Positions 1 to 64,000 are shown, counted from the first letter of the stretch. The stretch: 64,000 bases of DNA from an uncultured Bacteroidales bacterium (GCA_963698535.1 CAVORD010000002.1:10900-74899), one strand, 5' to 3'. Notes: generated by a model from the sequence alone, not told the origin. Translations and numbers: made by a program.

Positions 1-1451
1 ATTCAAATCCGGCAGGTATCGTTGAGGAGGATATAGCCAATGCTGCAGAAGTTAAAGCTGAGGAGACTACTGAAGAGGTATTTGCCAGGACAGAAACTGT
101 TCTCGACCGTTCGGTAATGCCGGCAATAGGTCCTGACCCGGACGTTAAGATACCTGAAGTATGGACAGGCGAACTTGCTAATGGAATCAAGATATGGGGA
201 ATCACACAGAATGAACTACCGATGCTCCAGTACGACCTGGTTATTGAAGGTGGCCATCTTCAGGATAACCTCGATAAAGCCGGGGTTGCTAATCTTGTTG
301 CCATCCTGCTGCAAGAGGGAACAATGAATAAGACACCTGAAGAGCTGGAGGATGCCATTGATATGCTTGGTGCAAGGATAAACATTGTTGCCGGCACCGA
401 AAATATTACCGTAAGTGTCAGTACTCTTGCAAAGAATTTCGATTCTACACTTGCCCTTGTTGAGGAGATGCTGCTTGAGCCACGCTGGGATGAGGAGGCA
501 TTTGGTCTGGCGAAGAGCAGGATCCTGAACGGACTCAGGAGAGAGAGATCGATGCCAACAGCTATTGCATCTTCTACTTTCAGTAAGCTTATCTACGGCG
601 AGGATAATATCCTTTCAACAGATGTATCAGGTACTATGCCGTCTGTTGAAAGTATCACCATTGATGATCTGAAGGCATTTTACGAAGCCAACTTCTCCCC
701 TACTGTTTCGAAGGTTCTCATTGCAGGATCGATTGATCTGGATAAGGCAGTTGCATCTCTCTCATCAATTGGAGAGAAGTGGAGCCCAAAAGAGGTGATA
801 CTTAACAGCGTACCAGCCCCAAAGAAAATAGAAAAACCTGTTCTTTACTTTGTAGATGTACCTGGCGCCAAGCAGTCGGTTATAACCATTGGTTGTCCCA
901 CAGTACCAAGGTCAAGTGAAGATTTCTATCCGCTCTATGTAGTAAACCACAAGCTTGGCGGAGCTTCTCTGAACGGAATCTTTAACCTCATCCTCAGGGA
1001 AGAGAAAGGATTTACCTATGGTGCAAGTTCTTCAGTAAGCGGCGGCGAGAACTACGGAGTATTCAGGGCCTTCTCACAGGTCAGGACCACAGCTACCCTG
1101 GAGTCGGTACAGATATTCAAGAACGAGATGGAAAAGTACATTACGGGTGTTCCTCAGGAGTATGTCGATTTCTCGAAGGATGCTCTTATCAAGAGCAATG
1201 CCAGGAGATTTGAGACCCTTAGCGCTCTGACAAACATGCTCGACATGATAAGTTCATACAGCCTGCCGGTTGATTATGTTAAAGGTGAGGAGGCATTTAT
1301 TAAGTCACTTACGATAGATAGTCACAAGGCGATAGCTGAGAAATACCTCAATCCGAAGAACATGTATTTCCTGGTTGTTGGCGATGCCGCCACACAGCTT
1401 AAGGAACTTGAGAAGGCAGGACTGGGTAAGCCTGTACTTATAAATAACTAA
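1..1451 (+). CDS. M16 (insulinase/pitrilysin) family peptidase, C-terminal part; the 5' end lies outside the window
   Basis: The frame of ORF 117..1451 stays open back to nt 3 (SNPAGIVEEDIANAAEV...), so the gene enters from upstream. The translation has the M16 non-catalytic domain pattern (GVANLVAILLQEGT...EELEDAIDMLGA...; ...DDLKAFYEANFSP..VLIAGSID). A hairpin terminator follows. Confidence 0.7.
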   Translation, partial: SNPAGIVEEDIANAAEVKAEETTEEVFARTETVLDRSVMPAIGPDPDVKIPEVWTGELANGIKIWGITQNELPMLQYDLVIEGGHLQDNLDKAGVANLVAILLQEGTMNKTPEELEDAIDMLGARINIVAGTENITVSVSTLAKNFDSTLALVEEMLLEPRWDEEAFGLAKSRILNGLRRERSMPTAIASSTFSKLIYGEDNILSTDVSGTMPSVESITIDDLKAFYEANFSPTVSKVLIAGSIDLDKAVASLSSIGEKWSPKEVILNSVPAPKKIEKPVLYFVDVPGAKQSVITIGCPTVPRSSEDFYPLYVVNHKLGGASLNGIFNLILREEKGFTYGASSSVSGGENYGVFRAFSQVRTTATLESVQIFKNEMEKYITGVPQEYVDFSKDALIKSNARRFETLSALTNMLDMISSYSLPVDYVKGEEAFIKSLTIDSHKAIAEKYLNPKNMYFLVVGDAATQLKELEKAGLGKPVLINN

Positions 1452-1476
1452 TCCAAGACAAAGGATTTATAAATGG

Positions 1477-1513
1477 GCAGGCTGTGAAATCATCGCAGCC
1501 TGCTTCATTTTTT
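1477..1513 (+). terminator. Rho-independent terminator after the M16 gene
   Basis: An 8-bp stem, GCAGGCTG (1477-1484) with CAGCCTGC (1496-1503), is followed by a T-run at 1508-1513. Confidence 0.6.
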
Positions 1514-1744
1514 CAAAATAGATTGGGAACTGTTACATAATATTCTAATTTTGCACGTGAAATACCATAAATCATCTTTATAAAGCTTAATGCCCGGATG
1601 GTAGGGGCGAACGTTAAGAAAACACCCGGTGGGTATTTTTAGTGAGCAGCCAGACTGCGGGGAGGACATTCCACCATCCCCAACAAATGGCAGAGTTCTT
1701 TTGAAGTTGAAGACATTTATATATTGCTACCAAGTATCTAGAAT

Positions 1745-1828
1745 GCCCGGATGGTGGAATGGTAGACACGCAGGACTTAAAATCCTGTGACCATTGCGGT
1801 TGTGCGGGTTCAAGTCCCGCTCCGGGTA
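1745..1828 (+). tRNA. tRNA-Leu, anticodon UAA, with a long variable arm
   Basis: Cloverleaf read by eye. Acceptor GCCCGGA/TCCGGGT. Anticodon stem CAGGA/TCCTG with loop CTTAAAA (anticodon TAA). Long variable arm. T-arm GCGGG-TTCAAGT-CCCGC. Discriminator A. No encoded CCA. Confidence 0.9.
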
Positions 1829-1982
1829 CTGAAAAGCTTCATAGAAATATGAGGCTTTTCTATTTTTTAAGCTCTTTAATAAGAATCCGTTCGAGGGACG
1901 GTTCAAGCTGATCCCGCCCTGGCGGGAGAAGTGCTGACCCGAACAAAGTGAGGCGTCGGCATCCCGCTCCGGGTACAAAAAC

Positions 1983-2032
1983 AGAGTGAGAGTGAGAGCG
2001 AAAGCTTGAACGAAACTCTCACTCTTCTTTTT
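1983..2032. terminator. Bidirectional hairpin terminator between tRNA-Leu (+) and the GreA-like gene (-)
   Basis: An 11-bp stem, AGAGTGAGAGT (1983-1993) with ACTCTCACTCT (2015-2025). TCTTTTT follows on the + strand, and an A-run precedes it (a T-run on the - strand). Confidence 0.55.
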
Positions 2033-2065
2033 ACTTACCCCTATTTGCAATAATTAAATGTTGTT

Positions 2066-2569
2066 CTACCGATAGGTTATTTCCATTATCTCAAAGACAA
2101 TATTGTCGTGGTCGCGCTTCAAGGTTACACTCTCACCCGTTCTCTTATTCAATAACATCCTGGCCAGTGGTGAGATGAAAGATATTTTACCCTTCGCAAT
2201 ATCCGCCTCATCAACGCCGACTATTCTGAATGTCTGAAGATTATCTGACTCACCTTCACAGAGGGTCACGGTTGCCCCGAAGGTAATTTCATTGGCTTGT
2301 TGTTCAGGCATTTCAACTACTCTGGCTTCCGCAATCCTTTCGTTAAGCAATTGTAATTTTGCATTTATTATGTTCTTTGAAATACGCGTCTCATTATCAT
2401 TTGTGCTGCCAAGGTTATCCCTCTCCTCGATAAGTTCCTCTTTTTCTTTTAAAAGCTGACCCATGCCCTCACTGGTTACAAAATTAGCAACCCCCTTTGG
2501 CAAATACGCCCTTTGGGGTATAACAGGTACTTCTTCCTGGTCTCCTTCCCTTACAAACCCTCTACTCAT
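2066..2569 (-). CDS. GreA/GreB-family transcription elongation factor-like protein
   Basis: A coiled-coil N-terminal part (LLKEKEELIEERDNL...LLNERIAEA) plus a GreA/B C-terminal domain-like FGATVTL....FRIVG.DEAD...GKIS..SPLARMLLNKR.GE. The ORF-track start at 2596 is TTG, so I used the ATG at 2569 (MSRGFVREGD...). Confidence 0.65.
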   Translation of the reverse strand: MSRGFVREGDQEEVPVIPQRAYLPKGVANFVTSEGMGQLLKEKEELIEERDNLGSTNDNETRISKNIINAKLQLLNERIAEARVVEMPEQQANEITFGATVTLCEGESDNLQTFRIVGVDEADIAKGKISFISPLARMLLNKRTGESVTLKRDHDNIVFEIMEITYR

Positions 2570-2733
2570 AATATTTCGGTTATGGTTATTGATCAATATG
2601 CTGAAAGGTATTGGCCATCAGCATAAGATGATAATAAGCAGATTTACAGGTAAATTTATAATTATCTGAGGTAATATGGAAAAACATTTCCATTTACCAT
2701 AGCCCGATCTAATATTAATCTGATTCTAAACGC

Positions 2734-2792
2734 ATGTAATAACTATGTAATTAACTATGTAGTTAACTATGTAGTTAATTATGTAGTTATTG
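2734..2792. repeat. Tandem repeat, about 5 copies of an 11-12-nt unit (ATGTAGTTAACT-like)
   Basis: ATGTA recurs at 2734, 2745, 2757, 2769 and 2781. This explains the NYIVNYIVNYIV translation of spurious ORF 2726..3055. Confidence 0.85.
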
Positions 2793-2950
2793 ATGGCGTC
2801 TGGAAACAGGATCAAAGGGAAAAAGGATAACCGCAGAGAACGCCAAGCATTAAGCAGAGTTCGCAGAGAGAAACAGTTTGCTAGGTGACCCGTGAAATCC
2901 AGTTGGCAGGAGGCAATTGGTGGTTGTCCTGTACGGTGTAATAATAGTTT

Positions 2951-3126
2951 CCCCTCCTTGGAAAGGAGGGGTGCCCACGCTTTAGCGTGGGCGGGGTGGT
3001 TAATCTCAGTTGCAAAAAGCCACCTCCCAACGAACACCAACCCACCTCCGGGCACCGTAGCTCATTGAGCGAAGGTGACCCCTGGCCCCCGACGCTACGG
3101 TCGGGGCAGGCCCTCCATTGGAGGGG
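2951..3126. repeat. Cluster of four short GC-rich perfect hairpins in an AT-rich intergenic region
   Basis: CCCCTCCTT-GGA-AAGGAGGGG (2951-2971). GCCCACGC-TTTA-GCGTGGGC (2973-2992). CCCCGAC-GCTACG-GTCGGGG (3087-3106). CCCTCC-ATTG-GAGGG(G) (3111-3126). Confidence 0.8.
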
Positions 3127-3187
3127 ATTTATTAATGCAAATCTTCAGTTTTCAATCAATAATCCAAACCAAGTCTACTCCGAAAAA

Positions 3188-3250
3188 ACTTGCAACTTGC
3201 AACTTGCAACCCTGACGCTCCTTACAGTCGGTCAGGATCTCCGACTTGCA
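3188..3250. repeat. Heptamer tandem (ACTTGCA)x3, a further copy, and a CCTGAC/GTCAGG hairpin
   Basis: ACTTGCA x3 at 3188-3208. Hairpin CCTGAC (3211-3216) with GTCAGG (3231-3236); its loop GCTCCTTACAGTCG resembles the 3087-3106 hairpin core. A fourth ACTTGCA lies at 3244-3250. Confidence 0.7.
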
Positions 3251-3291
3251 ACCTCCGACCTGTGACCTTTTCCGACCTTCTGTTGCTTGCT

Positions 3292-5106
3292 CTATTTCAC
3301 ATTAATGGTTGTACTTACGGTACCTCCTTTAACAGAGTCGTATTTAACTAAAACCTTTCCTGATCCTTTCACCAGGTATTGAATTGTCCTGGAGGTTTTT
3401 CCGGGATGACCGTTTCTTATCATAATACGTTTAAGATCTTTCTGGTCTATCTCCTGAGTAACAGGATTCAGGTAGTCAAATGTTTTTGCATCATTGATCC
3501 AGCTTGCAGAGATAACTTCAACGTTACCTTCCATGGTAAGGAGGTCGGGTCTGACAACATTGTTCTGTGCTGCTTTTTCAGTTATTGTAGGGGCTACTTT
3601 AGGATTGGAAAACTCAACTCTGACCCTGTAAACATCGTTACCTATTTTCTCTACCCTGGTGTCTCCCATCTTCATCATTGGCATTTCATCGGCCTGATAA
3701 AGAGTGAATGCCATATTTCTGTGACACAGTTCTTCATTCATAAACCTTGGCGGAACTCTTCCCCTGGTCTTCTTCCAGCGGCCACCCATCTCCACTTTTC
3801 CGTACTCGGGATGGTTAAACTCTTTCCAGTCGACGTACTCATCACCAAATTCGAGATAATCATCAAAGAAGAAGTCACCTGCCTGACCTGCGATAGGGCT
3901 GTTTGGATCTTCTCTTTGCTTCTGTAGTTCAGGACTTGTAAAATATTGCTGCCCGTTCCATAGTTCATTTGAAAAAGAGATCATCCCGAGGCCATCATTT
4001 GTCCAGTCAATAAAACCACCATGAACAGTATACAAACCACTCCATATTACTATGTACCTGTAAAAAGGCAAGATCCGCTCCCCGTTCTTACCCAGTTCAT
4101 CATAGAACCTGACATCTGACGCAGGATATTCTCCGGCTGCTTCAGCACCAGGGCCACGAAGTATCATCCCTCCGTTATTATGATAAGCCTGCACACCTGC
4201 AATATTAGGATGGGCCATCAGGAATTTATTAACCGCGTCAGCTTCAGGCAACTGAAAGGGGAATTCCATTGCTCCACCCTGGACATAGTCGGGTTGCCAG
4301 TCGATCGCCCAGTTTCTGTTCGGATCGTAACTGCCCGGGCCATCTTCATTAACAAAACCATCGCCATCATCATCGATCCCTTCTGTTCCGAGAATGATAT
4401 AGTCACCTGTTTCTCCAAAACCTACAGGCTCCATGATCCTTTTATCCCTTGAGCTTATCCTCATATTACCCTGTCCGGGCACATAAACTCTTATCTGCTC
4501 AATCACTCCGTTGCCGTTAAGGTCGTTTGGTCCGTCCTCATCATAAAGTCCATCATTATCATCGTCAACAGGAACATGGCCCGACCTTGCTCCTCCACCG
4601 TCACCTTCCATAAAATACTGGTGGCCGTCGGGGTTAACGGTCGGGAAAATATAAAAGACTCTTTCATTGACCAGCTGGGTTATCTTGTCTATCCTTCCAT
4701 AGTTCTCCATAAGATACCAAATGGTATACAGGCAGATCTCACTTCCCTGAATTTCATTGCCATGAATATTGGCATCAATATACATTGCAGCCTTGCTTAA
4801 TTCAGTGCCTGTTTCAGGATTGTTAATTGTCATATACATTATCTCCTGACCATTGTACGATTTCCCTACTGATCCCAGTTTCAGGAATTTGGGAAATGCC
4901 TTTTCAAGCCTTCTCATATCGTCCCACAATTCATTCACATCGTGCCAGCGGTTAAAGTCGAGTTTAACCTTGAACTGGGGGTCTGAGGCATAATTCTGAC
5001 CAAAAGAGACAGGTGTTGCCATTGTCATCATTATCATAATGACAAAAGCACTTGCCAGGGTTTTATATAATGTTTTCACTTTTATTTCCTCCATTTTGAG
5101 TTTCAT
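3292..5106 (-). CDS. Secreted M14-family zinc carboxypeptidase with Asp-rich (calcium-binding-like) inserts
   Basis: Signal peptide. Zn motif DANIHGNEIQGSE (HxxE). NPDG and DPNRNW substrate-site motifs. A later YH (third Zn ligand) and FSNELW (catalytic Glu). DDDNDGLYDEDGPNDLNGNG and DDDGDGFVNEDG inserts. Confidence 0.8.
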   Translation of the reverse strand: MKLKMEEIKVKTLYKTLASAFVIMIMMTMATPVSFGQNYASDPQFKVKLDFNRWHDVNELWDDMRRLEKAFPKFLKLGSVGKSYNGQEIMYMTINNPETGTELSKAAMYIDANIHGNEIQGSEICLYTIWYLMENYGRIDKITQLVNERVFYIFPTVNPDGHQYFMEGDGGGARSGHVPVDDDNDGLYDEDGPNDLNGNGVIEQIRVYVPGQGNMRISSRDKRIMEPVGFGETGDYIILGTEGIDDDGDGFVNEDGPGSYDPNRNWAIDWQPDYVQGGAMEFPFQLPEADAVNKFLMAHPNIAGVQAYHNNGGMILRGPGAEAAGEYPASDVRFYDELGKNGERILPFYRYIVIWSGLYTVHGGFIDWTNDGLGMISFSNELWNGQQYFTSPELQKQREDPNSPIAGQAGDFFFDDYLEFGDEYVDWKEFNHPEYGKVEMGGRWKKTRGRVPPRFMNEELCHRNMAFTLYQADEMPMMKMGDTRVEKIGNDVYRVRVEFSNPKVAPTITEKAAQNNVVRPDLLTMEGNVEVISASWINDAKTFDYLNPVTQEIDQKDLKRIMIRNGHPGKTSRTIQYLVKGSGKVLVKYDSVKGGTVSTTINVK

Positions 5107-5116
5107 AATAAATCAA

Positions 5117-6091
5117 TTATTTCAGGGTAATAACTACCTTATCGGTTCCTGCCTTTTCTGAAGCAACTACAAGTTCAATTTTATCACCTGATTTTCCTTT
5201 AATAAGCCATTCATACTTCTGTCTCATCCCTGAACCAGCCAGCGCCTGGAAGAAATTTGTTTTGGCATTTCCGGAAATAATTGTCTCGGGGGTCACTCCC
5301 AGTTGAACCATGGTAGGTTTGACAGACCTTGAAGTAACACCCTGACTCAGAGCGGTTGGAAGAAACCCGTTATTTTCCACTTCAGCCTTTATCCTGAATA
5401 TACCTCCTCCATGATTAACAACCTCTGCTTTAACGATCTTTACATTCGCATATAAGCCTGCCAGTGATACGACAAACTTGCCATGAGCTTCTCCAAGTGC
5501 ATTTATTCTATCGGCGGGCGGGTTATTAACTTCGTAGGGAGTGAATCCTCCTATTTCAACCTCGCCAAGATCAGGATGTTTGAAAGGTTTCCAGTCGACA
5601 AATCCATTTATGTTGTTCTTATCGAGCCAGTTAAGATAACTCTTATCTATCCCTGTAGTCTGGGAAGAGGCCGTTGCCACCCGTGCCTGTGGAGAGGCTG
5701 GCCTGGCTCCCCTTTCCGGCGCCGGAGCATTCGTTGCAGTGGCTTCATCGGTGTTGCCTCCGCCTGCTCTTCTTTGTCCTGCGTTATCGGCGGCCAGATC
5801 AATACCCCAACCGGAGGTGGATAGTGAAAGTGCGCCAAACTGAAAATAGCCATATTGAAAAAAGGCACCTTTGGGATCTCGTAATGGCGGTTGTGTTTTA
5901 ATTCCTGTTAACTCTTTGTAGATATCACCAACCTTATTGAAATATTCAAGATCTGCACCACTAAAAGTAGTTGAGGCTGTTACAGAAGGCCTCTGCCTTC
6001 CTGTAGGTGCCGCTGCGGCCTGTTGATTCTGTCTTCCTCCGCCCATAAAAAACCTGTTACCAAAACCCCCTCCGCTGCTGGTATTTACCAT
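5117..6091 (-). CDS. C-terminal fragment of the M14-like paralog (reading frame continues from 6120..7124 after a 1-nt shift)
   Basis: ...DWKPFKHPDLGEVEIGG... parallels DWKEFNHPEYGKVEMGG of the 604-aa M14 protein. This frame is open upstream to about 6165, so it overlaps the end of the upstream fragment. Confidence 0.6.
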   Translation of the reverse strand: MVNTSSGGGFGNRFFMGGGRQNQQAAAAPTGRQRPSVTASTTFSGADLEYFNKVGDIYKELTGIKTQPPLRDPKGAFFQYGYFQFGALSLSTSGWGIDLAADNAGQRRAGGGNTDEATATNAPAPERGARPASPQARVATASSQTTGIDKSYLNWLDKNNINGFVDWKPFKHPDLGEVEIGGFTPYEVNNPPADRINALGEAHGKFVVSLAGLYANVKIVKAEVVNHGGGIFRIKAEVENNGFLPTALSQGVTSRSVKPTMVQLGVTPETIISGNAKTNFFQALAGSGMRQKYEWLIKGKSGDKIELVVASEKAGTDKVVITLK

Positions 6092-6119
6092 TCCAACCTT
6101 TCCTGCACCGGAATAACTG

Positions 6120-7055
6120 TCATTTGCAATTTTTATCAGTTCGAGCCCCTTTGTCGGAACTTAATGTTCCTCTTGCTGAAGGGGGAATTATGAGGTTATC
6201 ACTTTCCCCGAAGTTGAGCATGATGGCAATATTCCTGTGTTTAATGATCCACTCCATTAGTGCTCTTGACTCATACTCGCTTACCATATGCTTTCCTGCA
6301 TCTTCAGTGAAGTATGGATAATCATGCATAAAGTTGCGGTTAATATCAGTTCCACCAACAGGATCTTCATTGATAAATCCATCCTTATCATTATCAACTC
6401 CTTCCCAATAGATGGAGTATACACCCTTTTCACCTTTAGCAGGATCGGCTTTTTTCATCAGCCTTGGCTCATCCTTATCTGTCATCCAGAGGCCATTTTC
6501 GTCTTTGACCCTCATCATTGTAATGAATCCGTCCTTGTTCAGATCTTCGGGACCATCCTCATCCATCCTGCCATCATTATCACTGTCATATTGATGGGCA
6601 TTTGTTTTTACTCCTGCTTTTACGGCAGCAAACATTTTTTCAGCACCATCAGGATTCATTCTGGGGATTATGTAAAAAACATGTTCATTGATACTCTTCT
6701 TTACAGCATCATCCGAATTGTAATTTTTCAGAAGATGATTTATTACAGCAAGGGATAGCTCGCTGCCTATAAGATGATCGCCCTCGAAATTTGCGCCTAT
6801 AAACATAGCGGGCCTTTCCATCTCAGGCACTCCTCCCGGATTAGCTATTGTAACCAGCCAGAGGTCTCTTCCCTCAACTGTTTTGCCAATAGACTCAATT
6901 TTTGCAACGTTCTTATTGGCTTCGACAATTCTCTTCAGCTCTTTTGTCATCGAATCATAATTATGATAGGATGATAGTCCCTGTGCTATTACAGCAGGGC
7001 CTGATATGAGCATTACGAGAATGGCAATTGCAACCATTAATCCCCGTCTGCTCAT
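6120..7055 (-). CDS. N-terminal fragment of the M14-like paralog with degenerate active-site residues
   Basis: It is collinear with the 604-aa M14 (NPDG, DNDGRMDEDGPEDLNKDG, DNDKDGFINED, DINRNF), but the Zn motif reads GANFEGDHLIGSE. The ORF track starts at 7124. The ATG at 7055 gives a clean signal peptide (MSRRGLMVAIAILVMLISGPAVIAQG). Confidence 0.6.
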   Translation of the reverse strand: MSRRGLMVAIAILVMLISGPAVIAQGLSSYHNYDSMTKELKRIVEANKNVAKIESIGKTVEGRDLWLVTIANPGGVPEMERPAMFIGANFEGDHLIGSELSLAVINHLLKNYNSDDAVKKSINEHVFYIIPRMNPDGAEKMFAAVKAGVKTNAHQYDSDNDGRMDEDGPEDLNKDGFITMMRVKDENGLWMTDKDEPRLMKKADPAKGEKGVYSIYWEGVDNDKDGFINEDPVGGTDINRNFMHDYPYFTEDAGKHMVSEYESRALMEWIIKHRNIAIMLNFGESDNLIIPPSARGTLSSDKGARTDKNCK

Positions 7056-7264
7056 TTTAACTGATCTTAAAATTTTCTTCTCTTTGGACTCCATTTTTTT
7101 AAGGTTTAATATTTCAAAGGTCATTCCTCTTTCAATTAAAAATGAATATTATAAATAATAACTATCAGTAAGAAAATTTTAACATTAATTATCATTCCAA
7201 GGGGCTATTTATGATAATTAATATATGGACGGGCAGGTTGCAACAACATTAATATCTCTTCATG

Positions 7265-7300
7265 AAAAAAGGAGAGCGGGTGTTTCCATCCTCGCTCTCC
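7265..7300 (-). terminator. Rho-independent terminator after the BNR-repeat gene
   Basis: Stem GGAGAGCG (7271-7278) with CGCTCTCC (7293-7300). An A-run at 7265-7270 gives a T-run after the hairpin on the - strand. Confidence 0.6.
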
Positions 7301-7355
7301 AAATTTTTCAAATCTTTAAATGTTTAGAAAATCAGAAAACATGATAATCCTAGTC

Positions 7356-9731
7356 CTATCTGCCTCCGTTAACAGGGTTGGCATCCATCGCGTACATGCC
7401 TCTCCCGTGAGTGGCAATTACAATTATATTGTCGCGGGGGTGGATTATCAGATCGTGAACATAGCATGTAGGCAGATTGCCTCCCAGCACCTCCCAGCTC
7501 TTGCCTTCGTTAAGAGATACGTAAGCTCCCACATCGGTACCTGCATAGAGTATTTCCTTTTTAATGGGATCTTCTCTTATCACGTTTACTGTTCCCAGAG
7601 GAATATTGGCTGAAATATCTTTCCATGTTTTTCCATAGTCGGTTGACATCCATACATAAACGGTAAAATCATCATCTCTTTTACCATTCTGGGTCATGTA
7701 AACCGTACCCTCCTCGAAGGCGGAGGCGACAATTCTTGAGATCCATCTGTCGGGAGCGATACCTTCAACGATTTCGGTCCATTCGCCACCGTCATTCATG
7801 GTAACCCATACCCTTCCATCGTCGGTGCCAACATATATAAGTCCCTGCTTCAACGGTGATTCAGATACTGAGGTTATGGTCTGGTGCTTAACGTCACCTG
7901 CGTGAGCGGGGTTATTGTGTGACAGATCGGGGCTTATTCTCTTCCATGATTCTCCCTGATCATCAGACTTAAAGAGATATTGCATACCATGATAAATGGT
8001 TTTGGAGTTATGCGGTGAGAGGGTAAATGCGGCCAGCCACTCACCTCTCAAGGGTGGTTCACCTTCTCCTGCAACAGGAACGATATTCTTACTGGTTGAC
8101 GGTCTGATAAATTGCATCATCTTACCATCCCTGCCCATTCTTTCCATCGTGTCGGGTTTACTGTAATCATCACGGGTAAGTGTCCCGTAGAAACCTGCTG
8201 AATAGACAATATTTGGATCGAGCGGGTCTATTGCATGGTTAGATCCTTCTCCGCCCGGTGCATTTTGCCACTCTACTGCCGGAATACTATCTCTTCCGTT
8301 AGCAAGAATAACCTCTCCCCTTCTGCTTCCGTGGTCCTGAACCGATCCGTATACCCTGAATGGCGTTGCCATGTCGTAGTTTACATTGAAAAACTGAACA
8401 GCGTTCAATTTTGTGTATGAACTGTTCCATGTAGCCCCGCCATCATTAGTGATATGCACACCCTGGTCATTATTACATACCATGAATTTATTATCCTGCG
8501 GATCGATCCACAAACCATGGTTGTCGCCGCCTGCATTCTGGAAATTTTCCCAGGTTTTCCCTCCGTCCTTCGATACAGCCATCCTTACTCCCATTATGTA
8601 GAGTGTATTCTCATCGGTGGGGTCGACAGTGATCTGACCGAACACCCATCCATAGGTATTACTCAATCGCTGCAGCAGAGGATCATCAAGGGCGGTCACA
8701 CGAGTCCATGTATCACCCTTATCATCTGACCTGAAAACCTGAGCCCCCCGAATGAAGCCACATGATGGCAAACCGTACGGATTGCTAATCTCTTCTTCCG
8801 TAGGCTCTCTTACCACCTCGTAATCATCTATATAGGCATACAAAACATTTGGGTTGGTAAGGGAGATATCGACACCGATCCTGCCTCGATACTGTGGAGA
8901 CATCAGCCCGTTTGATATTTCAATCCATGTCTTACCACCATCGGTCGACTTATGGATTGAGCATCCTGTGTAACCGGGCTCAGTTCTTGGATCATTCCAC
9001 TTCTTTCTTACCCTCTGCCATGTTGCAGCGTAAATAATATTTGGATCGGAAGGATCCATATCTACATCGATAACACCTGTCAACTCATCTTTCTGTAGTA
9101 TCGCCGACCATGTTTTACCACCATCGGTGGTCATATAGAGTCCTCTATCCTTATTTGGTGTCCATTCATTGCCGGATACTCCTACATATACTATATCCGG
9201 GTTTTCGGGGTGAATAATGATCCTCGATATCGTGTTTGAGTTCTCCAGACCCATGTGGGTAAAAGTTACTCCTCCATCGGTCGATTTATAGATACCATTA
9301 CCGGCATGAGAACTTCTGAAAATATTAGATTCACCTGTACCGACCCATATAATATCTTTATTGGTTGGAGCTATTGCAATATCACCGATCGATGAGGATG
9401 CTTCCTTTTCAAAAATAGGACTCCAGGTCTCTCCGTTATCGACAGTTTTCCATACTCCACCCGATGCGCTTGCGGTTAAGATATAATCTCTTTCGGGAGA
9501 TACAGCAGCATCGGTCATTCTGCCACTTGTGTTTTTAGGACCCAGAAACTGCCAGTTAAGATTCGCAAAAGTGGAATTCTTTTCCATTACAAGATGCCTG
9601 TTAAAGGCATTTAGTCGCTCTTTACCATCCTTGAGCAACACCTTCTCTTTAGGGGTGCAGGATGAAATAATGATCAGGGTTAGTAATAAAAGGAACAATC
9701 CTGATTTAATTTTCCAGTACTTCATTTTCAA
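7356..9731 (-). CDS. BNR/Asp-box repeat (sortilin/VPS10-like) lipoprotein
   Basis: At least 10 SxDxGxTW-type Asp-boxes (TVDNGETW, STDGGVTF, TTDGGKTW, STDGGKTW, SDDKGDTW, SKDGGKTW, TNDGGATW, SDDQGESW, STDYGKTW, LNEGKSW). Lipoprotein signal ...LIIISSC. Confidence 0.75.
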   Translation of the reverse strand: MKMKYWKIKSGLFLLLLTLIIISSCTPKEKVLLKDGKERLNAFNRHLVMEKNSTFANLNWQFLGPKNTSGRMTDAAVSPERDYILTASASGGVWKTVDNGETWSPIFEKEASSSIGDIAIAPTNKDIIWVGTGESNIFRSSHAGNGIYKSTDGGVTFTHMGLENSNTISRIIIHPENPDIVYVGVSGNEWTPNKDRGLYMTTDGGKTWSAILQKDELTGVIDVDMDPSDPNIIYAATWQRVRKKWNDPRTEPGYTGCSIHKSTDGGKTWIEISNGLMSPQYRGRIGVDISLTNPNVLYAYIDDYEVVREPTEEEISNPYGLPSCGFIRGAQVFRSDDKGDTWTRVTALDDPLLQRLSNTYGWVFGQITVDPTDENTLYIMGVRMAVSKDGGKTWENFQNAGGDNHGLWIDPQDNKFMVCNNDQGVHITNDGGATWNSSYTKLNAVQFFNVNYDMATPFRVYGSVQDHGSRRGEVILANGRDSIPAVEWQNAPGGEGSNHAIDPLDPNIVYSAGFYGTLTRDDYSKPDTMERMGRDGKMMQFIRPSTSKNIVPVAGEGEPPLRGEWLAAFTLSPHNSKTIYHGMQYLFKSDDQGESWKRISPDLSHNNPAHAGDVKHQTITSVSESPLKQGLIYVGTDDGRVWVTMNDGGEWTEIVEGIAPDRWISRIVASAFEEGTVYMTQNGKRDDDFTVYVWMSTDYGKTWKDISANIPLGTVNVIREDPIKKEILYAGTDVGAYVSLNEGKSWEVLGGNLPTCYVHDLIIHPRDNIIVIATHGRGMYAMDANPVNGGR

Positions 9732-10072
9732 TTGTTTTAGGATTAATTGTTGATTTTTGACTTATGTGTTAATAGTATAATTATTAATTACTTAAAGATC
9801 ACAGGCATCTGACATCACAACTTCTTGTCTTCAGTTCCATATAACAATGATCTAATTTAAGTAAAAGAATGGAAAGAGAAAGTGTCAATAACCACTAAAG
9901 CTGAATTCAGACCTGTAATCAGGGTCTATTTGAATATGGCAAATTATTTATATGGAGAAGAAATGTAATCAGGATATTAATGATACTTTCAAACTTAGAA
10001 CAACATTCCCTTATATTAGGAACAATTTGATAACTTTATCATCGTTTTCAGATATAACTTAAGCAGACAAAG

Positions 10073-11644
10073 ATGGCAGAGAAGAGTAATGGATTTGGCA
10101 CAGCACCGGTATTTTTTACAGCAATATCCACAATTCTTGGTGCAATACTTTTTTTACGATTCGGATATGCAGTGGGCACATTAGGATTCTGGGGGGTTGT
10201 TTTAATTATTCTTCTTGGCCACATGGTTACTATTCCAACAGCCCTGGCTATATCTGAACTGGCAACGAACAAACGTGTAGAAGGTGGCGGAGAGTATTTT
10301 ATCATATCCCGCTCTTTCGGTCTTAATATCGGAGCCACCATAGGTATAGCCCTCTATCTTTCTCAGGCTATAAGTGTTGCCTTTTATATTATTGCCTTCA
10401 CGGAAGCTTTTGAGTTTTTTTTCAATCACGCTGCGGCGGTATGGGGTCTTGAACTCCCGAGGCAGGTGATCAGCATACCCGCAACCCTGCTACTAGGAGC
10501 CCTGATACTAATAAAAGGGGCAAATCTTGGGGTCAAGGCTCTTTATGTCGTTATCGCTATACTCTTTGTTTCCCTAATTGCCTTCTTCGCCGGGTCAACG
10601 GATCATGCAGCTACTTCCAGTTTTAATTTTCTGAATGCAGATTTCAGGAATACCGAGAGTTTCTTCATTGTTTTTGCCATTGTTTTCCCTGCTTTTACCG
10701 GCATGACGGCAGGAGTAGGTCTTTCAGGCGACCTGAAGAATCCTGCCAAATCGATACCTATAGGTACAACAGTGGCAACTGTTTCCGGCTTGATCATTTA
10801 CCTTTTTATATCCTACAAACTGGCCCTCTCGGCAAGTCCGGAAGATCTTGTAGGAGATCAGCTCATAATGTCTAAAATAGCCCTTGGCGGAGTCTATCTC
10901 ATCCCTATCGGATTAGCAGCCTCAACCATCTCTTCGGCGCTGGGATCAGTAATGGTAGCACCCCGAACTCTTCAGGCTCTGGCCAACGACAGATCGTTTC
11001 CTTCGATCTTCATGAACAGATGGCTCGGCAAGGGTCGTGCTCTTGACGGTGAACCAACAAACGCAGCTTTCATAACCCTCGTAATAGCACTGGTATTTGT
11101 CGCAATGGGTAATGTTAATGCTGTTGCAGAGGTTATTTCAATGTTCTTTATGGTTACCTACGGATCTCTTTGTCTTATCTCTTTTCTTAACCATTTTGGT
11201 TCCAGCCCGTCGTACAGGCCTTCATTCAAGTCGAAATGGTACTTTTCGCTGGCCGGGTTTATTGTATCGTTATGGGTGATGTTCAAAATTAATACCCCAT
11301 ATGCGGTAGCCGCCATAACAATTATGACCCTTGTATATCTCTATATCGACAATTATCATAAAGAGCGACAGGGCCTCGAATCTCTTTTTGCCAACTCCAT
11401 CTTCCAGCTTAACAGGAATCTGCAGGTTTATCTCCAGCGGTCCTCGGCCAGTGCAAAGTCGAAGGAATGGAGACCCAGTGCAATATGTATCTCTAAATCA
11501 TCATTTGAAAGAGCCACGGCCTTTAAGCTGCTTAACTGGATATCATATAAGTATGGCTTTGGTACCTATCTTCACAGGATTGAAGGTTACTATTCAAAAG
11601 CTACCAACGACCAGGCCAAGGAGGAGCTTGCACGAGGCTGTTAA
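10073..11644 (+). CDS. Cation:chloride cotransporter (SLC12/APC superfamily)-like permease, membrane domain; truncated by a frame change
   Basis: The N-terminus FGTAPVFFTAISTILGAILFLRFGYAVG and about 12 hydrophobic segments are typical of SLC12-type APC transporters. The reading frame continues in another frame from about 11630. Confidence 0.7.
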   Translation: MAEKSNGFGTAPVFFTAISTILGAILFLRFGYAVGTLGFWGVVLIILLGHMVTIPTALAISELATNKRVEGGGEYFIISRSFGLNIGATIGIALYLSQAISVAFYIIAFTEAFEFFFNHAAAVWGLELPRQVISIPATLLLGALILIKGANLGVKALYVVIAILFVSLIAFFAGSTDHAATSSFNFLNADFRNTESFFIVFAIVFPAFTGMTAGVGLSGDLKNPAKSIPIGTTVATVSGLIIYLFISYKLALSASPEDLVGDQLIMSKIALGGVYLIPIGLAASTISSALGSVMVAPRTLQALANDRSFPSIFMNRWLGKGRALDGEPTNAAFITLVIALVFVAMGNVNAVAEVISMFFMVTYGSLCLISFLNHFGSSPSYRPSFKSKWYFSLAGFIVSLWVMFKINTPYAVAAITIMTLVYLYIDNYHKERQGLESLFANSIFQLNRNLQVYLQRSSASAKSKEWRPSAICISKSSFERATAFKLLNWISYKYGFGTYLHRIEGYYSKATNDQAKEELARGC

Positions 11645-11748
11645 AGTCGTTCAGCCATATCCAGAACCATGTTTATGTTGACACACTCATATCGCCCTCA
11701 TATACTTCTGCCATTGCTCAGGCTATTCAGTTACCCGGAATATCGGGT

Positions 11749-12294
11749 ATGGAAAACAACCTTGTTCTGTTCGAATACAATAAGAATTCAGCTGAGGAAC
11801 TTCCTGAAATAGTTGATAACTATTCAATGGTAAATGCCGGTAGTTTTGATGTTTGCCTGCTTGCCACCTCACACAAGGAGATGAACTATTTCAATGGCAT
11901 CCATGTCTGGATAAGGTCGGCCGACACCGACAATGCCAACCTGATGATTCTCATCAGTTTCATTGTATCGGGTCATCCCGACTGGAAAGGAACCTCAATC
12001 AAGATATTTGAACTTTGCAAAAAGGATCAGCTTGAAGAGACAAGAGCTACTGTCGAGGAGTTGCTGGAGACAGGAAGGCTTCCTATCACAAAGAAGAATA
12101 TTGAAATAATAGTAGAGGATCCGGATATTCCTACAAAAGATATAATCAACCAGAAATCGAAGGATGCGGCTCTTACCATAATGGGATTCAGAGGTGAGAA
12201 CCTTAAGGCTCTGGGGACGACCATATTTGAGGGATATGATGATCTGGGGACGATACTCTTTGTAAATGCTCACTCACAGAAGGAGATCAACTAA
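11749..12294 (+). CDS. C-terminal cytoplasmic domain of the same SLC12-like transporter (first ATG of the shifted frame)
   Basis: This frame is open from about 11631 and reads TRLLKSFSHIQNHVYVDTLISPSYTSAIAQAIQLPGISGMENNLVLFEY..., which joins smoothly to ...DQAKEELA of the upstream ORF. Confidence 0.65.
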   Translation: MENNLVLFEYNKNSAEELPEIVDNYSMVNAGSFDVCLLATSHKEMNYFNGIHVWIRSADTDNANLMILISFIVSGHPDWKGTSIKIFELCKKDQLEETRATVEELLETGRLPITKKNIEIIVEDPDIPTKDIINQKSKDAALTIMGFRGENLKALGTTIFEGYDDLGTILFVNAHSQKEIN

Positions 12295-12296
12295 AC

Positions 12297-14906
12297 TTAT
12301 TTTAGAGCTTTCCGGATATTATAGAGTTTGTTTAGTGCCTCCATTGGTGTAAGATTATCAATATCGAGATTTGCTATCTCGTCTCTTATCTGTTTAAGAA
12401 CGGGATCGTCGAGTTGGTAGAAACTGAGTTGAACGCCCTCTCTTTTGTCGCCAATTTCGGCAACCGGCTTGGCCAGTTCATTTCGTTCCAATCCTTTCTC
12501 AAGCTCAAGAAGTATCTCGTCGGCTCTTTTGATGACGCTTTTGGGCATACCAGCCATCCGTGCCACATGAATACCAAAGCTATGTTCACTACCTCCCTTC
12601 TTCAGCTTGCGCATGAAGACTATCTTATTCTCCAGTTCTTTTATCGAGACGTTGTAATTCCTGATCCTCGAGAATGAATTCTCCATCTCATTCAGCTCGT
12701 GGTAGTGTGTTGCAAAGAGAGTTTTGGCCTTCATCTTATGCTCATGGATGAATTCAACCATTGCCCAGGCTATGGAGATACCGTCGTATGTGCTGGTCCC
12801 TCGGCCTATCTCATCAAGTAATACAAGGCTTCTCCCCGAAAGGTTGTTTAGAATACTTGCTGCCTCATTCATCTCTACCATGAATGTTGATTCTCCGAGG
12901 CTTAGGTTATCGGATGCACCAACCCGGGTAAATATTTTATCCACAATTCCAATTGTAGCTGCAGAGGCAGGAACAAAGCAACCCGATTGTGCCATAATAA
13001 CGATAAGGGCCGTTTGCCGTAACAGGGCTGATTTACCCGACATGTTAGGGCCGGTAAGTATAATAACCTGCTGTTCGGTGGTGTCGAGAAAAATATCATT
13101 TGGAATATATGGTTCACCGGGCGGCAGTACTCTCTCTATTACCGGATGCCGTCCGTCTTTAATGTCAAGAATATCAGTATCATCAAGCACCGGCCGGCAA
13201 TAATCGTATTTGATTGATATCTCAGAAAAGGAGTAGAGGCAATCGAGTCGCGCAATAATCGACCCATTGAGCTGGATAGCCGGAATAAATTCACCTATCT
13301 CCACTACCAGATCCTGGAAGAGTCTGCTCTCGATAGCGAGGATTTTCTCTTCAGCACCAAGTATCTTATTCTCATACTCTTTCAGTTCTTCTGTAATATA
13401 TCGTTCAGCACTTACGAGTGTCTGTTTGCGCGTCCAATCCTCCGGCACCTTATCCTTATGAGTATTCCTTACCTCGATATAGTAGCCAAATACATTATTG
13501 AAACCTATTTTAAGACTGGTAATACCTGTTCGCTCAATTTCGCGCTGCTGCATTGCAAGCAGGAAATCCTTGCCTGTTCTGAGTATACTTCTCAGCTCGT
13601 CGAGATCGGCTGATACTCCGGGGGCTATAACATCTCCCTTGCCTATCCCTATCGCCGGTTCTTCAACCAGGACCTCTCCTATTCTTGCAGAGAGAGAGGA
13701 ACAGGGATCAAGCTGTTCCCCTGCTTTTACCAGTGGCTTGCAATTGCCCGACATACATAACTGCCTCATTACCGGGATCACCAGCAGGGCTCTCTTAAGT
13801 TGCCCTACCTCTCTCGGGTTAATCTTTGCTGTAGCCACCTTCGATATCAAACGTTCCAGATCGCCAACCTGCCCTATCATTTTGGCCAGAGCTTCTCTTG
13901 TCTCCTCCCCGGAAATAAGATATTCAACTATATCGAGCCGTTCATTGAGAGGTGTTATCTCCTTTAGTGGCAGTGCGATCCAGCGTTTCAGCAATCGTCC
14001 GCCCATTGGAGAAACGGTTTTGTCAAGAACGCCAAGTAGTGTACTGGCTCCCTCATATGGAGAATAGAAGAGTTCAAGGTTCCTGATGGTGAACTTATCG
14101 AGCCACATATAGTTTTCCTGCTCAATGCGTGTCACCCGTGTTATGTGGCTTAAACCCTCGTGCTGGGTAAGGTCGAGATAGAAGAGTACCGCACCGGCAG
14201 CAATAATACCCATGGACAGTCCATGGATACCAAAGCCCTTAAGAGAAGTTGTTCCAAACTGTTTCAGGAGTCTGTCGTTTGCTGCATCGGAGGTAAATAT
14301 CCAGTCGTCGAGTTTGAAGGTATAGTATTTACCTGCGAAATGCTCACTGAATGACTGTGACTGTCGCTTTTCATAGAGGACCTCTTTGGGCCTGAATGTG
14401 CTTATTAGCTGCTCAACATACTCCACAGATCCTTCAGCGATCATAAACTCACCTGTAGAGATATCAAGGAATGCAATACCTGCCATTGTACGATCGATAT
14501 GCACCGCAGCGAGGAAGTTATTTTCCTTGTGGTTAAGAACGTTATCGTGGAGTGATAATCCCGGAGTGACAAGCTCGGTTATACCTCGCTTAACAATATT
14601 CCTGGTAAGCTTAGGGTCTTCGAGTTGCTCACATATAGCCACCCGGAAACCGGCTCTCACCAGTTTGGGGAGGTATGTGTCGAGGGCATGATATGGGAAG
14701 CCGGCAAGTTCAACAAATGAGGCCGCTCCGTTTGCACGGCGCGTGAGAGTGATACCCAGAGCATCGGCGGCCTTAATGGCGTCATCGCCAAACGTTTCAT
14801 AGAAGTCGCCCACCCTGAAAAGCAACAGCGCATCAGGGTGTTTAGCCTTGATATTGTAGTATTGCTTCATCAAAGGAGTATCGGCGTACTTCTGCTTTTC
14901 TGTCAT
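12297..14906 (-). CDS. mutS: DNA mismatch repair protein MutS
   Basis: 869 aa. N-terminus [30 protein letters not shown]. Walker [29 protein letters not shown]. Confidence 0.97.
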
Positions 14907-14950
14907 AAGATCAAAGGGGTATCAACTGCATTAATTACTCTCATGAACAA

Positions 14951-14958
14951 CAAATATA
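14951..14958 (-). promoter_or_regulatory. Bacteroidota-type -7 promoter box (TAnnTTTG) upstream of mutS
   Basis: The minus strand reads TATATTTG, 45 nt upstream of the mutS ATG. Confidence 0.4.
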
Positions 14959-15089
14959 CAAAGGCACATCTTATTAAAGGAATCGGAGAGTGCTTTTCTT
15001 TAATGATAATAAAAAGAAAAATAATAGTGGCAATTATCATTGTTGACGAGAATTTAACTCTATACATTTAGCCTGAAATTCAACTGAAA

Positions 15090-16418
15090 ATGATGAAGAG
15101 AGTACTGATTCTCGGAGCCGGCATGGTGGCAAAACCAATGATAGAATATCTGTTAGAGAAAGGTATTACAATAACTGTTGCCTCTCCTATGGATCAGCGG
15201 GCAACAGAAATGATTGCAGGAAATCCGCTTGGGAAATCTGTAAAATGGTCGAGCAATGAGAGGGATCAGCTTGAATCGATGATTGCGGAGCATGATGTTG
15301 TTGTTAGCCTGCTGCCTTATAAGCTGCACGGGCAGATAGCCAGCGTCTGTCTGAAATATAAGAAGCACCTGGTAACAACCTCCTATGTCCAGCCCGAAAT
15401 AGCTGCCATGAATGATGAGGCAGTTGCTGCGGGCGTTTTATTTATGAACGAAATAGGCCTTGATCCGGGTATAGATCATATGTCGGCCATGAAGATCATC
15501 GACAGGGTCCATGACAAAGGTGGGAAGATAGTTGATTTCTACTCTATTTGCGGCGCTCTCCCTGCTCCTGAAGCAGCAAACAATCCCTTTGGCTATAAAT
15601 TCTCATGGAGTCCTAAAGGGGTGATCCTGGCGAGTAAAAACAGCGGGTCATACCTTAAAAACGGAGTTAAGATCAATATCCCACCGGAAGATCTGTTTAA
15701 AGACAGGTTCAATCTTGATTTCCCTGAAGTAGGTATACTCGATGTATATCCGAATCGCGACTCCATCAGCTATATTGACATTTATAATATTGAAGAGGTA
15801 AAAACGATATACAGAGGCACTTTCAGGCATCGGGGATGGTGCGAATTACTTGATGTAATAAAGGCGCTAAACCTCCTCGACGATCAGGAAAAAGATTATT
15901 CAGGTAAGAGTTACGCTGAGCTCGTGGAAATGCAAAGTGGTCTTTCCATTGCACAGATTCGCGGTTCGGAGGGTGCCCGATATGGCATTACAGATAAGGT
16001 TATCAAAGCCTTTGAGTGGCTCGGTCTGATCGGCAAAGAAGCAATGGGGTATGAAAAATCATCATCTTTTGAGATCGTTTCAGATCTGATGATAGGCAGG
16101 ATGATACTCGGAGATAATGAGCGTGACATGGTTGCCCTTAAGCATCTTTTCTATGCTTCCTACCCTGACGGAAAAGATGAGGTTATTATTTCAACAATGC
16201 TCGATTTCGGTACACCGGCACAAAATACTGCAGTAGCGCGTACTGTTGCTTTACCGGCTGCCATCTGTGTAAGGAATATTCTCGAAGGCAATATTTCAAT
16301 AACCGGCGTCCATCGCCCTGTAATGAAAGAGGTCTACCTCCCTGTTCTCGAAGAACTTGAGCAGCTTGGCATCAGAATGACGGAGGAGTTTGGTCTTTCT
16401 TCGGAAAACAGGATATGA
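15090..16418 (+). CDS. Saccharopine dehydrogenase (LYS9-like, NADP-dependent) family protein
   Basis: Rossmann N-terminus VLILGAGMVAKP. GLDPGIDHM. NPFGYKFSWSPKGV. Confidence 0.85.
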   Translation: MMKRVLILGAGMVAKPMIEYLLEKGITITVASPMDQRATEMIAGNPLGKSVKWSSNERDQLESMIAEHDVVVSLLPYKLHGQIASVCLKYKKHLVTTSYVQPEIAAMNDEAVAAGVLFMNEIGLDPGIDHMSAMKIIDRVHDKGGKIVDFYSICGALPAPEAANNPFGYKFSWSPKGVILASKNSGSYLKNGVKINIPPEDLFKDRFNLDFPEVGILDVYPNRDSISYIDIYNIEEVKTIYRGTFRHRGWCELLDVIKALNLLDDQEKDYSGKSYAELVEMQSGLSIAQIRGSEGARYGITDKVIKAFEWLGLIGKEAMGYEKSSSFEIVSDLMIGRMILGDNERDMVALKHLFYASYPDGKDEVIISTMLDFGTPAQNTAVARTVALPAAICVRNILEGNISITGVHRPVMKEVYLPVLEELEQLGIRMTEEFGLSSENRI

Positions 16419-16419
16419 T

Positions 16420-17133
16420 CTACCTGTCGAGGTAAAAGTCATGGGTAAGGTCTGAATATTCCTTGCTGTATATATGCCGGCCTCCGCTCTCGATAACCAG
16501 AAAACGTGATTTGAGCTCCTCTCTGGATTTACGAAAAGCAAGAAGTAACCTCTTCACTTCCGACTCAGGTGTTGGCTTCACCTTTATCATCTCATAGCAA
16601 TAAAGACCATGATTTGCGGCTTCGGCAACGGCAACCATTCCCTCCGCATATGGCAGCACCATACAGAGACGTCCGGAATCATTCAACAACACCGCAGCTG
16701 ATCTGAAAATGGTTTCGTGCGTTAACGTTATTGTATGCCTTGCCCGGGCCTCCCTGCTGTCGGGGTTAATAAGGCTTTTGCTGAAAAAAGGAGGGTTGGT
16801 AACAATAAGGTCGAATTTATCCTGACATTTTTCAGCAAAAGAGTGCAGATCGGTTCTTTCAACACATATTCTATCCTGCCATCCGGAATTTTTCACATTT
16901 TCGCACGCTTGCCGGAATGATCCTTCATCCGGCTCAATAGCGGTAATGAGTGCGGAGGATCTCTGTGCCAGCATAAGTGCTATCAGTCCTGTACCTGTAC
17001 CCACATCGAGTGCATTTGTTACATCATTCATATCGGCCCATGCTCCGAGCAGAACACCATCGGTACCAACCTTAAAAGATGTATCGGCCTGTTGGATTGA
17101 AAATTGCTTAAATCGGAAGATGTTACCGCCCAT
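16420..17133 (-). CDS. tRNA (adenine-N6)-methyltransferase, YfiC/TrmN6-like
   Basis: FRFKQFSIQQ....FKVGTDGVLLGAWA. SAM motif DVGTGTGLIALMLAQR. Catalytic DLIVTNPPFF. Confidence 0.8.
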   Translation of the reverse strand: MGGNIFRFKQFSIQQADTSFKVGTDGVLLGAWADMNDVTNALDVGTGTGLIALMLAQRSSALITAIEPDEGSFRQACENVKNSGWQDRICVERTDLHSFAEKCQDKFDLIVTNPPFFSKSLINPDSREARARHTITLTHETIFRSAAVLLNDSGRLCMVLPYAEGMVAVAEAANHGLYCYEMIKVKPTPESEVKRLLLAFRKSREELKSRFLVIESGGRHIYSKEYSDLTHDFYLDR

Positions 17134-17135
17134 TG

Positions 17136-17930
17136 CTAAAATTCTTCATTCACACCAAGTCCGAACAGGGCAAAATCATATCTGACAGGATCGGTGGGGT
17201 CAAATTCTCTGAGAACAGATGTCAGTTCATCCACTGCTTTCCAGTCGTTCTGTTTCCTTGTCAGCATACCCAGTTTCCGGGCTGTGTTCCCTGAATGAAG
17301 GTCGAGGGGTATAAAAAGACCGGCTTGAGGAATCCTCTCCCAGATTCCGAAATCTACTCCCCGGTTATCCTTCCTGACCATCCACCTGAGGTACATGTTC
17401 AGGCGCTTCCCGGCGGCACCTGAGTTTACATTAGCAAAGTGTTTTCCGCTTCTCAGAGGTGTTTCACCAAAGAAGAACTTCTCTCTGAACGATGCCAGTC
17501 CTTCCTTAACGTCTCCTCCGGAGTCGATAGCTGCAACGAATATATCTTCGGGCGATTCATATCGTGCATAGAAATTTCTCAGGCATAATATAAAAGTGAC
17601 GCAGTCGATCCCATTAAATGTTCTGTAGACAAAATTTTTCAGCCTGCCTATCTGGTTCTGATCTGCAGTCATCACAAAATCATAAGGAGAGGAACCCATA
17701 AGGTCCATCAGGTTATTGGCACTTCTAAGTATAAGGTCCCTTCTTCCCCAGGCGATCGTGGCAGTGAGGAACCCGGAAATCTCTATATCTTGTTTTAATG
17801 AGAATTTATGGGGTATCGAAACAGGATCAGGGCCAATAAACTCATGGTTGTTGAACCTGTCGCTCTTTTCGTCGAGGAAAGCTTTAAGCTCCTGCCTGTC
17901 GGGGAAAGGTAATTTACTTACTCCTGTCAT
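17136..17930 (-). CDS. Conserved hypothetical protein, TIGR02757/DUF2400-like
   Basis: The family assignment is from memory of its size and motifs (DPV..PH.F....DIEI.GF..A..AWG.R). It was not verified by a search. Confidence 0.45.
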
Positions 17931-18579
17931 CGATTATAAGGCCGTCGCGGATCTCAATGATCCTGTCTGACATTTCCGCCAGCGAGCGGTCGTGGGTAAC
18001 AATTAATATAGTCTGGCCGAAGGTGTCGCGGAGGTCGAAAAAGAGTTTGTGAAGCTCGTCCTTGTTCTTACTGTCGAGGTTACCTGACGGCTCATCGGCC
18101 AGAATAAGAGAGGGATTGTTGACCAGCGCCCTCGCTACGGCGACACGCTGCTGTTCGCCGCCGCTCAGCTCCGAGGGTTTATGGTCTTCTCTGTCGGCCA
18201 GCTTAAGAAAACCGAGTAATTCCCGGGCTCTCTTTTCTGATTCATCTCTGCCCTTACCTGCAATATAGGCGGGGATGCAAATATTTTCGAGTGCTGTGAA
18301 TTCAGGTAATAACTGATGGAACTGAAATACGAACCCAATATTGCTGTTCCGGAAAGAGGCCAGCTGTTTTCCCTTATATTTTGATATGTCCTGCTCTTCA
18401 TAGAATACCGATCCGGAATCTGCCCTGTCGAGGGTTCCGATTATCTGAAGCAGCGTTGTTTTGCCGGCCCCACTGGCTCCGACAATTGAAACTATCTCAC
18501 TCTTTCCTATGGTCAGATCGATCCCTTTCAGAACCTTAAGCTCACCGTACGACTTCTTTATACCATCTACTCTGATCAT
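17914..18579 (-). CDS. ABC transporter ATP-binding protein, LolD/MacB-ATPase-like
   Basis: Walker [10 protein letters not shown]. Signature [15 protein letters not shown]. Walker [14 protein letters not shown]-loop VTHD. Confidence 0.85.
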
Positions 18580-18595
18580 TTTCTAAATATAGCTG

Positions 18596-19549
18596 TTAAC
18601 TGAATACCAAATAAATATAGAGGCTATAGAATATCATCAGAGCCACACCTTTCCACCTCGACAATATTGACCCTTTCAGCGGAAGGGCCATCAGAAAGAG
18701 TATCAAAGCGAATCCTATCATCCAGACCATATCGAAGGATACCATTGCGGGGTTTACTGTTATTGGTTTCACAGATGCTGTAATTCCAAGTATGCCAAGG
18801 GTATTGAAAATATTGGAGCCTATAATATTACCAAGCGATATCTCACTCTCCTTTCTGTAAGCGGCTATAACCGACGTGGCCAGTTCCGGCAGGCTTGTTC
18901 CGAAGGCCACCACTGACACCGATATAACCCTTTCACTTACATTCATACTCTCGGCGATCTTCGTTGCTCCGGCAATGAGGAAATTAGCTCCAAAGACAAG
19001 TCCTACCGAGGCAACAGCAATGATAAGGATACTGACGGCAACATGATATTTTGGTTTGACGATCTCATCCTTCTCTTTCTTCGACTGCCTTGAAGAAGAT
19101 CGTAATGAGTACCATACAAAAAGAACAAGCAGGAAGGTGAATAACAAACCTTCCGGCCTGGTAATGGTATGTCCTCCAATTGAAGAAACGGCAATAAGAA
19201 GAAGGCTTACTGCCATCATGAATATCCAGTCGGAAAGCACTTTTCCGGTTTGGACCCTAAAGGGGAGGATCAGGATAGTCAAGGCCAGCACTAATCCTAT
19301 ATTAGCAATATTACTCCCCACAACATTCCCTACAGAGATGTCGGGATGGCCTCCGAAAGCGGCCTCCATACTTACCACGAGTTCGGGAACTGATGTACCG
19401 AAGGATACAACAGTTATACCAACCACCATGGTTGAGATTTTGAAGTTTCCTGAGAGGGAAACAGCACCACGTACCAGAAACTCCCCGCACAGAAGAAGCA
19501 GTATCAAACCTGCGACAAGAGACAAAACCGGGGAGAAATCAGGTAGCAT
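18596..19549 (-). CDS. Ca2+:cation (Na+/Ca2+) antiporter, CaCA/YrbG family
   Basis: Two alpha-repeats (GNVVGSNIANIGLVLA and GNIIGSNIFNTLGILG) and about 10 TM segments. Confidence 0.85.
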   Translation of the reverse strand: MLPDFSPVLSLVAGLILLLLCGEFLVRGAVSLSGNFKISTMVVGITVVSFGTSVPELVVSMEAAFGGHPDISVGNVVGSNIANIGLVLALTILILPFRVQTGKVLSDWIFMMAVSLLLIAVSSIGGHTITRPEGLLFTFLLVLFVWYSLRSSSRQSKKEKDEIVKPKYHVAVSILIIAVASVGLVFGANFLIAGATKIAESMNVSERVISVSVVAFGTSLPELATSVIAAYRKESEISLGNIIGSNIFNTLGILGITASVKPITVNPAMVSFDMVWMIGFALILFLMALPLKGSILSRWKGVALMIFYSLYIYLVFS

Positions 19550-19560
19550 ATAGGGGAGGG

Positions 19561-19815
19561 TTAATCAAGCAGATCTTTTGTCCCCTCGTTAATATCTTTT
19601 TTTACCGAGTCGGTAATATCATTAAGGTCCTTGCGGATATCAGCGGTGCTGTCTGTTATCTCCTTTTTGATCTCGTCGGTGGCTTTCTTAAATTCATTCA
19701 TACCTTTTCCAAGGCCCCTTGCCAGTTCAGGGATCTTGTCGGCACCAAAAAGAAGTAGTGCCACAACCAGAACAATAAATATTTCCTGCCCGCTTATGAA
19801 TAGTAGTTCGCCCAT
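19561..19815 (-). CDS. tatA: Twin-arginine translocase subunit TatA/TatE
   Basis: 84 aa. One TM helix, then LLLFGADKIPELARGLGKGMNEFKKA. Confidence 0.85.
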   Translation of the reverse strand: MGELLFISGQEIFIVLVVALLLFGADKIPELARGLGKGMNEFKKATDEIKKEITDSTADIRKDLNDITDSVKKDINEGTKDLLD

Positions 19816-19883
19816 TTTATTTAAGGTTACAGCCTTACAAAGTTAATAAAGTTTGAGGAAAGTGCTATTGCAAATGATTTGAA

Positions 19884-19914
19884 TAAAAAAAAAGGCCGGG
19901 ATAGTCCCGGCCTT
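19884..19914 (-). terminator. Rho-independent terminator after secDF
   Basis: A 9-bp stem, AAGGCCGGG (19892-19900) with CCCGGCCTT (19906-19914). A 10-nt A-run on the + strand gives a T-run after the hairpin on the - strand. Confidence 0.75.
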
Positions 19915-19932
19915 AATTTATTCAGATAGAAT

Positions 19933-20736
19933 TTATTTAGTTTTCACCTCTTCCTTTTCGATATCCTTACGCTTAAGTGTATCGTATACTATTGGAGCAG
20001 CAACATATATTGATGAATATGTACCCACTACAATACCGATCATAAGAGCAAAGGTAAATCCTCTGATAACCTCACCTCCCCAGATAAATATAGCCAGCAA
20101 TACAACGAATGTAGTAGCAGCTGTATTTATTGTACGGGTAAGTGTACTGTTGATAGCAAGGTTTATGATCTCCTTGCGGCTCCTTTTGCGGTAAATACCA
20201 ATGAATTCCCTTATTCTGTCGTATACAACAACCGTGTCATTAATTGAGTATCCCACAATAGTAAGGATAGCTGCAATGAATGCCTGATCTATCTCCATTG
20301 AGAACGGGAAGAACCCATAACCGATCGAGAATATACCCAGTATAAAGAGTACGTCGTGCATAAGTGAGGCGACGGCTCCAAGACCGAATTGCCAGACTCT
20401 GAACCTTAATACTATATAAAGGAAGATAATAAGTAGCGACAGTGATATCGCCCAAACTGCCTTGATCTTAATGTCATCAGCAATGGTTGGTCCTACTGTT
20501 TCGGAGCTAACTCTGAAATCAGAAAGGAAAACCTCTTTATCTACATCGCCAACAAGTGGTTTGAGGCCTTCATAGAGAAGAGTTTCAACTTCATCATCCA
20601 TTCCTGCCTCTTCGATCTTATACTTGGTTGTTATTTTAACCTGATTATCATTACCGAAAGTAACAACCTGGGGTGCACTTCCATATGATGTTGCAAGCAG
20701 AGATCGCAACCTCAGTGGTGGATACAGGCTGTTCAA
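19933..20736 (-). CDS. secDF: SecDF, C-terminal (SecF) fragment
   Basis: ...RSLLATSYGSAPQVVTFGNDNQVKITTKYKIEE... plus 5-6 TM helices typical of SecF. It overlaps the upstream fragment by 86 nt in another frame. Confidence 0.85.
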   Translation of the reverse strand: MNSLYPPLRLRSLLATSYGSAPQVVTFGNDNQVKITTKYKIEEAGMDDEVETLLYEGLKPLVGDVDKEVFLSDFRVSSETVGPTIADDIKIKAVWAISLSLLIIFLYIVLRFRVWQFGLGAVASLMHDVLFILGIFSIGYGFFPFSMEIDQAFIAAILTIVGYSINDTVVVYDRIREFIGIYRKRSRKEIINLAINSTLTRTINTAATTFVVLLAIFIWGGEVIRGFTFALMIGIVVGTYSSIYVAAPIVYDTLKRKDIEKEEVKTK

Positions 20737-22918
20737 ATCTTACAACATATGTACGACCACCGGTAAAGTCGATACCCTGGCTTAAGCCCCTGGTAAAGAG
20801 GGAACCGATACCTATTACGATAATAATCCCAGAGAGGACATAGAAGATCTTTCTTTTACCGATGAAGTCGAAATGACTATGCTGCAGGAAGTTCCTTGTT
20901 AAACCTGTATCGAAAGTAAGTGTGTAGTTTTTCTTAAGATACCACTCATAAATAAGGCGTGTTATGAAAATGGCACTGAACAGTGATGTAAGAATACCGA
21001 TTACCAGTGTTGTTGCAAAACCTTTGATAGGGCCTGTTCCGAATACATAAAGGACGATACCAGTAAGAAGAGTGGTAACGTTACCGTCGATGATAGCAGA
21101 ATAAGCGTTCTTATAACCATCGGCTACAGCAAGCTTAATTCCTTTTCCAGCCTTCAATTCCTCCCTGATACGCTCATAGATAAGTACGTTGGCATCGACC
21201 GACATACCTATCGTAAGAACAATACCGGCAATACCGGGAAGAGTAAGTACTGCTCCCAGGGAAGCCAGCACACCTAATATAAAGAACATGTTGGCAAGCA
21301 AGGCAAAGTCGGCCACGAGACCTGCTCTGCGGCTGTAGTACAATACCATATAAACCAACACAAGAGAAAAGGCAATAAGGAATGAGTTAAGACCGGACGA
21401 GATAGCCTCTTTACCAAGTGAAGGGCCCACTACTGTATCCTGAACAATACGGGCAGGAGCAGGCAGTTTACCTGATTTCAGGATATTAGAAAGGTCTTCA
21501 GCCTCTTCCAGGGTAAAATCGCCGCTGATCTCAGAGCTTCCACCTTTAATCTCGCCTGAAACACGGGGTGAGCTCCTGACATATCCGTCGAGGACAACTG
21601 CAAGGCATCTTCCGGTATTCTCACGGGTCATACGTGCCCATATTTTTGCACCCTCAGCGTTCATTGACATATCGACGTTTATCTCAGAGCCAGTTACTCC
21701 TGTGCCGGGGCGGGCGCTGGTTATAACGTCGCCATCGAGAGGGGCTCTGCCGTCGCGTGTGGTAACCTTTATGGCATGAAGCTCATAAAGCGTTCTCGTA
21801 TCATCATACTTGAAAGGACCGTGACTCCACATGAATCTGACATCACGTGGGAAAAGAGCCCTTACCTGATTCATTTTAAGATATCGGTTAACAGACGCAG
21901 TATCTTTCCAGTTGGCAAATCCAATAATACTTCCGCCAACAGGCTGGCCCTCAGCGCTAACGTTAGGACGAAGCAGACCGAAGAGAGGATTTTGCTTTGT
22001 GAAATCTGCAAGACTTGCGGGCTCCTCTGTTGCCGTGGTATCGGCTTCAATCATATCAAGAAGAGTTGAACCGGCAGTAGTATCTTTTGTTGCTACGTTA
22101 GCCTCTGTCGGCTCTCCTGTATTAATATCAGTTGTAGCTGTATAGTTAATCTCGCGGAGCAGGTCGTTAGCCTGTGAAAGTGATCCTATTATCTCACCAT
22201 TTTCGTAGGTCTCCCAGAACTCAAGGCTTGCGGTTCCCTGAAGGAGGTCTCTTACCCTTTGAGGATCTTTCACACCCGGTAGTTCCACTAATATTCTTCC
22301 TCTTGATTCAAGCTGAGATATATTAGGCTGAGTAACTCCGAATCTGTCGATCCTGCTTCTAAGAATATTAAAGGCATTATCGATAGCACTGCCTGTTTGA
22401 GTCTCCAGAACCTTCAGAACATCGGCATTTGATGTATTGAAGTTTATCTGATCTTTCAGTTCAATGGTACCGAAAATTGAAGCCAGTTTAGCATTAGGAG
22501 CAAGCTCTTCAAACGCTTTACCAAAAAGCTCAATAAAGTCGGCCTGGCTCTCCTTCTGTCTTTCCTTAGCCAGGGCAATAGCCTCGTTGAATGTTTTATC
22601 AGGATTATAATTGGAAAGGGCCCTGACGATATCCTCAACTGAAACCTCGAGAATAACGTTCATACCACCTTTAAGGTCAAGCCCAAGGTTAATCTCTTTT
22701 GTCTGGCACTCACGGAAAGTAAAACCAAGATAATTCCACTCCTCTTTTGAAAGGGAAGCGATGGAATCGAGATAGGCTGCTTCCTTCTTAAGGTTGCCCT
22801 GTGAGAATTCCTTGGCATCTTTTTTCACAAGGTAAGTAGCCCCTGTGAATGAGAGCTGGTAAACCGACACAAGTGCTAGTGTTACAGCCAGAAATAAAAT
22901 CGCGCCTTTGTTCTGCAT
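20651..22918 (-). CDS. secDF: SecDF, N-terminal fragment (SecD, the first SecF TM helix, and the start of the P4 domain)
   Basis: SecD periplasmic domain and TM bundle (GLDLKGGMNV, GIAGIVLTIGMSVDANVLIYERIREE), then SecF-type FDFIGKRKIFY...GIDFTGGRTYVVRFEQPVSTTEV. Confidence 0.9.
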   Translation of the reverse strand: MQNKGAILFLAVTLALVSVYQLSFTGATYLVKKDAKEFSQGNLKKEAAYLDSIASLSKEEWNYLGFTFRECQTKEINLGLDLKGGMNVILEVSVEDIVRALSNYNPDKTFNEAIALAKERQKESQADFIELFGKAFEELAPNAKLASIFGTIELKDQINFNTSNADVLKVLETQTGSAIDNAFNILRSRIDRFGVTQPNISQLESRGRILVELPGVKDPQRVRDLLQGTASLEFWETYENGEIIGSLSQANDLLREINYTATTDINTGEPTEANVATKDTTAGSTLLDMIEADTTATEEPASLADFTKQNPLFGLLRPNVSAEGQPVGGSIIGFANWKDTASVNRYLKMNQVRALFPRDVRFMWSHGPFKYDDTRTLYELHAIKVTTRDGRAPLDGDVITSARPGTGVTGSEINVDMSMNAEGAKIWARMTRENTGRCLAVVLDGYVRSSPRVSGEIKGGSSEISGDFTLEEAEDLSNILKSGKLPAPARIVQDTVVGPSLGKEAISSGLNSFLIAFSLVLVYMVLYYSRRAGLVADFALLANMFFILGVLASLGAVLTLPGIAGIVLTIGMSVDANVLIYERIREELKAGKGIKLAVADGYKNAYSAIIDGNVTTLLTGIVLYVFGTGPIKGFATTLVIGILTSLFSAIFITRLIYEWYLKKNYTLTFDTGLTRNFLQHSHFDFIGKRKIFYVLSGIIIVIGIGSLFTRGLSQGIDFTGGRTYVVRFEQPVSTTEVAISACNIIWKCTPGCYFR

Positions 22919-23063
22919 CTGTCTATTCTTTTGATATTGTTAACAACGTTTTATCACGCTCTTTACGTGAGCCGCAAAGATATTAAAATTTTTATTTAAA
23001 AAGAGAGGAAGAACCTCATTATGAGAGGCTGATTTATTACTGTCAATCTTAGCCTTATGCAAC

Positions 23064-23088
23064 AAAAAAGCCGGCGAGGAGCCGGCTT
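23064..23088 (-). terminator. Rho-independent terminator after the efflux operon
   Basis: Stem AAGCCGGC (23068-23075) with GCCGGCTT (23081-23088). An A-run at 23064-23069 gives a T-run on the - strand. Confidence 0.65.
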
Positions 23089-23108
23089 TGTATACTGTTG
23101 TTTATTAA

Positions 23109-24599
23109 CTACTTGATCAGCTTCTCGTAATCTGATTCGAGAGGTTTGTCATTGATAAAGTCATATAATGTTATACTTCTTATATTAAAGAAATATGTCC
23201 AATAATCCTGTAATGATTGAATATATGCTCTTTTGTTCTGGTCTTTTTTAGTGTCGGCGTTATTCAATTCCAATACATCGATCCTGCCAATGAGGAATCT
23301 CTGTTTGGTAACTTCATACATTTTCTGAGCTACAGTGTCGGCTTTAGCTGCAATACGAACATTGTCGTCCTGCTGATTGAACTGCGCCACATCGAGAAGT
23401 AGGTTCTGTTCAAAGTCGATCATTGCCTGTTGTACCTGAACCTCAGCAAGCTCCTGTCCCGACTGTGCCATTTTATATCTGCCCCGTCCTAACCCCCAAT
23501 CGAGTATTGGCATTGTGAATCCTATTCTCACCCTCTGCTGGTCGCTAGGGTCGCGGTATGAATCGGGGAGTAAAGGTGCCTGCTGCCTTAATCCGTACGA
23601 GGCTGTCAGGTTGGCGTTAAATCCTTTTTCACTTTTTGCCCGGGCTACCTCACTTCGTGCCTCCATTATCTGTCGCTGGAGTGTTATCATCTGAGGGCTG
23701 TTCTCCTGAGCAAGAGTAAGAACCTTATTGACCTCCACCTCCATTCCTGGAATTTCGTTTGGTATTAACAGCTCAAGTCTGACATTCTCGTTGTAACCAA
23801 GGAATGACCTTAATTTTAGTTCCCTGTCGCGAAGGTTTATGGAAGCGTTGTTTTTAGAAGTACCGGCATTAAGGAAGGTCAGCTCCATCTGAAGCAGCTC
23901 ATCCTCGGCGATGGTGCCCAGGTTATATCTCCCCTGTGCTATCCTGTAGAGAGTATCGGCATTACTGTAGTTCATGTCGGCGATCTCCATATTTATCTGG
24001 GCCAGAGCAAGGTTAAAAAAGTACTGAACAGCCATTAAGTGCACATTCTCAACAGCTTCCAGATAGGTTTTACGCGCCTCTTCGTACTTCAGGGGCTCTA
24101 TCCTTTTCTGCCACTTCAGGTTATTATATCTGAAGAGAGGCTGTGAGAAACCAATGCTTACCGGAGCAGTCACATATTGGGTAGACCCGTTTGTACCCAG
24201 AACATCGAACCTGGTAAGATCGGACTGGACATAGAAGCTACCTCCTGTTAAACCAACGTTCTGCGACAATGCCATACTAAGCGCTGCGTTATTTGTATTC
24301 TTCTCCACATACGACTCCTGACCTGTCTGATAATCATATTCCTTTTCATAAATACGATTATAGTCGGGTAGTGTGCCTGAAAGCGTAAGTGCCGGACGGT
24401 ATTCAGCAATAAAAGTCCTGTATTGCCAGTAACTTGAACGAAACCTGTGTTTGGCAATAAGAGCATTTGGTGATTGTTCAGCAGCCAGCTTCAAAACCTG
24501 ATCAAAAGAGAGTTTCTGCGTATCCTGCGATTTGAGTTCTCCTCCTGCAAATGCTGCAAGAAGTAGAATAACAGCTATATAATGTAATTTATTCTTCAT
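23109..24599 (-). CDS. TolC-family outer-membrane efflux protein
   Basis: Signal peptide MKNKLHYIAVILLLAAFAGG, followed by a two-fold repeated coiled-coil/beta pattern typical of OEP/TolC. It is the last gene of the HlyD-permease-TolC operon. The start was moved to the ATG at 24599, 4 nt after the upstream stop. Confidence 0.75.
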   Translation of the reverse strand: MKNKLHYIAVILLLAAFAGGELKSQDTQKLSFDQVLKLAAEQSPNALIAKHRFRSSYWQYRTFIAEYRPALTLSGTLPDYNRIYEKEYDYQTGQESYVEKNTNNAALSMALSQNVGLTGGSFYVQSDLTRFDVLGTNGSTQYVTAPVSIGFSQPLFRYNNLKWQKRIEPLKYEEARKTYLEAVENVHLMAVQYFFNLALAQINMEIADMNYSNADTLYRIAQGRYNLGTIAEDELLQMELTFLNAGTSKNNASINLRDRELKLRSFLGYNENVRLELLIPNEIPGMEVEVNKVLTLAQENSPQMITLQRQIMEARSEVARAKSEKGFNANLTASYGLRQQAPLLPDSYRDPSDQQRVRIGFTMPILDWGLGRGRYKMAQSGQELAEVQVQQAMIDFEQNLLLDVAQFNQQDDNVRIAAKADTVAQKMYEVTKQRFLIGRIDVLELNNADTKKDQNKRAYIQSLQDYWTYFFNIRSITLYDFINDKPLESDYEKLIK

Positions 24600-24603
24600 T
24601 ATT

Positions 24604-25971
24604 TTATTCATATCGAAGTGATTCAATAGGGTCTCTTTCTGAAGCTCTTTTTGCCGGTGAATATCCAAACACCACCCCTACGGCTGCTGACACGCCGAAA
24701 GCTACAATTACGGAAAAGGGTGTTACGATAGTAAGAATTCCTGCAAGCTCGGTTATTAACTTGGCAATTATCACACCAAGGAATACACCAATAAATCCAC
24801 CAGACACACTTATAAGGATTGCCTCAGCGAGAAACTGAACGACTATATCCATCTTTTTGGCGCCTATAGCCATTCGTGTTCCAATCTCCTTTATCCTTTC
24901 CATAACAGATGCAAACATTATATTCATAATGCCTATCCCTCCCACTACCAGCGATATACTGGCAATAGCACCAAGAACAATATTAAAGATATCCTTGGTT
25001 CTTTGCTGTTGTTTCAGGAGTAATTCAGGTACGGTAATTTCGAAATCCTTAACTCCCAGATGACGCCGAATCATCATACGGCTTAGAACTTCAGTTGTGG
25101 CATCCAGTTGTTCTGTCTCCCGGACCTGCACAACTATCTTATCGAGCTGGTTATAGTTTGTTTCACCTGAACTGGTTGCATCTGAGCTTGACATAACAAC
25201 GTGTCCCATTCTTCCTCCTCCTCCGAACATTTGCATGGAAGTAGCCTGAGTTGCAAGCTTGGTGTTCACCAGAGCTCTGTTTTGGTACCTCATTATCATT
25301 GTCTTTACAGGGATGTAGATATTATCATTATAAACATTTACACCTGTATCTTCAAAACCGGTCAGTTTCATGGTTGTCTTATCGAGCACCCCTATAACCT
25401 TAAGCCATATTCCATCGAACTTAATATACTGACCGATAGGGTCGATCTGACTAAAGAACTTGGCCCGGATGTTAGCTCCAATAATACAAACCTGTATCCC
25501 ATGCTCTTCCTGATAATCTTCGAAGAAGTTACCATAGGAGAGAGGCAGATTATACAATCCGAAATAGTCATTTGACACACCAACAAGTTTGGCTGAGTAT
25601 TTCATACCATTCAGCATTACTGTGGAGTTGAAGCTTATTTCAGGACTGATCCGCTTTACTGAAGGGATAGTTGTTCTGATAGCTTCCATATCGAGCATGC
25701 TTAACCCACGGCTAAATTTATTCTGCTGCCTGTTACCCTCCTCCTCAGACTGTTCTTTATCCTGAATAATCGGTGAGATGAGAATATTGTTCACCCCCAC
25801 CATTTTTATCTGTTCCAGAATTTCCTGCTGAGCACCTTTACCAATTGCGAGCATACTTATCACCGCTGCTACACCAAAGATGATACCCAGAGCAGTAAGG
25901 ACCGATTTTAGCTTATTTGCTGTTATCGATTCGACAGCTATTACAATATCATGAAAATATCTTTTAAACAT
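24604..25971 (-). CDS. ABC transporter permease, MacB-like periplasmic core + FtsX domain (no ATPase domain)
   Basis: An N-terminal TM helix, a large periplasmic domain, and a C-terminal FtsX-type 3-TM bundle (...GGIGIMNIM..SV.ERIKEIGTRMAIGAKK.DI..QFL.EA). Confidence 0.8.
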   Translation of the reverse strand: MFKRYFHDIVIAVESITANKLKSVLTALGIIFGVAAVISMLAIGKGAQQEILEQIKMVGVNNILISPIIQDKEQSEEEGNRQQNKFSRGLSMLDMEAIRTTIPSVKRISPEISFNSTVMLNGMKYSAKLVGVSNDYFGLYNLPLSYGNFFEDYQEEHGIQVCIIGANIRAKFFSQIDPIGQYIKFDGIWLKVIGVLDKTTMKLTGFEDTGVNVYNDNIYIPVKTMIMRYQNRALVNTKLATQATSMQMFGGGGRMGHVVMSSSDATSSGETNYNQLDKIVVQVRETEQLDATTEVLSRMMIRRHLGVKDFEITVPELLLKQQQRTKDIFNIVLGAIASISLVVGGIGIMNIMFASVMERIKEIGTRMAIGAKKMDIVVQFLAEAILISVSGGFIGVFLGVIIAKLITELAGILTIVTPFSVIVAFGVSAAVGVVFGYSPAKRASERDPIESLRYE

Positions 25972-26010
25972 AACATTTTGTTAATGTGTTTATTAACTGA
26001 CAGAATGCTG

Positions 26011-27543
26011 TCACTCAGGAGAGCCACCCTCTTTCTTAACGGTAGCTGCACCTGCGGGGTTATTGGCCCCCTGGTTGGTAGTTGTACCTGCTGGTCTCTG
26101 GCCCTGCTGACCTGAGCCCGGTGTGCGCTGTCCACCCTGTCCGGAGCCGCCCATCTGGCGCATTTTTTCGATCTGCTCAGGAGTAAGGTTCATATTCTGC
26201 ATTCCCTGCCTGTCTGTTCTTCCGACTGATCCTTCCTGCCTTCTTTTCTCCTCGTCTGATTTCTTCTTGGCAATCTTTTCCCTGATCACATCAATGAGTT
26301 CTTCACCAACAAGCTTATATCCTTCGGCATCAATGGGTGTATTCAGATAGAGTCTCTCTCCCGATTCCAGTCCCTGCTCAACAATAACTTCATTCTCATT
26401 AGATTCGCCCAATACAACTACTTGCCTTGTACCATCCTTTTTATAGACAAATGGTATGCTGTCGATGCCGGCATGAACTGATTCAAGAGGGATAAAGAGT
26501 ACATCCTTGAAAATTCCTGTTACCACCTTATTTGAGGTTGTCATAGAAGGTCTCATAATAGGATCGCTTTCATTAACACGGACAACTACTTCAAACACCT
26601 TTGCATCGGTGTTGGGAAGCTGCTCCCCGATATTGGCTACGCTCATTACTGCTCCTGTATATTTCTTCTCAGGGAATGCATCAATGCCCAGTCGTACCGG
26701 CTGTCCTATCTTGATCTTACTGATATCAATCTCATTTACATATGTTTTTGAGATCATGGAAGAGAGGTCAGGCAGCGTTGCAACGACCGGATCCCATGGG
26801 CTAATTGTTGATCCAACCTTTCTTTTTGCTCCGCCCCATTCCCTTTTATATATTACCATCCCCGGTGCCGGAGCCAGGATAACAAACTGGTCGAGAACGG
26901 CCTGCATCTCACTCACCTTTCTTTGCTGCTTATCTCTTGCCAGCTGGGCCTCCTTCACATCGGCCTTAGCCTGCTGTACCTTGAGTCCATAATTGCTTTT
27001 TGCCTGATCAAGCGCACGTGAGGTTTTATCGAGCTGTATCCTTGCCTGCCTTATTGTAGTAGGTGGTTCATATTTCGACTGCTCGAGTGTAACCTCTGCC
27101 TCCTCCATATTATATTCAAGGTTGACAAGATCATCTCTGAGGTTACCCAGATTGATGGTAGTGTCAAGTTTCTTCATGTTATAATCAGTCTCGAAACTCT
27201 CAAGCCTGTCAAGTTCATCCTTGAAGTTATTATCTGCCTCCGACCTGTCAAGTCGTGCTACATAATCGCCTTGCTTAACGACTGTCCCTTCAGCAACCAG
27301 GTCCTGGATTCTTATACCACCAAAACGAAGGTTTCTGCTCTGCAGTCCATCCGGTGCCTTTATATCGAGGGAGTTTTCAGCCTGAAGTTCTCCCGTGGTG
27401 GTCACCACAATTTCAAAATCTCCCTGTTTGACGTCAACATAAAGAATTGTCTTGTCTTCTTTACCGGAAGATCTGCTTATTACCATTAACACTATAAGGG
27501 CCACTACGGCCGCAACAGCGGTTATTAATACTGTTTTTTTCAT
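26011..27543 (-). CDS. Efflux periplasmic adaptor (HlyD/MacA membrane-fusion family) with a G/Q-rich C-terminal tail
   Basis: TM anchor, lipoyl-like/coiled-coil/beta-barrel order (GDYVARLD..., long coiled coil, GMVIY...). The tail reads ...GGSGQGGQRTPGSGQQGQRPAGTTTNQGANNPAG. Confidence 0.8.
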   Translation of the reverse strand: MKKTVLITAVAAVVALIVLMVISRSSGKEDKTILYVDVKQGDFEIVVTTTGELQAENSLDIKAPDGLQSRNLRFGGIRIQDLVAEGTVVKQGDYVARLDRSEADNNFKDELDRLESFETDYNMKKLDTTINLGNLRDDLVNLEYNMEEAEVTLEQSKYEPPTTIRQARIQLDKTSRALDQAKSNYGLKVQQAKADVKEAQLARDKQQRKVSEMQAVLDQFVILAPAPGMVIYKREWGGAKRKVGSTISPWDPVVATLPDLSSMISKTYVNEIDISKIKIGQPVRLGIDAFPEKKYTGAVMSVANIGEQLPNTDAKVFEVVVRVNESDPIMRPSMTTSNKVVTGIFKDVLFIPLESVHAGIDSIPFVYKKDGTRQVVVLGESNENEVIVEQGLESGERLYLNTPIDAEGYKLVGEELIDVIREKIAKKKSDEEKRRQEGSVGRTDRQGMQNMNLTPEQIEKMRQMGGSGQGGQRTPGSGQQGQRPAGTTTNQGANNPAGAATVKKEGGSPE

Positions 27544-27700
27544 TATCGAATGTTTACAAACTGATTATATTGCTGCGAAATTATTGAAATCATTTCTATT
27601 TAAGGAGTAATTAACAATCCTTAACTCAGTACTCCCTCTTTTCACTTTTAGACAACTATAAGTCCAAATTGATTCCCTTTGTTTTGAAATCTGTCTTATT

Positions 27701-29083
27701 TTAAACTTTTTTAACTTTCTTAATGACCTCCTCCGCCAGGCTGTTGGCCAGCTCGTCGTTGCCGGCTTCAGCATAGATCCGTATGATCGGTTCAGTATTT
27801 GACCTGCGTATGTGAACCCAGCTTTTTTCAAAATCGATCCGAAGACCATCGGTCATATTCTTTTCAGCCCCCGGGTACTCACCGGATATCCTTTTCAGAA
27901 TGGCATCAATGTCAGCCTTGCTGTCGAGTACGACCTTTTTCTTAGCAATGTGATAGTAAGGAAGGGAGTCACGAAGTTTTGTCGCCGTCATTCTCTTTTC
28001 GGCAAAATATGATAGGAATAGGGCTATGCCCATCAGGGCATCGCGTCCGTAATGAAGGGGTGGGTAAATCACTCCTCCATTGCCTTCTCCGCCGATCACG
28101 GCTTTCTCTCTCTTCATCGTCTCAACAACATTCACCTCACCCACTGCAGAAGCAAAATATCTCTGGTCATACTTGCCGGCAATATCTCTGAGTGCCCTTG
28201 TTGAAGACAAGTTGGAAACGGCAGGCCCGGGATTCTTTCCCATCACATAGTCGGCAACAGCTACAAGAGTATACTCCTCCCCGAACATTGTACCATCCTC
28301 ACAAACTATTGCAAGTCGGTCTGAGTCGGGGTCAACTGCAAATCCAAGGTCGGCACCCCTTTTAATTACTTCCTGAGACAGATCCTTCAGGTTTTCAGGC
28401 AGAGGTTCAGGATTATGCCGGAATAGTCCGTCCGGTTCACAATTGACACATCCGGACAGGGTAACACCCAACTTTTCAAGAAGAGAAGGTATTAAAAGCG
28501 ATCCCGAAGAGTTAACAGTATCCAGCACGACTTTAATGTTTCGACCGGCTATCGCCGCTTTGTTCACAAGTGGCTGGTCGCACACCATTTCCACATGAAT
28601 GTCGTTCCATTCAGTATTTAGCCGGTACCAGCCTAAAGATCTGGCGTTCACATATTCATGCGACCCTGAATCGGCTATAGTTATTATTTCATTTCCGTCC
28701 CTGGCATCGAGAAATTCGCCTTTGCTGTTAAGCAGTTTAAGAGCGTTCCACTCAACCGGATTATGACTTGCTGTGATTATTATACCACCATCGGCATTTT
28801 CACCAACGACAGCCACCTCCACCGTAGGCGTTGTTGACAGTCCAAGATCGAGGACATCCACACCCATGCTACTGAGGGTAGCAGTAACAATATTACTAAC
28901 CATCTCTCCCGATATTCTGGCGTCGCGGCCAACTACAACGAGAAGATCCTCCTTTTTGCGGTCCTTCCTGAGCCACGAAGCATATGCGGTAGTGAATTTG
29001 ACTATGTCCTGGGGTGTAAGAGAATCGCCCGGACTGCCGCCAATTGTTCCCCTGATTCCTGAAATAGATTTTATTAATGTCAT
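27701..29083 (-). CDS. glmM: Phosphoglucosamine mutase / alpha-D-phosphohexomutase
   Basis: MTLIKSISGIRGTIGG. Active-site GIIITASHNP. DPDSDR metal loop. GGEGNGG sugar loop. The ORF-track extension to 29269 is upstream read-through, so I used the ATG at 29083. Confidence 0.8.
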   Translation of the reverse strand: MTLIKSISGIRGTIGGSPGDSLTPQDIVKFTTAYASWLRKDRKKEDLLVVVGRDARISGEMVSNIVTATLSSMGVDVLDLGLSTTPTVEVAVVGENADGGIIITASHNPVEWNALKLLNSKGEFLDARDGNEIITIADSGSHEYVNARSLGWYRLNTEWNDIHVEMVCDQPLVNKAAIAGRNIKVVLDTVNSSGSLLIPSLLEKLGVTLSGCVNCEPDGLFRHNPEPLPENLKDLSQEVIKRGADLGFAVDPDSDRLAIVCEDGTMFGEEYTLVAVADYVMGKNPGPAVSNLSSTRALRDIAGKYDQRYFASAVGEVNVVETMKREKAVIGGEGNGGVIYPPLHYGRDALMGIALFLSYFAEKRMTATKLRDSLPYYHIAKKKVVLDSKADIDAILKRISGEYPGAEKNMTDGLRIDFEKSWVHIRRSNTEPIIRIYAEAGNDELANSLAEEVIKKVKKV

Positions 29084-29149
29084 TTGGATTGTATTGAATA
29101 ATGCAAAGTTGCGAAAAAAGCACGAATTCGCTAAATCCTTAAATAATTG

Positions 29150-29157
29150 TACCTTTG
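29150..29157 (+). promoter_or_regulatory. Bacteroidota-type -7 promoter box (TAnnTTTG) upstream of the rluB-like gene
   Basis: TACCTTTG, 19 nt upstream of the ATG at 29176. Confidence 0.45.
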
Positions 29158-29175
29158 CAGCCGAATTTGCTGAAT

Positions 29176-30270
29176 ATGAAAGAGAACAGATCTGGCGGAA
29201 GCCGCAACAAGAAGAATTCTTCCACGCGGGTAACCAAAGGAAGCAGGAATGAAAGGCCTGCAAGACCATTTAAGAAAGATAATAGTGAACAGGGCGGACA
29301 ACGGTCAAGGATAAGCCGGGGTGCTGACAGTGATAAAGGATCGGCACCGAGAGAAAGAGGTGCAGCAGGAAGCAGAAGCAGGGATGATAAACCGGAAAGA
29401 AAGAAGCCTTTCCCCAGGGAGCAATCGACAGGTGGCAGGACTGCCCGGCCGCGCAAGCTTGATGAGCATCCCTCACCGCGTCCACCACGAAAAAGTGTTT
29501 ATTCAAAAAAGAAGGAGCTCGAGGAGACCGCCAAGAGAGGCCTTCGAAAGGGCGACAACATAAGACTAAACCGATTTATCTCCAATTCCGGTATCTGTTC
29601 GCGCCGCGAGGCAGATCAGCTTATTGTTAACGGTGACATAACTGTTAACGAGAAGGTGGTCACCGACCTTGGAGTGAAGATCACTGTTGGTGATGTAATA
29701 AAATATAAAGGAAAGAGAATAACTCCTGAGAAACCGATTTATATTCTTTTAAACAAGCCTCGTGGCTATGTAACGACGGTTGAGGATCCTCATGCCGACA
29801 GGACGGTAATGGAGCTCATTGAAGGAGCATGTAAGGAACGTGTTTATCCTGTTGGAAGGCTTGACAAGATGACCACAGGAATACTTCTCTTTACAAATGA
29901 CGGTGAGCTGGCAGGAAGGTTGACACACCCCCGGTATAACAAGAAGAAGATCTACCATGTCTTCCTTGATTCACCACTGATAAAGAATGATTTCACTAAG
30001 CTGGTTGAAGGGATAGACCTTGGCGACGAGGTAGTTTCAGTTGACGCCGTAAGCTATGTTGACACTGAAGATAAGTCACAGGTGGGTGTTGAGTTACACA
30101 CCGGACAAAACAGGATCGTCCGTAACCTTTTCGAGGCTCTTGGTTATAAGGTGCTAAAGCTCGACCGTGTATATTTTGCAGGGCTCACAAAAAAGAATCT
30201 GCCCAGAGGGAAATACAGGATTCTTACCCCTATTGAGATAAATATGCTAAGAAGAGGATTATATAAATAG
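29176..30270 (+). CDS. Pseudouridine synthase, RsuA/RluB family, with a ~130-aa basic low-complexity N-terminal extension
   Basis: S4 domain IRLNRFISNSGICSRREADQLI. Catalytic GRLDKMTTGILLFTNDG. The ORF-track start at 29155 is TTG, so I used the ATG at 29176. Confidence 0.8.
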   Translation: MKENRSGGSRNKKNSSTRVTKGSRNERPARPFKKDNSEQGGQRSRISRGADSDKGSAPRERGAAGSRSRDDKPERKKPFPREQSTGGRTARPRKLDEHPSPRPPRKSVYSKKKELEETAKRGLRKGDNIRLNRFISNSGICSRREADQLIVNGDITVNEKVVTDLGVKITVGDVIKYKGKRITPEKPIYILLNKPRGYVTTVEDPHADRTVMELIEGACKERVYPVGRLDKMTTGILLFTNDGELAGRLTHPRYNKKKIYHVFLDSPLIKNDFTKLVEGIDLGDEVVSVDAVSYVDTEDKSQVGVELHTGQNRIVRNLFEALGYKVLKLDRVYFAGLTKKNLPRGKYRILTPIEINMLRRGLYK

Positions 30271-30272
30271 TG

Positions 30273-31148
30273 ATGGCACACAAAGCAGGCTACGTAAATA
30301 TTATAGGTAACCCCAATGTCGGGAAATCAACACTAATGAACGCCCTGGTAGGCGCGAAACTATCTATCATTACCAGTAAGGCACAGACCACCAGGCACAG
30401 GATACTTGGAATTGTTAATGGTGAGGATTTCCAGATAGTCTACTCCGACACGCCAGGGATACTGTCGCCCAAATATAAACTGCAGGAATCCATGATGAGC
30501 TATGTTAATATGGCTTTCAGCGATGCCGATGTTATCCTTTATGTAGCCGATATCAAAGAACCGTTTGAGAACAACGAGCATAATATAGAGAAGCTATTGG
30601 GACTGGAAGTGCCTGTTATTCTTGCCCTTAACAAAATAGACTTAAGTAATCAGGTGGAGTTGGAAGAACTGGTTGAAAAATGGGGCAAAGCACTGCCGGG
30701 AGCCATGATCGTGCCGGTGGCTGCCAGGAACAGCTTCAACATACAAAACATACTGAACCTTATACTCGAGAAGTTACCGGAATCGCCGGCTTACTTCCCT
30801 AAGGATCAGCTTACGGACCGTTTTGAAAGATTTTTTGTTTCAGAGATAATACGTGAAAAGATCCTTCTTCATTATAAGAAGGAGATCCCATACTCTGTTG
30901 AGGTGGAAGTAGAAAGTTACAAGGAAGAGACACATATAAACCGGATCGCAGTAAATATCCACGTCACCCGCGAGAGTCAGAAGGGTATCCTGATCGGTCA
31001 TAACGGGAATATGCTTAAGAGAGTAGGCACGGAAGCACGAAAGGATATTGAAGATTTTCTCGACAAGAAGGTATTTCTCGAGATGAGGGTTAAAGTGAGC
31101 AAAGAGTGGCGCGACAAGCCGGGAATGCTGAAACAGTTCGGGTATTAA
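30273..31148 (+). CDS. era: GTPase Era
   Basis: G1 GNPNVGKST, G3 DTPG, G4 NKID, and a C-terminal KH domain (...RESQKGILIGHNGNMLK). There is also an in-frame GTG at 30270. Confidence 0.95.
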   Translation: MAHKAGYVNIIGNPNVGKSTLMNALVGAKLSIITSKAQTTRHRILGIVNGEDFQIVYSDTPGILSPKYKLQESMMSYVNMAFSDADVILYVADIKEPFENNEHNIEKLLGLEVPVILALNKIDLSNQVELEELVEKWGKALPGAMIVPVAARNSFNIQNILNLILEKLPESPAYFPKDQLTDRFERFFVSEIIREKILLHYKKEIPYSVEVEVESYKEETHINRIAVNIHVTRESQKGILIGHNGNMLKRVGTEARKDIEDFLDKKVFLEMRVKVSKEWRDKPGMLKQFGY

Positions 31149-31162
31149 TAGTCAAAACAGAG

Positions 31163-32467
31163 ATGAGCAGAATAGTTGCAATTGTAGGCAGACCAAATGT
31201 GGGGAAATCAACCCTTTTTAACCGCCTTATAGAGTCGAAGGAGGCCATAGTTGATGAACTAAGCGGTGTAACACGCGACCGGCACTATGGGAAATCCGTA
31301 TGGAACGGAGTTGCTTTCTCGGTTATCGATACCGGAGGTTATGCTGAAACTGAGGATGACCCATTTTCGTTCGAAATAAACAAGCAGGTCAGACTCGCTG
31401 TTGAAGAGGCCGATGTTATCTTATTACTTACCGATGTAACCGTTGGCATACATGAGTTCGATCAAACCATGGCCGGACTGCTTCGCAAGAGTCCCAAGAA
31501 AGTGATTCTTGTGGTTAATAAGGTCGACAACTCACAGAGGCTTAATGACGCCACTGAGTTCTATTCCCTGGGAATAGGAGACTACTTTGCCATTAGTTCA
31601 ATTAACGGCAGCGGAACGGGTGAACTACTGGATGAGGTTGTCAAGCATCTTGACGGCTCGGCTGAGGAAGAGTATGATGAGATCCCAAGAGTTGCGATCG
31701 TGGGACGACCGAATGTTGGCAAATCGTCACTGGTAAATGCCTTATTGGGAGAAGAGAGGTTCATTGTTACTCCTGTGGCTGGAACAACAAGGGATTCAAT
31801 ATTCACCCGGTACAATAAGTTCAATTACGAGTTTTATCTTATCGACACTGCCGGGCTAAGGAAAAGAGGCAAGGTTAAGGAGGACCTTGAATTCTACACT
31901 GTACTCCGATCGGTAAGAGCTATTGAGAGTGCCGATGTCTGTGTACTCCTAATTGACGGTACACGCGGTCTTGAATCACAGGATCTCTCAATACTGAGTG
32001 TTATCCTACGCAATAGTAAAGGGGTGGTTATTGCAGTCAATAAATGGGATCTACTTGAAAAAGAATCGAATACCGCCCTTCAGTTTGAAAAATTACTCAA
32101 AGAGAGAACGGCTCCCTTTGTTGACTATCCTGTATTGTTCATCTCTGCTCTTCACAAGCAGAGAGTTCATAAATTACTCGAGACAATTCAGGAGGTGTAC
32201 AATAACAGGACCACCAAGATATCCACATCGGAGCTTAACACTGTAATGCTTGAAGCAATAAAGGTAAGCCCGCCCCCTGCACTAAAGGGGAAACTTATAA
32301 AGATCAAGTACGTCACTCAGCTGCCAACGCGGATACCTTCGTTTGCATTTTTCTGTAACCATCCGCAATACATTAAAGATCCCTATAAGAGGTATCTCGA
32401 GAACAGGCTGAGAGAGAAATTCAAATTTACAGGGGTGCCAATCAATATCTTTATGCGCAAAAAGTAG
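31163..32467 (+). CDS. der: Ribosome-associated GTPase Der/EngA (two tandem G domains)
   Basis: GRPNVGKSTLFN and a second GRPNVGKSSLVN. DTGG/DTAG, NKVD/NKWD, and a KH-like C-terminus. The ATG at 31163 was chosen over the ORF-track start at 31106. Confidence 0.95.
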   Translation: MSRIVAIVGRPNVGKSTLFNRLIESKEAIVDELSGVTRDRHYGKSVWNGVAFSVIDTGGYAETEDDPFSFEINKQVRLAVEEADVILLLTDVTVGIHEFDQTMAGLLRKSPKKVILVVNKVDNSQRLNDATEFYSLGIGDYFAISSINGSGTGELLDEVVKHLDGSAEEEYDEIPRVAIVGRPNVGKSSLVNALLGEERFIVTPVAGTTRDSIFTRYNKFNYEFYLIDTAGLRKRGKVKEDLEFYTVLRSVRAIESADVCVLLIDGTRGLESQDLSILSVILRNSKGVVIAVNKWDLLEKESNTALQFEKLLKERTAPFVDYPVLFISALHKQRVHKLLETIQEVYNNRTTKISTSELNTVMLEAIKVSPPPALKGKLIKIKYVTQLPTRIPSFAFFCNHPQYIKDPYKRYLENRLREKFKFTGVPINIFMRKK

Positions 32468-32504
32468 TATTTTGGTTTGGTTTTTGTGCGTTATCTGAAA
32501 CTGA

Positions 32505-33035
32505 ATGGATATTATGAAACTAAGATTTTCGGGACTGGCACTAATAATAATTGCATTAGGGATTGGATCATGCCGACCTATCGAAAAGCTTCCGGCCGAA
32601 CCCACTATAGAATATCGCAGTTTCAAATTGTTTGACACAGTGGATCTTCTTGGCAATCCTGGCAAAGGAGGCCGTCTGAATTTCTACTTTGAAGATGGAG
32701 ATGGCGACCTTGGTCTCAGCCAGCCGCAGCCGGGTGATACCGACACAGTAAATCTCTTCTTTCAGCTTTTCCGCAAGGTGAACGGAACAATAGAGCCAGC
32801 CGGTCCAACCGACTTGCTGAGGCCATCAAATTACAGGATCCCATTTATGGACAGGCAGGGACAGAATAAGATACTTAGGGGTACGATCGATGTCACCTTC
32901 GTTTATCTGTTCTATTCCAGCAGTGACACCTTACTGTACGAGTTTTACATAAAAGACCGTGCCGGTAATGAAAGCAATCATGAGATGACCTTAGAAATAC
33001 CACTTGGTTACACGGGGATCATAGAAAAGAAGTGA
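32505..33035 (+). CDS. Hypothetical lipoprotein
   Basis: Lipobox LGIGSC and an FEDGDGDLG motif. I recognise no family. Confidence 0.55.
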   Translation: MDIMKLRFSGLALIIIALGIGSCRPIEKLPAEPTIEYRSFKLFDTVDLLGNPGKGGRLNFYFEDGDGDLGLSQPQPGDTDTVNLFFQLFRKVNGTIEPAGPTDLLRPSNYRIPFMDRQGQNKILRGTIDVTFVYLFYSSSDTLLYEFYIKDRAGNESNHEMTLEIPLGYTGIIEKK

Positions 33036-36000
33036 TCAGAAACGGATGCCCATAATAAGGACATCATCCACCTGTTCAAGCTTCCCTTTCCACTCAAGAA
33101 ATGCTCTTTCCACCTTTTCGCTCTGAACATCCATTGTTTCCGATGAAATTTTTTCGAGCAACGCCTTAACGCGTATTATTTTCATCTTCTTACCCTCGGG
33201 TCCGCCAAACTGGTCGGGATAGCCGTCGGAGAAAAGATAAATTGAATCGCCTTCAGAGAGGTAATACTCCTGATCATCGAATAGTTTCTCTCCCACAAAA
33301 TCTCCGCCTACCGACGACCGGTTGCCTTTGATATAATAAGAATCACCACCCATTACTAGGATTACCGGGCGCATAGCTGAGGAGAAGAGCAGGTGCCTGG
33401 TTTTGGTGTTAAAGTTGCATACAACAATATCCATACCGTCACTTGCGCCTCCATCTGCCGAACTGTTTTGATTAAGGGTGGATGTAACCTCGTTATCAAG
33501 CAAAGTAAGTATCTCCGATGGTCTTCGTACTCCTCTCCTTCTGACAATATCCTGAATAAGAGCCGAACCTATCATCGACATAAATGCTCCCGGCACCCCA
33601 TGTCCTGTTGAGTCTGCACAAATAAGTATAAAATTATCTTCATCAACCTTCTCAAACCAGTAGAAGTCACCGCTCACTATCTGCTTGGGCATATATATCA
33701 TAAAGGCCTCAGGGAAAGCTGTTTTCACTCTTTCAAAATCGGGTAAGATACTCGATTGTATCCTTCGTGCATAATTGATACTATCGGTAATTTCGCGGTT
33801 TTTCTGTTCGATCTCCTCATTCTGACGCATCACTTCCTGTGTCCGCCTGGAGAGTTCCTCTTCGAGCTCAACTCTTCTTTTTCTGGCAGCATCTTCTCTT
33901 ATTCTGAAGATTATAATGATGGCCGAACCGATGATGGCCAATACCAGAAGTATGAACCACCACATGCGCCATACAGGTTTCCGGATAACGAAGGAGTATA
34001 ATCCTTCCCCGCTTAGTTCATGCCCATTCTCATCAACGGCCTTTACCCTGAACGTGTAGTTGCCACTTGTCAGCCTGTAAACAATGGAACGAGAACTCCC
34101 CGGAACTGTCCATTCTCTGTCAAAATCATCGAGAAAGGATATATATCGGATTCTGCTATTATAAGAAAAATTTATGCCTGAATATGTTATCTTAACAATA
34201 TAGCGCGACCTGTAAGGAAGAACAAGCTTTTTCTCCGGATCGATCTTACGGTCATCGATCTCAACAGATGTTATATTCATTAAGGTGGCAGGTGGTTCCT
34301 TGTTCTCCTTTGTACCGTTATATACGATAAGTCCGGCTGAAGTACCAATGTAAACTCTCCCATCAACATCCTCAAAGAGAGAATTATGGTTACAGTCACC
34401 ATTACCGGCAAATTCGGTGCCTATGGTTCTTATTGAACCGCCGTCTGCCCTTAAGATTGAAAATCCACGCTGATGACCTATCCAAATATTTCCTCCCTTA
34501 TCAGCCAGTACACTGTAGATATAATCGTTAAGCAGGCCATCATTCGAAGTGAAATTGACCGTTTTGGCTCCCTCAACCTGAAATAGCCCATTACCCTTTG
34601 TTCCCACCCATATTTTTCCGTCTCCGCTCATACCGAGTGATTCCATCTTGTTCTGCATAGGACCGGCAATTGTTGCTGCCAGGGTTGTTACAGGCTCACC
34701 GGGATTACAGATATAAACCTTGTCGGATTCTGTAATAATGAATGCCCGTCCGTCGGGCCGGACTCTGACCTGACGAATGCTGTTATGAGACAAACCCTTC
34801 CTGGTGGTAAAAATGTCTTTTACCCGCAAAGTCTCCTTACTCAGCACTATGGCCCCATCGTTGGTGGCAAGCCAGATATTGTTCCCGTCAGAATCTATAG
34901 ATGCAATAATATTCTCACCGCTGTTCGATCCGGAATAGGCCTTGTTGAAATTTTGCCAGTCGGACGATCTCCAAAGACCGTCACCGTCGGTTCCCAGCCA
35001 CAGGATACCTTTGGCATCAATATGGTATGCAGAGATAAGGGCCACAGAACTAACTCTCTTCAGGTCAACCCATCGTTCCGACATTCCGCTTTCCGGATTA
35101 AAAAGATGATACCCCATCCTGGTTCCCAGGATAAGTTTATTGTTTTTCCTGCCTATAAAAATAATATCATTCTCTATCGGTCTTTTTCCCGGTGCAATAA
35201 AAGTGAATGCTTCACTTGAAAGCATGCTGAGACCGTCTCCATAGAGACCGACCCACATGTTTCCTTCCCTGTCGGAGAAAATAGTCTTAACATTATCTCC
35301 GGGCAGACCTGCACTCTTGTTAAAAACCTGTAATCCTGCGGAATCCGGATTCTCAATATCTGCAACATGAATAAGGCCCAACCCGAATGTAGAGATCCAT
35401 AATCCCTTATTTCCGTCGCCTTTAATTTCCTGTATCTTGGTATATCCGAACCACTCCGGTCCGCCGGCCTTCACCATTGAACTACCCCCCTTTTTTAAAA
35501 GGAACAAGCCATTATCGTCGGTACCTGCTATGATAAGTCCCTCCGGAGAAAGATATAAGGCTTCAACTTTCTGGTATTCAATACCTGGTATTTCCCTTTC
35601 AATTACAGCCACTTCCCCTTCTATCCTGCACTCTATCACACCTTCATGTGTCCCGGCAAAAAACCTGTCATTCTCTGTGAATCTGACTACGTTCAGGAAT
35701 TTATTACCCTGGACAACAATATTCCCGGTAACCTTATGACTTGCAGGATCTATTATGTAAAGCCCTTTTGTTTGGGTCACTGCTACAATAGCACCATCAG
35801 GCATCTCAGTCAGGTTATTTATTCTGAATGCTTTTATGCCTGATATCCTTTTTAACTCCTTACCGCTGTTGTATAGCACTGTCCCGTCGCTATATCCAAA
35901 CCACAGAAGGCCTTTGGAATCCTTATAGCTGCAAACCGGATAACCGCTGATCGTTGAGTCGGGCAATATTACAGGGTAGAACTCATATCCGTCGAATCGA

Positions 36001-36179
36001 GCCATTCCGCTTCCTGTCCCTACCCAGATAAAACCATCATTGTCCTGAATAATGTTATAGACGAACTTCCCGGGCAATCCCATTTCAGGGGTATAGCTGG
36101 CAAACCGGTATGACTGGGCCTGGAGTGTTCCTGAAAGGAGCATTCCAACAAGACAAAGTAGTAGAATTCTGGATCTCAA
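33036..36179 (-). CDS. Periplasmic beta-propeller + Y_Y_Y sensor fused to a cytoplasmic SpoIIE/PP2C-type phosphatase
   Basis: Signal peptide. Repeated ...G.LW.GT..GL... two-component-regulator propeller motifs. A Y_Y_Y-like region (YRLTSGNYTFRVKAVDENG). A TM helix (WWFILLVLAIIGSAIIIIF), a coiled coil, then PP2C motifs (SGDFYWF...ADSTGHGVPGA...SDGYPDQFGG). TTG start at 36179. Confidence 0.8.
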   Translation of the reverse strand: MRSRILLLCLVGMLLSGTLQAQSYRFASYTPEMGLPGKFVYNIIQDNDGFIWVGTGSGMARFDGYEFYPVILPDSTISGYPVCSYKDSKGLLWFGYSDGTVLYNSGKELKRISGIKAFRINNLTEMPDGAIVAVTQTKGLYIIDPASHKVTGNIVVQGNKFLNVVRFTENDRFFAGTHEGVIECRIEGEVAVIEREIPGIEYQKVEALYLSPEGLIIAGTDDNGLFLLKKGGSSMVKAGGPEWFGYTKIQEIKGDGNKGLWISTFGLGLIHVADIENPDSAGLQVFNKSAGLPGDNVKTIFSDREGNMWVGLYGDGLSMLSSEAFTFIAPGKRPIENDIIFIGRKNNKLILGTRMGYHLFNPESGMSERWVDLKRVSSVALISAYHIDAKGILWLGTDGDGLWRSSDWQNFNKAYSGSNSGENIIASIDSDGNNIWLATNDGAIVLSKETLRVKDIFTTRKGLSHNSIRQVRVRPDGRAFIITESDKVYICNPGEPVTTLAATIAGPMQNKMESLGMSGDGKIWVGTKGNGLFQVEGAKTVNFTSNDGLLNDYIYSVLADKGGNIWIGHQRGFSILRADGGSIRTIGTEFAGNGDCNHNSLFEDVDGRVYIGTSAGLIVYNGTKENKEPPATLMNITSVEIDDRKIDPEKKLVLPYRSRYIVKITYSGINFSYNSRIRYISFLDDFDREWTVPGSSRSIVYRLTSGNYTFRVKAVDENGHELSGEGLYSFVIRKPVWRMWWFILLVLAIIGSAIIIIFRIREDAARKRRVELEEELSRRTQEVMRQNEEIEQKNREITDSINYARRIQSSILPDFERVKTAFPEAFMIYMPKQIVSGDFYWFEKVDEDNFILICADSTGHGVPGAFMSMIGSALIQDIVRRRGVRRPSEILTLLDNEVTSTLNQNSSADGGASDGMDIVVCNFNTKTRHLLFSSAMRPVILVMGGDSYYIKGNRSSVGGDFVGEKLFDDQEYYLSEGDSIYLFSDGYPDQFGGPEGKKMKIIRVKALLEKISSETMDVQSEKVERAFLEWKGKLEQVDDVLIMGIRF

Positions 36180-36202
36180 AATACCTGGTATTTACTGTAA
36201 AG

Positions 36203-37198
36203 CTATTTCTTATCTATCTTTTTTACGCCGATCTTTCCCTGATAAACAGGGACCCCGCCAATAGGTATGGTAAAGAAAGGCAGATTTTCGCCGTACTGAT
36301 TTTCAACACTTATCACAACATTATTATTTCTTACAAGTCCCGGTTTATATTTATGGAACTGAATATCCAGGGAGTGGTTAATCTCGCCATCCAGAATTGG
36401 AAGGCTACTATCTGTCCATACATCCTCACCCGATATTTTAGCTTCAGACCCTTTTCTTACGGAGGATACGACAAGTATTGTCCCATCATTATCCCAGTCG
36501 AAATTTCTTTGTTTTACAGATATTGTACCCGTATCGATAAATGGATATATATGAGCCACTGAAGCTGTATTGTTCCACATTCTGAATGAATATTCATATG
36601 TAAAAGCGTTGCCTCCCTCTATTTCCTTGTTGCTATCGGGGTCTCTGCTAAGGAAATAGCGGTAGAGGTTACCATCATCTCCACTGATACCGTCGCAAAT
36701 GATCTTAAAAATATAACCGTCGAATTTCTGTATAAACTCTCCCTCTATAGGGTTGAATGGTCCAAAAGTGTACCAGGCGCCATCATATCTGGATTCATTG
36801 CCAAAAACCCTTGAGGCCATTAAAGTCCCGCTTTTATAGTTTCCTCGGGGGTCCATGCCTTTAGCATCGGGATCTGAGAAAGACCCTTTGCCTCCATAAA
36901 TGGAATATGACATTCTGGTATTCCATACACCATTGATCTCATCCTCTTTACCTCCCACATCAGGGTCATAAACCCTTATATAAAAAGGCTCCTTATAGGT
37001 GGATGGTATCTTGAAGAAGAATGTTTGTGAGAAGTCGTCATCACCCCATGAAGTTACACCCTCCTTCCCGAAAGTCATCAGGAATTCAATGTTTTCATCC
37101 TTAGCCGGAACAGCCTGCCCATAAAGGGAAGGTGCGATCAGGCTCATCATGATCACAATGACTATAAAGAGTTTATATTGAGTTTTCTTGATTCTCAT
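36203..37198 (-). CDS. Secreted hypothetical protein (operon member, no recognised family)
   Basis: The ATG at 37198 gives the signal peptide MRIKKTQYKLFIVIVIMMSLIAPSLYGQ. The composition is beta-rich. It sits 16 nt after the upstream stop and 23 nt before the phosphatase gene. Confidence 0.6.
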   Translation of the reverse strand: MRIKKTQYKLFIVIVIMMSLIAPSLYGQAVPAKDENIEFLMTFGKEGVTSWGDDDFSQTFFFKIPSTYKEPFYIRVYDPDVGGKEDEINGVWNTRMSYSIYGGKGSFSDPDAKGMDPRGNYKSGTLMASRVFGNESRYDGAWYTFGPFNPIEGEFIQKFDGYIFKIICDGISGDDGNLYRYFLSRDPDSNKEIEGGNAFTYEYSFRMWNNTASVAHIYPFIDTGTISVKQRNFDWDNDGTILVVSSVRKGSEAKISGEDVWTDSSLPILDGEINHSLDIQFHKYKPGLVRNNNVVISVENQYGENLPFFTIPIGGVPVYQGKIGVKKIDKK

Positions 37199-37214
37199 CT
37201 TATTATAAAAATAG

Positions 37215-38654
37215 TTATTTACCCTGATCAGGGCCGACAATTACAATTTTTTTACTAACACATGCCTCCCTGACAGCTCCGTTTTCATCGGGAGCACCAG
37301 AAACAATAAGTTGAACATTATAGTTTCCGGGTATGGCAAAGCTTTTCTCTGTAGTTGCTCCTGTTGATGATGTCCCGTCGTCAAAGTTCCAGTAGTATCT
37401 TGTTATATTCCAGCCCGGCAGGTTGGTAGGCGATGAATCGAAAGTGACCTGATCACCGGCTTTGGCACTTTCAGCAGCAGTAAATACTGCCTGTTCTGTC
37501 TTTCTTATTTCGAGAAAATATGTCACCTCGTTATACTTAACTTCCCCTGTAATGAGGTTCACAGCATTTAGCTTTACAAGGTAATCCCCGGGGTTTTCAA
37601 AACAGTGCTCGGCAGTGATACCACGGGCCTTTTTACCATCGCCAAAGTCCCACTCATAAAGAAACGGCGTTGAATCAAGCTTAACAGCATTTTCCTCAAC
37701 GAACTCATAGCAATATGAATCGACAACAGCCTCAGAACAGTTAAGCTTTCTGATAACCGTTGATGAAAATCTGTAGATATCGTCATTACGTCGCCTGTTA
37801 CTGGTGAAATAGCCAGACTGTCCGTCCTTTTCAATAGCAACGGCAAAATCGTCCGATGGAGAATTTATTGGCTCCGGCATTGGCGAAGGTTTCATCCATG
37901 AGCCATATTGAAGAAGAGTAAAGTAGACATCGAGGCCTCCTTTGCCACCTTGCCTGTCGGATGAAAAATAGAGGCGCCCTGAGCTGTGAAAAAAAGGATA
38001 TAGCTCCGATGAGGGAGTATTGACCAGCGGTCCGGCATTTACCGGTTTCCCCCATCCATTGGCTGTACGCTCACAATAGTAAATATCGGCTCCACCCTGT
38101 CCTCCCGGCATATCACTTGAAAAGAAGAGGTATTTACCGTCGGTGCTTATTGAGGGATGTGCCACATGATAGTCGGTAGTGTTATACTCAAAGGGTTTAA
38201 TATCTGTCCATTTACCGCCTGATTTAATGGCAGTGAAGATGCCCAGTTTATTCTGGGTTTTCTTCTTTTTTGCTTGCTTTCCTGTAACAATATCCCGAGT
38301 AAAATATACTTTATTGCCATCGGGACTGAAACAAAGCGGGCCCTCTGAGAGAGGTGTTGTAAGATCGTCGGACCAGATTCCGGGCTTTCGCCATTTTGTT
38401 GAATCTCTCTTTTCAGCAAAGTAAACATCCCAAACCCTAAGTCCGTCGAAAGTATTATAGTCCGATACGACCTTACTCTTGCGGTTGGAGCAGAAAATTA
38501 TTCCGTCACCGGTAATTACCGGAGCTATATCGTCAAACAGTGATGAACTTACAGGAAGAATTACAACCTCAAACATAGGTGGTTCCTGTCCGCTGGCAAA
38601 CTCAACCCCGAACAATGAAAATATTAACAATAATAACAGTGCTTTCCCCTTCAT
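37215..38654 (-). CDS. PD40 (TolB-like WD40 beta-propeller) repeat + 2x PKD domain secreted protein
   Basis: Repeats of the type ...S.P.....G..LYF.SDR.GG.GG.D.Y. PKD motifs YEWDFGDGKKARG...GDYLVKLNAVN and YYWNFDDGTSSTG...GNYNVQLIV. The ATG at 38654 gives the signal peptide MKGKALLLLLIFSLFG. Confidence 0.75.
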   Translation of the reverse strand: MKGKALLLLLIFSLFGVEFASGQEPPMFEVVILPVSSSLFDDIAPVITGDGIIFCSNRKSKVVSDYNTFDGLRVWDVYFAEKRDSTKWRKPGIWSDDLTTPLSEGPLCFSPDGNKVYFTRDIVTGKQAKKKKTQNKLGIFTAIKSGGKWTDIKPFEYNTTDYHVAHPSISTDGKYLFFSSDMPGGQGGADIYYCERTANGWGKPVNAGPLVNTPSSELYPFFHSSGRLYFSSDRQGGKGGLDVYFTLLQYGSWMKPSPMPEPINSPSDDFAVAIEKDGQSGYFTSNRRRNDDIYRFSSTVIRKLNCSEAVVDSYCYEFVEENAVKLDSTPFLYEWDFGDGKKARGITAEHCFENPGDYLVKLNAVNLITGEVKYNEVTYFLEIRKTEQAVFTAAESAKAGDQVTFDSSPTNLPGWNITRYYWNFDDGTSSTGATTEKSFAIPGNYNVQLIVSGAPDENGAVREACVSKKIVIVGPDQGK

Positions 38655-38655
38655 T

Positions 38656-39579
38656 TTAAAAGTATCTTGGATTAGAAGCACTCACCCTGTTTGTAAATTC
38701 AAACCTCATCACAATTTCATGTGAACCGGATGAGAACTTAGATAATCCCCCCATTTGATAGTCGTAAGCGTATCCTATTTTAAGTTTCTGACCCAGTTGA
38801 AGTTCGAGTATCCCTACCAGTGCCTCCTCACCTATTCTCCATGAGCCCCCCAGCCATACCACATCGCCAAATATAAAGTTAGCGTTAAGATCGGCACCAT
38901 AGGTATTATTCATATACAATTTAAGCAAAGCTGAAGGCTTGAATTTAAATGCCTCACTAAATGTAATAAGCCCACCACCAAATACAAGGATATCATAATT
39001 CTGGACAGAGTTATAGACTTCATATCCCGATCCTGAGGATGCCTCCCTGTAGCTCAGGAAAGCTGGAATTGATGCTCCCAGGAACGCATTATCGGAGTAG
39101 TAATAGATACCAGCCCCTACATTAGGCAGCGTATAAGAGGAAGCCCCGTCTGTAAAAACAGGATCAGGAGTAATGGTGTATACACTTGCAAGGTTGTTGT
39201 TACTCATATCGACACCTGCTTTCAGACCAAAAGATATTTTGCCCTTGTTACCTGCTCTAATTCTATAAGCATAGTGACCATAAATACCTGTTGTTTTGGT
39301 TACACCATAGGTAAGATACTGACCCATAAGTCCGATAGCGACGCGGTCGCTTTTTAAGGGTGCATGAACAGAAAAACTCTGAAAAAGCGGGCTTCCTTCG
39401 AGACCGGCCCATTGCTGACGGTAGTAGAATGTTGAACTGAGGGCACCTCTTGAGCCTGCATAGGCCGGGTTGATAATAATACCATCCATCAAATATTGGC
39501 TATAAACCGGATAGACCTGAGCAGAGGTGTCAGTTAAAAAGGCGGAAAATAAAAGAAGGATAATATACCTGAATCTCAT
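38656..39579 (-). CDS. Type IX secretion system membrane protein, PorP/SprF family
   Basis: Signal peptide, then the family signature ...YSQY....IINPAYAG.......F.YR.QW.G.EG.P...F..H.PL. Predicted beta-barrel of about 300 aa. It lies directly downstream of a type-B CTD cargo gene with a 4-nt overlap. Confidence 0.85.
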   Translation of the reverse strand: MRFRYIILLLFSAFLTDTSAQVYPVYSQYLMDGIIINPAYAGSRGALSSTFYYRQQWAGLEGSPLFQSFSVHAPLKSDRVAIGLMGQYLTYGVTKTTGIYGHYAYRIRAGNKGKISFGLKAGVDMSNNNLASVYTITPDPVFTDGASSYTLPNVGAGIYYYSDNAFLGASIPAFLSYREASSGSGYEVYNSVQNYDILVFGGGLITFSEAFKFKPSALLKLYMNNTYGADLNANFIFGDVVWLGGSWRIGEEALVGILELQLGQKLKIGYAYDYQMGGLSKFSSGSHEIVMRFEFTNRVSASNPRYF

Positions 39580-42332
39580 CTTCCTGACCGTTTTATTATT
39601 ATGTATCCGCTGTATTTGTCAACTGCCGGCTTTGTAATCGTTAAGAGGTAATAGTAGGTGCCTTCCGGCAGGTCTGCGCCATTCTTGTCCTTGCCATCCC
39701 AGAATCCTGTTGTGGCACTGTAGTTCTTTTTACGAAATACCTCAACACCTTTAATATTTATTATCACCAATTCATTTTCGGTACCATCGTGGATGCCTAT
39801 TTCAAAAGTATCGTTTATACCATCATTACCAGGTGAGAATCCTCCCGGAATAACCAGTCCCGGCACTTCAACAATGACTCTGTCGGTTGCTGCCGGGCAG
39901 ACACCGTTTATTACGCTCCACTCCAGTTCATTTTGTCCGAACCACAGATCTGATACAGTTGTGGCAGGAAGAACATCGTTGCCAAACAGTGGGGTTCCTT
40001 TACTTGAGACGATGCTCCACTTGGTTGCTGTTGAGCGCACAGGCGTTACGGCGTTAAGGGTTGTATTGAACTCAAAAGGCATTAGAAACTGATCAGGGCC
40101 TGCGTCGGCCGGATCGGGTTGCTGCCAGAAGGTAACATCCACAGATGCTGAATCCTTGCACTGCCAGTTGGTCTCTTTCCACCAGAAGCGCCAGATTCCA
40201 TAACCAGAAACTGTAACAGTATGTGAAGCTGAAGTAATGGCATTGGCAGCAGCTGTAACGGGGGTTGTTTTGTAATCCCACGTCCCTACGCCGATGCTGG
40301 GAACGGCATTAAGGGTGTACGTTAGTCCGCAGGCCTCTCCATTCGTACCGGCATTTGAGTTAGGATATTTGAAGACCGTAACCTGATGTGATCCTGCTTT
40401 TGATGTTGCAAGACAGCCGTTAATATTATCCTTGATGCTTGTAAGTGTGTATGTTGAACTATTAACCGGCTTCCTCGTTATAGATGAGACTGCAGATGTA
40501 ATGGCAGAGAATGTTGAGTCAACTGATCCGTTTGACAGTACAACATCCCAGTTTCCGGACCCTGTTAAGGTCAGTCCTACTGTTACAGGTGTCCCTTCGC
40601 ATGAGTTTTGCACAACATCAGCGATAAGGCCGGTAGGAAGTGTAAGAGTATCAACTATCAGTCCGGCAGAAATGTTTGTACATTCATTCGTGGGGCCGGA
40701 TTTTACGATCCTCCTGTAGTAAATAATATCTGTTATTGCAGGGGGATCAAAACTTCCTCCGGCTACGGGAGTACCTGTTGCCGCTACCCATGCAATATTA
40801 TTGGGGCTCTGTTCCCATGTATAGGCATATGTCCCCGATCCACCTGTGGGTGTAAGGCCGTTTATTCGGGCCGGGACAGTACCATAGCATACTTCCGGTA
40901 CAGGTGGCAGGGTATTATTGGCAATTGCCCCGAATATATTAAGAGTTACTGAAGTACTTGTGTCGGCACACTGGTTCTGAAGGCCTGAAAATACCACACG
41001 CCTGAAATATCTGTTACCCAAAGCCTTAAGAGCCACCTCATCGGGATTGTAGGTTGCTGTGTTTATAGTTCCTGTGGGTACCAGAGGAGCTGTAGCAAAG
41101 TTATCGGCACTTATCTCCCACTTAAAGTTATAGGATCCGTCGCCGCCGGTGAGTGCCGGTCCTGACTGAACCAGATCGGTAAAGTTTGTTCCCTCGCAGA
41201 TCGACTGATCTGTTTGTATGTTATTATTCAAGATCAGTGGAAGAACAGTTATTTTCAACGAGGGAGATGCACTTGTGCATACATCTGAGTTTACAACACG
41301 GCGATACCACTTGTCAGAGCTAAGAGCCGGCGGATCAAAGTTGGACAAAGTAATTGTTCCAACGGGGACCTGGGGTGCAGTAGAGAAATTGTCGTTGCTA
41401 ACCTGCCATATGTAGGTATAGGTACCATTACCTCCTGCGGGGCCTGCATTTGCCGAATACAAAGGATCAGGGTTCTGGTTGAAACAGATCGTTGTATCGC
41501 CGTCAATAAGGTTGCCTGTGATCTGTCCGAAGAGCTCCAGCACAACCGAAGAGCTGGTGCTTTGGCAAGTGTTATTTAATCCTGAGTATACTATTCTTCT
41601 AAAATACTTCTTGCCTGCGGCAACCAGAAGTGCTTCGTCGGGGTTGTAAGCGGCACCTGTTATCACTCCTGTGGCATCACCAAAAGCAATATTGTCCGTG
41701 CTCTGTTCCCATTTGTAAAGATAGGAGGAGTTACCACCGGTAAGTAACGTTCCTGAATGAGCCAGGTCGGTAAAGAGAGATCCTTCGCAAAGAGTCTGGT
41801 CGGAGGCAACATTATTATTTGCGATCAGCGGCAGTACTGTTATTTTAACGGCATTAGAGGTATTGGTACATACGCTAGAATTCACGACCCTGCGATACCA
41901 GGTGTCTGTTGTCAGTGCAGCCGGATCGTATTTGCTCCCGGTTATAGTTCCGCCGGGGACCTGAGGGGCTGTACCAAAGTTATCTGTGCTCTGTTGCCAG
42001 GTATAAGTATATGTTCCTGAGCCACCTCCCGGTAATGGCACCAATGGATACAGGGCATTGGGGTCCTGTGAGAAACAAATGGTGGTATCTGTTCCAATGT
42101 TATTGTTTACAATTATGGGAAGGACAGTAAACTTTATCTCCTTGCTTATGTCGGTAATGGCCCCTGACTGATACCACTCTTCTGAAGAAGGCATTACCTG
42201 CGACGACTTCCGCGGGAGGTGTTGGATAATTCTTGCTTGTAGCAGCACCCACAGGTGTCCATGCCCCGGCACCGAATTTTCTTTCCCACTGATATGTATA
42301 TGCTCCTGTTCCTCCGAGTGGGCTTGTACCAT
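39576..42332 (-). CDS. Large repeat adhesin with a T9SS type-B (gliding-motility-associated) C-terminal sorting domain; the intact 3' 2.76 kb of a ~4.2-kb gene
   Basis: C-terminus VIPGGFSPGNDGINDTFEI......L.I.N..G..VF......WDGKDKNG..LP.GTYYY. Upstream are at least 5 Ig-like modules of about 100 aa. The first ~60 codons of this ORF are read-through in the wrong frame. Confidence 0.8.
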   Translation of the reverse strand: MVQAHSEEQEHIHISGKENSVPGHGHLWVLLQARIIQHLPRKSSQVMPSSEEWYQSGAITDISKEIKFTVLPIIVNNNIGTDTTICFSQDPNALYPLVPLPGGGSGTYTYTWQQSTDNFGTAPQVPGGTITGSKYDPAALTTDTWYRRVVNSSVCTNTSNAVKITVLPLIANNNVASDQTLCEGSLFTDLAHSGTLLTGGNSSYLYKWEQSTDNIAFGDATGVITGAAYNPDEALLVAAGKKYFRRIVYSGLNNTCQSTSSSVVLELFGQITGNLIDGDTTICFNQNPDPLYSANAGPAGGNGTYTYIWQVSNDNFSTAPQVPVGTITLSNFDPPALSSDKWYRRVVNSDVCTSASPSLKITVLPLILNNNIQTDQSICEGTNFTDLVQSGPALTGGDGSYNFKWEISADNFATAPLVPTGTINTATYNPDEVALKALGNRYFRRVVFSGLQNQCADTSTSVTLNIFGAIANNTLPPVPEVCYGTVPARINGLTPTGGSGTYAYTWEQSPNNIAWVAATGTPVAGGSFDPPAITDIIYYRRIVKSGPTNECTNISAGLIVDTLTLPTGLIADVVQNSCEGTPVTVGLTLTGSGNWDVVLSNGSVDSTFSAITSAVSSITRKPVNSSTYTLTSIKDNINGCLATSKAGSHQVTVFKYPNSNAGTNGEACGLTYTLNAVPSIGVGTWDYKTTPVTAAANAITSASHTVTVSGYGIWRFWWKETNWQCKDSASVDVTFWQQPDPADAGPDQFLMPFEFNTTLNAVTPVRSTATKWSIVSSKGTPLFGNDVLPATTVSDLWFGQNELEWSVINGVCPAATDRVIVEVPGLVIPGGFSPGNDGINDTFEIGIHDGTENELVIINIKGVEVFRKKNYSATTGFWDGKDKNGADLPEGTYYYLLTITKPAVDKYSGYIIIKRSGR

Positions 42333-43759
42333 TGAGGTCAGGTAAAATAATATTCTGGCAGATAGTATCGATCTGATTGCCCGTGATTGATGAAGAGACT
42401 GAGTTAAAAAGGAAACCTGTAATGTTCAAAGCCAATGGAGTTTTAATAGATCCGACGTTACCAACTGTGGCCTCTGACAATCCATTTGTTCCTCCGGCTC
42501 CTCCGCACACCTGTTCCAGTAGCGCCACCATTAGAATGAGGATTTCAGCCAAATAAGAGCCACCGCCGCCGCCTCCGCCCATTCCAAAGGTGTTAATGTT
42601 AACATCTCCACCTTCGCCACCTCTTGCACTAACCTTAATGTTGATGGTCCAGTAACTTTGGACTGATAGGACAATTGATCCTGCTCCTCCTCCACCACCG
42701 GCACCAGCAGTACCTGACGCGACACCTGAAACAGAATCTCCATCGGCTATAATTTTTTATCCATTCCCGTGAATAATGTCGGCAATAATGAAAATAATAC
42801 CACCTCCATTTCCACCCGGTGTTGCAACCACCGACCGGTATATGTTTACTTGATCCTCCGCCTCCACCCTAAAAATATATCCGTTTGTATCTATCGAGCC
42901 TGACCAACCCCTTCCTCCGATTCCTCTTGCCAAGCGGTGAAGAACATCCATCTTCAAGGTAACCTAAGCCTCCTGCCCCATGAGATCCTCCTCCTCCACC
43001 GCCAGGATATCTTCCGCTTCCGGCACCCCCTCCTGTAAAGTTTGCACCTCTACCCTTTGTAAAACCAGGATATCCAGGAGCATTAAATGCATCGTTTGCA
43101 GTGTGCAATTCCCTCCCCTTTAAAGCCTGCCGCTTAGGGATGCTGTGGGATATGAGATATGAATTGCATCGACTGCAAAGGTCATCTGCTCCCAATGTAA
43201 CAGCATCCTCCCTTAAAACCCTTACCGGTAACATCTACTGTCTGCGGCAAGATTAAGTGATGTCCCAACAAAGAATGCTAAGAACACCCCCTGTACCAGT
43301 TGCCGGATTCCACGCTTGAGCAGTCAAATTTGCCGTCACGTTGCTGAGTTGTAGAAGGGAACTTTTATTAGCTGCACTGAGCCATTAGCATCGAATGAGC
43401 CATATGTATATATTGAGAAACCTGATATCTGAAACACCGGGAGCCCCTACTGCCTGAACAATAAAAAACTCATGACTACCAGGTCTGCCATATAGACTTT
43501 GAGCAGCTCCATACAAACCACCGTTTGTAGTATAGATCCTCAAACCCTTCATCTGGATCAGAAGGACAGTATCGCCAACAGAATAACCGGCCGTACTGGT
43601 AACCGTAACATAATCTGCCCCGACGGCTGTGACCTTTACATACTGATTAATTACACCCGAGATGGGTGTCTGAGCAATAAGGGGGAAAGAGGTTAACAGC
43701 AACAAAATCGCTAAACAGCTGGTTGCCAAATATTTCCGCAAATTCTCACTCTCGTACAT
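42100..43759 (-). pseudogene. 5' part of the same adhesin gene (signal peptide + glycine-rich region), broken into at least six reading-frame segments
   Basis: The pieces read in order. MYESENLRKYLATSCLAILLLLTSFPLIAQ...IQMKG...(43759-43385). SIYTYGSFDANGSVQLIKVPFYNSAT. NVTANLTAQAWNPATGTGGVLSIL. ...VDVTGKGFKGG. ...KGRGANFTGGGAGSGRYPGGGGGGSHGAGGLG (43234-42869). ...ATPGGNGGGIIFIIADIIHGNG (42957-42757). ...MGGGGGGGSY...ITGNQIDTICQ...TYQWE (42582-42100). Confidence 0.6.
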
Positions 43760-43836
43760 CAGACGTCTATATAACCTGCTAATATAATTAAATATTTCTT
43801 TTCTCCAATTAATGCCAGAGCCCTGCCTGTTATGCT

Positions 43837-44565
43837 TTAAAGCTTCTCCACGGTGTATAGCAAAGGCAGCTCAACATAGAAAGTTGTACCTCCTCCAGAG
43901 AGTGATTCAAACCACACTTTACCGCCTGCTGTCTCAGTAAATCTTTTAACTATAGATAATCCCAGTCCCATACCCGATGATTTTGTTGTAAAATTGGGAG
44001 TAAAAAGTCTCTCTCTCATATTCTCGGGTATACCTGTACCGTTATCCTTCAGGCTTACTTTGACAACATCGCTGTAACAAACCAGGTCGATCTTAATAAC
44101 GCCTTTCTTGCCTGCAGGGATAGCCTGAACTGCATTCTTCAACAGGTTGCTGAAGATTCCGTTTATCTGTTCCTTATCGGCCGTTATAAAGACAGAGGAA
44201 AGGTTCCCGTAGTTAACTTCGAAATGTAAATTCTCTGTCTTAAGGTACAGCTCAACTGCTCTGGATATCTGTTCGATAAGGTCCATTTTTACCGGAGCCG
44301 GCCTGGGCATCCGTGCAAAGCTGGAAAAGGCAGTTGCTATTGCAGAAAGGTTGTCGATATACTCGATCTGGTTCTCGGTAAACTTCTCTATCTTACTGTC
44401 AAACCCTTCAGCCTTATCCTTCCATGCTTTAAGCAGCTGCTGAACATTCAGCTTCATTGGTGTGAGAGGGTTTTTGATCTCATGAGCTATCTGCTTTGCC
44501 ATCTCTCTCCAGGCCACCTCCCTCTCTGATGCCGACAGCGCTCTCGCACTCTGCTTCAAGCTCAT
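43837..44565 (-). CDS. Sensor histidine kinase, C-terminal fragment (HisKA + HATPase_c)
   Basis: H-box AHEIKNPLTPM (NtrY-like). N, G1 and G2 boxes (...LLKNAVQA..., DNGTGIP, GMGLGLSIVK). Confidence 0.85.
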   Translation of the reverse strand: MSLKQSARALSASEREVAWREMAKQIAHEIKNPLTPMKLNVQQLLKAWKDKAEGFDSKIEKFTENQIEYIDNLSAIATAFSSFARMPRPAPVKMDLIEQISRAVELYLKTENLHFEVNYGNLSSVFITADKEQINGIFSNLLKNAVQAIPAGKKGVIKIDLVCYSDVVKVSLKDNGTGIPENMRERLFTPNFTTKSSGMGLGLSIVKRFTETAGGKVWFESLSGGGTTFYVELPLLYTVEKL

Positions 44566-47548
44566 CGACCAGGTGGTTATATTGCCTTACAAGTTCCGAT
44601 AGTTCATCATTACCGCTGTATTTTAATGGTTCACTTTTCTTTCCAAGTTCGATGCTTGCCAGCCCTTCTCTTAACAACCTCAGCGGATAGGTAATCTTTT
44701 CACTTATAAAAACAGCGAGGGCCATTGTAACGATAATGAGGAGGAGTGTAAAGTTAACCACGGTGACCACCATCCCTGAAACCTCGGCGGTAAGAGTGCT
44801 CTGCAGTGTGAAATAGGGAAGATTGAGGTATGCCAGCAGATTGCCCTGATAATTGAATACCGGCATATATCCGCTTTGATAACTCATCTTACCTGTCTGC
44901 TCCTGATGGATATATTCCGACGATCCCTCAACTGCAAGCCTGTAGTAAGCGTCAGCGTTCATCAGGCTCCCCTTGAGCTCCCTGGAAAACAATTCAGGAC
45001 GGGATGTTGCGATCAGAGATCCATCTGGTCCGTAAAGGTTAATGTCGTTGTAAAAGACATTGGAGAATTTCACCAGTAACTCATCGAGAGAGGTGTATCC
45101 ATCCTCCTTCCAGTTTCTGTCGATAGTCTGGTATTTGCTGAGCTTGTGATCCAGCTCAATACTTACCGATGCGAGTTTCTCTTTTATGTTTCTGTTATGC
45201 CTTACCCTGTACTGTTCGATAGTGAGATAACTTACCCCGAAGCCAATTGCCAGAAATGAACCGGTAATAATGACAAGGAATGAAACCTGAAGACGTTGCC
45301 GGAAGTTATCCTGATAGAGTCTCCATGAGAATGAACCTGACCCGATAACCTGCATCACTGAGGCGAAAAGAAGAATAAAAACGAAGAGATATGCAAAACC
45401 TGTGACCTTGTCTATAGGTCTTACCTCCGGTCTGCTTATTATTACACTGATGCTCCCCTGCTGGTAACAAAAATGCTGGTTTCCTCTTTCGCTGAAGGAG
45501 TAGTATTCGCCATCCCCTATATTCTCATTGGGGAGGATCTCAGAATAGGGGTACTCGCCCGTCCTTACAGCAAGCATATCATTTACATACTTAGCCGACG
45601 AATACTCTTTAAGTCCTGAAAACCTGGAGTACCTCTTATCAAGCAGAAGTTCGGGGTAGCCTGCCTGAAAAGTTGTGACCTGACTGACAAGCTCGATAAA
45701 AACGGCATTTCTCTCTCCCTCCGGTGTACTATGGTAAACGGCACCCAGATAGTAAGCCCTGCCGGCTTCATTCTCGATAAACCAGAATCCTGTTCCGGTT
45801 ATACTCTCGCCTTTCCTGGTGATCCTGTCGCCAAAGAAGGTAAAGCAGTTGTCGATAAGGTTATCGTCTGCAGCCAGACGCAGTTTAGATTCATCGGTAC
45901 AAAGGACGTAACCTATATCATAATTGTTCCAGTAACCATCAAAATAGTTCCTGTCGAGGTGGGAAGTGATACGTTCTACATCCAAAGGCGTAAAATATGG
46001 TTTCTCCAATATCTTCAGCAGGATCGAATCGGATGAAATTCCCGGCCAGCTCTCGATAAGAAGGTATTCAGCCAGAGGATCATGATCGGTAGCATACGAT
46101 ACAGCCAGAACTTTCAGGTTCTCCTTCTCCTTGTCATTGCTGTACCTCAGGATAAGTACAAGGAAAAAGATGGCCAGTACTGCAGAGATTATCACGGTCC
46201 CGTTAAAAAATCTGAAGTTATATCTCTTAACCAGATAGTTTGTAATAAACAGCAGTGCAAACAGAACAACTGATACCGTAATATAGATCCCATAAAAGAG
46301 GAAAGCCCCGACTACTGAAAGTATAAAAGGGATCGGGATAAGGAACCACTTTGAAAAGTCTGAATTGATTAATCTTATAACAGCAATAATCATGATAAGC
46401 TCAACTGCCAGAACCATCGATAATATTGAGAATAACGCCACAACACTGAACCAGTCGATCTTAAGGATATTATAAGTCTCCAGACTTATATTTGAGTTAA
46501 GCAGCAGGTGCCTGACGAGCCCAGATATTAATACAATACCGATAAAGGCTGTAGCCGGAAGGATTCCTGTCACAAAAGATTCTTTAGTACCACGGTAAGG
46601 ATCACCCTTATGATCCGACCATACGCGGAAGAAATTGAATATAAGGATGAGGAGTAAAAGTGAAAGGATAAGGAGATGACCACACGATGGTATGACCGGT
46701 CCCAATGTGAATTCAAGGGGAGAGAACAGTCTCTCTCCCATTTGCATCAATCCCGGTAACTCAGGAATAAGGAAAAGAGCATAGGTAATAAGGTGCACTC
46801 CTATATTCAGGGCAACACCTGCTAAAATCTTTTTCTCAAGAAGAAGTTTCATGACCATTCGACCTGTAAGCCAAAGAATGGTGATGATCAGAAGCAGTGC
46901 AGGTATAAACCTTAACAGGAGTGCCAGAGAAGTCAATTGACCCTCAGGTATTAAAATTCTAAACAGGATATCTCCCGATCGGCCTATTACGGGAAATCCG
47001 GCCTCGCTCTTTGTATCAGTGATCAGCTTCTCTTCCCCTGTAGAACCCCTTAGTCCGACAAAGCCGTCGGTAAAGAAATCGTTGGTAAGACTATAGTCGC
47101 TGTAAACACGTGAAAGTGCTATGAGCGACAGACCGGCGGTATCGTACCGTTCATTCAGAAACCATCCATTATTAATAAAGACCAGCGGGGTGGAAAGCTC
47201 TCCGTTCTTCAGTTGCGGGAAAGCATCAAAACTGTTGTCATTCCAGTAGACAAGATCTCCTGCTCTGTAGACCAGAAAAGAGACCGACTCCTTTTCGAAA
47301 TTTCTAAAGAGGGTTCCCCCGGGATCAAGAGGCAATGAAAATGTGCTGTCGGCAATCTCATCGACAGCCAAACGGATAAGTGAGTTACATTTCTCCTCTC
47401 TCCCAATCAGGCTCCTCTCATATTTTCTGAGATATTGCTCCCTGAACCAGCTGCCGCCGGTAACAAAGTATATTAAGATAGTCAGGATGAATAGTGATAT
47501 TAGGATAACTATGTTTCTGACCGATTTCCCGGGACCTGTTATGATCAT
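44480..47548 (-). CDS. Sensor histidine kinase, N-terminal fragment (multi-TM sensor region + HAMP-like linker)
   Basis: About 1000 aa with many TM helices and two large extracytoplasmic loops. It ends ...LVRQYNHLVDELE and overlaps the kinase-core fragment by 86 nt in another frame. Confidence 0.75.
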   Translation of the reverse strand: MIITGPGKSVRNIVILISLFILTILIYFVTGGSWFREQYLRKYERSLIGREEKCNSLIRLAVDEIADSTFSLPLDPGGTLFRNFEKESVSFLVYRAGDLVYWNDNSFDAFPQLKNGELSTPLVFINNGWFLNERYDTAGLSLIALSRVYSDYSLTNDFFTDGFVGLRGSTGEEKLITDTKSEAGFPVIGRSGDILFRILIPEGQLTSLALLLRFIPALLLIITILWLTGRMVMKLLLEKKILAGVALNIGVHLITYALFLIPELPGLMQMGERLFSPLEFTLGPVIPSCGHLLILSLLLLILIFNFFRVWSDHKGDPYRGTKESFVTGILPATAFIGIVLISGLVRHLLLNSNISLETYNILKIDWFSVVALFSILSMVLAVELIMIIAVIRLINSDFSKWFLIPIPFILSVVGAFLFYGIYITVSVVLFALLFITNYLVKRYNFRFFNGTVIISAVLAIFFLVLILRYSNDKEKENLKVLAVSYATDHDPLAEYLLIESWPGISSDSILLKILEKPYFTPLDVERITSHLDRNYFDGYWNNYDIGYVLCTDESKLRLAADDNLIDNCFTFFGDRITRKGESITGTGFWFIENEAGRAYYLGAVYHSTPEGERNAVFIELVSQVTTFQAGYPELLLDKRYSRFSGLKEYSSAKYVNDMLAVRTGEYPYSEILPNENIGDGEYYSFSERGNQHFCYQQGSISVIISRPEVRPIDKVTGFAYLFVFILLFASVMQVIGSGSFSWRLYQDNFRQRLQVSFLVIITGSFLAIGFGVSYLTIEQYRVRHNRNIKEKLASVSIELDHKLSKYQTIDRNWKEDGYTSLDELLVKFSNVFYNDINLYGPDGSLIATSRPELFSRELKGSLMNADAYYRLAVEGSSEYIHQEQTGKMSYQSGYMPVFNYQGNLLAYLNLPYFTLQSTLTAEVSGMVVTVVNFTLLLIIVTMALAVFISEKITYPLRLLREGLASIELGKKSEPLKYSGNDELSELVRQYNHLVDELEAECESAVGIREGGGLERDGKADSS

Positions 47549-47558
47549 TTTGGCTTTA

Positions 47559-48032
47559 TTAGTCGTGATGATAAGGCTCGCCCTTTATAATGGTAAAAAC
47601 TCTGTACAGCTGCTCAAGAAACAATAATCGTACCAACTGATGAGGAAATGTCAGCTGAGAAAGGGACAGTTTTTCGTCGGCTCTTTTATATACCTCCTCT
47701 GAGAAGCCGTATGCGCCACCCGAAAGGAAGAGTATTCTCTTTTTTCCTGACATTAATAGTCCTTCAAATCTTGTGGCAAAATTTCTGGTTGTATACTCCT
47801 TGCCATGCTCATCAAGAAGAATTACATAATCATCATCGGTAATTGCTGCAAGCTGGGACCTCCCCTCCCTGTTCTTCTGCTCAATCTGTGGCATGTTTCT
47901 TGTATTCCTGATATCCGGAATTGTAATAATTTCAAAGGGGACATATTTTTTGATGCGACCGGAATAATCATCTGACCCTGTTTGTACAGAAGTCACATTG
48001 GTTTTGCCGGTTTGAATAAAAGCAACCTTCAT
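47559..48032 (-). CDS. rlmH: 23S rRNA (pseudouridine1915-N3)-methyltransferase RlmH
   Basis: 157 aa, SPOUT fold. C-terminus GGAYGFSEEV...LSLSQLTFPHQLVRLLFLEQLYRVFTIIKGEPYHH. Confidence 0.9.
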   Translation of the reverse strand: MKVAFIQTGKTNVTSVQTGSDDYSGRIKKYVPFEIITIPDIRNTRNMPQIEQKNREGRSQLAAITDDDYVILLDEHGKEYTTRNFATRFEGLLMSGKKRILFLSGGAYGFSEEVYKRADEKLSLSQLTFPHQLVRLLFLEQLYRVFTIIKGEPYHHD

Positions 48033-48132
48033 CTGTGTTTATACGCCTTATAAAGCTATTAAGTAACAAAAATATAAGATAATTATAATATCCCTTAAGT
48101 TATGGCTCGTTTTGAAATTCTGCAATAAATCT

Positions 48133-48140
48133 TAAATTTG
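48133..48140 (+). promoter_or_regulatory. Bacteroidota-type -7 promoter box (TAnnTTTG) upstream of DUF4783/nadC
   Basis: TAAATTTG, 47 nt upstream of the ATG at 48187. Confidence 0.4.
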
Positions 48141-48186
48141 TGACGGGAGTGGTCATCCACAAACGGTGGGTAATAGATAAAATGAA

Positions 48187-48582
48187 ATGAAAAGAACTAT
48201 TCTGATAACCTTTGTTCTGATCTCTTTTCTAAGTCCTTCGGTGGCTCAGGAAAAGATCCCTGCCGGTATCTCTCTGGCTTTCAGGGCAGGTAATGCATCA
48301 GAGCTGGCAAAATATCTCAATTCAACAGTCGAGATATTACTTCTTGATACTGAGGATTTCTACAAGAAGGGTGTTGCTGAAACTATTTTGAAGGATTTCT
48401 TTGCAAGTTATCCCTGCACCGATTTTACAATCCTGCATCAGGGAGCCAAGAACGAGGCTCAATATGCAATAGGCAATCTAAAATCAACAAAAGGCTCTTT
48501 CAGGGTCTACTTTCTGCTGAAGAAAGTCGGATCGGAATTCTTAATACACCAGATCAGGATTGAAACTGACAACGGACGATAG
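48187..48582 (+). CDS. DUF4783 domain-containing protein
   Basis: Signal peptide. ...GNASELAKYLNSTVEILLLD.....Y.K..AE.ILKDFF....C..F.ILHQG......YAIG.L....G.FRVY..LKK. The position upstream of nadC is typical for this family in Bacteroidota. Confidence 0.6.
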   Translation: MKRTILITFVLISFLSPSVAQEKIPAGISLAFRAGNASELAKYLNSTVEILLLDTEDFYKKGVAETILKDFFASYPCTDFTILHQGAKNEAQYAIGNLKSTKGSFRVYFLLKKVGSEFLIHQIRIETDNGR

Positions 48583-49414
48583 CTGGCTCAGGGCTCTTAT
48601 CACAACAGCACTTAGCGAAGATGTGGGTGATGGTGATCACTCATCGTTGGCATCCATTCCCTCAGGGAGTGAGGGCAGAGCAAAACTACTGGTGAAGGAG
48701 CAGGGTGTACTTGCTGGGGTAAGACCCGTTTTAGAGTTGTTCTCAATAGCTGATTCCCTTTTACAGACCGACCTTCTTATCAGAGACGGAGCCAGGATTA
48801 AACCGGGAGATATCGTTCTAACGGTATCGGGTTCAGTACATTCAATACTAAGGACCGAACGACTGGCTCTCAATATTATGCAAAGGATGAGTGGCATTGC
48901 CACAACGACAGCCGAATATGTTGATGCTGTTTCAGGTTATAATGCCAGAATACTCGATACCCGTAAAACGACACCGGGGATCAGGAGGCTTGAAAAGGAG
49001 GCTGTAAGAATTGGTGGCGGATACAATCACAGGATGGGACTTTACGATATGATAATGCTGAAGGATAATCACATCGATTATGCCGGAGGCATAAGGAAAT
49101 CTATCGAGAGGACCAAAGAGTATCTGATGCGTTCCGGCAAGGATCTGAGGATTGAAATAGAGGCGAGGTCAATAAAGGATATCGAAGAGATCATTGAAAC
49201 GGGTGGTGTACACAGAGTGATGCTCGACAATTTTACGCCCGAACTGACCGAGAAAGCCATACACCTCATCGACGGACAATTCGAAACAGAATCATCCGGT
49301 GGTATTACGCTTGAAAACATACGATCGTACGCTAAAACAGGAGTAGATTTTATTTCAGTTGGAGCGCTAACCCACCATATTAAAAGCCTGGACCTCAGCC
49401 TTAAAGCATATTGA
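48560..49414 (+). CDS. nadC: Nicotinate-nucleotide pyrophosphorylase (carboxylating) NadC
   Basis: ALSEDVGDGDHSS, TERLALNIMQRMSGIAT, LDTRKTTPG.R.LEK.AV..GGG.NHR.GL.D, and a C-terminal ESSGGIT. Only a TTG (48560) or CTG (48566) start is available after the in-frame stop at 48542. Confidence 0.9.
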   Translation: MKLTTDDSWLRALITTALSEDVGDGDHSSLASIPSGSEGRAKLLVKEQGVLAGVRPVLELFSIADSLLQTDLLIRDGARIKPGDIVLTVSGSVHSILRTERLALNIMQRMSGIATTTAEYVDAVSGYNARILDTRKTTPGIRRLEKEAVRIGGGYNHRMGLYDMIMLKDNHIDYAGGIRKSIERTKEYLMRSGKDLRIEIEARSIKDIEEIIETGGVHRVMLDNFTPELTEKAIHLIDGQFETESSGGITLENIRSYAKTGVDFISVGALTHHIKSLDLSLKAY

Positions 49415-50370
49415 TGAAGATCGGTGGTCATGACGTGGAAAAACAAAAACGGAGCAAGCTAAGAAATCTGGTGCTTCCGGGATTCAGTGGCGTCCCTATA
49501 GTTGATGTTTTTACCTTCGTGGTGCGTGGTTTCGGAAGAGGGACGCTTGTAACTCGTGCCTCATCAATGGCCTTTAACATGCTGATGGCTGTCATCCCCA
49601 GCACCATATTCATTTTTACACTTATTCCATTTATTCCCATTGAGAATTTCCAAAGGGAGCTTGTTGTGCTCTTCGAGAGCGTTTTGCCGTCGAATGTCTA
49701 CTCGTTCCTTGAGAGTACGATCGTTGATGTGGTGACCAGGAGAAGCGGTACTCTTCTCATTTTCATGTTTCTGGCCACAGTTCTGTTTTCCACTAACGGT
49801 ATACATTCCCTTATCCACTCCTTTGTGGTGTCGGCCCATGATTTCAAAGCCAGATCGTGGATAGAGCAGCGTAAAATTTCAATTGTCCTTTTACTTATTC
49901 TCCATTCACTCATCTATCTGGCGGGAGGACTTATAATTTTCGGGAAGTTTTGTGTTGAGTCACTCGTTGATGCCGGACTAATTGAATCGGGACTTGTTTA
50001 CTATATCCTGATAATTTTCAAATGGCTCCTTTCAACCGTCCTGCTATTCATTGGAATATCGTTTCTATACTGGCTTGCCCCGGCCCGTCGATCTGAGTTC
50101 ACCTTTATCTCCGCCGGATCTACCCTTGCCACGCTTCTTTTCATCTCAACGTCGCTGGGTTTCAGTGCCTACGTCAACAATTTTGGTCAGTATAATAAGC
50201 TGTACGGATCGATAGGCACCCTTATGGTAATACTTATCTGGCTCTATCTTAATTCAATAGCCCTGCTTATTGGTTTCGAGATCAACCTCAGTATCAGGGC
50301 TGCCAACGGATCGCTGAAAGACGGACTACAGGATGTTAACCACAATGAAGATACTTCTTCACCAGGGTAG
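49414..50370 (+). CDS. YihY/BrkB-family membrane protein
   Basis: Six TM helices, with RASSMAFNMLMAVIPS...YG.IGTLMVILIWLYLNSIALLIGFEIN. The ATG overlaps the nadC stop (ATGA). Confidence 0.8.
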   Translation: MKIGGHDVEKQKRSKLRNLVLPGFSGVPIVDVFTFVVRGFGRGTLVTRASSMAFNMLMAVIPSTIFIFTLIPFIPIENFQRELVVLFESVLPSNVYSFLESTIVDVVTRRSGTLLIFMFLATVLFSTNGIHSLIHSFVVSAHDFKARSWIEQRKISIVLLLILHSLIYLAGGLIIFGKFCVESLVDAGLIESGLVYYILIIFKWLLSTVLLFIGISFLYWLAPARRSEFTFISAGSTLATLLFISTSLGFSAYVNNFGQYNKLYGSIGTLMVILIWLYLNSIALLIGFEINLSIRAANGSLKDGLQDVNHNEDTSSPG

Positions 50371-51841
50371 AGATCTCATCATTCTTACCGTATAATCTCT
50401 CGCTCAGGTTCTCATCCTGATAGCTTTTCAGTTTAGCTGCCACATTATCGATCACTCCAGCCGGGAATACTCCGTTCTTTTCGAAGAAGGCCCTTTTCCC
50501 TATCAAAGAATCGGCTGATTCCCAACAGCTTGCAGGAAGCTTCTCCAGCTCCGACTGTTTGCTCTTATTCTCCTCCTTGAAAATATTGACTTTAACATAT
50601 AGCCTGGCCGCAAGATCGAGTGCTCCGTCCATTTCCAGTCCGTGCTGTGTTGCAACAACCAGTCCAGCCATCAGCTTATAGAGATCGGCCGAGCCATCCG
50701 GTGACCGCAATTCTACTGTCTGTCGTGTCTGAAAATCGGGCACCTCAGAATCATCTACAGGGTTAGCATCCTTAATCATTTGCGAAGCGCCCACCCATCC
50801 GAGCGGAACCCTTACCAGAACCGACCTGTTCCTGTCGCCCCAGCAGATATTTGTCGGCGCCTCCTGGTGAGGCACAAGCCTGAGGTACGATGTGGGTATT
50901 GTATTTCCAAAAGCTGTCAATGGCCTGGCAAGATCGAGGATCCCTGCGATCATTCTTCTTGCGGTATCGCTTAGTATACCATTCTCAACCATAACGTTCT
51001 TACCATCTTTCTCAAGGAGCATATGAATATGCATCCCTGATCCTGCCTTCCCAACTGTTATTTTCGGTGCAAAACTTACCTCCACTCCATATTCATAACC
51101 GAGCATCCTGACGATCCATTTTGCAATAAGCATCTGATCGACCGCCTCATCAACTTCAACCGGGAGAAACTCTATTTCGTGCTGTTCATAATCCTCTTCC
51201 TCCTTGGTGAAGCTACCCACTTCAGAATGGCCATATTTAATCTTGCAACCTGCCTTGGCACAAAGGTCAAGCGCACTAACCCTTAAGTCTTCAAATTTTG
51301 CAAAAGGTTTCGACTGGTGGTAACCCCGTTGATCCAGCAGAGGATAGAGTTCGTCATGATATGATTTCACATAATACTCAAGCTCACCCAAAGCCTTCAT
51401 TTTCATGCCGGTAGCCTCTTTAAATTGAGTGTAGGCCTTTTTTAGTATATATTCAGGGGCACTTTCAAGGGGTTTACCTACGCTATTATAAAATGAACAA
51501 AGTATATCGAGAGTAGGTTCCACTGTAAATGGGTTCATAAAAGCAGTCCGGTATCTCGGAATCACATAAAGATCACTTGACCCTGCCTCAACGAATGAGA
51601 AGAGGCTGGAACCGTCGACACGCTCGCCGGCAGAAAGAATAGTCTCAAGATGGTCGCGGCTATGTGGAACAAAGTTCAATGATTTTAAACGGCCATCCTC
51701 GGCAACGTACCGGAAATTAACCATCTTAATGGCTCTTCCTTCTATAAACCTAAGAATATCGTTCCTTGTAAATTCCGATGCAGGCTTTTTCAGAAACTGA
51801 ACAAGCTCATTGGGATTTAACAGTACATCGTTGTTTTTCAT
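50336..51841 (-). CDS. glnA: Glutamine synthetase family protein (~500 aa)
   Basis: N-terminal beta-grasp region, then catalytic-domain motifs KAGSGMHIHM and ...N.CWGDRNRS.LVRVP. Its end overlaps the yihY-like gene end by 35 nt (convergent). Confidence 0.8.
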   Translation of the reverse strand: MKNNDVLLNPNELVQFLKKPASEFTRNDILRFIEGRAIKMVNFRYVAEDGRLKSLNFVPHSRDHLETILSAGERVDGSSLFSFVEAGSSDLYVIPRYRTAFMNPFTVEPTLDILCSFYNSVGKPLESAPEYILKKAYTQFKEATGMKMKALGELEYYVKSYHDELYPLLDQRGYHQSKPFAKFEDLRVSALDLCAKAGCKIKYGHSEVGSFTKEEEDYEQHEIEFLPVEVDEAVDQMLIAKWIVRMLGYEYGVEVSFAPKITVGKAGSGMHIHMLLEKDGKNVMVENGILSDTARRMIAGILDLARPLTAFGNTIPTSYLRLVPHQEAPTNICWGDRNRSVLVRVPLGWVGASQMIKDANPVDDSEVPDFQTRQTVELRSPDGSADLYKLMAGLVVATQHGLEMDGALDLAARLYVKVNIFKEENKSKQSELEKLPASCWESADSLIGKRAFFEKNGVFPAGVIDNVAAKLKSYQDENLSERLYGKNDEISTLVKKYLHCG

Positions 51842-51866
51842 GTTGCTATCTTATCTTGAGGGATTG

Positions 51867-51874
51867 CAAAAATA
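51867..51874 (-). promoter_or_regulatory. Bacteroidota-type -7 promoter box (TAnnTTTG) upstream of glutamine synthetase
   Basis: The minus strand reads TATTTTTG, 25 nt upstream of the ATG at 51841. Confidence 0.5.
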
Positions 51875-51986
51875 GAAAATTAAATAGATGCTGCAAACCG
51901 GAAAAATCATCCATTTTTGCAACGATCAACTATTTAATCTTTCATTTCAGGAAGAATTTTATACTTTTGGGAATCAAACCCTTCCT

Positions 51987-53288
51987 ATGTACAAAATCTT
52001 CTTACTCACGATAATTGTGTTGGTTGCCGGATGCAAGGAAGATCCTGGTGTCGGGTACTTTTCATCTGAAAAGGCTATATCCTATTTTGAAAGAATAAAA
52101 GAGACCACCGCCAAGGATGACGGAAAACTATGGGGGCAGAATCTCTATGGCCCCATAATGTATGTCGATCAGGTATCCAGGACCATTTATGCCAACATGC
52201 CCGATGAGGAGGGCCTGCTCAAGGAGAAGGATGGTATCTATACCGGCATATACCCTAAGGAAAAGGTAATAAATAACATTGCCGTTGAGTATGGCGGAAC
52301 GCTATTCGCCATGGCTAATCTGCCATCCAGGGAAGATGATTACAGAATTTATGCACGGGCTGTCCATGGTCTGTTCCATGTGTTTCAGGCCAAGAATAAT
52401 CTCGACCCTGGAGGCTACAACACGCTGCACATGAATGAGCCTAAGGCCCGTTTATGGTTAAAACTGGAGTGGAAGGCACTTGAGGCAGCATTGATGTCAG
52501 ACAGTCTGAGCCGCCAACTTTCACTACGGGATGCGCTGATCTTTCGCGGAGCCAGGCATGAGTATTATCCGGGGATGGTAAAGGAGGAGGTCAAATTTGA
52601 GGACTATGAGGGGCTGGCTACTTTTACCTATACCCTTCTGTGCACAGAGAACAAGGACGAATTTCGTACCCGTCTGATAGAATATATGAAAAGGACATAT
52701 GAGAACCAGTCATATGTTTACTCATTCGGCTTTATTCACGGTGCACTCTACGCTTATCTTTTGCATGATGCCGGCTTTGATTTCAGAAAGATCAACACTC
52801 CGGGAACCGACCTTGCGGCCCTTTCAGCTGAGGCATACAATATTCAGTTACCGGATGTTTGCCGTGACGTGGCAGGAAGCATTGCTGTTAACTATAATCT
52901 GGAACAGATCAAAGAGGAAGAAAACAAAAGGCAGAGTGAGATGTCTGAAGTTATCCGAAATAAGGTTGGCCTCTTTATGGAAAAACCGGTGGTTTATATA
53001 GAACTTATCTCTCCCTCGTTTTCCTATGAACCTGAAGATATTAATTCACTGGATACACTGGGCACATTATACTCCTCTATCAGGGTTTCTGATGACTGGG
53101 GTAAGATCACCGTGGATGCCCCCGGATGTCTGGTTAGCAATAACCTTAAATTCCTTCGTATCACAGCGAAGGGATTCAAGGAGGAGAAGAACCATTATTG
53201 GGGCGATGGATGGCACCTCATGCTAAACGACAGCTGGCAGATCGTGAAGGTTGATCAGAATCTGTTTATTCGCAGGCTTATGCCGTAA
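51987..53288 (+). CDS. Hypothetical lipoprotein
   Basis: The ATG at 51987 gives MYKIFLLTIIVLVAGC (lipobox). I recognise no family. The ORF-track start is 51888. Confidence 0.6.
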   Translation: MYKIFLLTIIVLVAGCKEDPGVGYFSSEKAISYFERIKETTAKDDGKLWGQNLYGPIMYVDQVSRTIYANMPDEEGLLKEKDGIYTGIYPKEKVINNIAVEYGGTLFAMANLPSREDDYRIYARAVHGLFHVFQAKNNLDPGGYNTLHMNEPKARLWLKLEWKALEAALMSDSLSRQLSLRDALIFRGARHEYYPGMVKEEVKFEDYEGLATFTYTLLCTENKDEFRTRLIEYMKRTYENQSYVYSFGFIHGALYAYLLHDAGFDFRKINTPGTDLAALSAEAYNIQLPDVCRDVAGSIAVNYNLEQIKEEENKRQSEMSEVIRNKVGLFMEKPVVYIELISPSFSYEPEDINSLDTLGTLYSSIRVSDDWGKITVDAPGCLVSNNLKFLRITAKGFKEEKNHYWGDGWHLMLNDSWQIVKVDQNLFIRRLMP

Positions 53289-53301
53289 AAGGCTGAACGG
53301 G

Positions 53302-55935
53302 TTATAAACTTCTCAGCGATTCGATCTGGTTTTCCAGCAGTGAAATCTTTGATTCAGCGTCAGCCTGCTTCTTTCTCTCAACATCTACCACAGCAACCGG
53401 GGCACTATTTACAAAGCGCTCATTCGACAACTTACCCATGACGCTTTTCAGAAAACCCCGCAAATAACTGAGTTCCTTTTCAAGTTTCTCTATTTCAGCT
53501 TCTTTGTCGAACTTTTCCTCGAGAGGAATAAAGAACTCCCTTGTCCCTACCAGAAATGAGATTGCTCCTGCCGGTTTTTCTTCCGAGCACCGCAACGAAG
53601 AAAGATTACCCAGCTTGATAATTATAGGTTCATAACTATTGACCGGCGATCCTTCCGCTGCATTCATAAGAAGAATCAGTTGTTCTTTCATGGCCAGATT
53701 ACGTTCTTTCCTTACATTACGTACAGCACTTATTATTTCACGTGCCTCATCAAAGGCAGACAGTTTCTCACTGTCGAAGCTACCGGCTTTTGGCATTGAT
53801 GATACCATAATACTCTCGCCTTCATTCCGTACAGCCACCTGTTGCCACAGCTCCTCCGTTATGAAAGGCATAAACGGGTGGAGCACCAGAAGCAATTGTT
53901 CAAGTATTGATAATGTAGAATTGAGTGTCTTAATGTCGATTGGCTTCTCATATTCCGGTTTAATAGCCTCCAGATACCACGCTGAAAAATCGTCCCAGAA
54001 CAGTTTGTATGAGATCATCAATGCATCGCTGATCCTGAATTTATCAAAGCTATCATCAATCTCAGCCAATGTCCTGTTCAGAGCCTCCTTCATCCACTCG
54101 ACAGCGAGTCGTGATGACTCAGGCTGCTCTATCTTTCCATCAGATTCCCACCCCTGTATCAGGCGATAGGCATTCCATATCTTATTGGCAAAATTTCTTC
54201 CCTGCTCAGGCAGAGAGTCGTCGTACAGCAGGTCATTTCCTGCGGGGGAGCATAGCAGCATTCCTACCCTCACGCCATCGGCACCATATTTTGTAATGAG
54301 GTCAAGGGGATCGGGTGAATTACCAAGCGATTTAGACATTTTCTTCCGCTGCTTATCTCTCACCAGTCCATGCAGATATACATTACTGAATGGTTTTTCT
54401 CCTGTATATTCATAACCGGCAATAATCATTCTGGCAACCCAGAAAAAGAGAATCTCCGGTGCCGTTATAAGGTCATTTGTCGGATAATAGTATTTCATAT
54501 CATCGTTTCCCGGATCATTAATACCGTCAAAGGCAGCTATAGGCCAGAGCCATGATGAGAACCATGTATCAAGCACATCCTCATCCTGCCTTAGGTCGTC
54601 TGATGAAAGGTTGCTATTACCGCTCTTTTTTCTTGCAAGGGAGAGAGCTTCTTCCTCATTTCCAGCAACCACAAAGTCATTATTATTGTAGTACCATGCC
54701 GGTATACGATGGCCCCACCACAATTGTCTGGAGATGCACCAATCGCGAACATTCTCCATCCAGTGACGATAAACGTTTACATATTTCGAAGGATGAATTT
54801 CAACATCTCCTTCCAGAACTGCCTTCAGGGCAGGTTTTGCGAGATCCTCCATCTTAAGGAACCACTGCATGGAAAGTTTAGGCTCAATAATAGAGTTTGT
54901 TCTTTCCGACCGGCCTACCTTATTTACATATTCCTCAACCTTACCCAGAGCACCTGAAGCCTTAAGATCATTTACAGCCATCTCTCTGGCTGCAAAACGG
55001 TCAACTCCTGAATATACTCCTATATCACTGCTTATTGTACCATTATCGTTAAAGATATCGATAGAAGGAAGATTATGCCTTATTCCTATTTCATAGTCGT
55101 TGATATCGTGGGCAGGAGTAATCTTAAGACAACCCGTTCCAAAATCCATCTCAACATAATCATCGAAGATAAAGGGTACTTCCCTGTCAACAAGAGGAAC
55201 TATTACCCTCTTTCCCTTCATATGTGCATATCTCTTATCAGCAGGGTTTGCACATACAGCTGTATCACCCAGAATGGTCTCCGGCCGGGTAGTGGCAATA
55301 GTTATAAAACCATCCTCTCCGGCGATCCTGTAATTAACATAGTAGAGTCTTGAGTTCTCCTCTGTATAGTTTACCTCCTCATCGGAAACTGCAGTCCTGG
55401 CTTCCGGATCCCAGTTTACCATCCTCACACCCTTGTATATCAGTCCCTTATTATGTAAGTCGACAAAAACTGATATCACTGAGTCGTATCTTTTTTCATC
55501 CATTGTGAAGAGTGTCCGATCCCAGTCACAAGAGGCTCCCAGTCTTTTAAGCTGCTCCAGTATTATACCGCCATGCTTGTCGGTCCATTCCCAGGCGTGT
55601 TTCAGAAATTCATCCCTTGAGAGATCTCTCTTATCAACACCCTCCGACTTAAGTTTGGCAACAACTTTTGCTTCTGTGGCAATTGAAGCATGATCTGTTC
55701 CCGGCACCCAGCACGCATTGAACCCCTGCATACGGGCTCTGCGGATAAGTACATCCTGGATCGTATTGTTAAGCATATGCCCCATATGCAATACCCCTGT
55801 TACGTTGGGCGGAGGTATAACTACAGTGTAGGGCTCACGATCGTCGGGAGTACTCTTAAAAAAATTGTTGTCAAGCCAGTATTTGTACCACTTATTTTCT
55901 GATGATGCGGGATCATATTTTGAAGAAACTGTCAT
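53302..55935 (-). CDS. valS: Valine--tRNA ligase
   Basis: 877 aa. HIGH-type [20 protein letters not shown]-terminal coiled coil. Confidence 0.97.
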
Positions 55936-55961
55936 TCTCTGCTCACTGATTTAATAAGGTG

Positions 55962-55969
55962 CAAAAATA
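55962..55969 (-). promoter_or_regulatory. Bacteroidota-type -7 promoter box (TAnnTTTG) upstream of valS
   Basis: The minus strand reads TATTTTTG, 26 nt upstream of the ATG at 55935. Confidence 0.5.
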
Positions 55970-56042
55970 AGAAATTATGGTGAAGAAATTTTAAGCAATA
56001 CCTTTTATGCCGTTAATCATATTTTAATAACATTGGTTTCCT

Positions 56043-56050
56043 TACTTTTG
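56043..56050 (+). promoter_or_regulatory. Bacteroidota-type -7 promoter box (TAnnTTTG) upstream of the aminotransferase
   Basis: TACTTTTG, 33 nt upstream of the ATG at 56084. Confidence 0.5.
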
Positions 56051-56083
56051 CAATCTACCATGTAAAATTAAAAAGGATCCATT

Positions 56084-57289
56084 ATGCCGGTAATCTCCGA
56101 TAAAGGCAGATCAATGCCAGCCTCCCCGATAAGAAAGTTAGTACCCTATGCAGAGGCAGCTAAGAAGAGGGGAAGAAAAGTTTACCATCTGAATATTGGT
56201 CAGCCCGATATACCCACTCCCGAGATTGCTCTTGATGCACTCCGAAAGTTCGACCTCAAAGTTATTGAGTACAGTCATTCAGCAGGCAACGAATCGTACA
56301 GGAGGAAACTTGCAGGTTATTACCAGAAACTGGGAATCAGCATCGATCATACTGAAATACTGGTTACAACCGGTGGATCAGAAGCGGTGCTTTTTGCCCT
56401 GATGACTTGTGTAAATCCCGGTGATGAGGTCATTACTCCCGAGCCATTTTACGCTAACTATAATGGATTCGCTACTACTGCAGGGATCAAAGTTGTACCG
56501 GTAACATCGCATATTGAAAATGATTTTGCACTACCTCCTATTGAAGAGATAGAGAAAAAGATAACCCCTAAGACAAGGGGTATAATCATCTGTAATCCCA
56601 ACAATCCTACTGGTTATCTGTATTCAAGGGAAGAGCTGAACAAGCTCAGGGATATCGTATTGAAGCACGATCTGTTTCTCTTCTCCGACGAAGTTTACAG
56701 AGAGTTCTGCTACGACGGCGAAGAGCATTTTTCGGCAATGTTGCTGCCAGGCCTGGAGAAGCATGTAATAATGATGGACTCTGTATCGAAACGTTACAGT
56801 GAGTGCGGAGTAAGGATCGGGGCGCTGATAACCAAAAACAGAGAGGTTCTTGATGCTGCCCTTAAGTTTGCCCAGGCCAGACTGAGCCCTCCCGGATTGG
56901 GTCAGGTTGTTGGAGAAGCCTCCATCGACACTCCTCAATCATATTTTGATGGTGTATATAAAGAATATATTGCCCGCCGCGATTATATGGTTGAAGCACT
57001 TAACAAAATGGAAGGTGTCTACTGCCCCAAACCCAAGGGAGCTTTCTATACAGTAGTTGGTCTGCCGGTGGATGACTCCGACAAGTTTGCACAATGGCTC
57101 CTTGAGGATTTTGAATATAAAAATCAGACAGTTATGGTTGCTCCGGCAACAGGATTCTATTCAACTCCCGGGTTGGGAAGGAATGAGGTAAGGATTGCCT
57201 ATGTTCTCAAGATCGACGACCTTAAGAATGCAATGGAGGTACTGGAGCATGCATTAAAAGCATATCCAGGCCGTTTAAAAGCAAAATGA
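56084..57289 (+). CDS. PLP-dependent aminotransferase, class I (aspartate/aromatic aminotransferase-like)
   Basis: NIGQPD. NPNNPTG. PLP-lysine motif SVSKRYSECGVRIG. C-terminal RIAY. Confidence 0.85.
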   Translation: MPVISDKGRSMPASPIRKLVPYAEAAKKRGRKVYHLNIGQPDIPTPEIALDALRKFDLKVIEYSHSAGNESYRRKLAGYYQKLGISIDHTEILVTTGGSEAVLFALMTCVNPGDEVITPEPFYANYNGFATTAGIKVVPVTSHIENDFALPPIEEIEKKITPKTRGIIICNPNNPTGYLYSREELNKLRDIVLKHDLFLFSDEVYREFCYDGEEHFSAMLLPGLEKHVIMMDSVSKRYSECGVRIGALITKNREVLDAALKFAQARLSPPGLGQVVGEASIDTPQSYFDGVYKEYIARRDYMVEALNKMEGVYCPKPKGAFYTVVGLPVDDSDKFAQWLLEDFEYKNQTVMVAPATGFYSTPGLGRNEVRIAYVLKIDDLKNAMEVLEHALKAYPGRLKAK

Positions 57290-57307
57290 TCTAATTTATT
57301 AAATATT

Positions 57308-57344
57308 AAGGCCGGGTATTCTGTAAGTACCCGGCCTTTCTTTT
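57308..57344 (+). terminator. Rho-independent terminator after the aminotransferase
   Basis: An 11-bp stem, AAGGCCGGGTA (57308-57318) with TACCCGGCCTT (57328-57338), followed by TCTTTT. Confidence 0.75.
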
Positions 57345-57345
57345 A

Positions 57346-57453
57346 TCAGTTCAGTCCGATATAGAGGGCTGCAACAAAAGCTAAAAACATAGCTGCAATT
57401 ATTCCTACAGCAACCCAATTAGGTTTGCCTTCAAATGAAGTATCGCTTTCCAT
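57346..57453 (-). CDS. Possible 35-aa single-TM small protein (below the ORF-track cutoff)
   Basis: Hand translation: MESDTSFEGKPNWVAVGIIAAMFLAFVAALYIGLN*. ATG start and one clean hydrophobic helix. There is no other support. Confidence 0.3.
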   Translation of the reverse strand: MESDTSFEGKPNWVAVGIIAAMFLAFVAALYIGLN

Positions 57454-57506
57454 TTCCAAAAATTTAAAATTAAATAATCTGTTAATAAATCTGCTCTGTT
57501 AACAGC

Positions 57507-57809
57507 TTACGGGGAATGGATATGCGGTACAAGCAGGTAATGAGATGAAGTTGGTAAGATAAGTGTTCCGGCAACCGATTTCCGTACTGAATTGTCAACC
57601 ATATCCTCAAACAGGAAATGGTTAATTCTGACCTTCTCAGCCGGTGCAACCTGAACTAATACCGGTACCTGAATATTACAGGCTTCAAAGATGGAGTGTT
57701 GATCACTCACGGTAACAATGGAATCAGGATGCTCCTCTGCAATGGCATCTGGATGCACCTGAAGAGCCTGAAGTAAAAACAACCCGATGATCAGAGTTTT
57801 CAGCACCAC
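57507..57809 (-). CDS. Hypothetical secreted protein (100 aa, GTG start)
   Basis: Signal-peptide-like VLKTLIIGLFLLQALQV. No family recognised. Confidence 0.35.
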   Translation of the reverse strand: MVLKTLIIGLFLLQALQVHPDAIAEEHPDSIVTVSDQHSIFEACNIQVPVLVQVAPAEKVRINHFLFEDMVDNSVRKSVAGTLILPTSSHYLLVPHIHSP

Positions 57810-57884
57810 TGTAACTATTTTACTTTAGACGATAATCTTAATTAAAGTAACCAAAAAAAGAAGAAACGGATCATTTTATTATCA

Positions 57885-59057
57885 TCACTCCGGATAGAGG
57901 AGATACTTCTGTCGGATAACACCAAATTCTTTCAACCCTTCAGCCCAGGACTCCTTGATCTCCTTTTCACTCTTGCCGGAAATGATCATTTGCCTCAGGC
58001 CAGGTCCGCCCGCCAGCCGGTCGAAGTAGGAATTGAAGAATTTCCCCTTATCTGGATAATCATTATAAGCATCGATAAGCCACTTAAGAATAATCCCGGA
58101 TGCAGGCACCACTCCCGTTTCAGTTGCGTTCGTCAGATCAACTCCATAACATATCTGGTTAACCAGTGGCGGATTAAGGGCCCCTGGAATACTGCGTGGA
58201 GTAAATGAGAACCCCTTGTCCGGCAATAGAGGGGAGCCATATACCTGAAAAGGGAATGCTGTACCCCTTCCCAGTGATAAGGTTGTTCCTTCAAAAAAAC
58301 AGATCGAGGGGTAGAGGTATATCGCGTTCTGGTTCGGCAGATTCGGGGAAGGCCTGATCGGCAAGTTATATAACGATCTGTGACTCCATCCTTCCATTTC
58401 AATAACCTTGAGGTTGCATTTCAGATTTTTCCCCAGCCATGATTCACCATTTATCATCGTTCCGTATTCACCAATGGTCATTCCGTGGACTACCGGCACA
58501 GGATGCATCCCCACAAATGAATGATTACCCGGCTCAACCAGCGGACCATCGTAATAGAAACCATTAGGATCAGGCCTGTCCAGAATTATCATCTCTATCC
58601 CTGCCTCAGCACATGCCTCCATTACATAATGCATCGTAGAAATATAGGTGTAGAACCTTGCGCCAACATCCTGAATATCAAACAACACCACTTCAATTCC
58701 AGAGAGGTCGTCAGGCGTTGGCTTGAGATGCGATCCGTAAAGACTTATTACACGGATACCTGTTGCCTTATCCACGCCTCCGGCTATATGAGCACCGGCA
58801 TCGGCCATCTCCCTGAAACCATGTTCCGGAGCAAAGATTGACTTTACCTCTACACCCAGTGAAATCAGTGTGTCAACAAGATGCCTGTCACCAACAACAG
58901 TTGTCTGATTTGCAACAACGGCTACACTTCGACCTTTTATCAAGGAGATGTATTCTCCTGTTCGCTCCGCTCCTGTAACGATCTTACCGCCGCCTTCTCC
59001 TGAGCATCCGGCCGGGATAATTGAAAGGATTATAAACAGGAGGAATGTTGCATTCAT
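57885..59057 (-). CDS. DUF1343 family protein (NamZ-like exo-beta-N-acetylmuramidase)
   Basis: VAVVANQTTVVG...FAPEHGFRE....G......D..TG..V.SLYG..., DIQDVGARFYTYISTM, and a C-terminal LRQ...G.SE.EI...W......F...R.KYLLY. Confidence 0.7.
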   Translation of the reverse strand: MNATFLLFIILSIIPAGCSGEGGGKIVTGAERTGEYISLIKGRSVAVVANQTTVVGDRHLVDTLISLGVEVKSIFAPEHGFREMADAGAHIAGGVDKATGIRVISLYGSHLKPTPDDLSGIEVVLFDIQDVGARFYTYISTMHYVMEACAEAGIEMIILDRPDPNGFYYDGPLVEPGNHSFVGMHPVPVVHGMTIGEYGTMINGESWLGKNLKCNLKVIEMEGWSHRSLYNLPIRPSPNLPNQNAIYLYPSICFFEGTTLSLGRGTAFPFQVYGSPLLPDKGFSFTPRSIPGALNPPLVNQICYGVDLTNATETGVVPASGIILKWLIDAYNDYPDKGKFFNSYFDRLAGGPGLRQMIISGKSEKEIKESWAEGLKEFGVIRQKYLLYPE

Positions 59058-59164
59058 TGTGAAGTGGTTTAAAGTGCTAAATTAATGAAATGGATGAATC
59101 TGTACATCGGCAGCCGCCAATACCTCATAAATTAGAAACCATTTGCTAATTTAGTGGCCGTATT

Positions 59165-60409
59165 ATGAATACACCCTTTTTCATAGCATCACGCCTCATT
59201 AAGGAGAGAAAGAGCGGGGCCACTTTTTCAAGGCCTATAAACACCATAGCAATTATTGGCATTGCACTTGGCCTGGCTGTTGGCATACTTGCTGTTTCCA
59301 TTCTTACCGGTTTCAAGACTGAGATAAGAAACAAGGTTGCAGGCTTTGGATCGCATATACAGGTTGTCAACTTCGACTCAAACATCTCTTATGAAACGGC
59401 TCCTATAAATATCGACCAGCCCTTTGTGGAGACCCTCAGGAGCAAAAGCGGGTTTGAACACATTCAGGTATTTGCAACAAAAGCAGGTATTATAAAGACC
59501 GAAGACAATATTCAGGGTATTGTTCTGAAAGGAATAGGTACCGATTACGATTGGTCGTTCTTCTCTTCCAACATGGTTGAGGGATCTACCTTTCATGTAA
59601 CAGATTCAGCCAGAACAGACGAGGTAATAATCTCTAACAAAGTGGCGTCGTTGCTAAAGCTGAAGGTGGGAGATGACTTTGCAGTCTACTTTGTTCAGGA
59701 TCCTCCACGGCAGAGAAAATTTACCATATCCGGTATATACGAAACCAGTCTCGAGGAATTCGACAAGATATATGTCTTCTGCGATATAGGTCATATAAGA
59801 AGGTTAAACGGATGGAGCGAAAATCAGGCCAGCGGACTGGAGATTTTTGTTGACAACTTCGATCTGCTCGATTTCTATACCTGGGAAGTAAGGGATGCAA
59901 TTGGCTATAAGCTGGCAGAAGATGAAGATAAACTAAAAGTGACCAATATAAGGATCAGATATCCCCAGATTTTCGACTGGCTTAATTTTCAGGATGTAAA
60001 CGTAATAGTGATCATGATCCTTCTTCTTATTGTTGCCGGATTTAATATGATCTCAGGGCTTCTGATCCTGATCCTTGAAAAGACCAATCTTATTGGTATT
60101 CTGAAAGCACTGGGCTCTGAAGATAAAATGGTAAGGAAGATATTCATTTATCAGGCAGCCTATCTCGTTGCCAAAGGATTAGTTTGGGGAAACCTCGTTG
60201 GAATAGGACTTGCTTTAATTCAGCAACTAACAGGCTTTATTACTCTCGATCCTGCATCTTACTATCTCAAGACAGTTCCTGTAAACATCGAGATTATTCA
60301 TCTCTTTTACCTCAACGCAGGCACCATGCTGGCAATAGTTCTTATGTTGCTTATTCCATCCCGGATAATCTCCTCAATTTCACCGGTGAAGGCGATTCGT
60401 TTCGAATAA
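59165..60409 (+). CDS. Lipoprotein-releasing system (LolC/LolE-like) FtsX-family ABC permease
   Basis: FIASRLIKERKSG.FSRPINTIAIIGIALGLAV, a MacB-like periplasmic domain, and a C-terminal FtsX bundle with ...KALG......RKIF. Confidence 0.8.
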   Translation: MNTPFFIASRLIKERKSGATFSRPINTIAIIGIALGLAVGILAVSILTGFKTEIRNKVAGFGSHIQVVNFDSNISYETAPINIDQPFVETLRSKSGFEHIQVFATKAGIIKTEDNIQGIVLKGIGTDYDWSFFSSNMVEGSTFHVTDSARTDEVIISNKVASLLKLKVGDDFAVYFVQDPPRQRKFTISGIYETSLEEFDKIYVFCDIGHIRRLNGWSENQASGLEIFVDNFDLLDFYTWEVRDAIGYKLAEDEDKLKVTNIRIRYPQIFDWLNFQDVNVIVIMILLLIVAGFNMISGLLILILEKTNLIGILKALGSEDKMVRKIFIYQAAYLVAKGLVWGNLVGIGLALIQQLTGFITLDPASYYLKTVPVNIEIIHLFYLNAGTMLAIVLMLLIPSRIISSISPVKAIRFE

Positions 60410-60574
60410 CCTTATTGCCTTTAAATTCTTAAGCAATTGATTGCTTCACTGTCGGAATCATTAAGCTATTCCGGCAATCTGATTGACGCCCTTAATCCGC
60501 CGCAACATTCTGATAATCTGCTATTTCATATTTGATTTTTGTTACCTACCTTGGTTCCACTTTCAGTATCATTT

Positions 60575-62368
60575 ATGAAGAATTTCAACCCACAGGAAAA
60601 TTACCAGGCCACCAGAAAGGATATTGGCTATGTAAGCCGTAAGGAGGCAACGGAAAAGGATTATAAACGGATAGGCTTTAAGTCAGGACTCGAAGTCCAT
60701 CAGCAGCTGAACACTGTCAGCAAACTCTTTTGCCGTTGCCCTGCAGGTATCTACAACGACAGCAATGACTACGATGCTGAGATAATCAGACATATGAGGC
60801 CCACATTAAGCGAGCTGGGAGTCTATGACGGAACAGCCTTAATGGAGTTTAAAACAAAAAAAGAGATAACATACCGCATTAAGAATGAAACAGCCTGCAC
60901 CTATGAGGTAGATGATACCCCTCCTTTCCCAATTGACAGGCAGGCTCTGGACATAGCATTGGAGATTTCACTTCTATCTAAAATGAATATTGTAGGAGAG
61001 GTTCATATTACCCGCAAGCAATACCTTGACGGAAGTATACCAACCGGATTCCAAAGAACAGCTATTCTTGGTGTTGAGGGAAGCCTGCAGCTTTCCAACA
61101 AGAAGGTAAGACTTATTCAGCTTAGCATAGAGGAGGATTCATGCAGGGAGATATCAGATATAGGACACAAGAGAGTTTACAAGACCGACAGATTGGGTAT
61201 GCCTCTGATAGAAACAGTAACATACCCCGATATGGCTACTCCATCGGAGCTTATGGAGGCAGCCGAGTACATAAGGTTTCTCAACAGGAGCACCGGGAAG
61301 GTACGTACCGGAATCGGAGCAGGAAGAGAGGATGTTAATGTAAGCTGTGAAGGGGGCAGTCGGGTTGAAATAAAAGGAGTCGCTCATAACAGTTGGATCC
61401 CGGAACTTTCGCATAACGAATCTTTCAGACAATATGCACTGCTAAATATCCGGAAGTTACTGCTTAAAAGGATTAAGGAGCCTGAAAAATGGAAGATCGG
61501 TCATGTAGAAATAAAAGCTGCGAAAAACAGTTTCGAATCTGATTTTATCAGCGAAGCACTTAATAAGGGACACAAGGTTTTTGCCGTAAACCTCCCTGGT
61601 TGCAAAGGGATATTATCTCATTTTACTCAGCCGGGACATGCATTTGCCGATGAGCTGATACACAGATTGAAGGTAATTGCATGTATCGAATATCCCAACA
61701 TGGTCTATGCCGAGAATCCGTTTAATCCAATGGACAGAGAGGAACAGGAGGCTCTTTCTCATCTTCTTAAGGCATCTGAAGACGATTCACCAATAATTAT
61801 CTGCGGCCCGGAAGATGATATACCAACAGCTCTTGAGACCATTGAGGAGAGAATAAAGATGGCTTTCGAGGGAGTCCCGGAGGAGACAAGAAAATCATTT
61901 TCCGATGGCACGACCATCTTCGAACGAGTCCTGCCCGGGCGCGACAGGATGTACCCCGATACCGACTCTCCTCCTATTCCTCTGCCTAATGACCATATTG
62001 AAAGACTTAGGAAATCAATACCGGCAGATGTGGCAGATAGAATTGCTCAGCTGGTAAGCTGGGAGATACCCCCTGATACATGGAGGTTTTTGTTAAGCCG
62101 AAATATGATTCCTCTTATTGAGAAAATTTCAGTTGATTTTAAGATCGATCCTGGATTTCTGGGTAAATTCCTTGGTCATCGATTCAGGAATCTGTGCTGG
62201 AAGAACGGAATGTCAATTGGCCAGGAGAAAATTTATGCCCTTTTCCGGTTTATGATAACCAGAAACCTGAATTTGTCAATTGCTGAAAAGATGCTTAAAG
62301 TACTTATCGAACATCCTGAAATTGAATTTGAAAGCATTCTTGTAGTTTTAAAATTCAAAGAGAACTGA
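60575..62368 (+). CDS. gatE: Archaeal-type Glu-tRNA(Gln) amidotransferase subunit E (GatE)-like protein; the C-terminal tail is in another frame
   Basis: DYKRIGFKSGLEVHQQLNT.SKLFCRCP. MRPTLSELGVYDGTALMEF. EVDDTPPFP. GFQRT. DRLGMPLIETVTYPD. EIKGV. An inserted domain of about 150 aa. GVPEETRKSF.DGTT.FERVLPGRDRMYPDTDSPPIPL. The ORF-track start at 60539 is TTG, so I used the ATG at 60575. Confidence 0.85.
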   Translation: MKNFNPQENYQATRKDIGYVSRKEATEKDYKRIGFKSGLEVHQQLNTVSKLFCRCPAGIYNDSNDYDAEIIRHMRPTLSELGVYDGTALMEFKTKKEITYRIKNETACTYEVDDTPPFPIDRQALDIALEISLLSKMNIVGEVHITRKQYLDGSIPTGFQRTAILGVEGSLQLSNKKVRLIQLSIEEDSCREISDIGHKRVYKTDRLGMPLIETVTYPDMATPSELMEAAEYIRFLNRSTGKVRTGIGAGREDVNVSCEGGSRVEIKGVAHNSWIPELSHNESFRQYALLNIRKLLLKRIKEPEKWKIGHVEIKAAKNSFESDFISEALNKGHKVFAVNLPGCKGILSHFTQPGHAFADELIHRLKVIACIEYPNMVYAENPFNPMDREEQEALSHLLKASEDDSPIIICGPEDDIPTALETIEERIKMAFEGVPEETRKSFSDGTTIFERVLPGRDRMYPDTDSPPIPLPNDHIERLRKSIPADVADRIAQLVSWEIPPDTWRFLLSRNMIPLIEKISVDFKIDPGFLGKFLGHRFRNLCWKNGMSIGQEKIYALFRFMITRNLNLSIAEKMLKVLIEHPEIEFESILVVLKFKEN

Positions 62369-62415
62369 CAAAAAAGCGATCCTTTCTGACTTCACATTTC
62401 GTCTATAAACGATTT

Positions 62416-62556
62416 ATGAAAGAGAGGATTTCAAAGGATCGCGATGCAAACATAAACTGGCTAATGGGACAGTATTCGGACCGGTCGACCGGAAATATTG
62501 ATCTGGCGGATCTCCGGACCGAAATTGAAAAACTGTACGATCTAAATAAAAACTAA
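62416..62556 (+). CDS. Out-of-frame remnant of the GatE C-terminal (GatB/YqeY-like) tail
   Basis: Hand translation: MKERISKDRDANINWLMGQYSDRSTGNIDLADLRTEIEKLYDLNKN*. NWLMGQ......G resembles the LMG.VM...RGKA tail motif. The frame is open back past the gatE stop. Its stop lies 1 nt before the gatD ATG. Confidence 0.4.
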   Translation: MKERISKDRDANINWLMGQYSDRSTGNIDLADLRTEIEKLYDLNKN

Positions 62557-62557
62557 G

Positions 62558-63943
62558 ATGGCTGACGATATATTTCAGGGTTATAAAGGAGAAGCGCTGG
62601 AGGTTCTTAAACGATTCAATGCACGCGTTTGGGGAAGAGCCGAGATAGAAACCACCAGAGGTCTCTTTCAGGGGACCATTTTACCACGCTCAGAGAATGA
62701 CGATAGCAGACACATTGTTATTAAAATCGATACCGGCTACAATATAGGAATAGAGGTTTCGACGATTACCTCATTGATCGAGACAGGTTATAAAAAAGCC
62801 AATTACAAGATCCCGGAAAAGGAGTTTCCCTACTCCGCCGAAAAGCCCAATGTGAAGCTTTTCGGAACAGGAGGAACGATAGCGTCCAGGCTTGACTATC
62901 GGACAGGAGCAGTAATACCTGCCTTCTCTCCCGGAGAGCTGTATGGCGCAGTGCCTGAACTGGCTGATGTTTGCAATATCAACACCGAAAAGCTCTTTGC
63001 TGTATTCAGCGAAAATATGGGGCCCGATCAATACAAAACACTTGCCCGGGCAATAGGCAAAGAGATAGAAAATGGTATTGACGGTATTATGATAGGTCAT
63101 GGAACCGACACACTTCACCATACCGCTGCAGCCCTCTCATTTATGGTTCAGGATTCACCGGTACCTATAATTCTTGTCGGCTCCCAGAGATCATCCGACC
63201 GGCCCTCATCCGATGCAGCACTAAATCTTATTCACGCATCAACAGCCGCCGGTCATGGTGATATTGCCGAGGTGATGGTTTGTATGTTCGGTCCTACCTC
63301 TGATGACTACGGTTTCCTCCACAGGGGAACAAGAGTAAGAAAGATGCACAGCTCCTACCGGTCAACATTCAGGACTATTGGCGACACACCTGTGGCAACC
63401 GTTAACAAAAATGGCCTTACCCATATTAAGCATGACTACAAGCCTCGCCGTAAAGACCGGAATGTAAAAATATTGCCCTACTTCTCCGAGAAGGTCTCTA
63501 TGCTCTACTACTACCCTCACATGCAGGCAGAGGTAATGCACAGCATGATTGATATGGGTTACAAAGGCATAATAATTGTCGGAACAGGACTGGGACATGT
63601 TAACAGAGAGCTTTACCCTGCACTTGAAAGAGCACAAAAGGAGGGCGTATCTGTCTATATGACTCTCCAGACCATATGGGGCTATGTTCATATGTTTGTT
63701 TACGAGACAGGACGTGATATGATGTCCAAGGGGGTAATTCCCCTTGGTAATATGCTTCCTGAAGTTGCATGGGTAAAATTAGGCTGGGCTCTTGGACAGA
63801 CAGATGATCCTGAAGAGGTTAAAAAGATCATGCTTACACCTGTAAATCATGAGATTACCCCAAGAGAACCTTATAACGGCTACCTGGTTTACCAGGGAGG
63901 AGTTCCTGAAGTGGAGGAGTTTATCAGGAAGGTAAGGAAGTAG
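62558..63943 (+). CDS. gatD: Archaeal-type Glu-tRNA(Gln) amidotransferase subunit D (GatD)-like protein (asparaginase-fold glutaminase)
   Basis: DSRHIVIKIDTGYNIGIE. FGTGGTIASRLDYRTGAVIPAF. GHGTDTLHHTAAALSF. GSQRSSDRPSSDA. IAEVMVCM. HRGTRVRKMHSS.RSTF. VGTGLGH. MLPEVAWVKLGWALGQTDDPEEV. Confidence 0.9.
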   Translation: MADDIFQGYKGEALEVLKRFNARVWGRAEIETTRGLFQGTILPRSENDDSRHIVIKIDTGYNIGIEVSTITSLIETGYKKANYKIPEKEFPYSAEKPNVKLFGTGGTIASRLDYRTGAVIPAFSPGELYGAVPELADVCNINTEKLFAVFSENMGPDQYKTLARAIGKEIENGIDGIMIGHGTDTLHHTAAALSFMVQDSPVPIILVGSQRSSDRPSSDAALNLIHASTAAGHGDIAEVMVCMFGPTSDDYGFLHRGTRVRKMHSSYRSTFRTIGDTPVATVNKNGLTHIKHDYKPRRKDRNVKILPYFSEKVSMLYYYPHMQAEVMHSMIDMGYKGIIIVGTGLGHVNRELYPALERAQKEGVSVYMTLQTIWGYVHMFVYETGRDMMSKGVIPLGNMLPEVAWVKLGWALGQTDDPEEVKKIMLTPVNHEITPREPYNGYLVYQGGVPEVEEFIRKVRK

Positions 63944-64000
63944 TATGGATTTAGGTAAAGTAGCTAAGGTGTTATCCGGGGAATTACCCGGAGAAAAAGT

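Follow-up and report, generated by a model that had tools for sequence, protein, structure and literature searches.

A gatE-gatD operon, probably chromosomal and vertically inherited, in a Bacteroidales bacterium and its place in a large bacterial GatDE clade

GatCAB is the usual bacterial solution for Gln-tRNA(Gln). GatDE has been described in reviews up to 2022 as occurring only in archaea, and this distribution has been used to argue for its co-evolution with archaeal tRNA(Gln). In this study, we asked how an adjacent gatE-gatD pair came to lie in a 64,000-nt stretch of DNA (the window) from an uncultured Bacteroidales bacterium, and what the pair might do there. Our analysis indicates that it is probably a chromosomal, vertically inherited Bacteroidales operon, and that it falls within a large bacterial clade of this tRNA-dependent amidotransferase.

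The two genes were found in the order gatE, gatD at 60575-63943, in agreement with the positions given in the initial annotation. The features of the locus are as follows:

59165..60409, + strand, lolC/E-like lipoprotein-release ABC permease gene (167.7 bits on TIGR02212, under the equivalog cut-off and hence a family-level assignment only)
60410..60574, + strand, 165-nt intergenic spacer between the lolC/E-like gene and gatE
60575..62368, + strand, gatE main frame, 597 codons followed by TGA; GatB/E cradle with an insertion, then a helical domain
62363..62366, + strand, first 1-nt insertion in gatE, AACT (4 nt) versus GCA (3 nt) in contig L052, from DNA alignment
62367..62399, + strand, second-frame segment of gatE, 11 codons (DKKAILSDFTF); the three-frame translation matches the intact 659-aa protein P0121
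62397..62400, + strand, second 1-nt insertion in gatE, TTT versus TT in L052, from DNA alignment
62401..62556, + strand, C-terminal tail of gatE in the third frame, 51 codons and TAA; end of the putative YqeY-like tail domain
62558..63943, + strand, gatD, 461 aa; GatD N-terminal domain and asparaginase-type glutaminase

Translation of gatE starts at the ATG at 60575, with an MKxF start motif that is common to close homologues. As previously reported, the pair lies 165 nt downstream of the LolC/E permease gene, the permease-like ORF ending at 60409, and the spacer at 60410..60574 is presumably the site of a putative promoter. The stop codon of the tail frame (TAA, 62554-62556) indeed precedes the gatD ATG (62558) by 1 nt. 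The tight coupling of the two genes that had been proposed was also supported: in approximately 40 of the 51 species genomes gatD directly follows gatE, with an ORF overlap of 4 nt in 10 of them.

First, we examined the family assignment of both proteins. All of the motifs that had been quoted for GatE (GLEVHQQL, RPT.SELG and GVPEETRK) and GatD (DSRHIV.K.D.GYNIG, GGTIAS, GHGTDT, RSSDRPSSDA and HRG..VRKMHSS) were found in the translations. When the recommended gatE_arch and gatD_arch profile check was run, GatE and GatD both passed the NCBIfam curated cut-offs, at scores far above chance level, with GatB and asparaginase models scoring far lower. On NF003107, whose cut-off is 456, the truncated GatE ORF reached 459.5 bits, and on TIGR00134 it reached 398.3 bits with a cut-off of 319.6; the equivalog match covered profile positions 3-561 of 630 only. 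The best GatB model gave 103.5 bits (cut-off 338; GatB model cut-offs are at least 315). GatD scored 496.1 bits with NF003217, where the cut-off is 310, and 493.5 bits with TIGR02153, where it is 324; the asparaginase model gave 368 bits. Archaeal GatDE structures were the best sequence matches of GatE (299 bits), and GatD gave 381 bits with 1zq1_A and 375 bits with 2d6f_A, the asparaginases reaching at most 139 bits. In a fold search, the predicted GatE model, which is of moderate quality (pLDDT 75) and whose tail lies outside the fold match, had 1zq1_C and 2d6f as its best matches (E 2e-33, target-normalised TM 0.65-0.71), with TM values of 0.5-0.6 for GatB. Profile scores, structure sequence matches and the fold search thus agree that the genes encode GatE and GatD, and not GatB or a plain asparaginase.

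The domain architecture of the two proteins was also analyzed. GatD contains GatD_N (PF18195), Asparaginase (PF00710) and Asparaginase_C (PF17763) domains. In GatE, Pfam GatB_N positions 3-276 are spread over residues 37-475, the cradle being split at the expected place by an insertion of ~165 aa, a candidate AspRS/GAD-like domain that was modelled as a confident alpha/beta domain. The Pfam GAD profile was undetected in the Bacteroidota protein; it gave 15-22 bits in other bacterial GatE proteins and 42 bits in one archaeal GatE. A helical C-terminal region of the length expected for the GatE tail that binds the tRNA D-loop is present in P0121, the intact GatE relative, in which residues 546-648 matched Pfam GatB_Yqey weakly (16 bits, E 0.009, versus 88 bits in one archaeal GatE).

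The predicted catalytic residues of GatD are the nucleophile T107 and the triad T183-D184-K262, inside the motifs GTGGTIAS, HGTDT and VRKMH, and all four are invariant in 40 GatD sequences, one of them archaeal. Their roles are predicted from asparaginase homology, with reference to the residue numbering of E. coli AnsB. These roles were also drawn from PMC2330236. For GatE, whose kinase and transamidase activities require an Mg2+-binding His/Glu/Glu set, residues H42, E186 and E213 align with His15, Glu157 and Glu184 of Methanothermobacter thermautotrophicus GatE, which are Mg-site residues (PMC2330236). None of the three residues of the present protein varies among 38 Bacteroidota-type GatE sequences, nor do their equivalents in 30 other bacterial sequences.

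Among known systems, archaeal GatDE is the best sequence and fold match of the pair. Its structures (2D6F, M. thermautotrophicus with tRNA(Gln), and 1ZQ1, Pyrococcus abyssi) contain the same two subunits. The domain order agrees in GatD (GatD_N and asparaginase) and appears to agree in GatE (cradle with a candidate AspRS-like insertion, helical region and putative tail), and the catalytic residues of the Mg site and of the Thr / Thr-Asp-Lys set are shared. GatDE forms a physical alpha2-beta2 complex in archaea, and the pairing here is known from gene adjacency. On the other hand, the host of the present pair is a bacterium, the partner tRNA has to be of bacterial type, and several differences from the archaeal proteins were observed. 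Overall identity is ~35-45% for GatE and ~48-55% for GatD (upper end estimated from alignments), and in GatE it falls from 41% in the catalytic domain to just 14-22% in the tRNA-binding insertion, helical and tail domains (tail, 14%). In addition, the present GatE has an N-terminal extension of ~28 aa and GatD a conserved C-terminal extension of ~20 aa, and gatD in the sampled bacterial genomes mostly follows gatE directly, often with overlapping ORFs. The GatB subunit of bacterial GatCAB is paralogous to GatE and shares its cradle fold and its kinase/amidotransferase chemistry, whereas it lacks the ~165-aa insertion domain and is partnered by the amidase-type GatA and by GatC, the partner of GatE being the asparaginase-type GatD. 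The core of GatD shares fold and catalytic residues with type I L-asparaginase, but GatD carries the additional GatD_N domain and is operonic with gatE.

As assembled, gatE is not a single ORF. A TGA at 62366-62368 follows 597 codons, and the remaining ~62 codons are split between two further frames; the initial annotation had hinted at this split only through its wording "tail frame". Two 1-nt insertions, 34 nt apart, account for the shifts, and the first of them creates the TGA at codon 598. A programmed -1 frameshift at the T_TTA_AAA heptamer (near 62343-62349) was considered and rejected, since the shifts map elsewhere as two separate single-base insertions and every other homologue is a single ORF.

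These insertions and the premature stop, together with the fact that the first insertion lies in a small patch with several substitutions rather than in a long homopolymer, would be expected if gatE here were a genuine recent pseudogene or encoded a tail-less GatE, with the pair decaying in this organism and functional in its relatives. We consider such decay unlikely. The gene is intact (659 aa) in the relative P0121/L052, and at the peptide level the displaced tail does not differ from the C-terminus of P0121: in the part of gatE that follows the shifts, six synonymous and no non-synonymous codon differences from L052 were counted. For gatE as such, constraint is indicated by 54 synonymous versus 24 non-synonymous codon differences from this 96%-identical relative. 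The stop codon of the tail and the 1-nt gap to gatD are kept as well, and gatD is intact. Moreover, a frameshift also interrupts the important housekeeping gene secDF inside the same 64 kb, which suggests an indel-prone assembly. Because the relative is intact, the tail changes are only synonymous and secDF is also frameshifted, the breaks in gatE are probably assembly errors; the two 3' frameshifts are most likely consensus errors, or at most a very recent lesion. Judging from the sequence comparison, gatE in the organism itself is probably an intact 659-codon ORF that is translationally coupled to gatD.

Second, the function of the pair was considered. By analogy with the archaeal enzyme, the most likely predicted function is the amidation of Glu-tRNA(Gln) to Gln-tRNA(Gln), fitted to a bacterial tRNA. 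In the archaeal scheme, GatD would act as an asparaginase-type glutaminase and free ammonia from Gln or Asn, GatE would phosphorylate the glutamate of Glu-tRNA(Gln) with ATP and Mg2+, and ammonia would pass via an internal tunnel to GatE and react with the intermediate to yield Gln-tRNA(Gln). In GatE, the modules that bind the tRNA (insertion, helical and tail) would have been remodelled, presumably to suit bacterial tRNA(Gln). The conserved catalytic residues favour the same chemistry as in archaeal GatDE. With regard to the tRNA, archaeal GatDE reads the A1-U72 pair of tRNA(Gln), whereas Staphylococcus aureus GatCAB recognises U1-A72 of bacterial tRNA(Gln); therefore, recognition by a bacterial GatDE would need to differ.

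Given that the tRNA-binding domains are strongly diverged, a different substrate has to be weighed as well: the kinase/amidotransferase chemistry might have been kept and recruited to Asp-tRNA(Asn), to both Asp-tRNA(Asn) and Glu-tRNA(Gln) as in GatCAB, or to some other carboxylate. Divergence is greatest in the domains responsible for tRNA selection, the Bacteroidota tail sharing 13% identity even with the tails of other bacterial GatE proteins, and matches to the GAD and YqeY profiles are weak or lacking. Archaeal GatDE owes its specificity to the A1-U72 pair and to features of the D-loop in tRNA(Gln) of archaea, and the gene neighbourhood contains no conserved gltX or tRNA gene that would link the pair to tRNA(Gln): neither gltX nor glnS was found as a conserved gatED neighbour in related loci, and tRNA(Gln) genes were absent near gatED in the window and in the 51 loci. 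The recurrent neighbours were only lolCE, DUF1343, an aminotransferase and valS, within one Bacteroidales subgroup. However, the insertion and tail domains are kept in length and predicted secondary structure, and the insertion, helical and tail domains are fast-evolving within archaea as well (25-37% identity). The equivalog-level scores and the invariant catalytic residues suit an unchanged reaction, and a clash between AspRS and the insertion domain of GatE is suggested by modelling that PMC2330236 cites. On balance, recruitment to another substrate seems unlikely to us, and amidation of Glu-tRNA(Gln) is the function that we tentatively prefer. No gatA, gatB or gatC was identified in the window or the compared loci, and no GatB-like ORF occurred in 813 kb of locus sequence.

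Third, we analyzed the genomic context and the distribution of the pair. The flanking genes (lolCE, bacterial-type valS, mutS, secDF, era/der and type IX secretion genes) are those of a Bacteroidota-like bacterial chromosome, as the initial annotation had recognised. Its impression by eye that composition is uniform was also correct, with a GC content of 0.433 in gatE and 0.462 in gatD versus 0.447 +/- 0.020 in the 36 other genes of the window, and with codon usage and GC3 of gatE/gatD within the range of the window. A survey of relatives for the same pair and neighbours, which had been proposed, showed that 22 of the 51 related genomes have a lolCE homologue upstream of gatE; the lolCE-gatE-gatD order was present in 22 other Bacteroidales assemblies, with extended synteny in 15 genomes. 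The gatE-gatD arrangement was also present on contigs L052, L053, L054, L056 and L058. Constraint on GatD is indicated by its identity of 73-87% across Bacteroidales species, with a ValRS median of 69% at the same syntenic loci. A misjoin of archaeal DNA to a bacterial contig, or a very recent archaeal transfer, has nothing in its favour except the textbook expectation that GatDE is archaeal and is extremely improbable, because the lolCE-gatE-gatD order recurs in these 22 independent genomes, the independent contig L052 is 96% identical across the junctions, composition is typical of the window, and the closest archaeal GatE is ~35-40% identical versus up to 70% for bacterial relatives; chimerism and contamination are thereby rejected, within the limits of sequence data.

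Bacterial GatDE homologues number in the thousands and occur in Bacteroidota, Ignavibacteria, Calditrichia, KSB1, Latescibacteria, Krumholzibacteria, Marinimicrobia and Aminicenantes. Restriction of GatDE to Archaea does not hold: besides the window, at least 55 contigs that bear bacterial marker genes carry the pair, homologues named as GatDE by NCBI are found in at least 10 bacterial lineages, and bacterial GatE genes from other phyla sit on contigs with unmistakably bacterial neighbours. For the intermediate sequence clusters, most of which have no taxon name, we relied on gene neighbourhood and on a profile search. Such occurrence corrects the stated distribution of the family and is no argument against membership of the present proteins in it. 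In a GatB-rooted neighbour-joining tree, bacterial GatE was monophyletic and apart from archaeal GatE in 160 of 200 bootstraps (80%). Monophyly of archaeal GatE was recovered in 23 of 200 bootstraps, so that the tree does not tell bacterial sequences nested within archaea from a sister group. The view of the pair as old and fully ameliorated is supported by synteny in 22 genomes, flat composition and a monophyletic bacterial clade. By its sequence, the pair is a member of a large, old bacterial GatDE branch. In contrast with what the initial annotation had implied, it is not an isolated odd case, since this multi-phylum clade is very large and has already been named by NCBI and JGI pipelines. 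We found no report of bacterial GatDE in the published literature, although databases do annotate members.

For genome annotation, these results imply that the present gatE-gatD pair should not be dismissed as contamination, and that the split gatE of this assembly should not be taken for a programmed frameshift or a novel short protein. More generally, a broad and old bacterial GatDE clade contradicts the archaea-only distribution given in reviews, and its hosts offer a test bed for the substrate rules of the enzyme, including the first base pair, the D-loop and the partnership with GluRS. If the host bacteria lack GlnRS or GatCAB, GatDE would represent a third option for bacterial Gln-tRNA(Gln) synthesis. 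It is conceivable, and we propose it only tentatively, that GatDE is ancient and vertically inherited in the Bacteroidota-Ignavibacteria-Calditrichia-KSB1-Latescibacteria group and in some other bacteria, that in many of them it is the main or only route to Gln-tRNA(Gln), with GatCAB or GlnRS replaced or never needed for glutamine, and that its tRNA-binding domains have been re-fitted to bacterial tRNA(Gln). If true, this would provide a natural experiment with which to ask why archaea hold two amidotransferases and whether, as proposed, GatDE and archaeal tRNA(Gln) have co-evolved, and it would raise anew the question whether GatDE is older than the divergence of archaea and bacteria.

Both genes of the gatE-gatD pair lie on the forward strand of the window:

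60575-62368, + strand: gatE main ORF, 597 codons
62558-63943, + strand: gatD, 461 aa

The GatE ORF passed two NCBIfam equivalogs, NF003107 (459.5 bits; cut-off 456) and TIGR00134 (398.3 bits; cut-off 319.6), and reached only 103.5 bits with the best GatB model (cut-off 338). GatD also passed two equivalogs (496.1 and 493.5 bits; cut-offs 310 and 324, respectively) and contained the Pfam domains GatD_N, Asparaginase and Asparaginase_C. In the gatE product, the Pfam GatB/E catalytic domain occupied residues 37-475, and since profile positions 3-276 were spread across ~440 residues, it appears to contain an insertion of ~165 aa; archaeal GatE likewise carries an insertion in its catalytic domain. 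All motifs on which the initial annotation had based its GatE and GatD assignments were found in the translations, and the profile scores agreed with these assignments. Its 165-nt spacer downstream of the lolCE-like gene was right, as was the 1-nt gap between the stop of the tail frame (the displaced 3' end of gatE) and the gatD ATG. By sequence, the pair qualifies as GatE and GatD.

The truncated GatE ORF reached only profile position 561 of 630. An intact relative of 659 aa (P0121), which shares a 90% cluster with the window GatE, sits on an independent 3-kb contig (L052). This contig was 96.3% identical to the window across 3071 nt. The alignment has exactly two gaps, and each is an extra base in the window:

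62363-62366, + strand: first extra base (AACT in the window vs GCA in L052)
62397-62400, + strand: second extra base, in a T-run (alignment to L052)

The gatE frame path leads from the main frame through 62367-62399 (DKKAILSDFTF) to 62401-62556. After the shifts, the displaced tail differed from L052 by six synonymous and no non-synonymous codons, and its stop and spacing to gatD were kept as in L052. Another gene of the window is likewise frameshifted:

19933-22918, - strand: secDF, split into two overlapping ORFs (fused SecDF model, 993 positions)

Its ORFs 20651-22918 and 19933-20736 corresponded to profile positions 1-725 and 724-988, respectively, with the break near 20650-20740, which suggests an indel-prone assembly. 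Thus, consensus indel errors are the most likely cause of the gatE breaks, because the tail changes were all synonymous, the stop and spacing were kept and secDF was also frameshifted. The same breaks may mark gatE in this genome as a very recent pseudogene. A programmed slip was ruled out, since the shifts are two separate insertions and no split gatE occurred among the ~170 homologues listed or in 50 further genomic copies.

Bacterial-type genes in the window included those for ValRS, MutS, SecDF, Era, Der and the lolCE-like permease. Type IX secretion components, which are typical of Bacteroidota, were also present:

36203-42332, - strand: type IX secretion gene cluster (PorP/SprF family, PorE-like and T9SS-sorted proteins)

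The PorE-like OmpA protein covered only profile positions 146-422 of 648 and was followed by a 345-aa ORF without assignment, and a 918-aa protein of the cluster carried the T9SS C-terminal sorting domain. When one genome per GTDB species was scanned, a close GatE turned up at 51 loci (59-67% identity for full-length matches), all of them in metagenome-assembled genomes (MAGs). The labels were mostly Bacteroidales, Rikenellaceae, Lentimicrobiaceae or Bacteroidota, with two Ignavibacteria and one Acidobacteriota. A lolCE homologue was located upstream of gatE in 22 of the 51 loci, 15 of which also had valS together with genes for an aminotransferase and a DUF1343 protein. In GC, GC3 and codon usage, both genes of the pair were within one standard deviation of the 36 other genes of the window, which bears out the earlier impression, gained by eye, of no compositional break. 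As far as can be judged from sequence, this is a bacterial host with a genuine gatDE join; chimera, contamination and recent transfer are excluded because synteny is shared across genomes and composition matches the window.

With regard to gene arrangement, gatD was directly 3' of gatE in ~40 of the 51 species loci (with a 4-nt overlap in 10 of these) and in five further contigs (L052, L053, L054, L056 and L058). The two genes are not always adjacent, since six loci from termite-gut, rumen and other Bacteroidales MAGs (L012, L023, L024, L027, L035 and L038) showed gatE without gatD inside the fetched flank. No tRNA(Gln), gltX, glnS or gatCAB genes were found near the pair in any locus examined. 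A glutamine-synthetase-like gene (50336-51841, - strand; 215.5 bits with the GlnA model, below the cut-off of 429) lies upstream of gatE at a distance of ~9 kb, and four related loci share this synteny; any connection with the glutamine supply of GatD is speculative. Elsewhere in the window, a phosphoglucosamine mutase gene (27701-29269, - strand) scored 501 bits with 'Arch_GlmM' TIGR03990 (cut-off 439) and only 199.5 bits with the bacterial glmM model, and is a second window gene whose best family bears an archaeal name.

The distribution of GatE was analyzed by two protein searches of a 5.8-billion-protein collection, each with at least 8000 scored candidates. The best 120 of at least 8000 matches to the window GatE were all ~650-670 aa long with 65-70% identity, except the window's own truncated entry, and many had been given the name GatE by NCBI or JGI in MAGs of Bacteroidales, Bacteroidia or Marinimicrobia. 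At E <= 1e-30, 588 clusters were retrieved when the 50%-identity representatives were searched exhaustively. A neighbour-joining tree of 134 full-length GatE sequences had two halves. The half to which the window GatE belongs (48 tips) included clusters 42-52% identical to the window protein and one, P0158, whose NCBI name is candidate division CSSED10-310 bacterium. Five contigs from this half had plainly bacterial gene surroundings: sigma-54 response regulators, RND efflux genes with an outer-membrane factor, HPr kinase and PTS genes, and genes for HU, ClpS, Kdo transferase, Mur ligase and SecA. In the other half, the nearest member adjoins archaeal ribosomal genes, including aS21. A profile of non-Bacteroidota bacterial GatE matched proteins named by NCBI as, among others, Calditrichia, KSB1, Latescibacteria, Krumholzibacteria, Aminicenantes and Desulfaltia. 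In a tree rooted with three GatB sequences (P0181 left out), the bacterial clade was monophyletic in 160 of 200 bootstraps, which supports one old origin for the bacterial GatDE pair; archaeal GatE was monophyletic in only 23 of 200. This origin may lie in a transfer out of an archaeal lineage or may be older still. Two unusual sequences were also observed. P0181, a GatE-like protein of 943 aa from the representatives search, exceeds the others by ~300 aa in length, perhaps as a result of a fusion. In Natrinema thermotolerans (L062; CP031304.1, 706665-707968), a GatE-like frame with no annotated feature under it lies on a 987-kb haloarchaeal replicon; only 481 aa could be extracted, and this may reflect a pseudogene or a gap in the annotation.

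Archaeal GatD is an asparaginase-type glutaminase that frees ammonia by means of a nucleophilic Thr and a Thr-Lys-Asp triad, whereas GatE phosphorylates Glu-tRNA(Gln) (Mg2+ site His15, Glu157 and Glu184) and amidates the intermediate with ammonia arriving via a 40-Å tunnel; the enzyme recognises the tRNA's A1-U72 pair and its D-loop (PMC2330236, PMC9499178). All of these catalytic residues have counterparts in the window proteins. GatE H42, E186 and E213 were invariant in 38 Bacteroidota-type sequences, and their equivalents in 30 other bacterial ones; GatD T107, T183, D184 and K262 were invariant in 40 sequences. The intact relative, as modelled by AlphaFold (pLDDT 75), best matched the GatE structures 1zq1_C and 2d6f (E 2e-33; target-normalised TM 0.65-0.71), with GatB structures second. 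Constraint on GatD is strong: its identity among Bacteroidales species was 73-87% compared with a ValRS median of 69% in the same syntenic loci. With invariant catalytic residues, a GatE fold and strong constraint, the chemistry is very probably the same as in archaea: GatD would release ammonia, and GatE would phosphorylate and then amidate Glu-tRNA(Gln), a substrate that we infer here only by analogy.

On average, GatE of the Bacteroidota clade shared with archaeal GatE an identity of 41% in the catalytic cradle, 22% in the insertion domain and 14-15% in the helical and tail domains, and the Bacteroidota tail was only 13% identical even to other bacterial tails. An archaeal GatE gave 42 bits with Pfam GAD and 88 bits with GatB_Yqey, vs 0-22 and 16-30 bits, respectively, for bacterial GatE. 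The diverged domains are exactly the tRNA-selecting modules. Some re-fitting of these modules would be expected, because bacterial tRNA(Gln) has U1-A72 (S. aureus GatCAB work as cited in PMC2330236). GatDE here may be the sole route to Gln-tRNA(Gln) or a parallel one. It may also be a re-purposed enzyme with a changed substrate, which the same low identities and weak profile scores in the tRNA-selecting modules would fit. In the same genome pairs (L001-L051), GatD was far more conserved than GatE (73-87% vs 59-67%). In contrast with the bacterial proteins, archaeal GatDE of known structure has neither the ~28-aa N-terminal extension of GatE nor the conserved ~20-aa C-terminal extension of GatD.

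Reviews from 2008 to 2022 repeat that GatDE is confined to archaea (including PMC2330236 and PMC9499178), and it is only in this point that the window pair departs from GatDE as described. A full-text literature search found no published account of bacterial GatDE. The names GatE and GatD are already given to thousands of these bacterial proteins by annotation pipelines; thus, bacterial GatDE is in the databases, even if without discussion in print. The break at the 3' end of gatE is most likely an ordinary assembly artefact, and the occurrence of GatDE in bacteria is a matter for specialists in tRNA aminoacylation.
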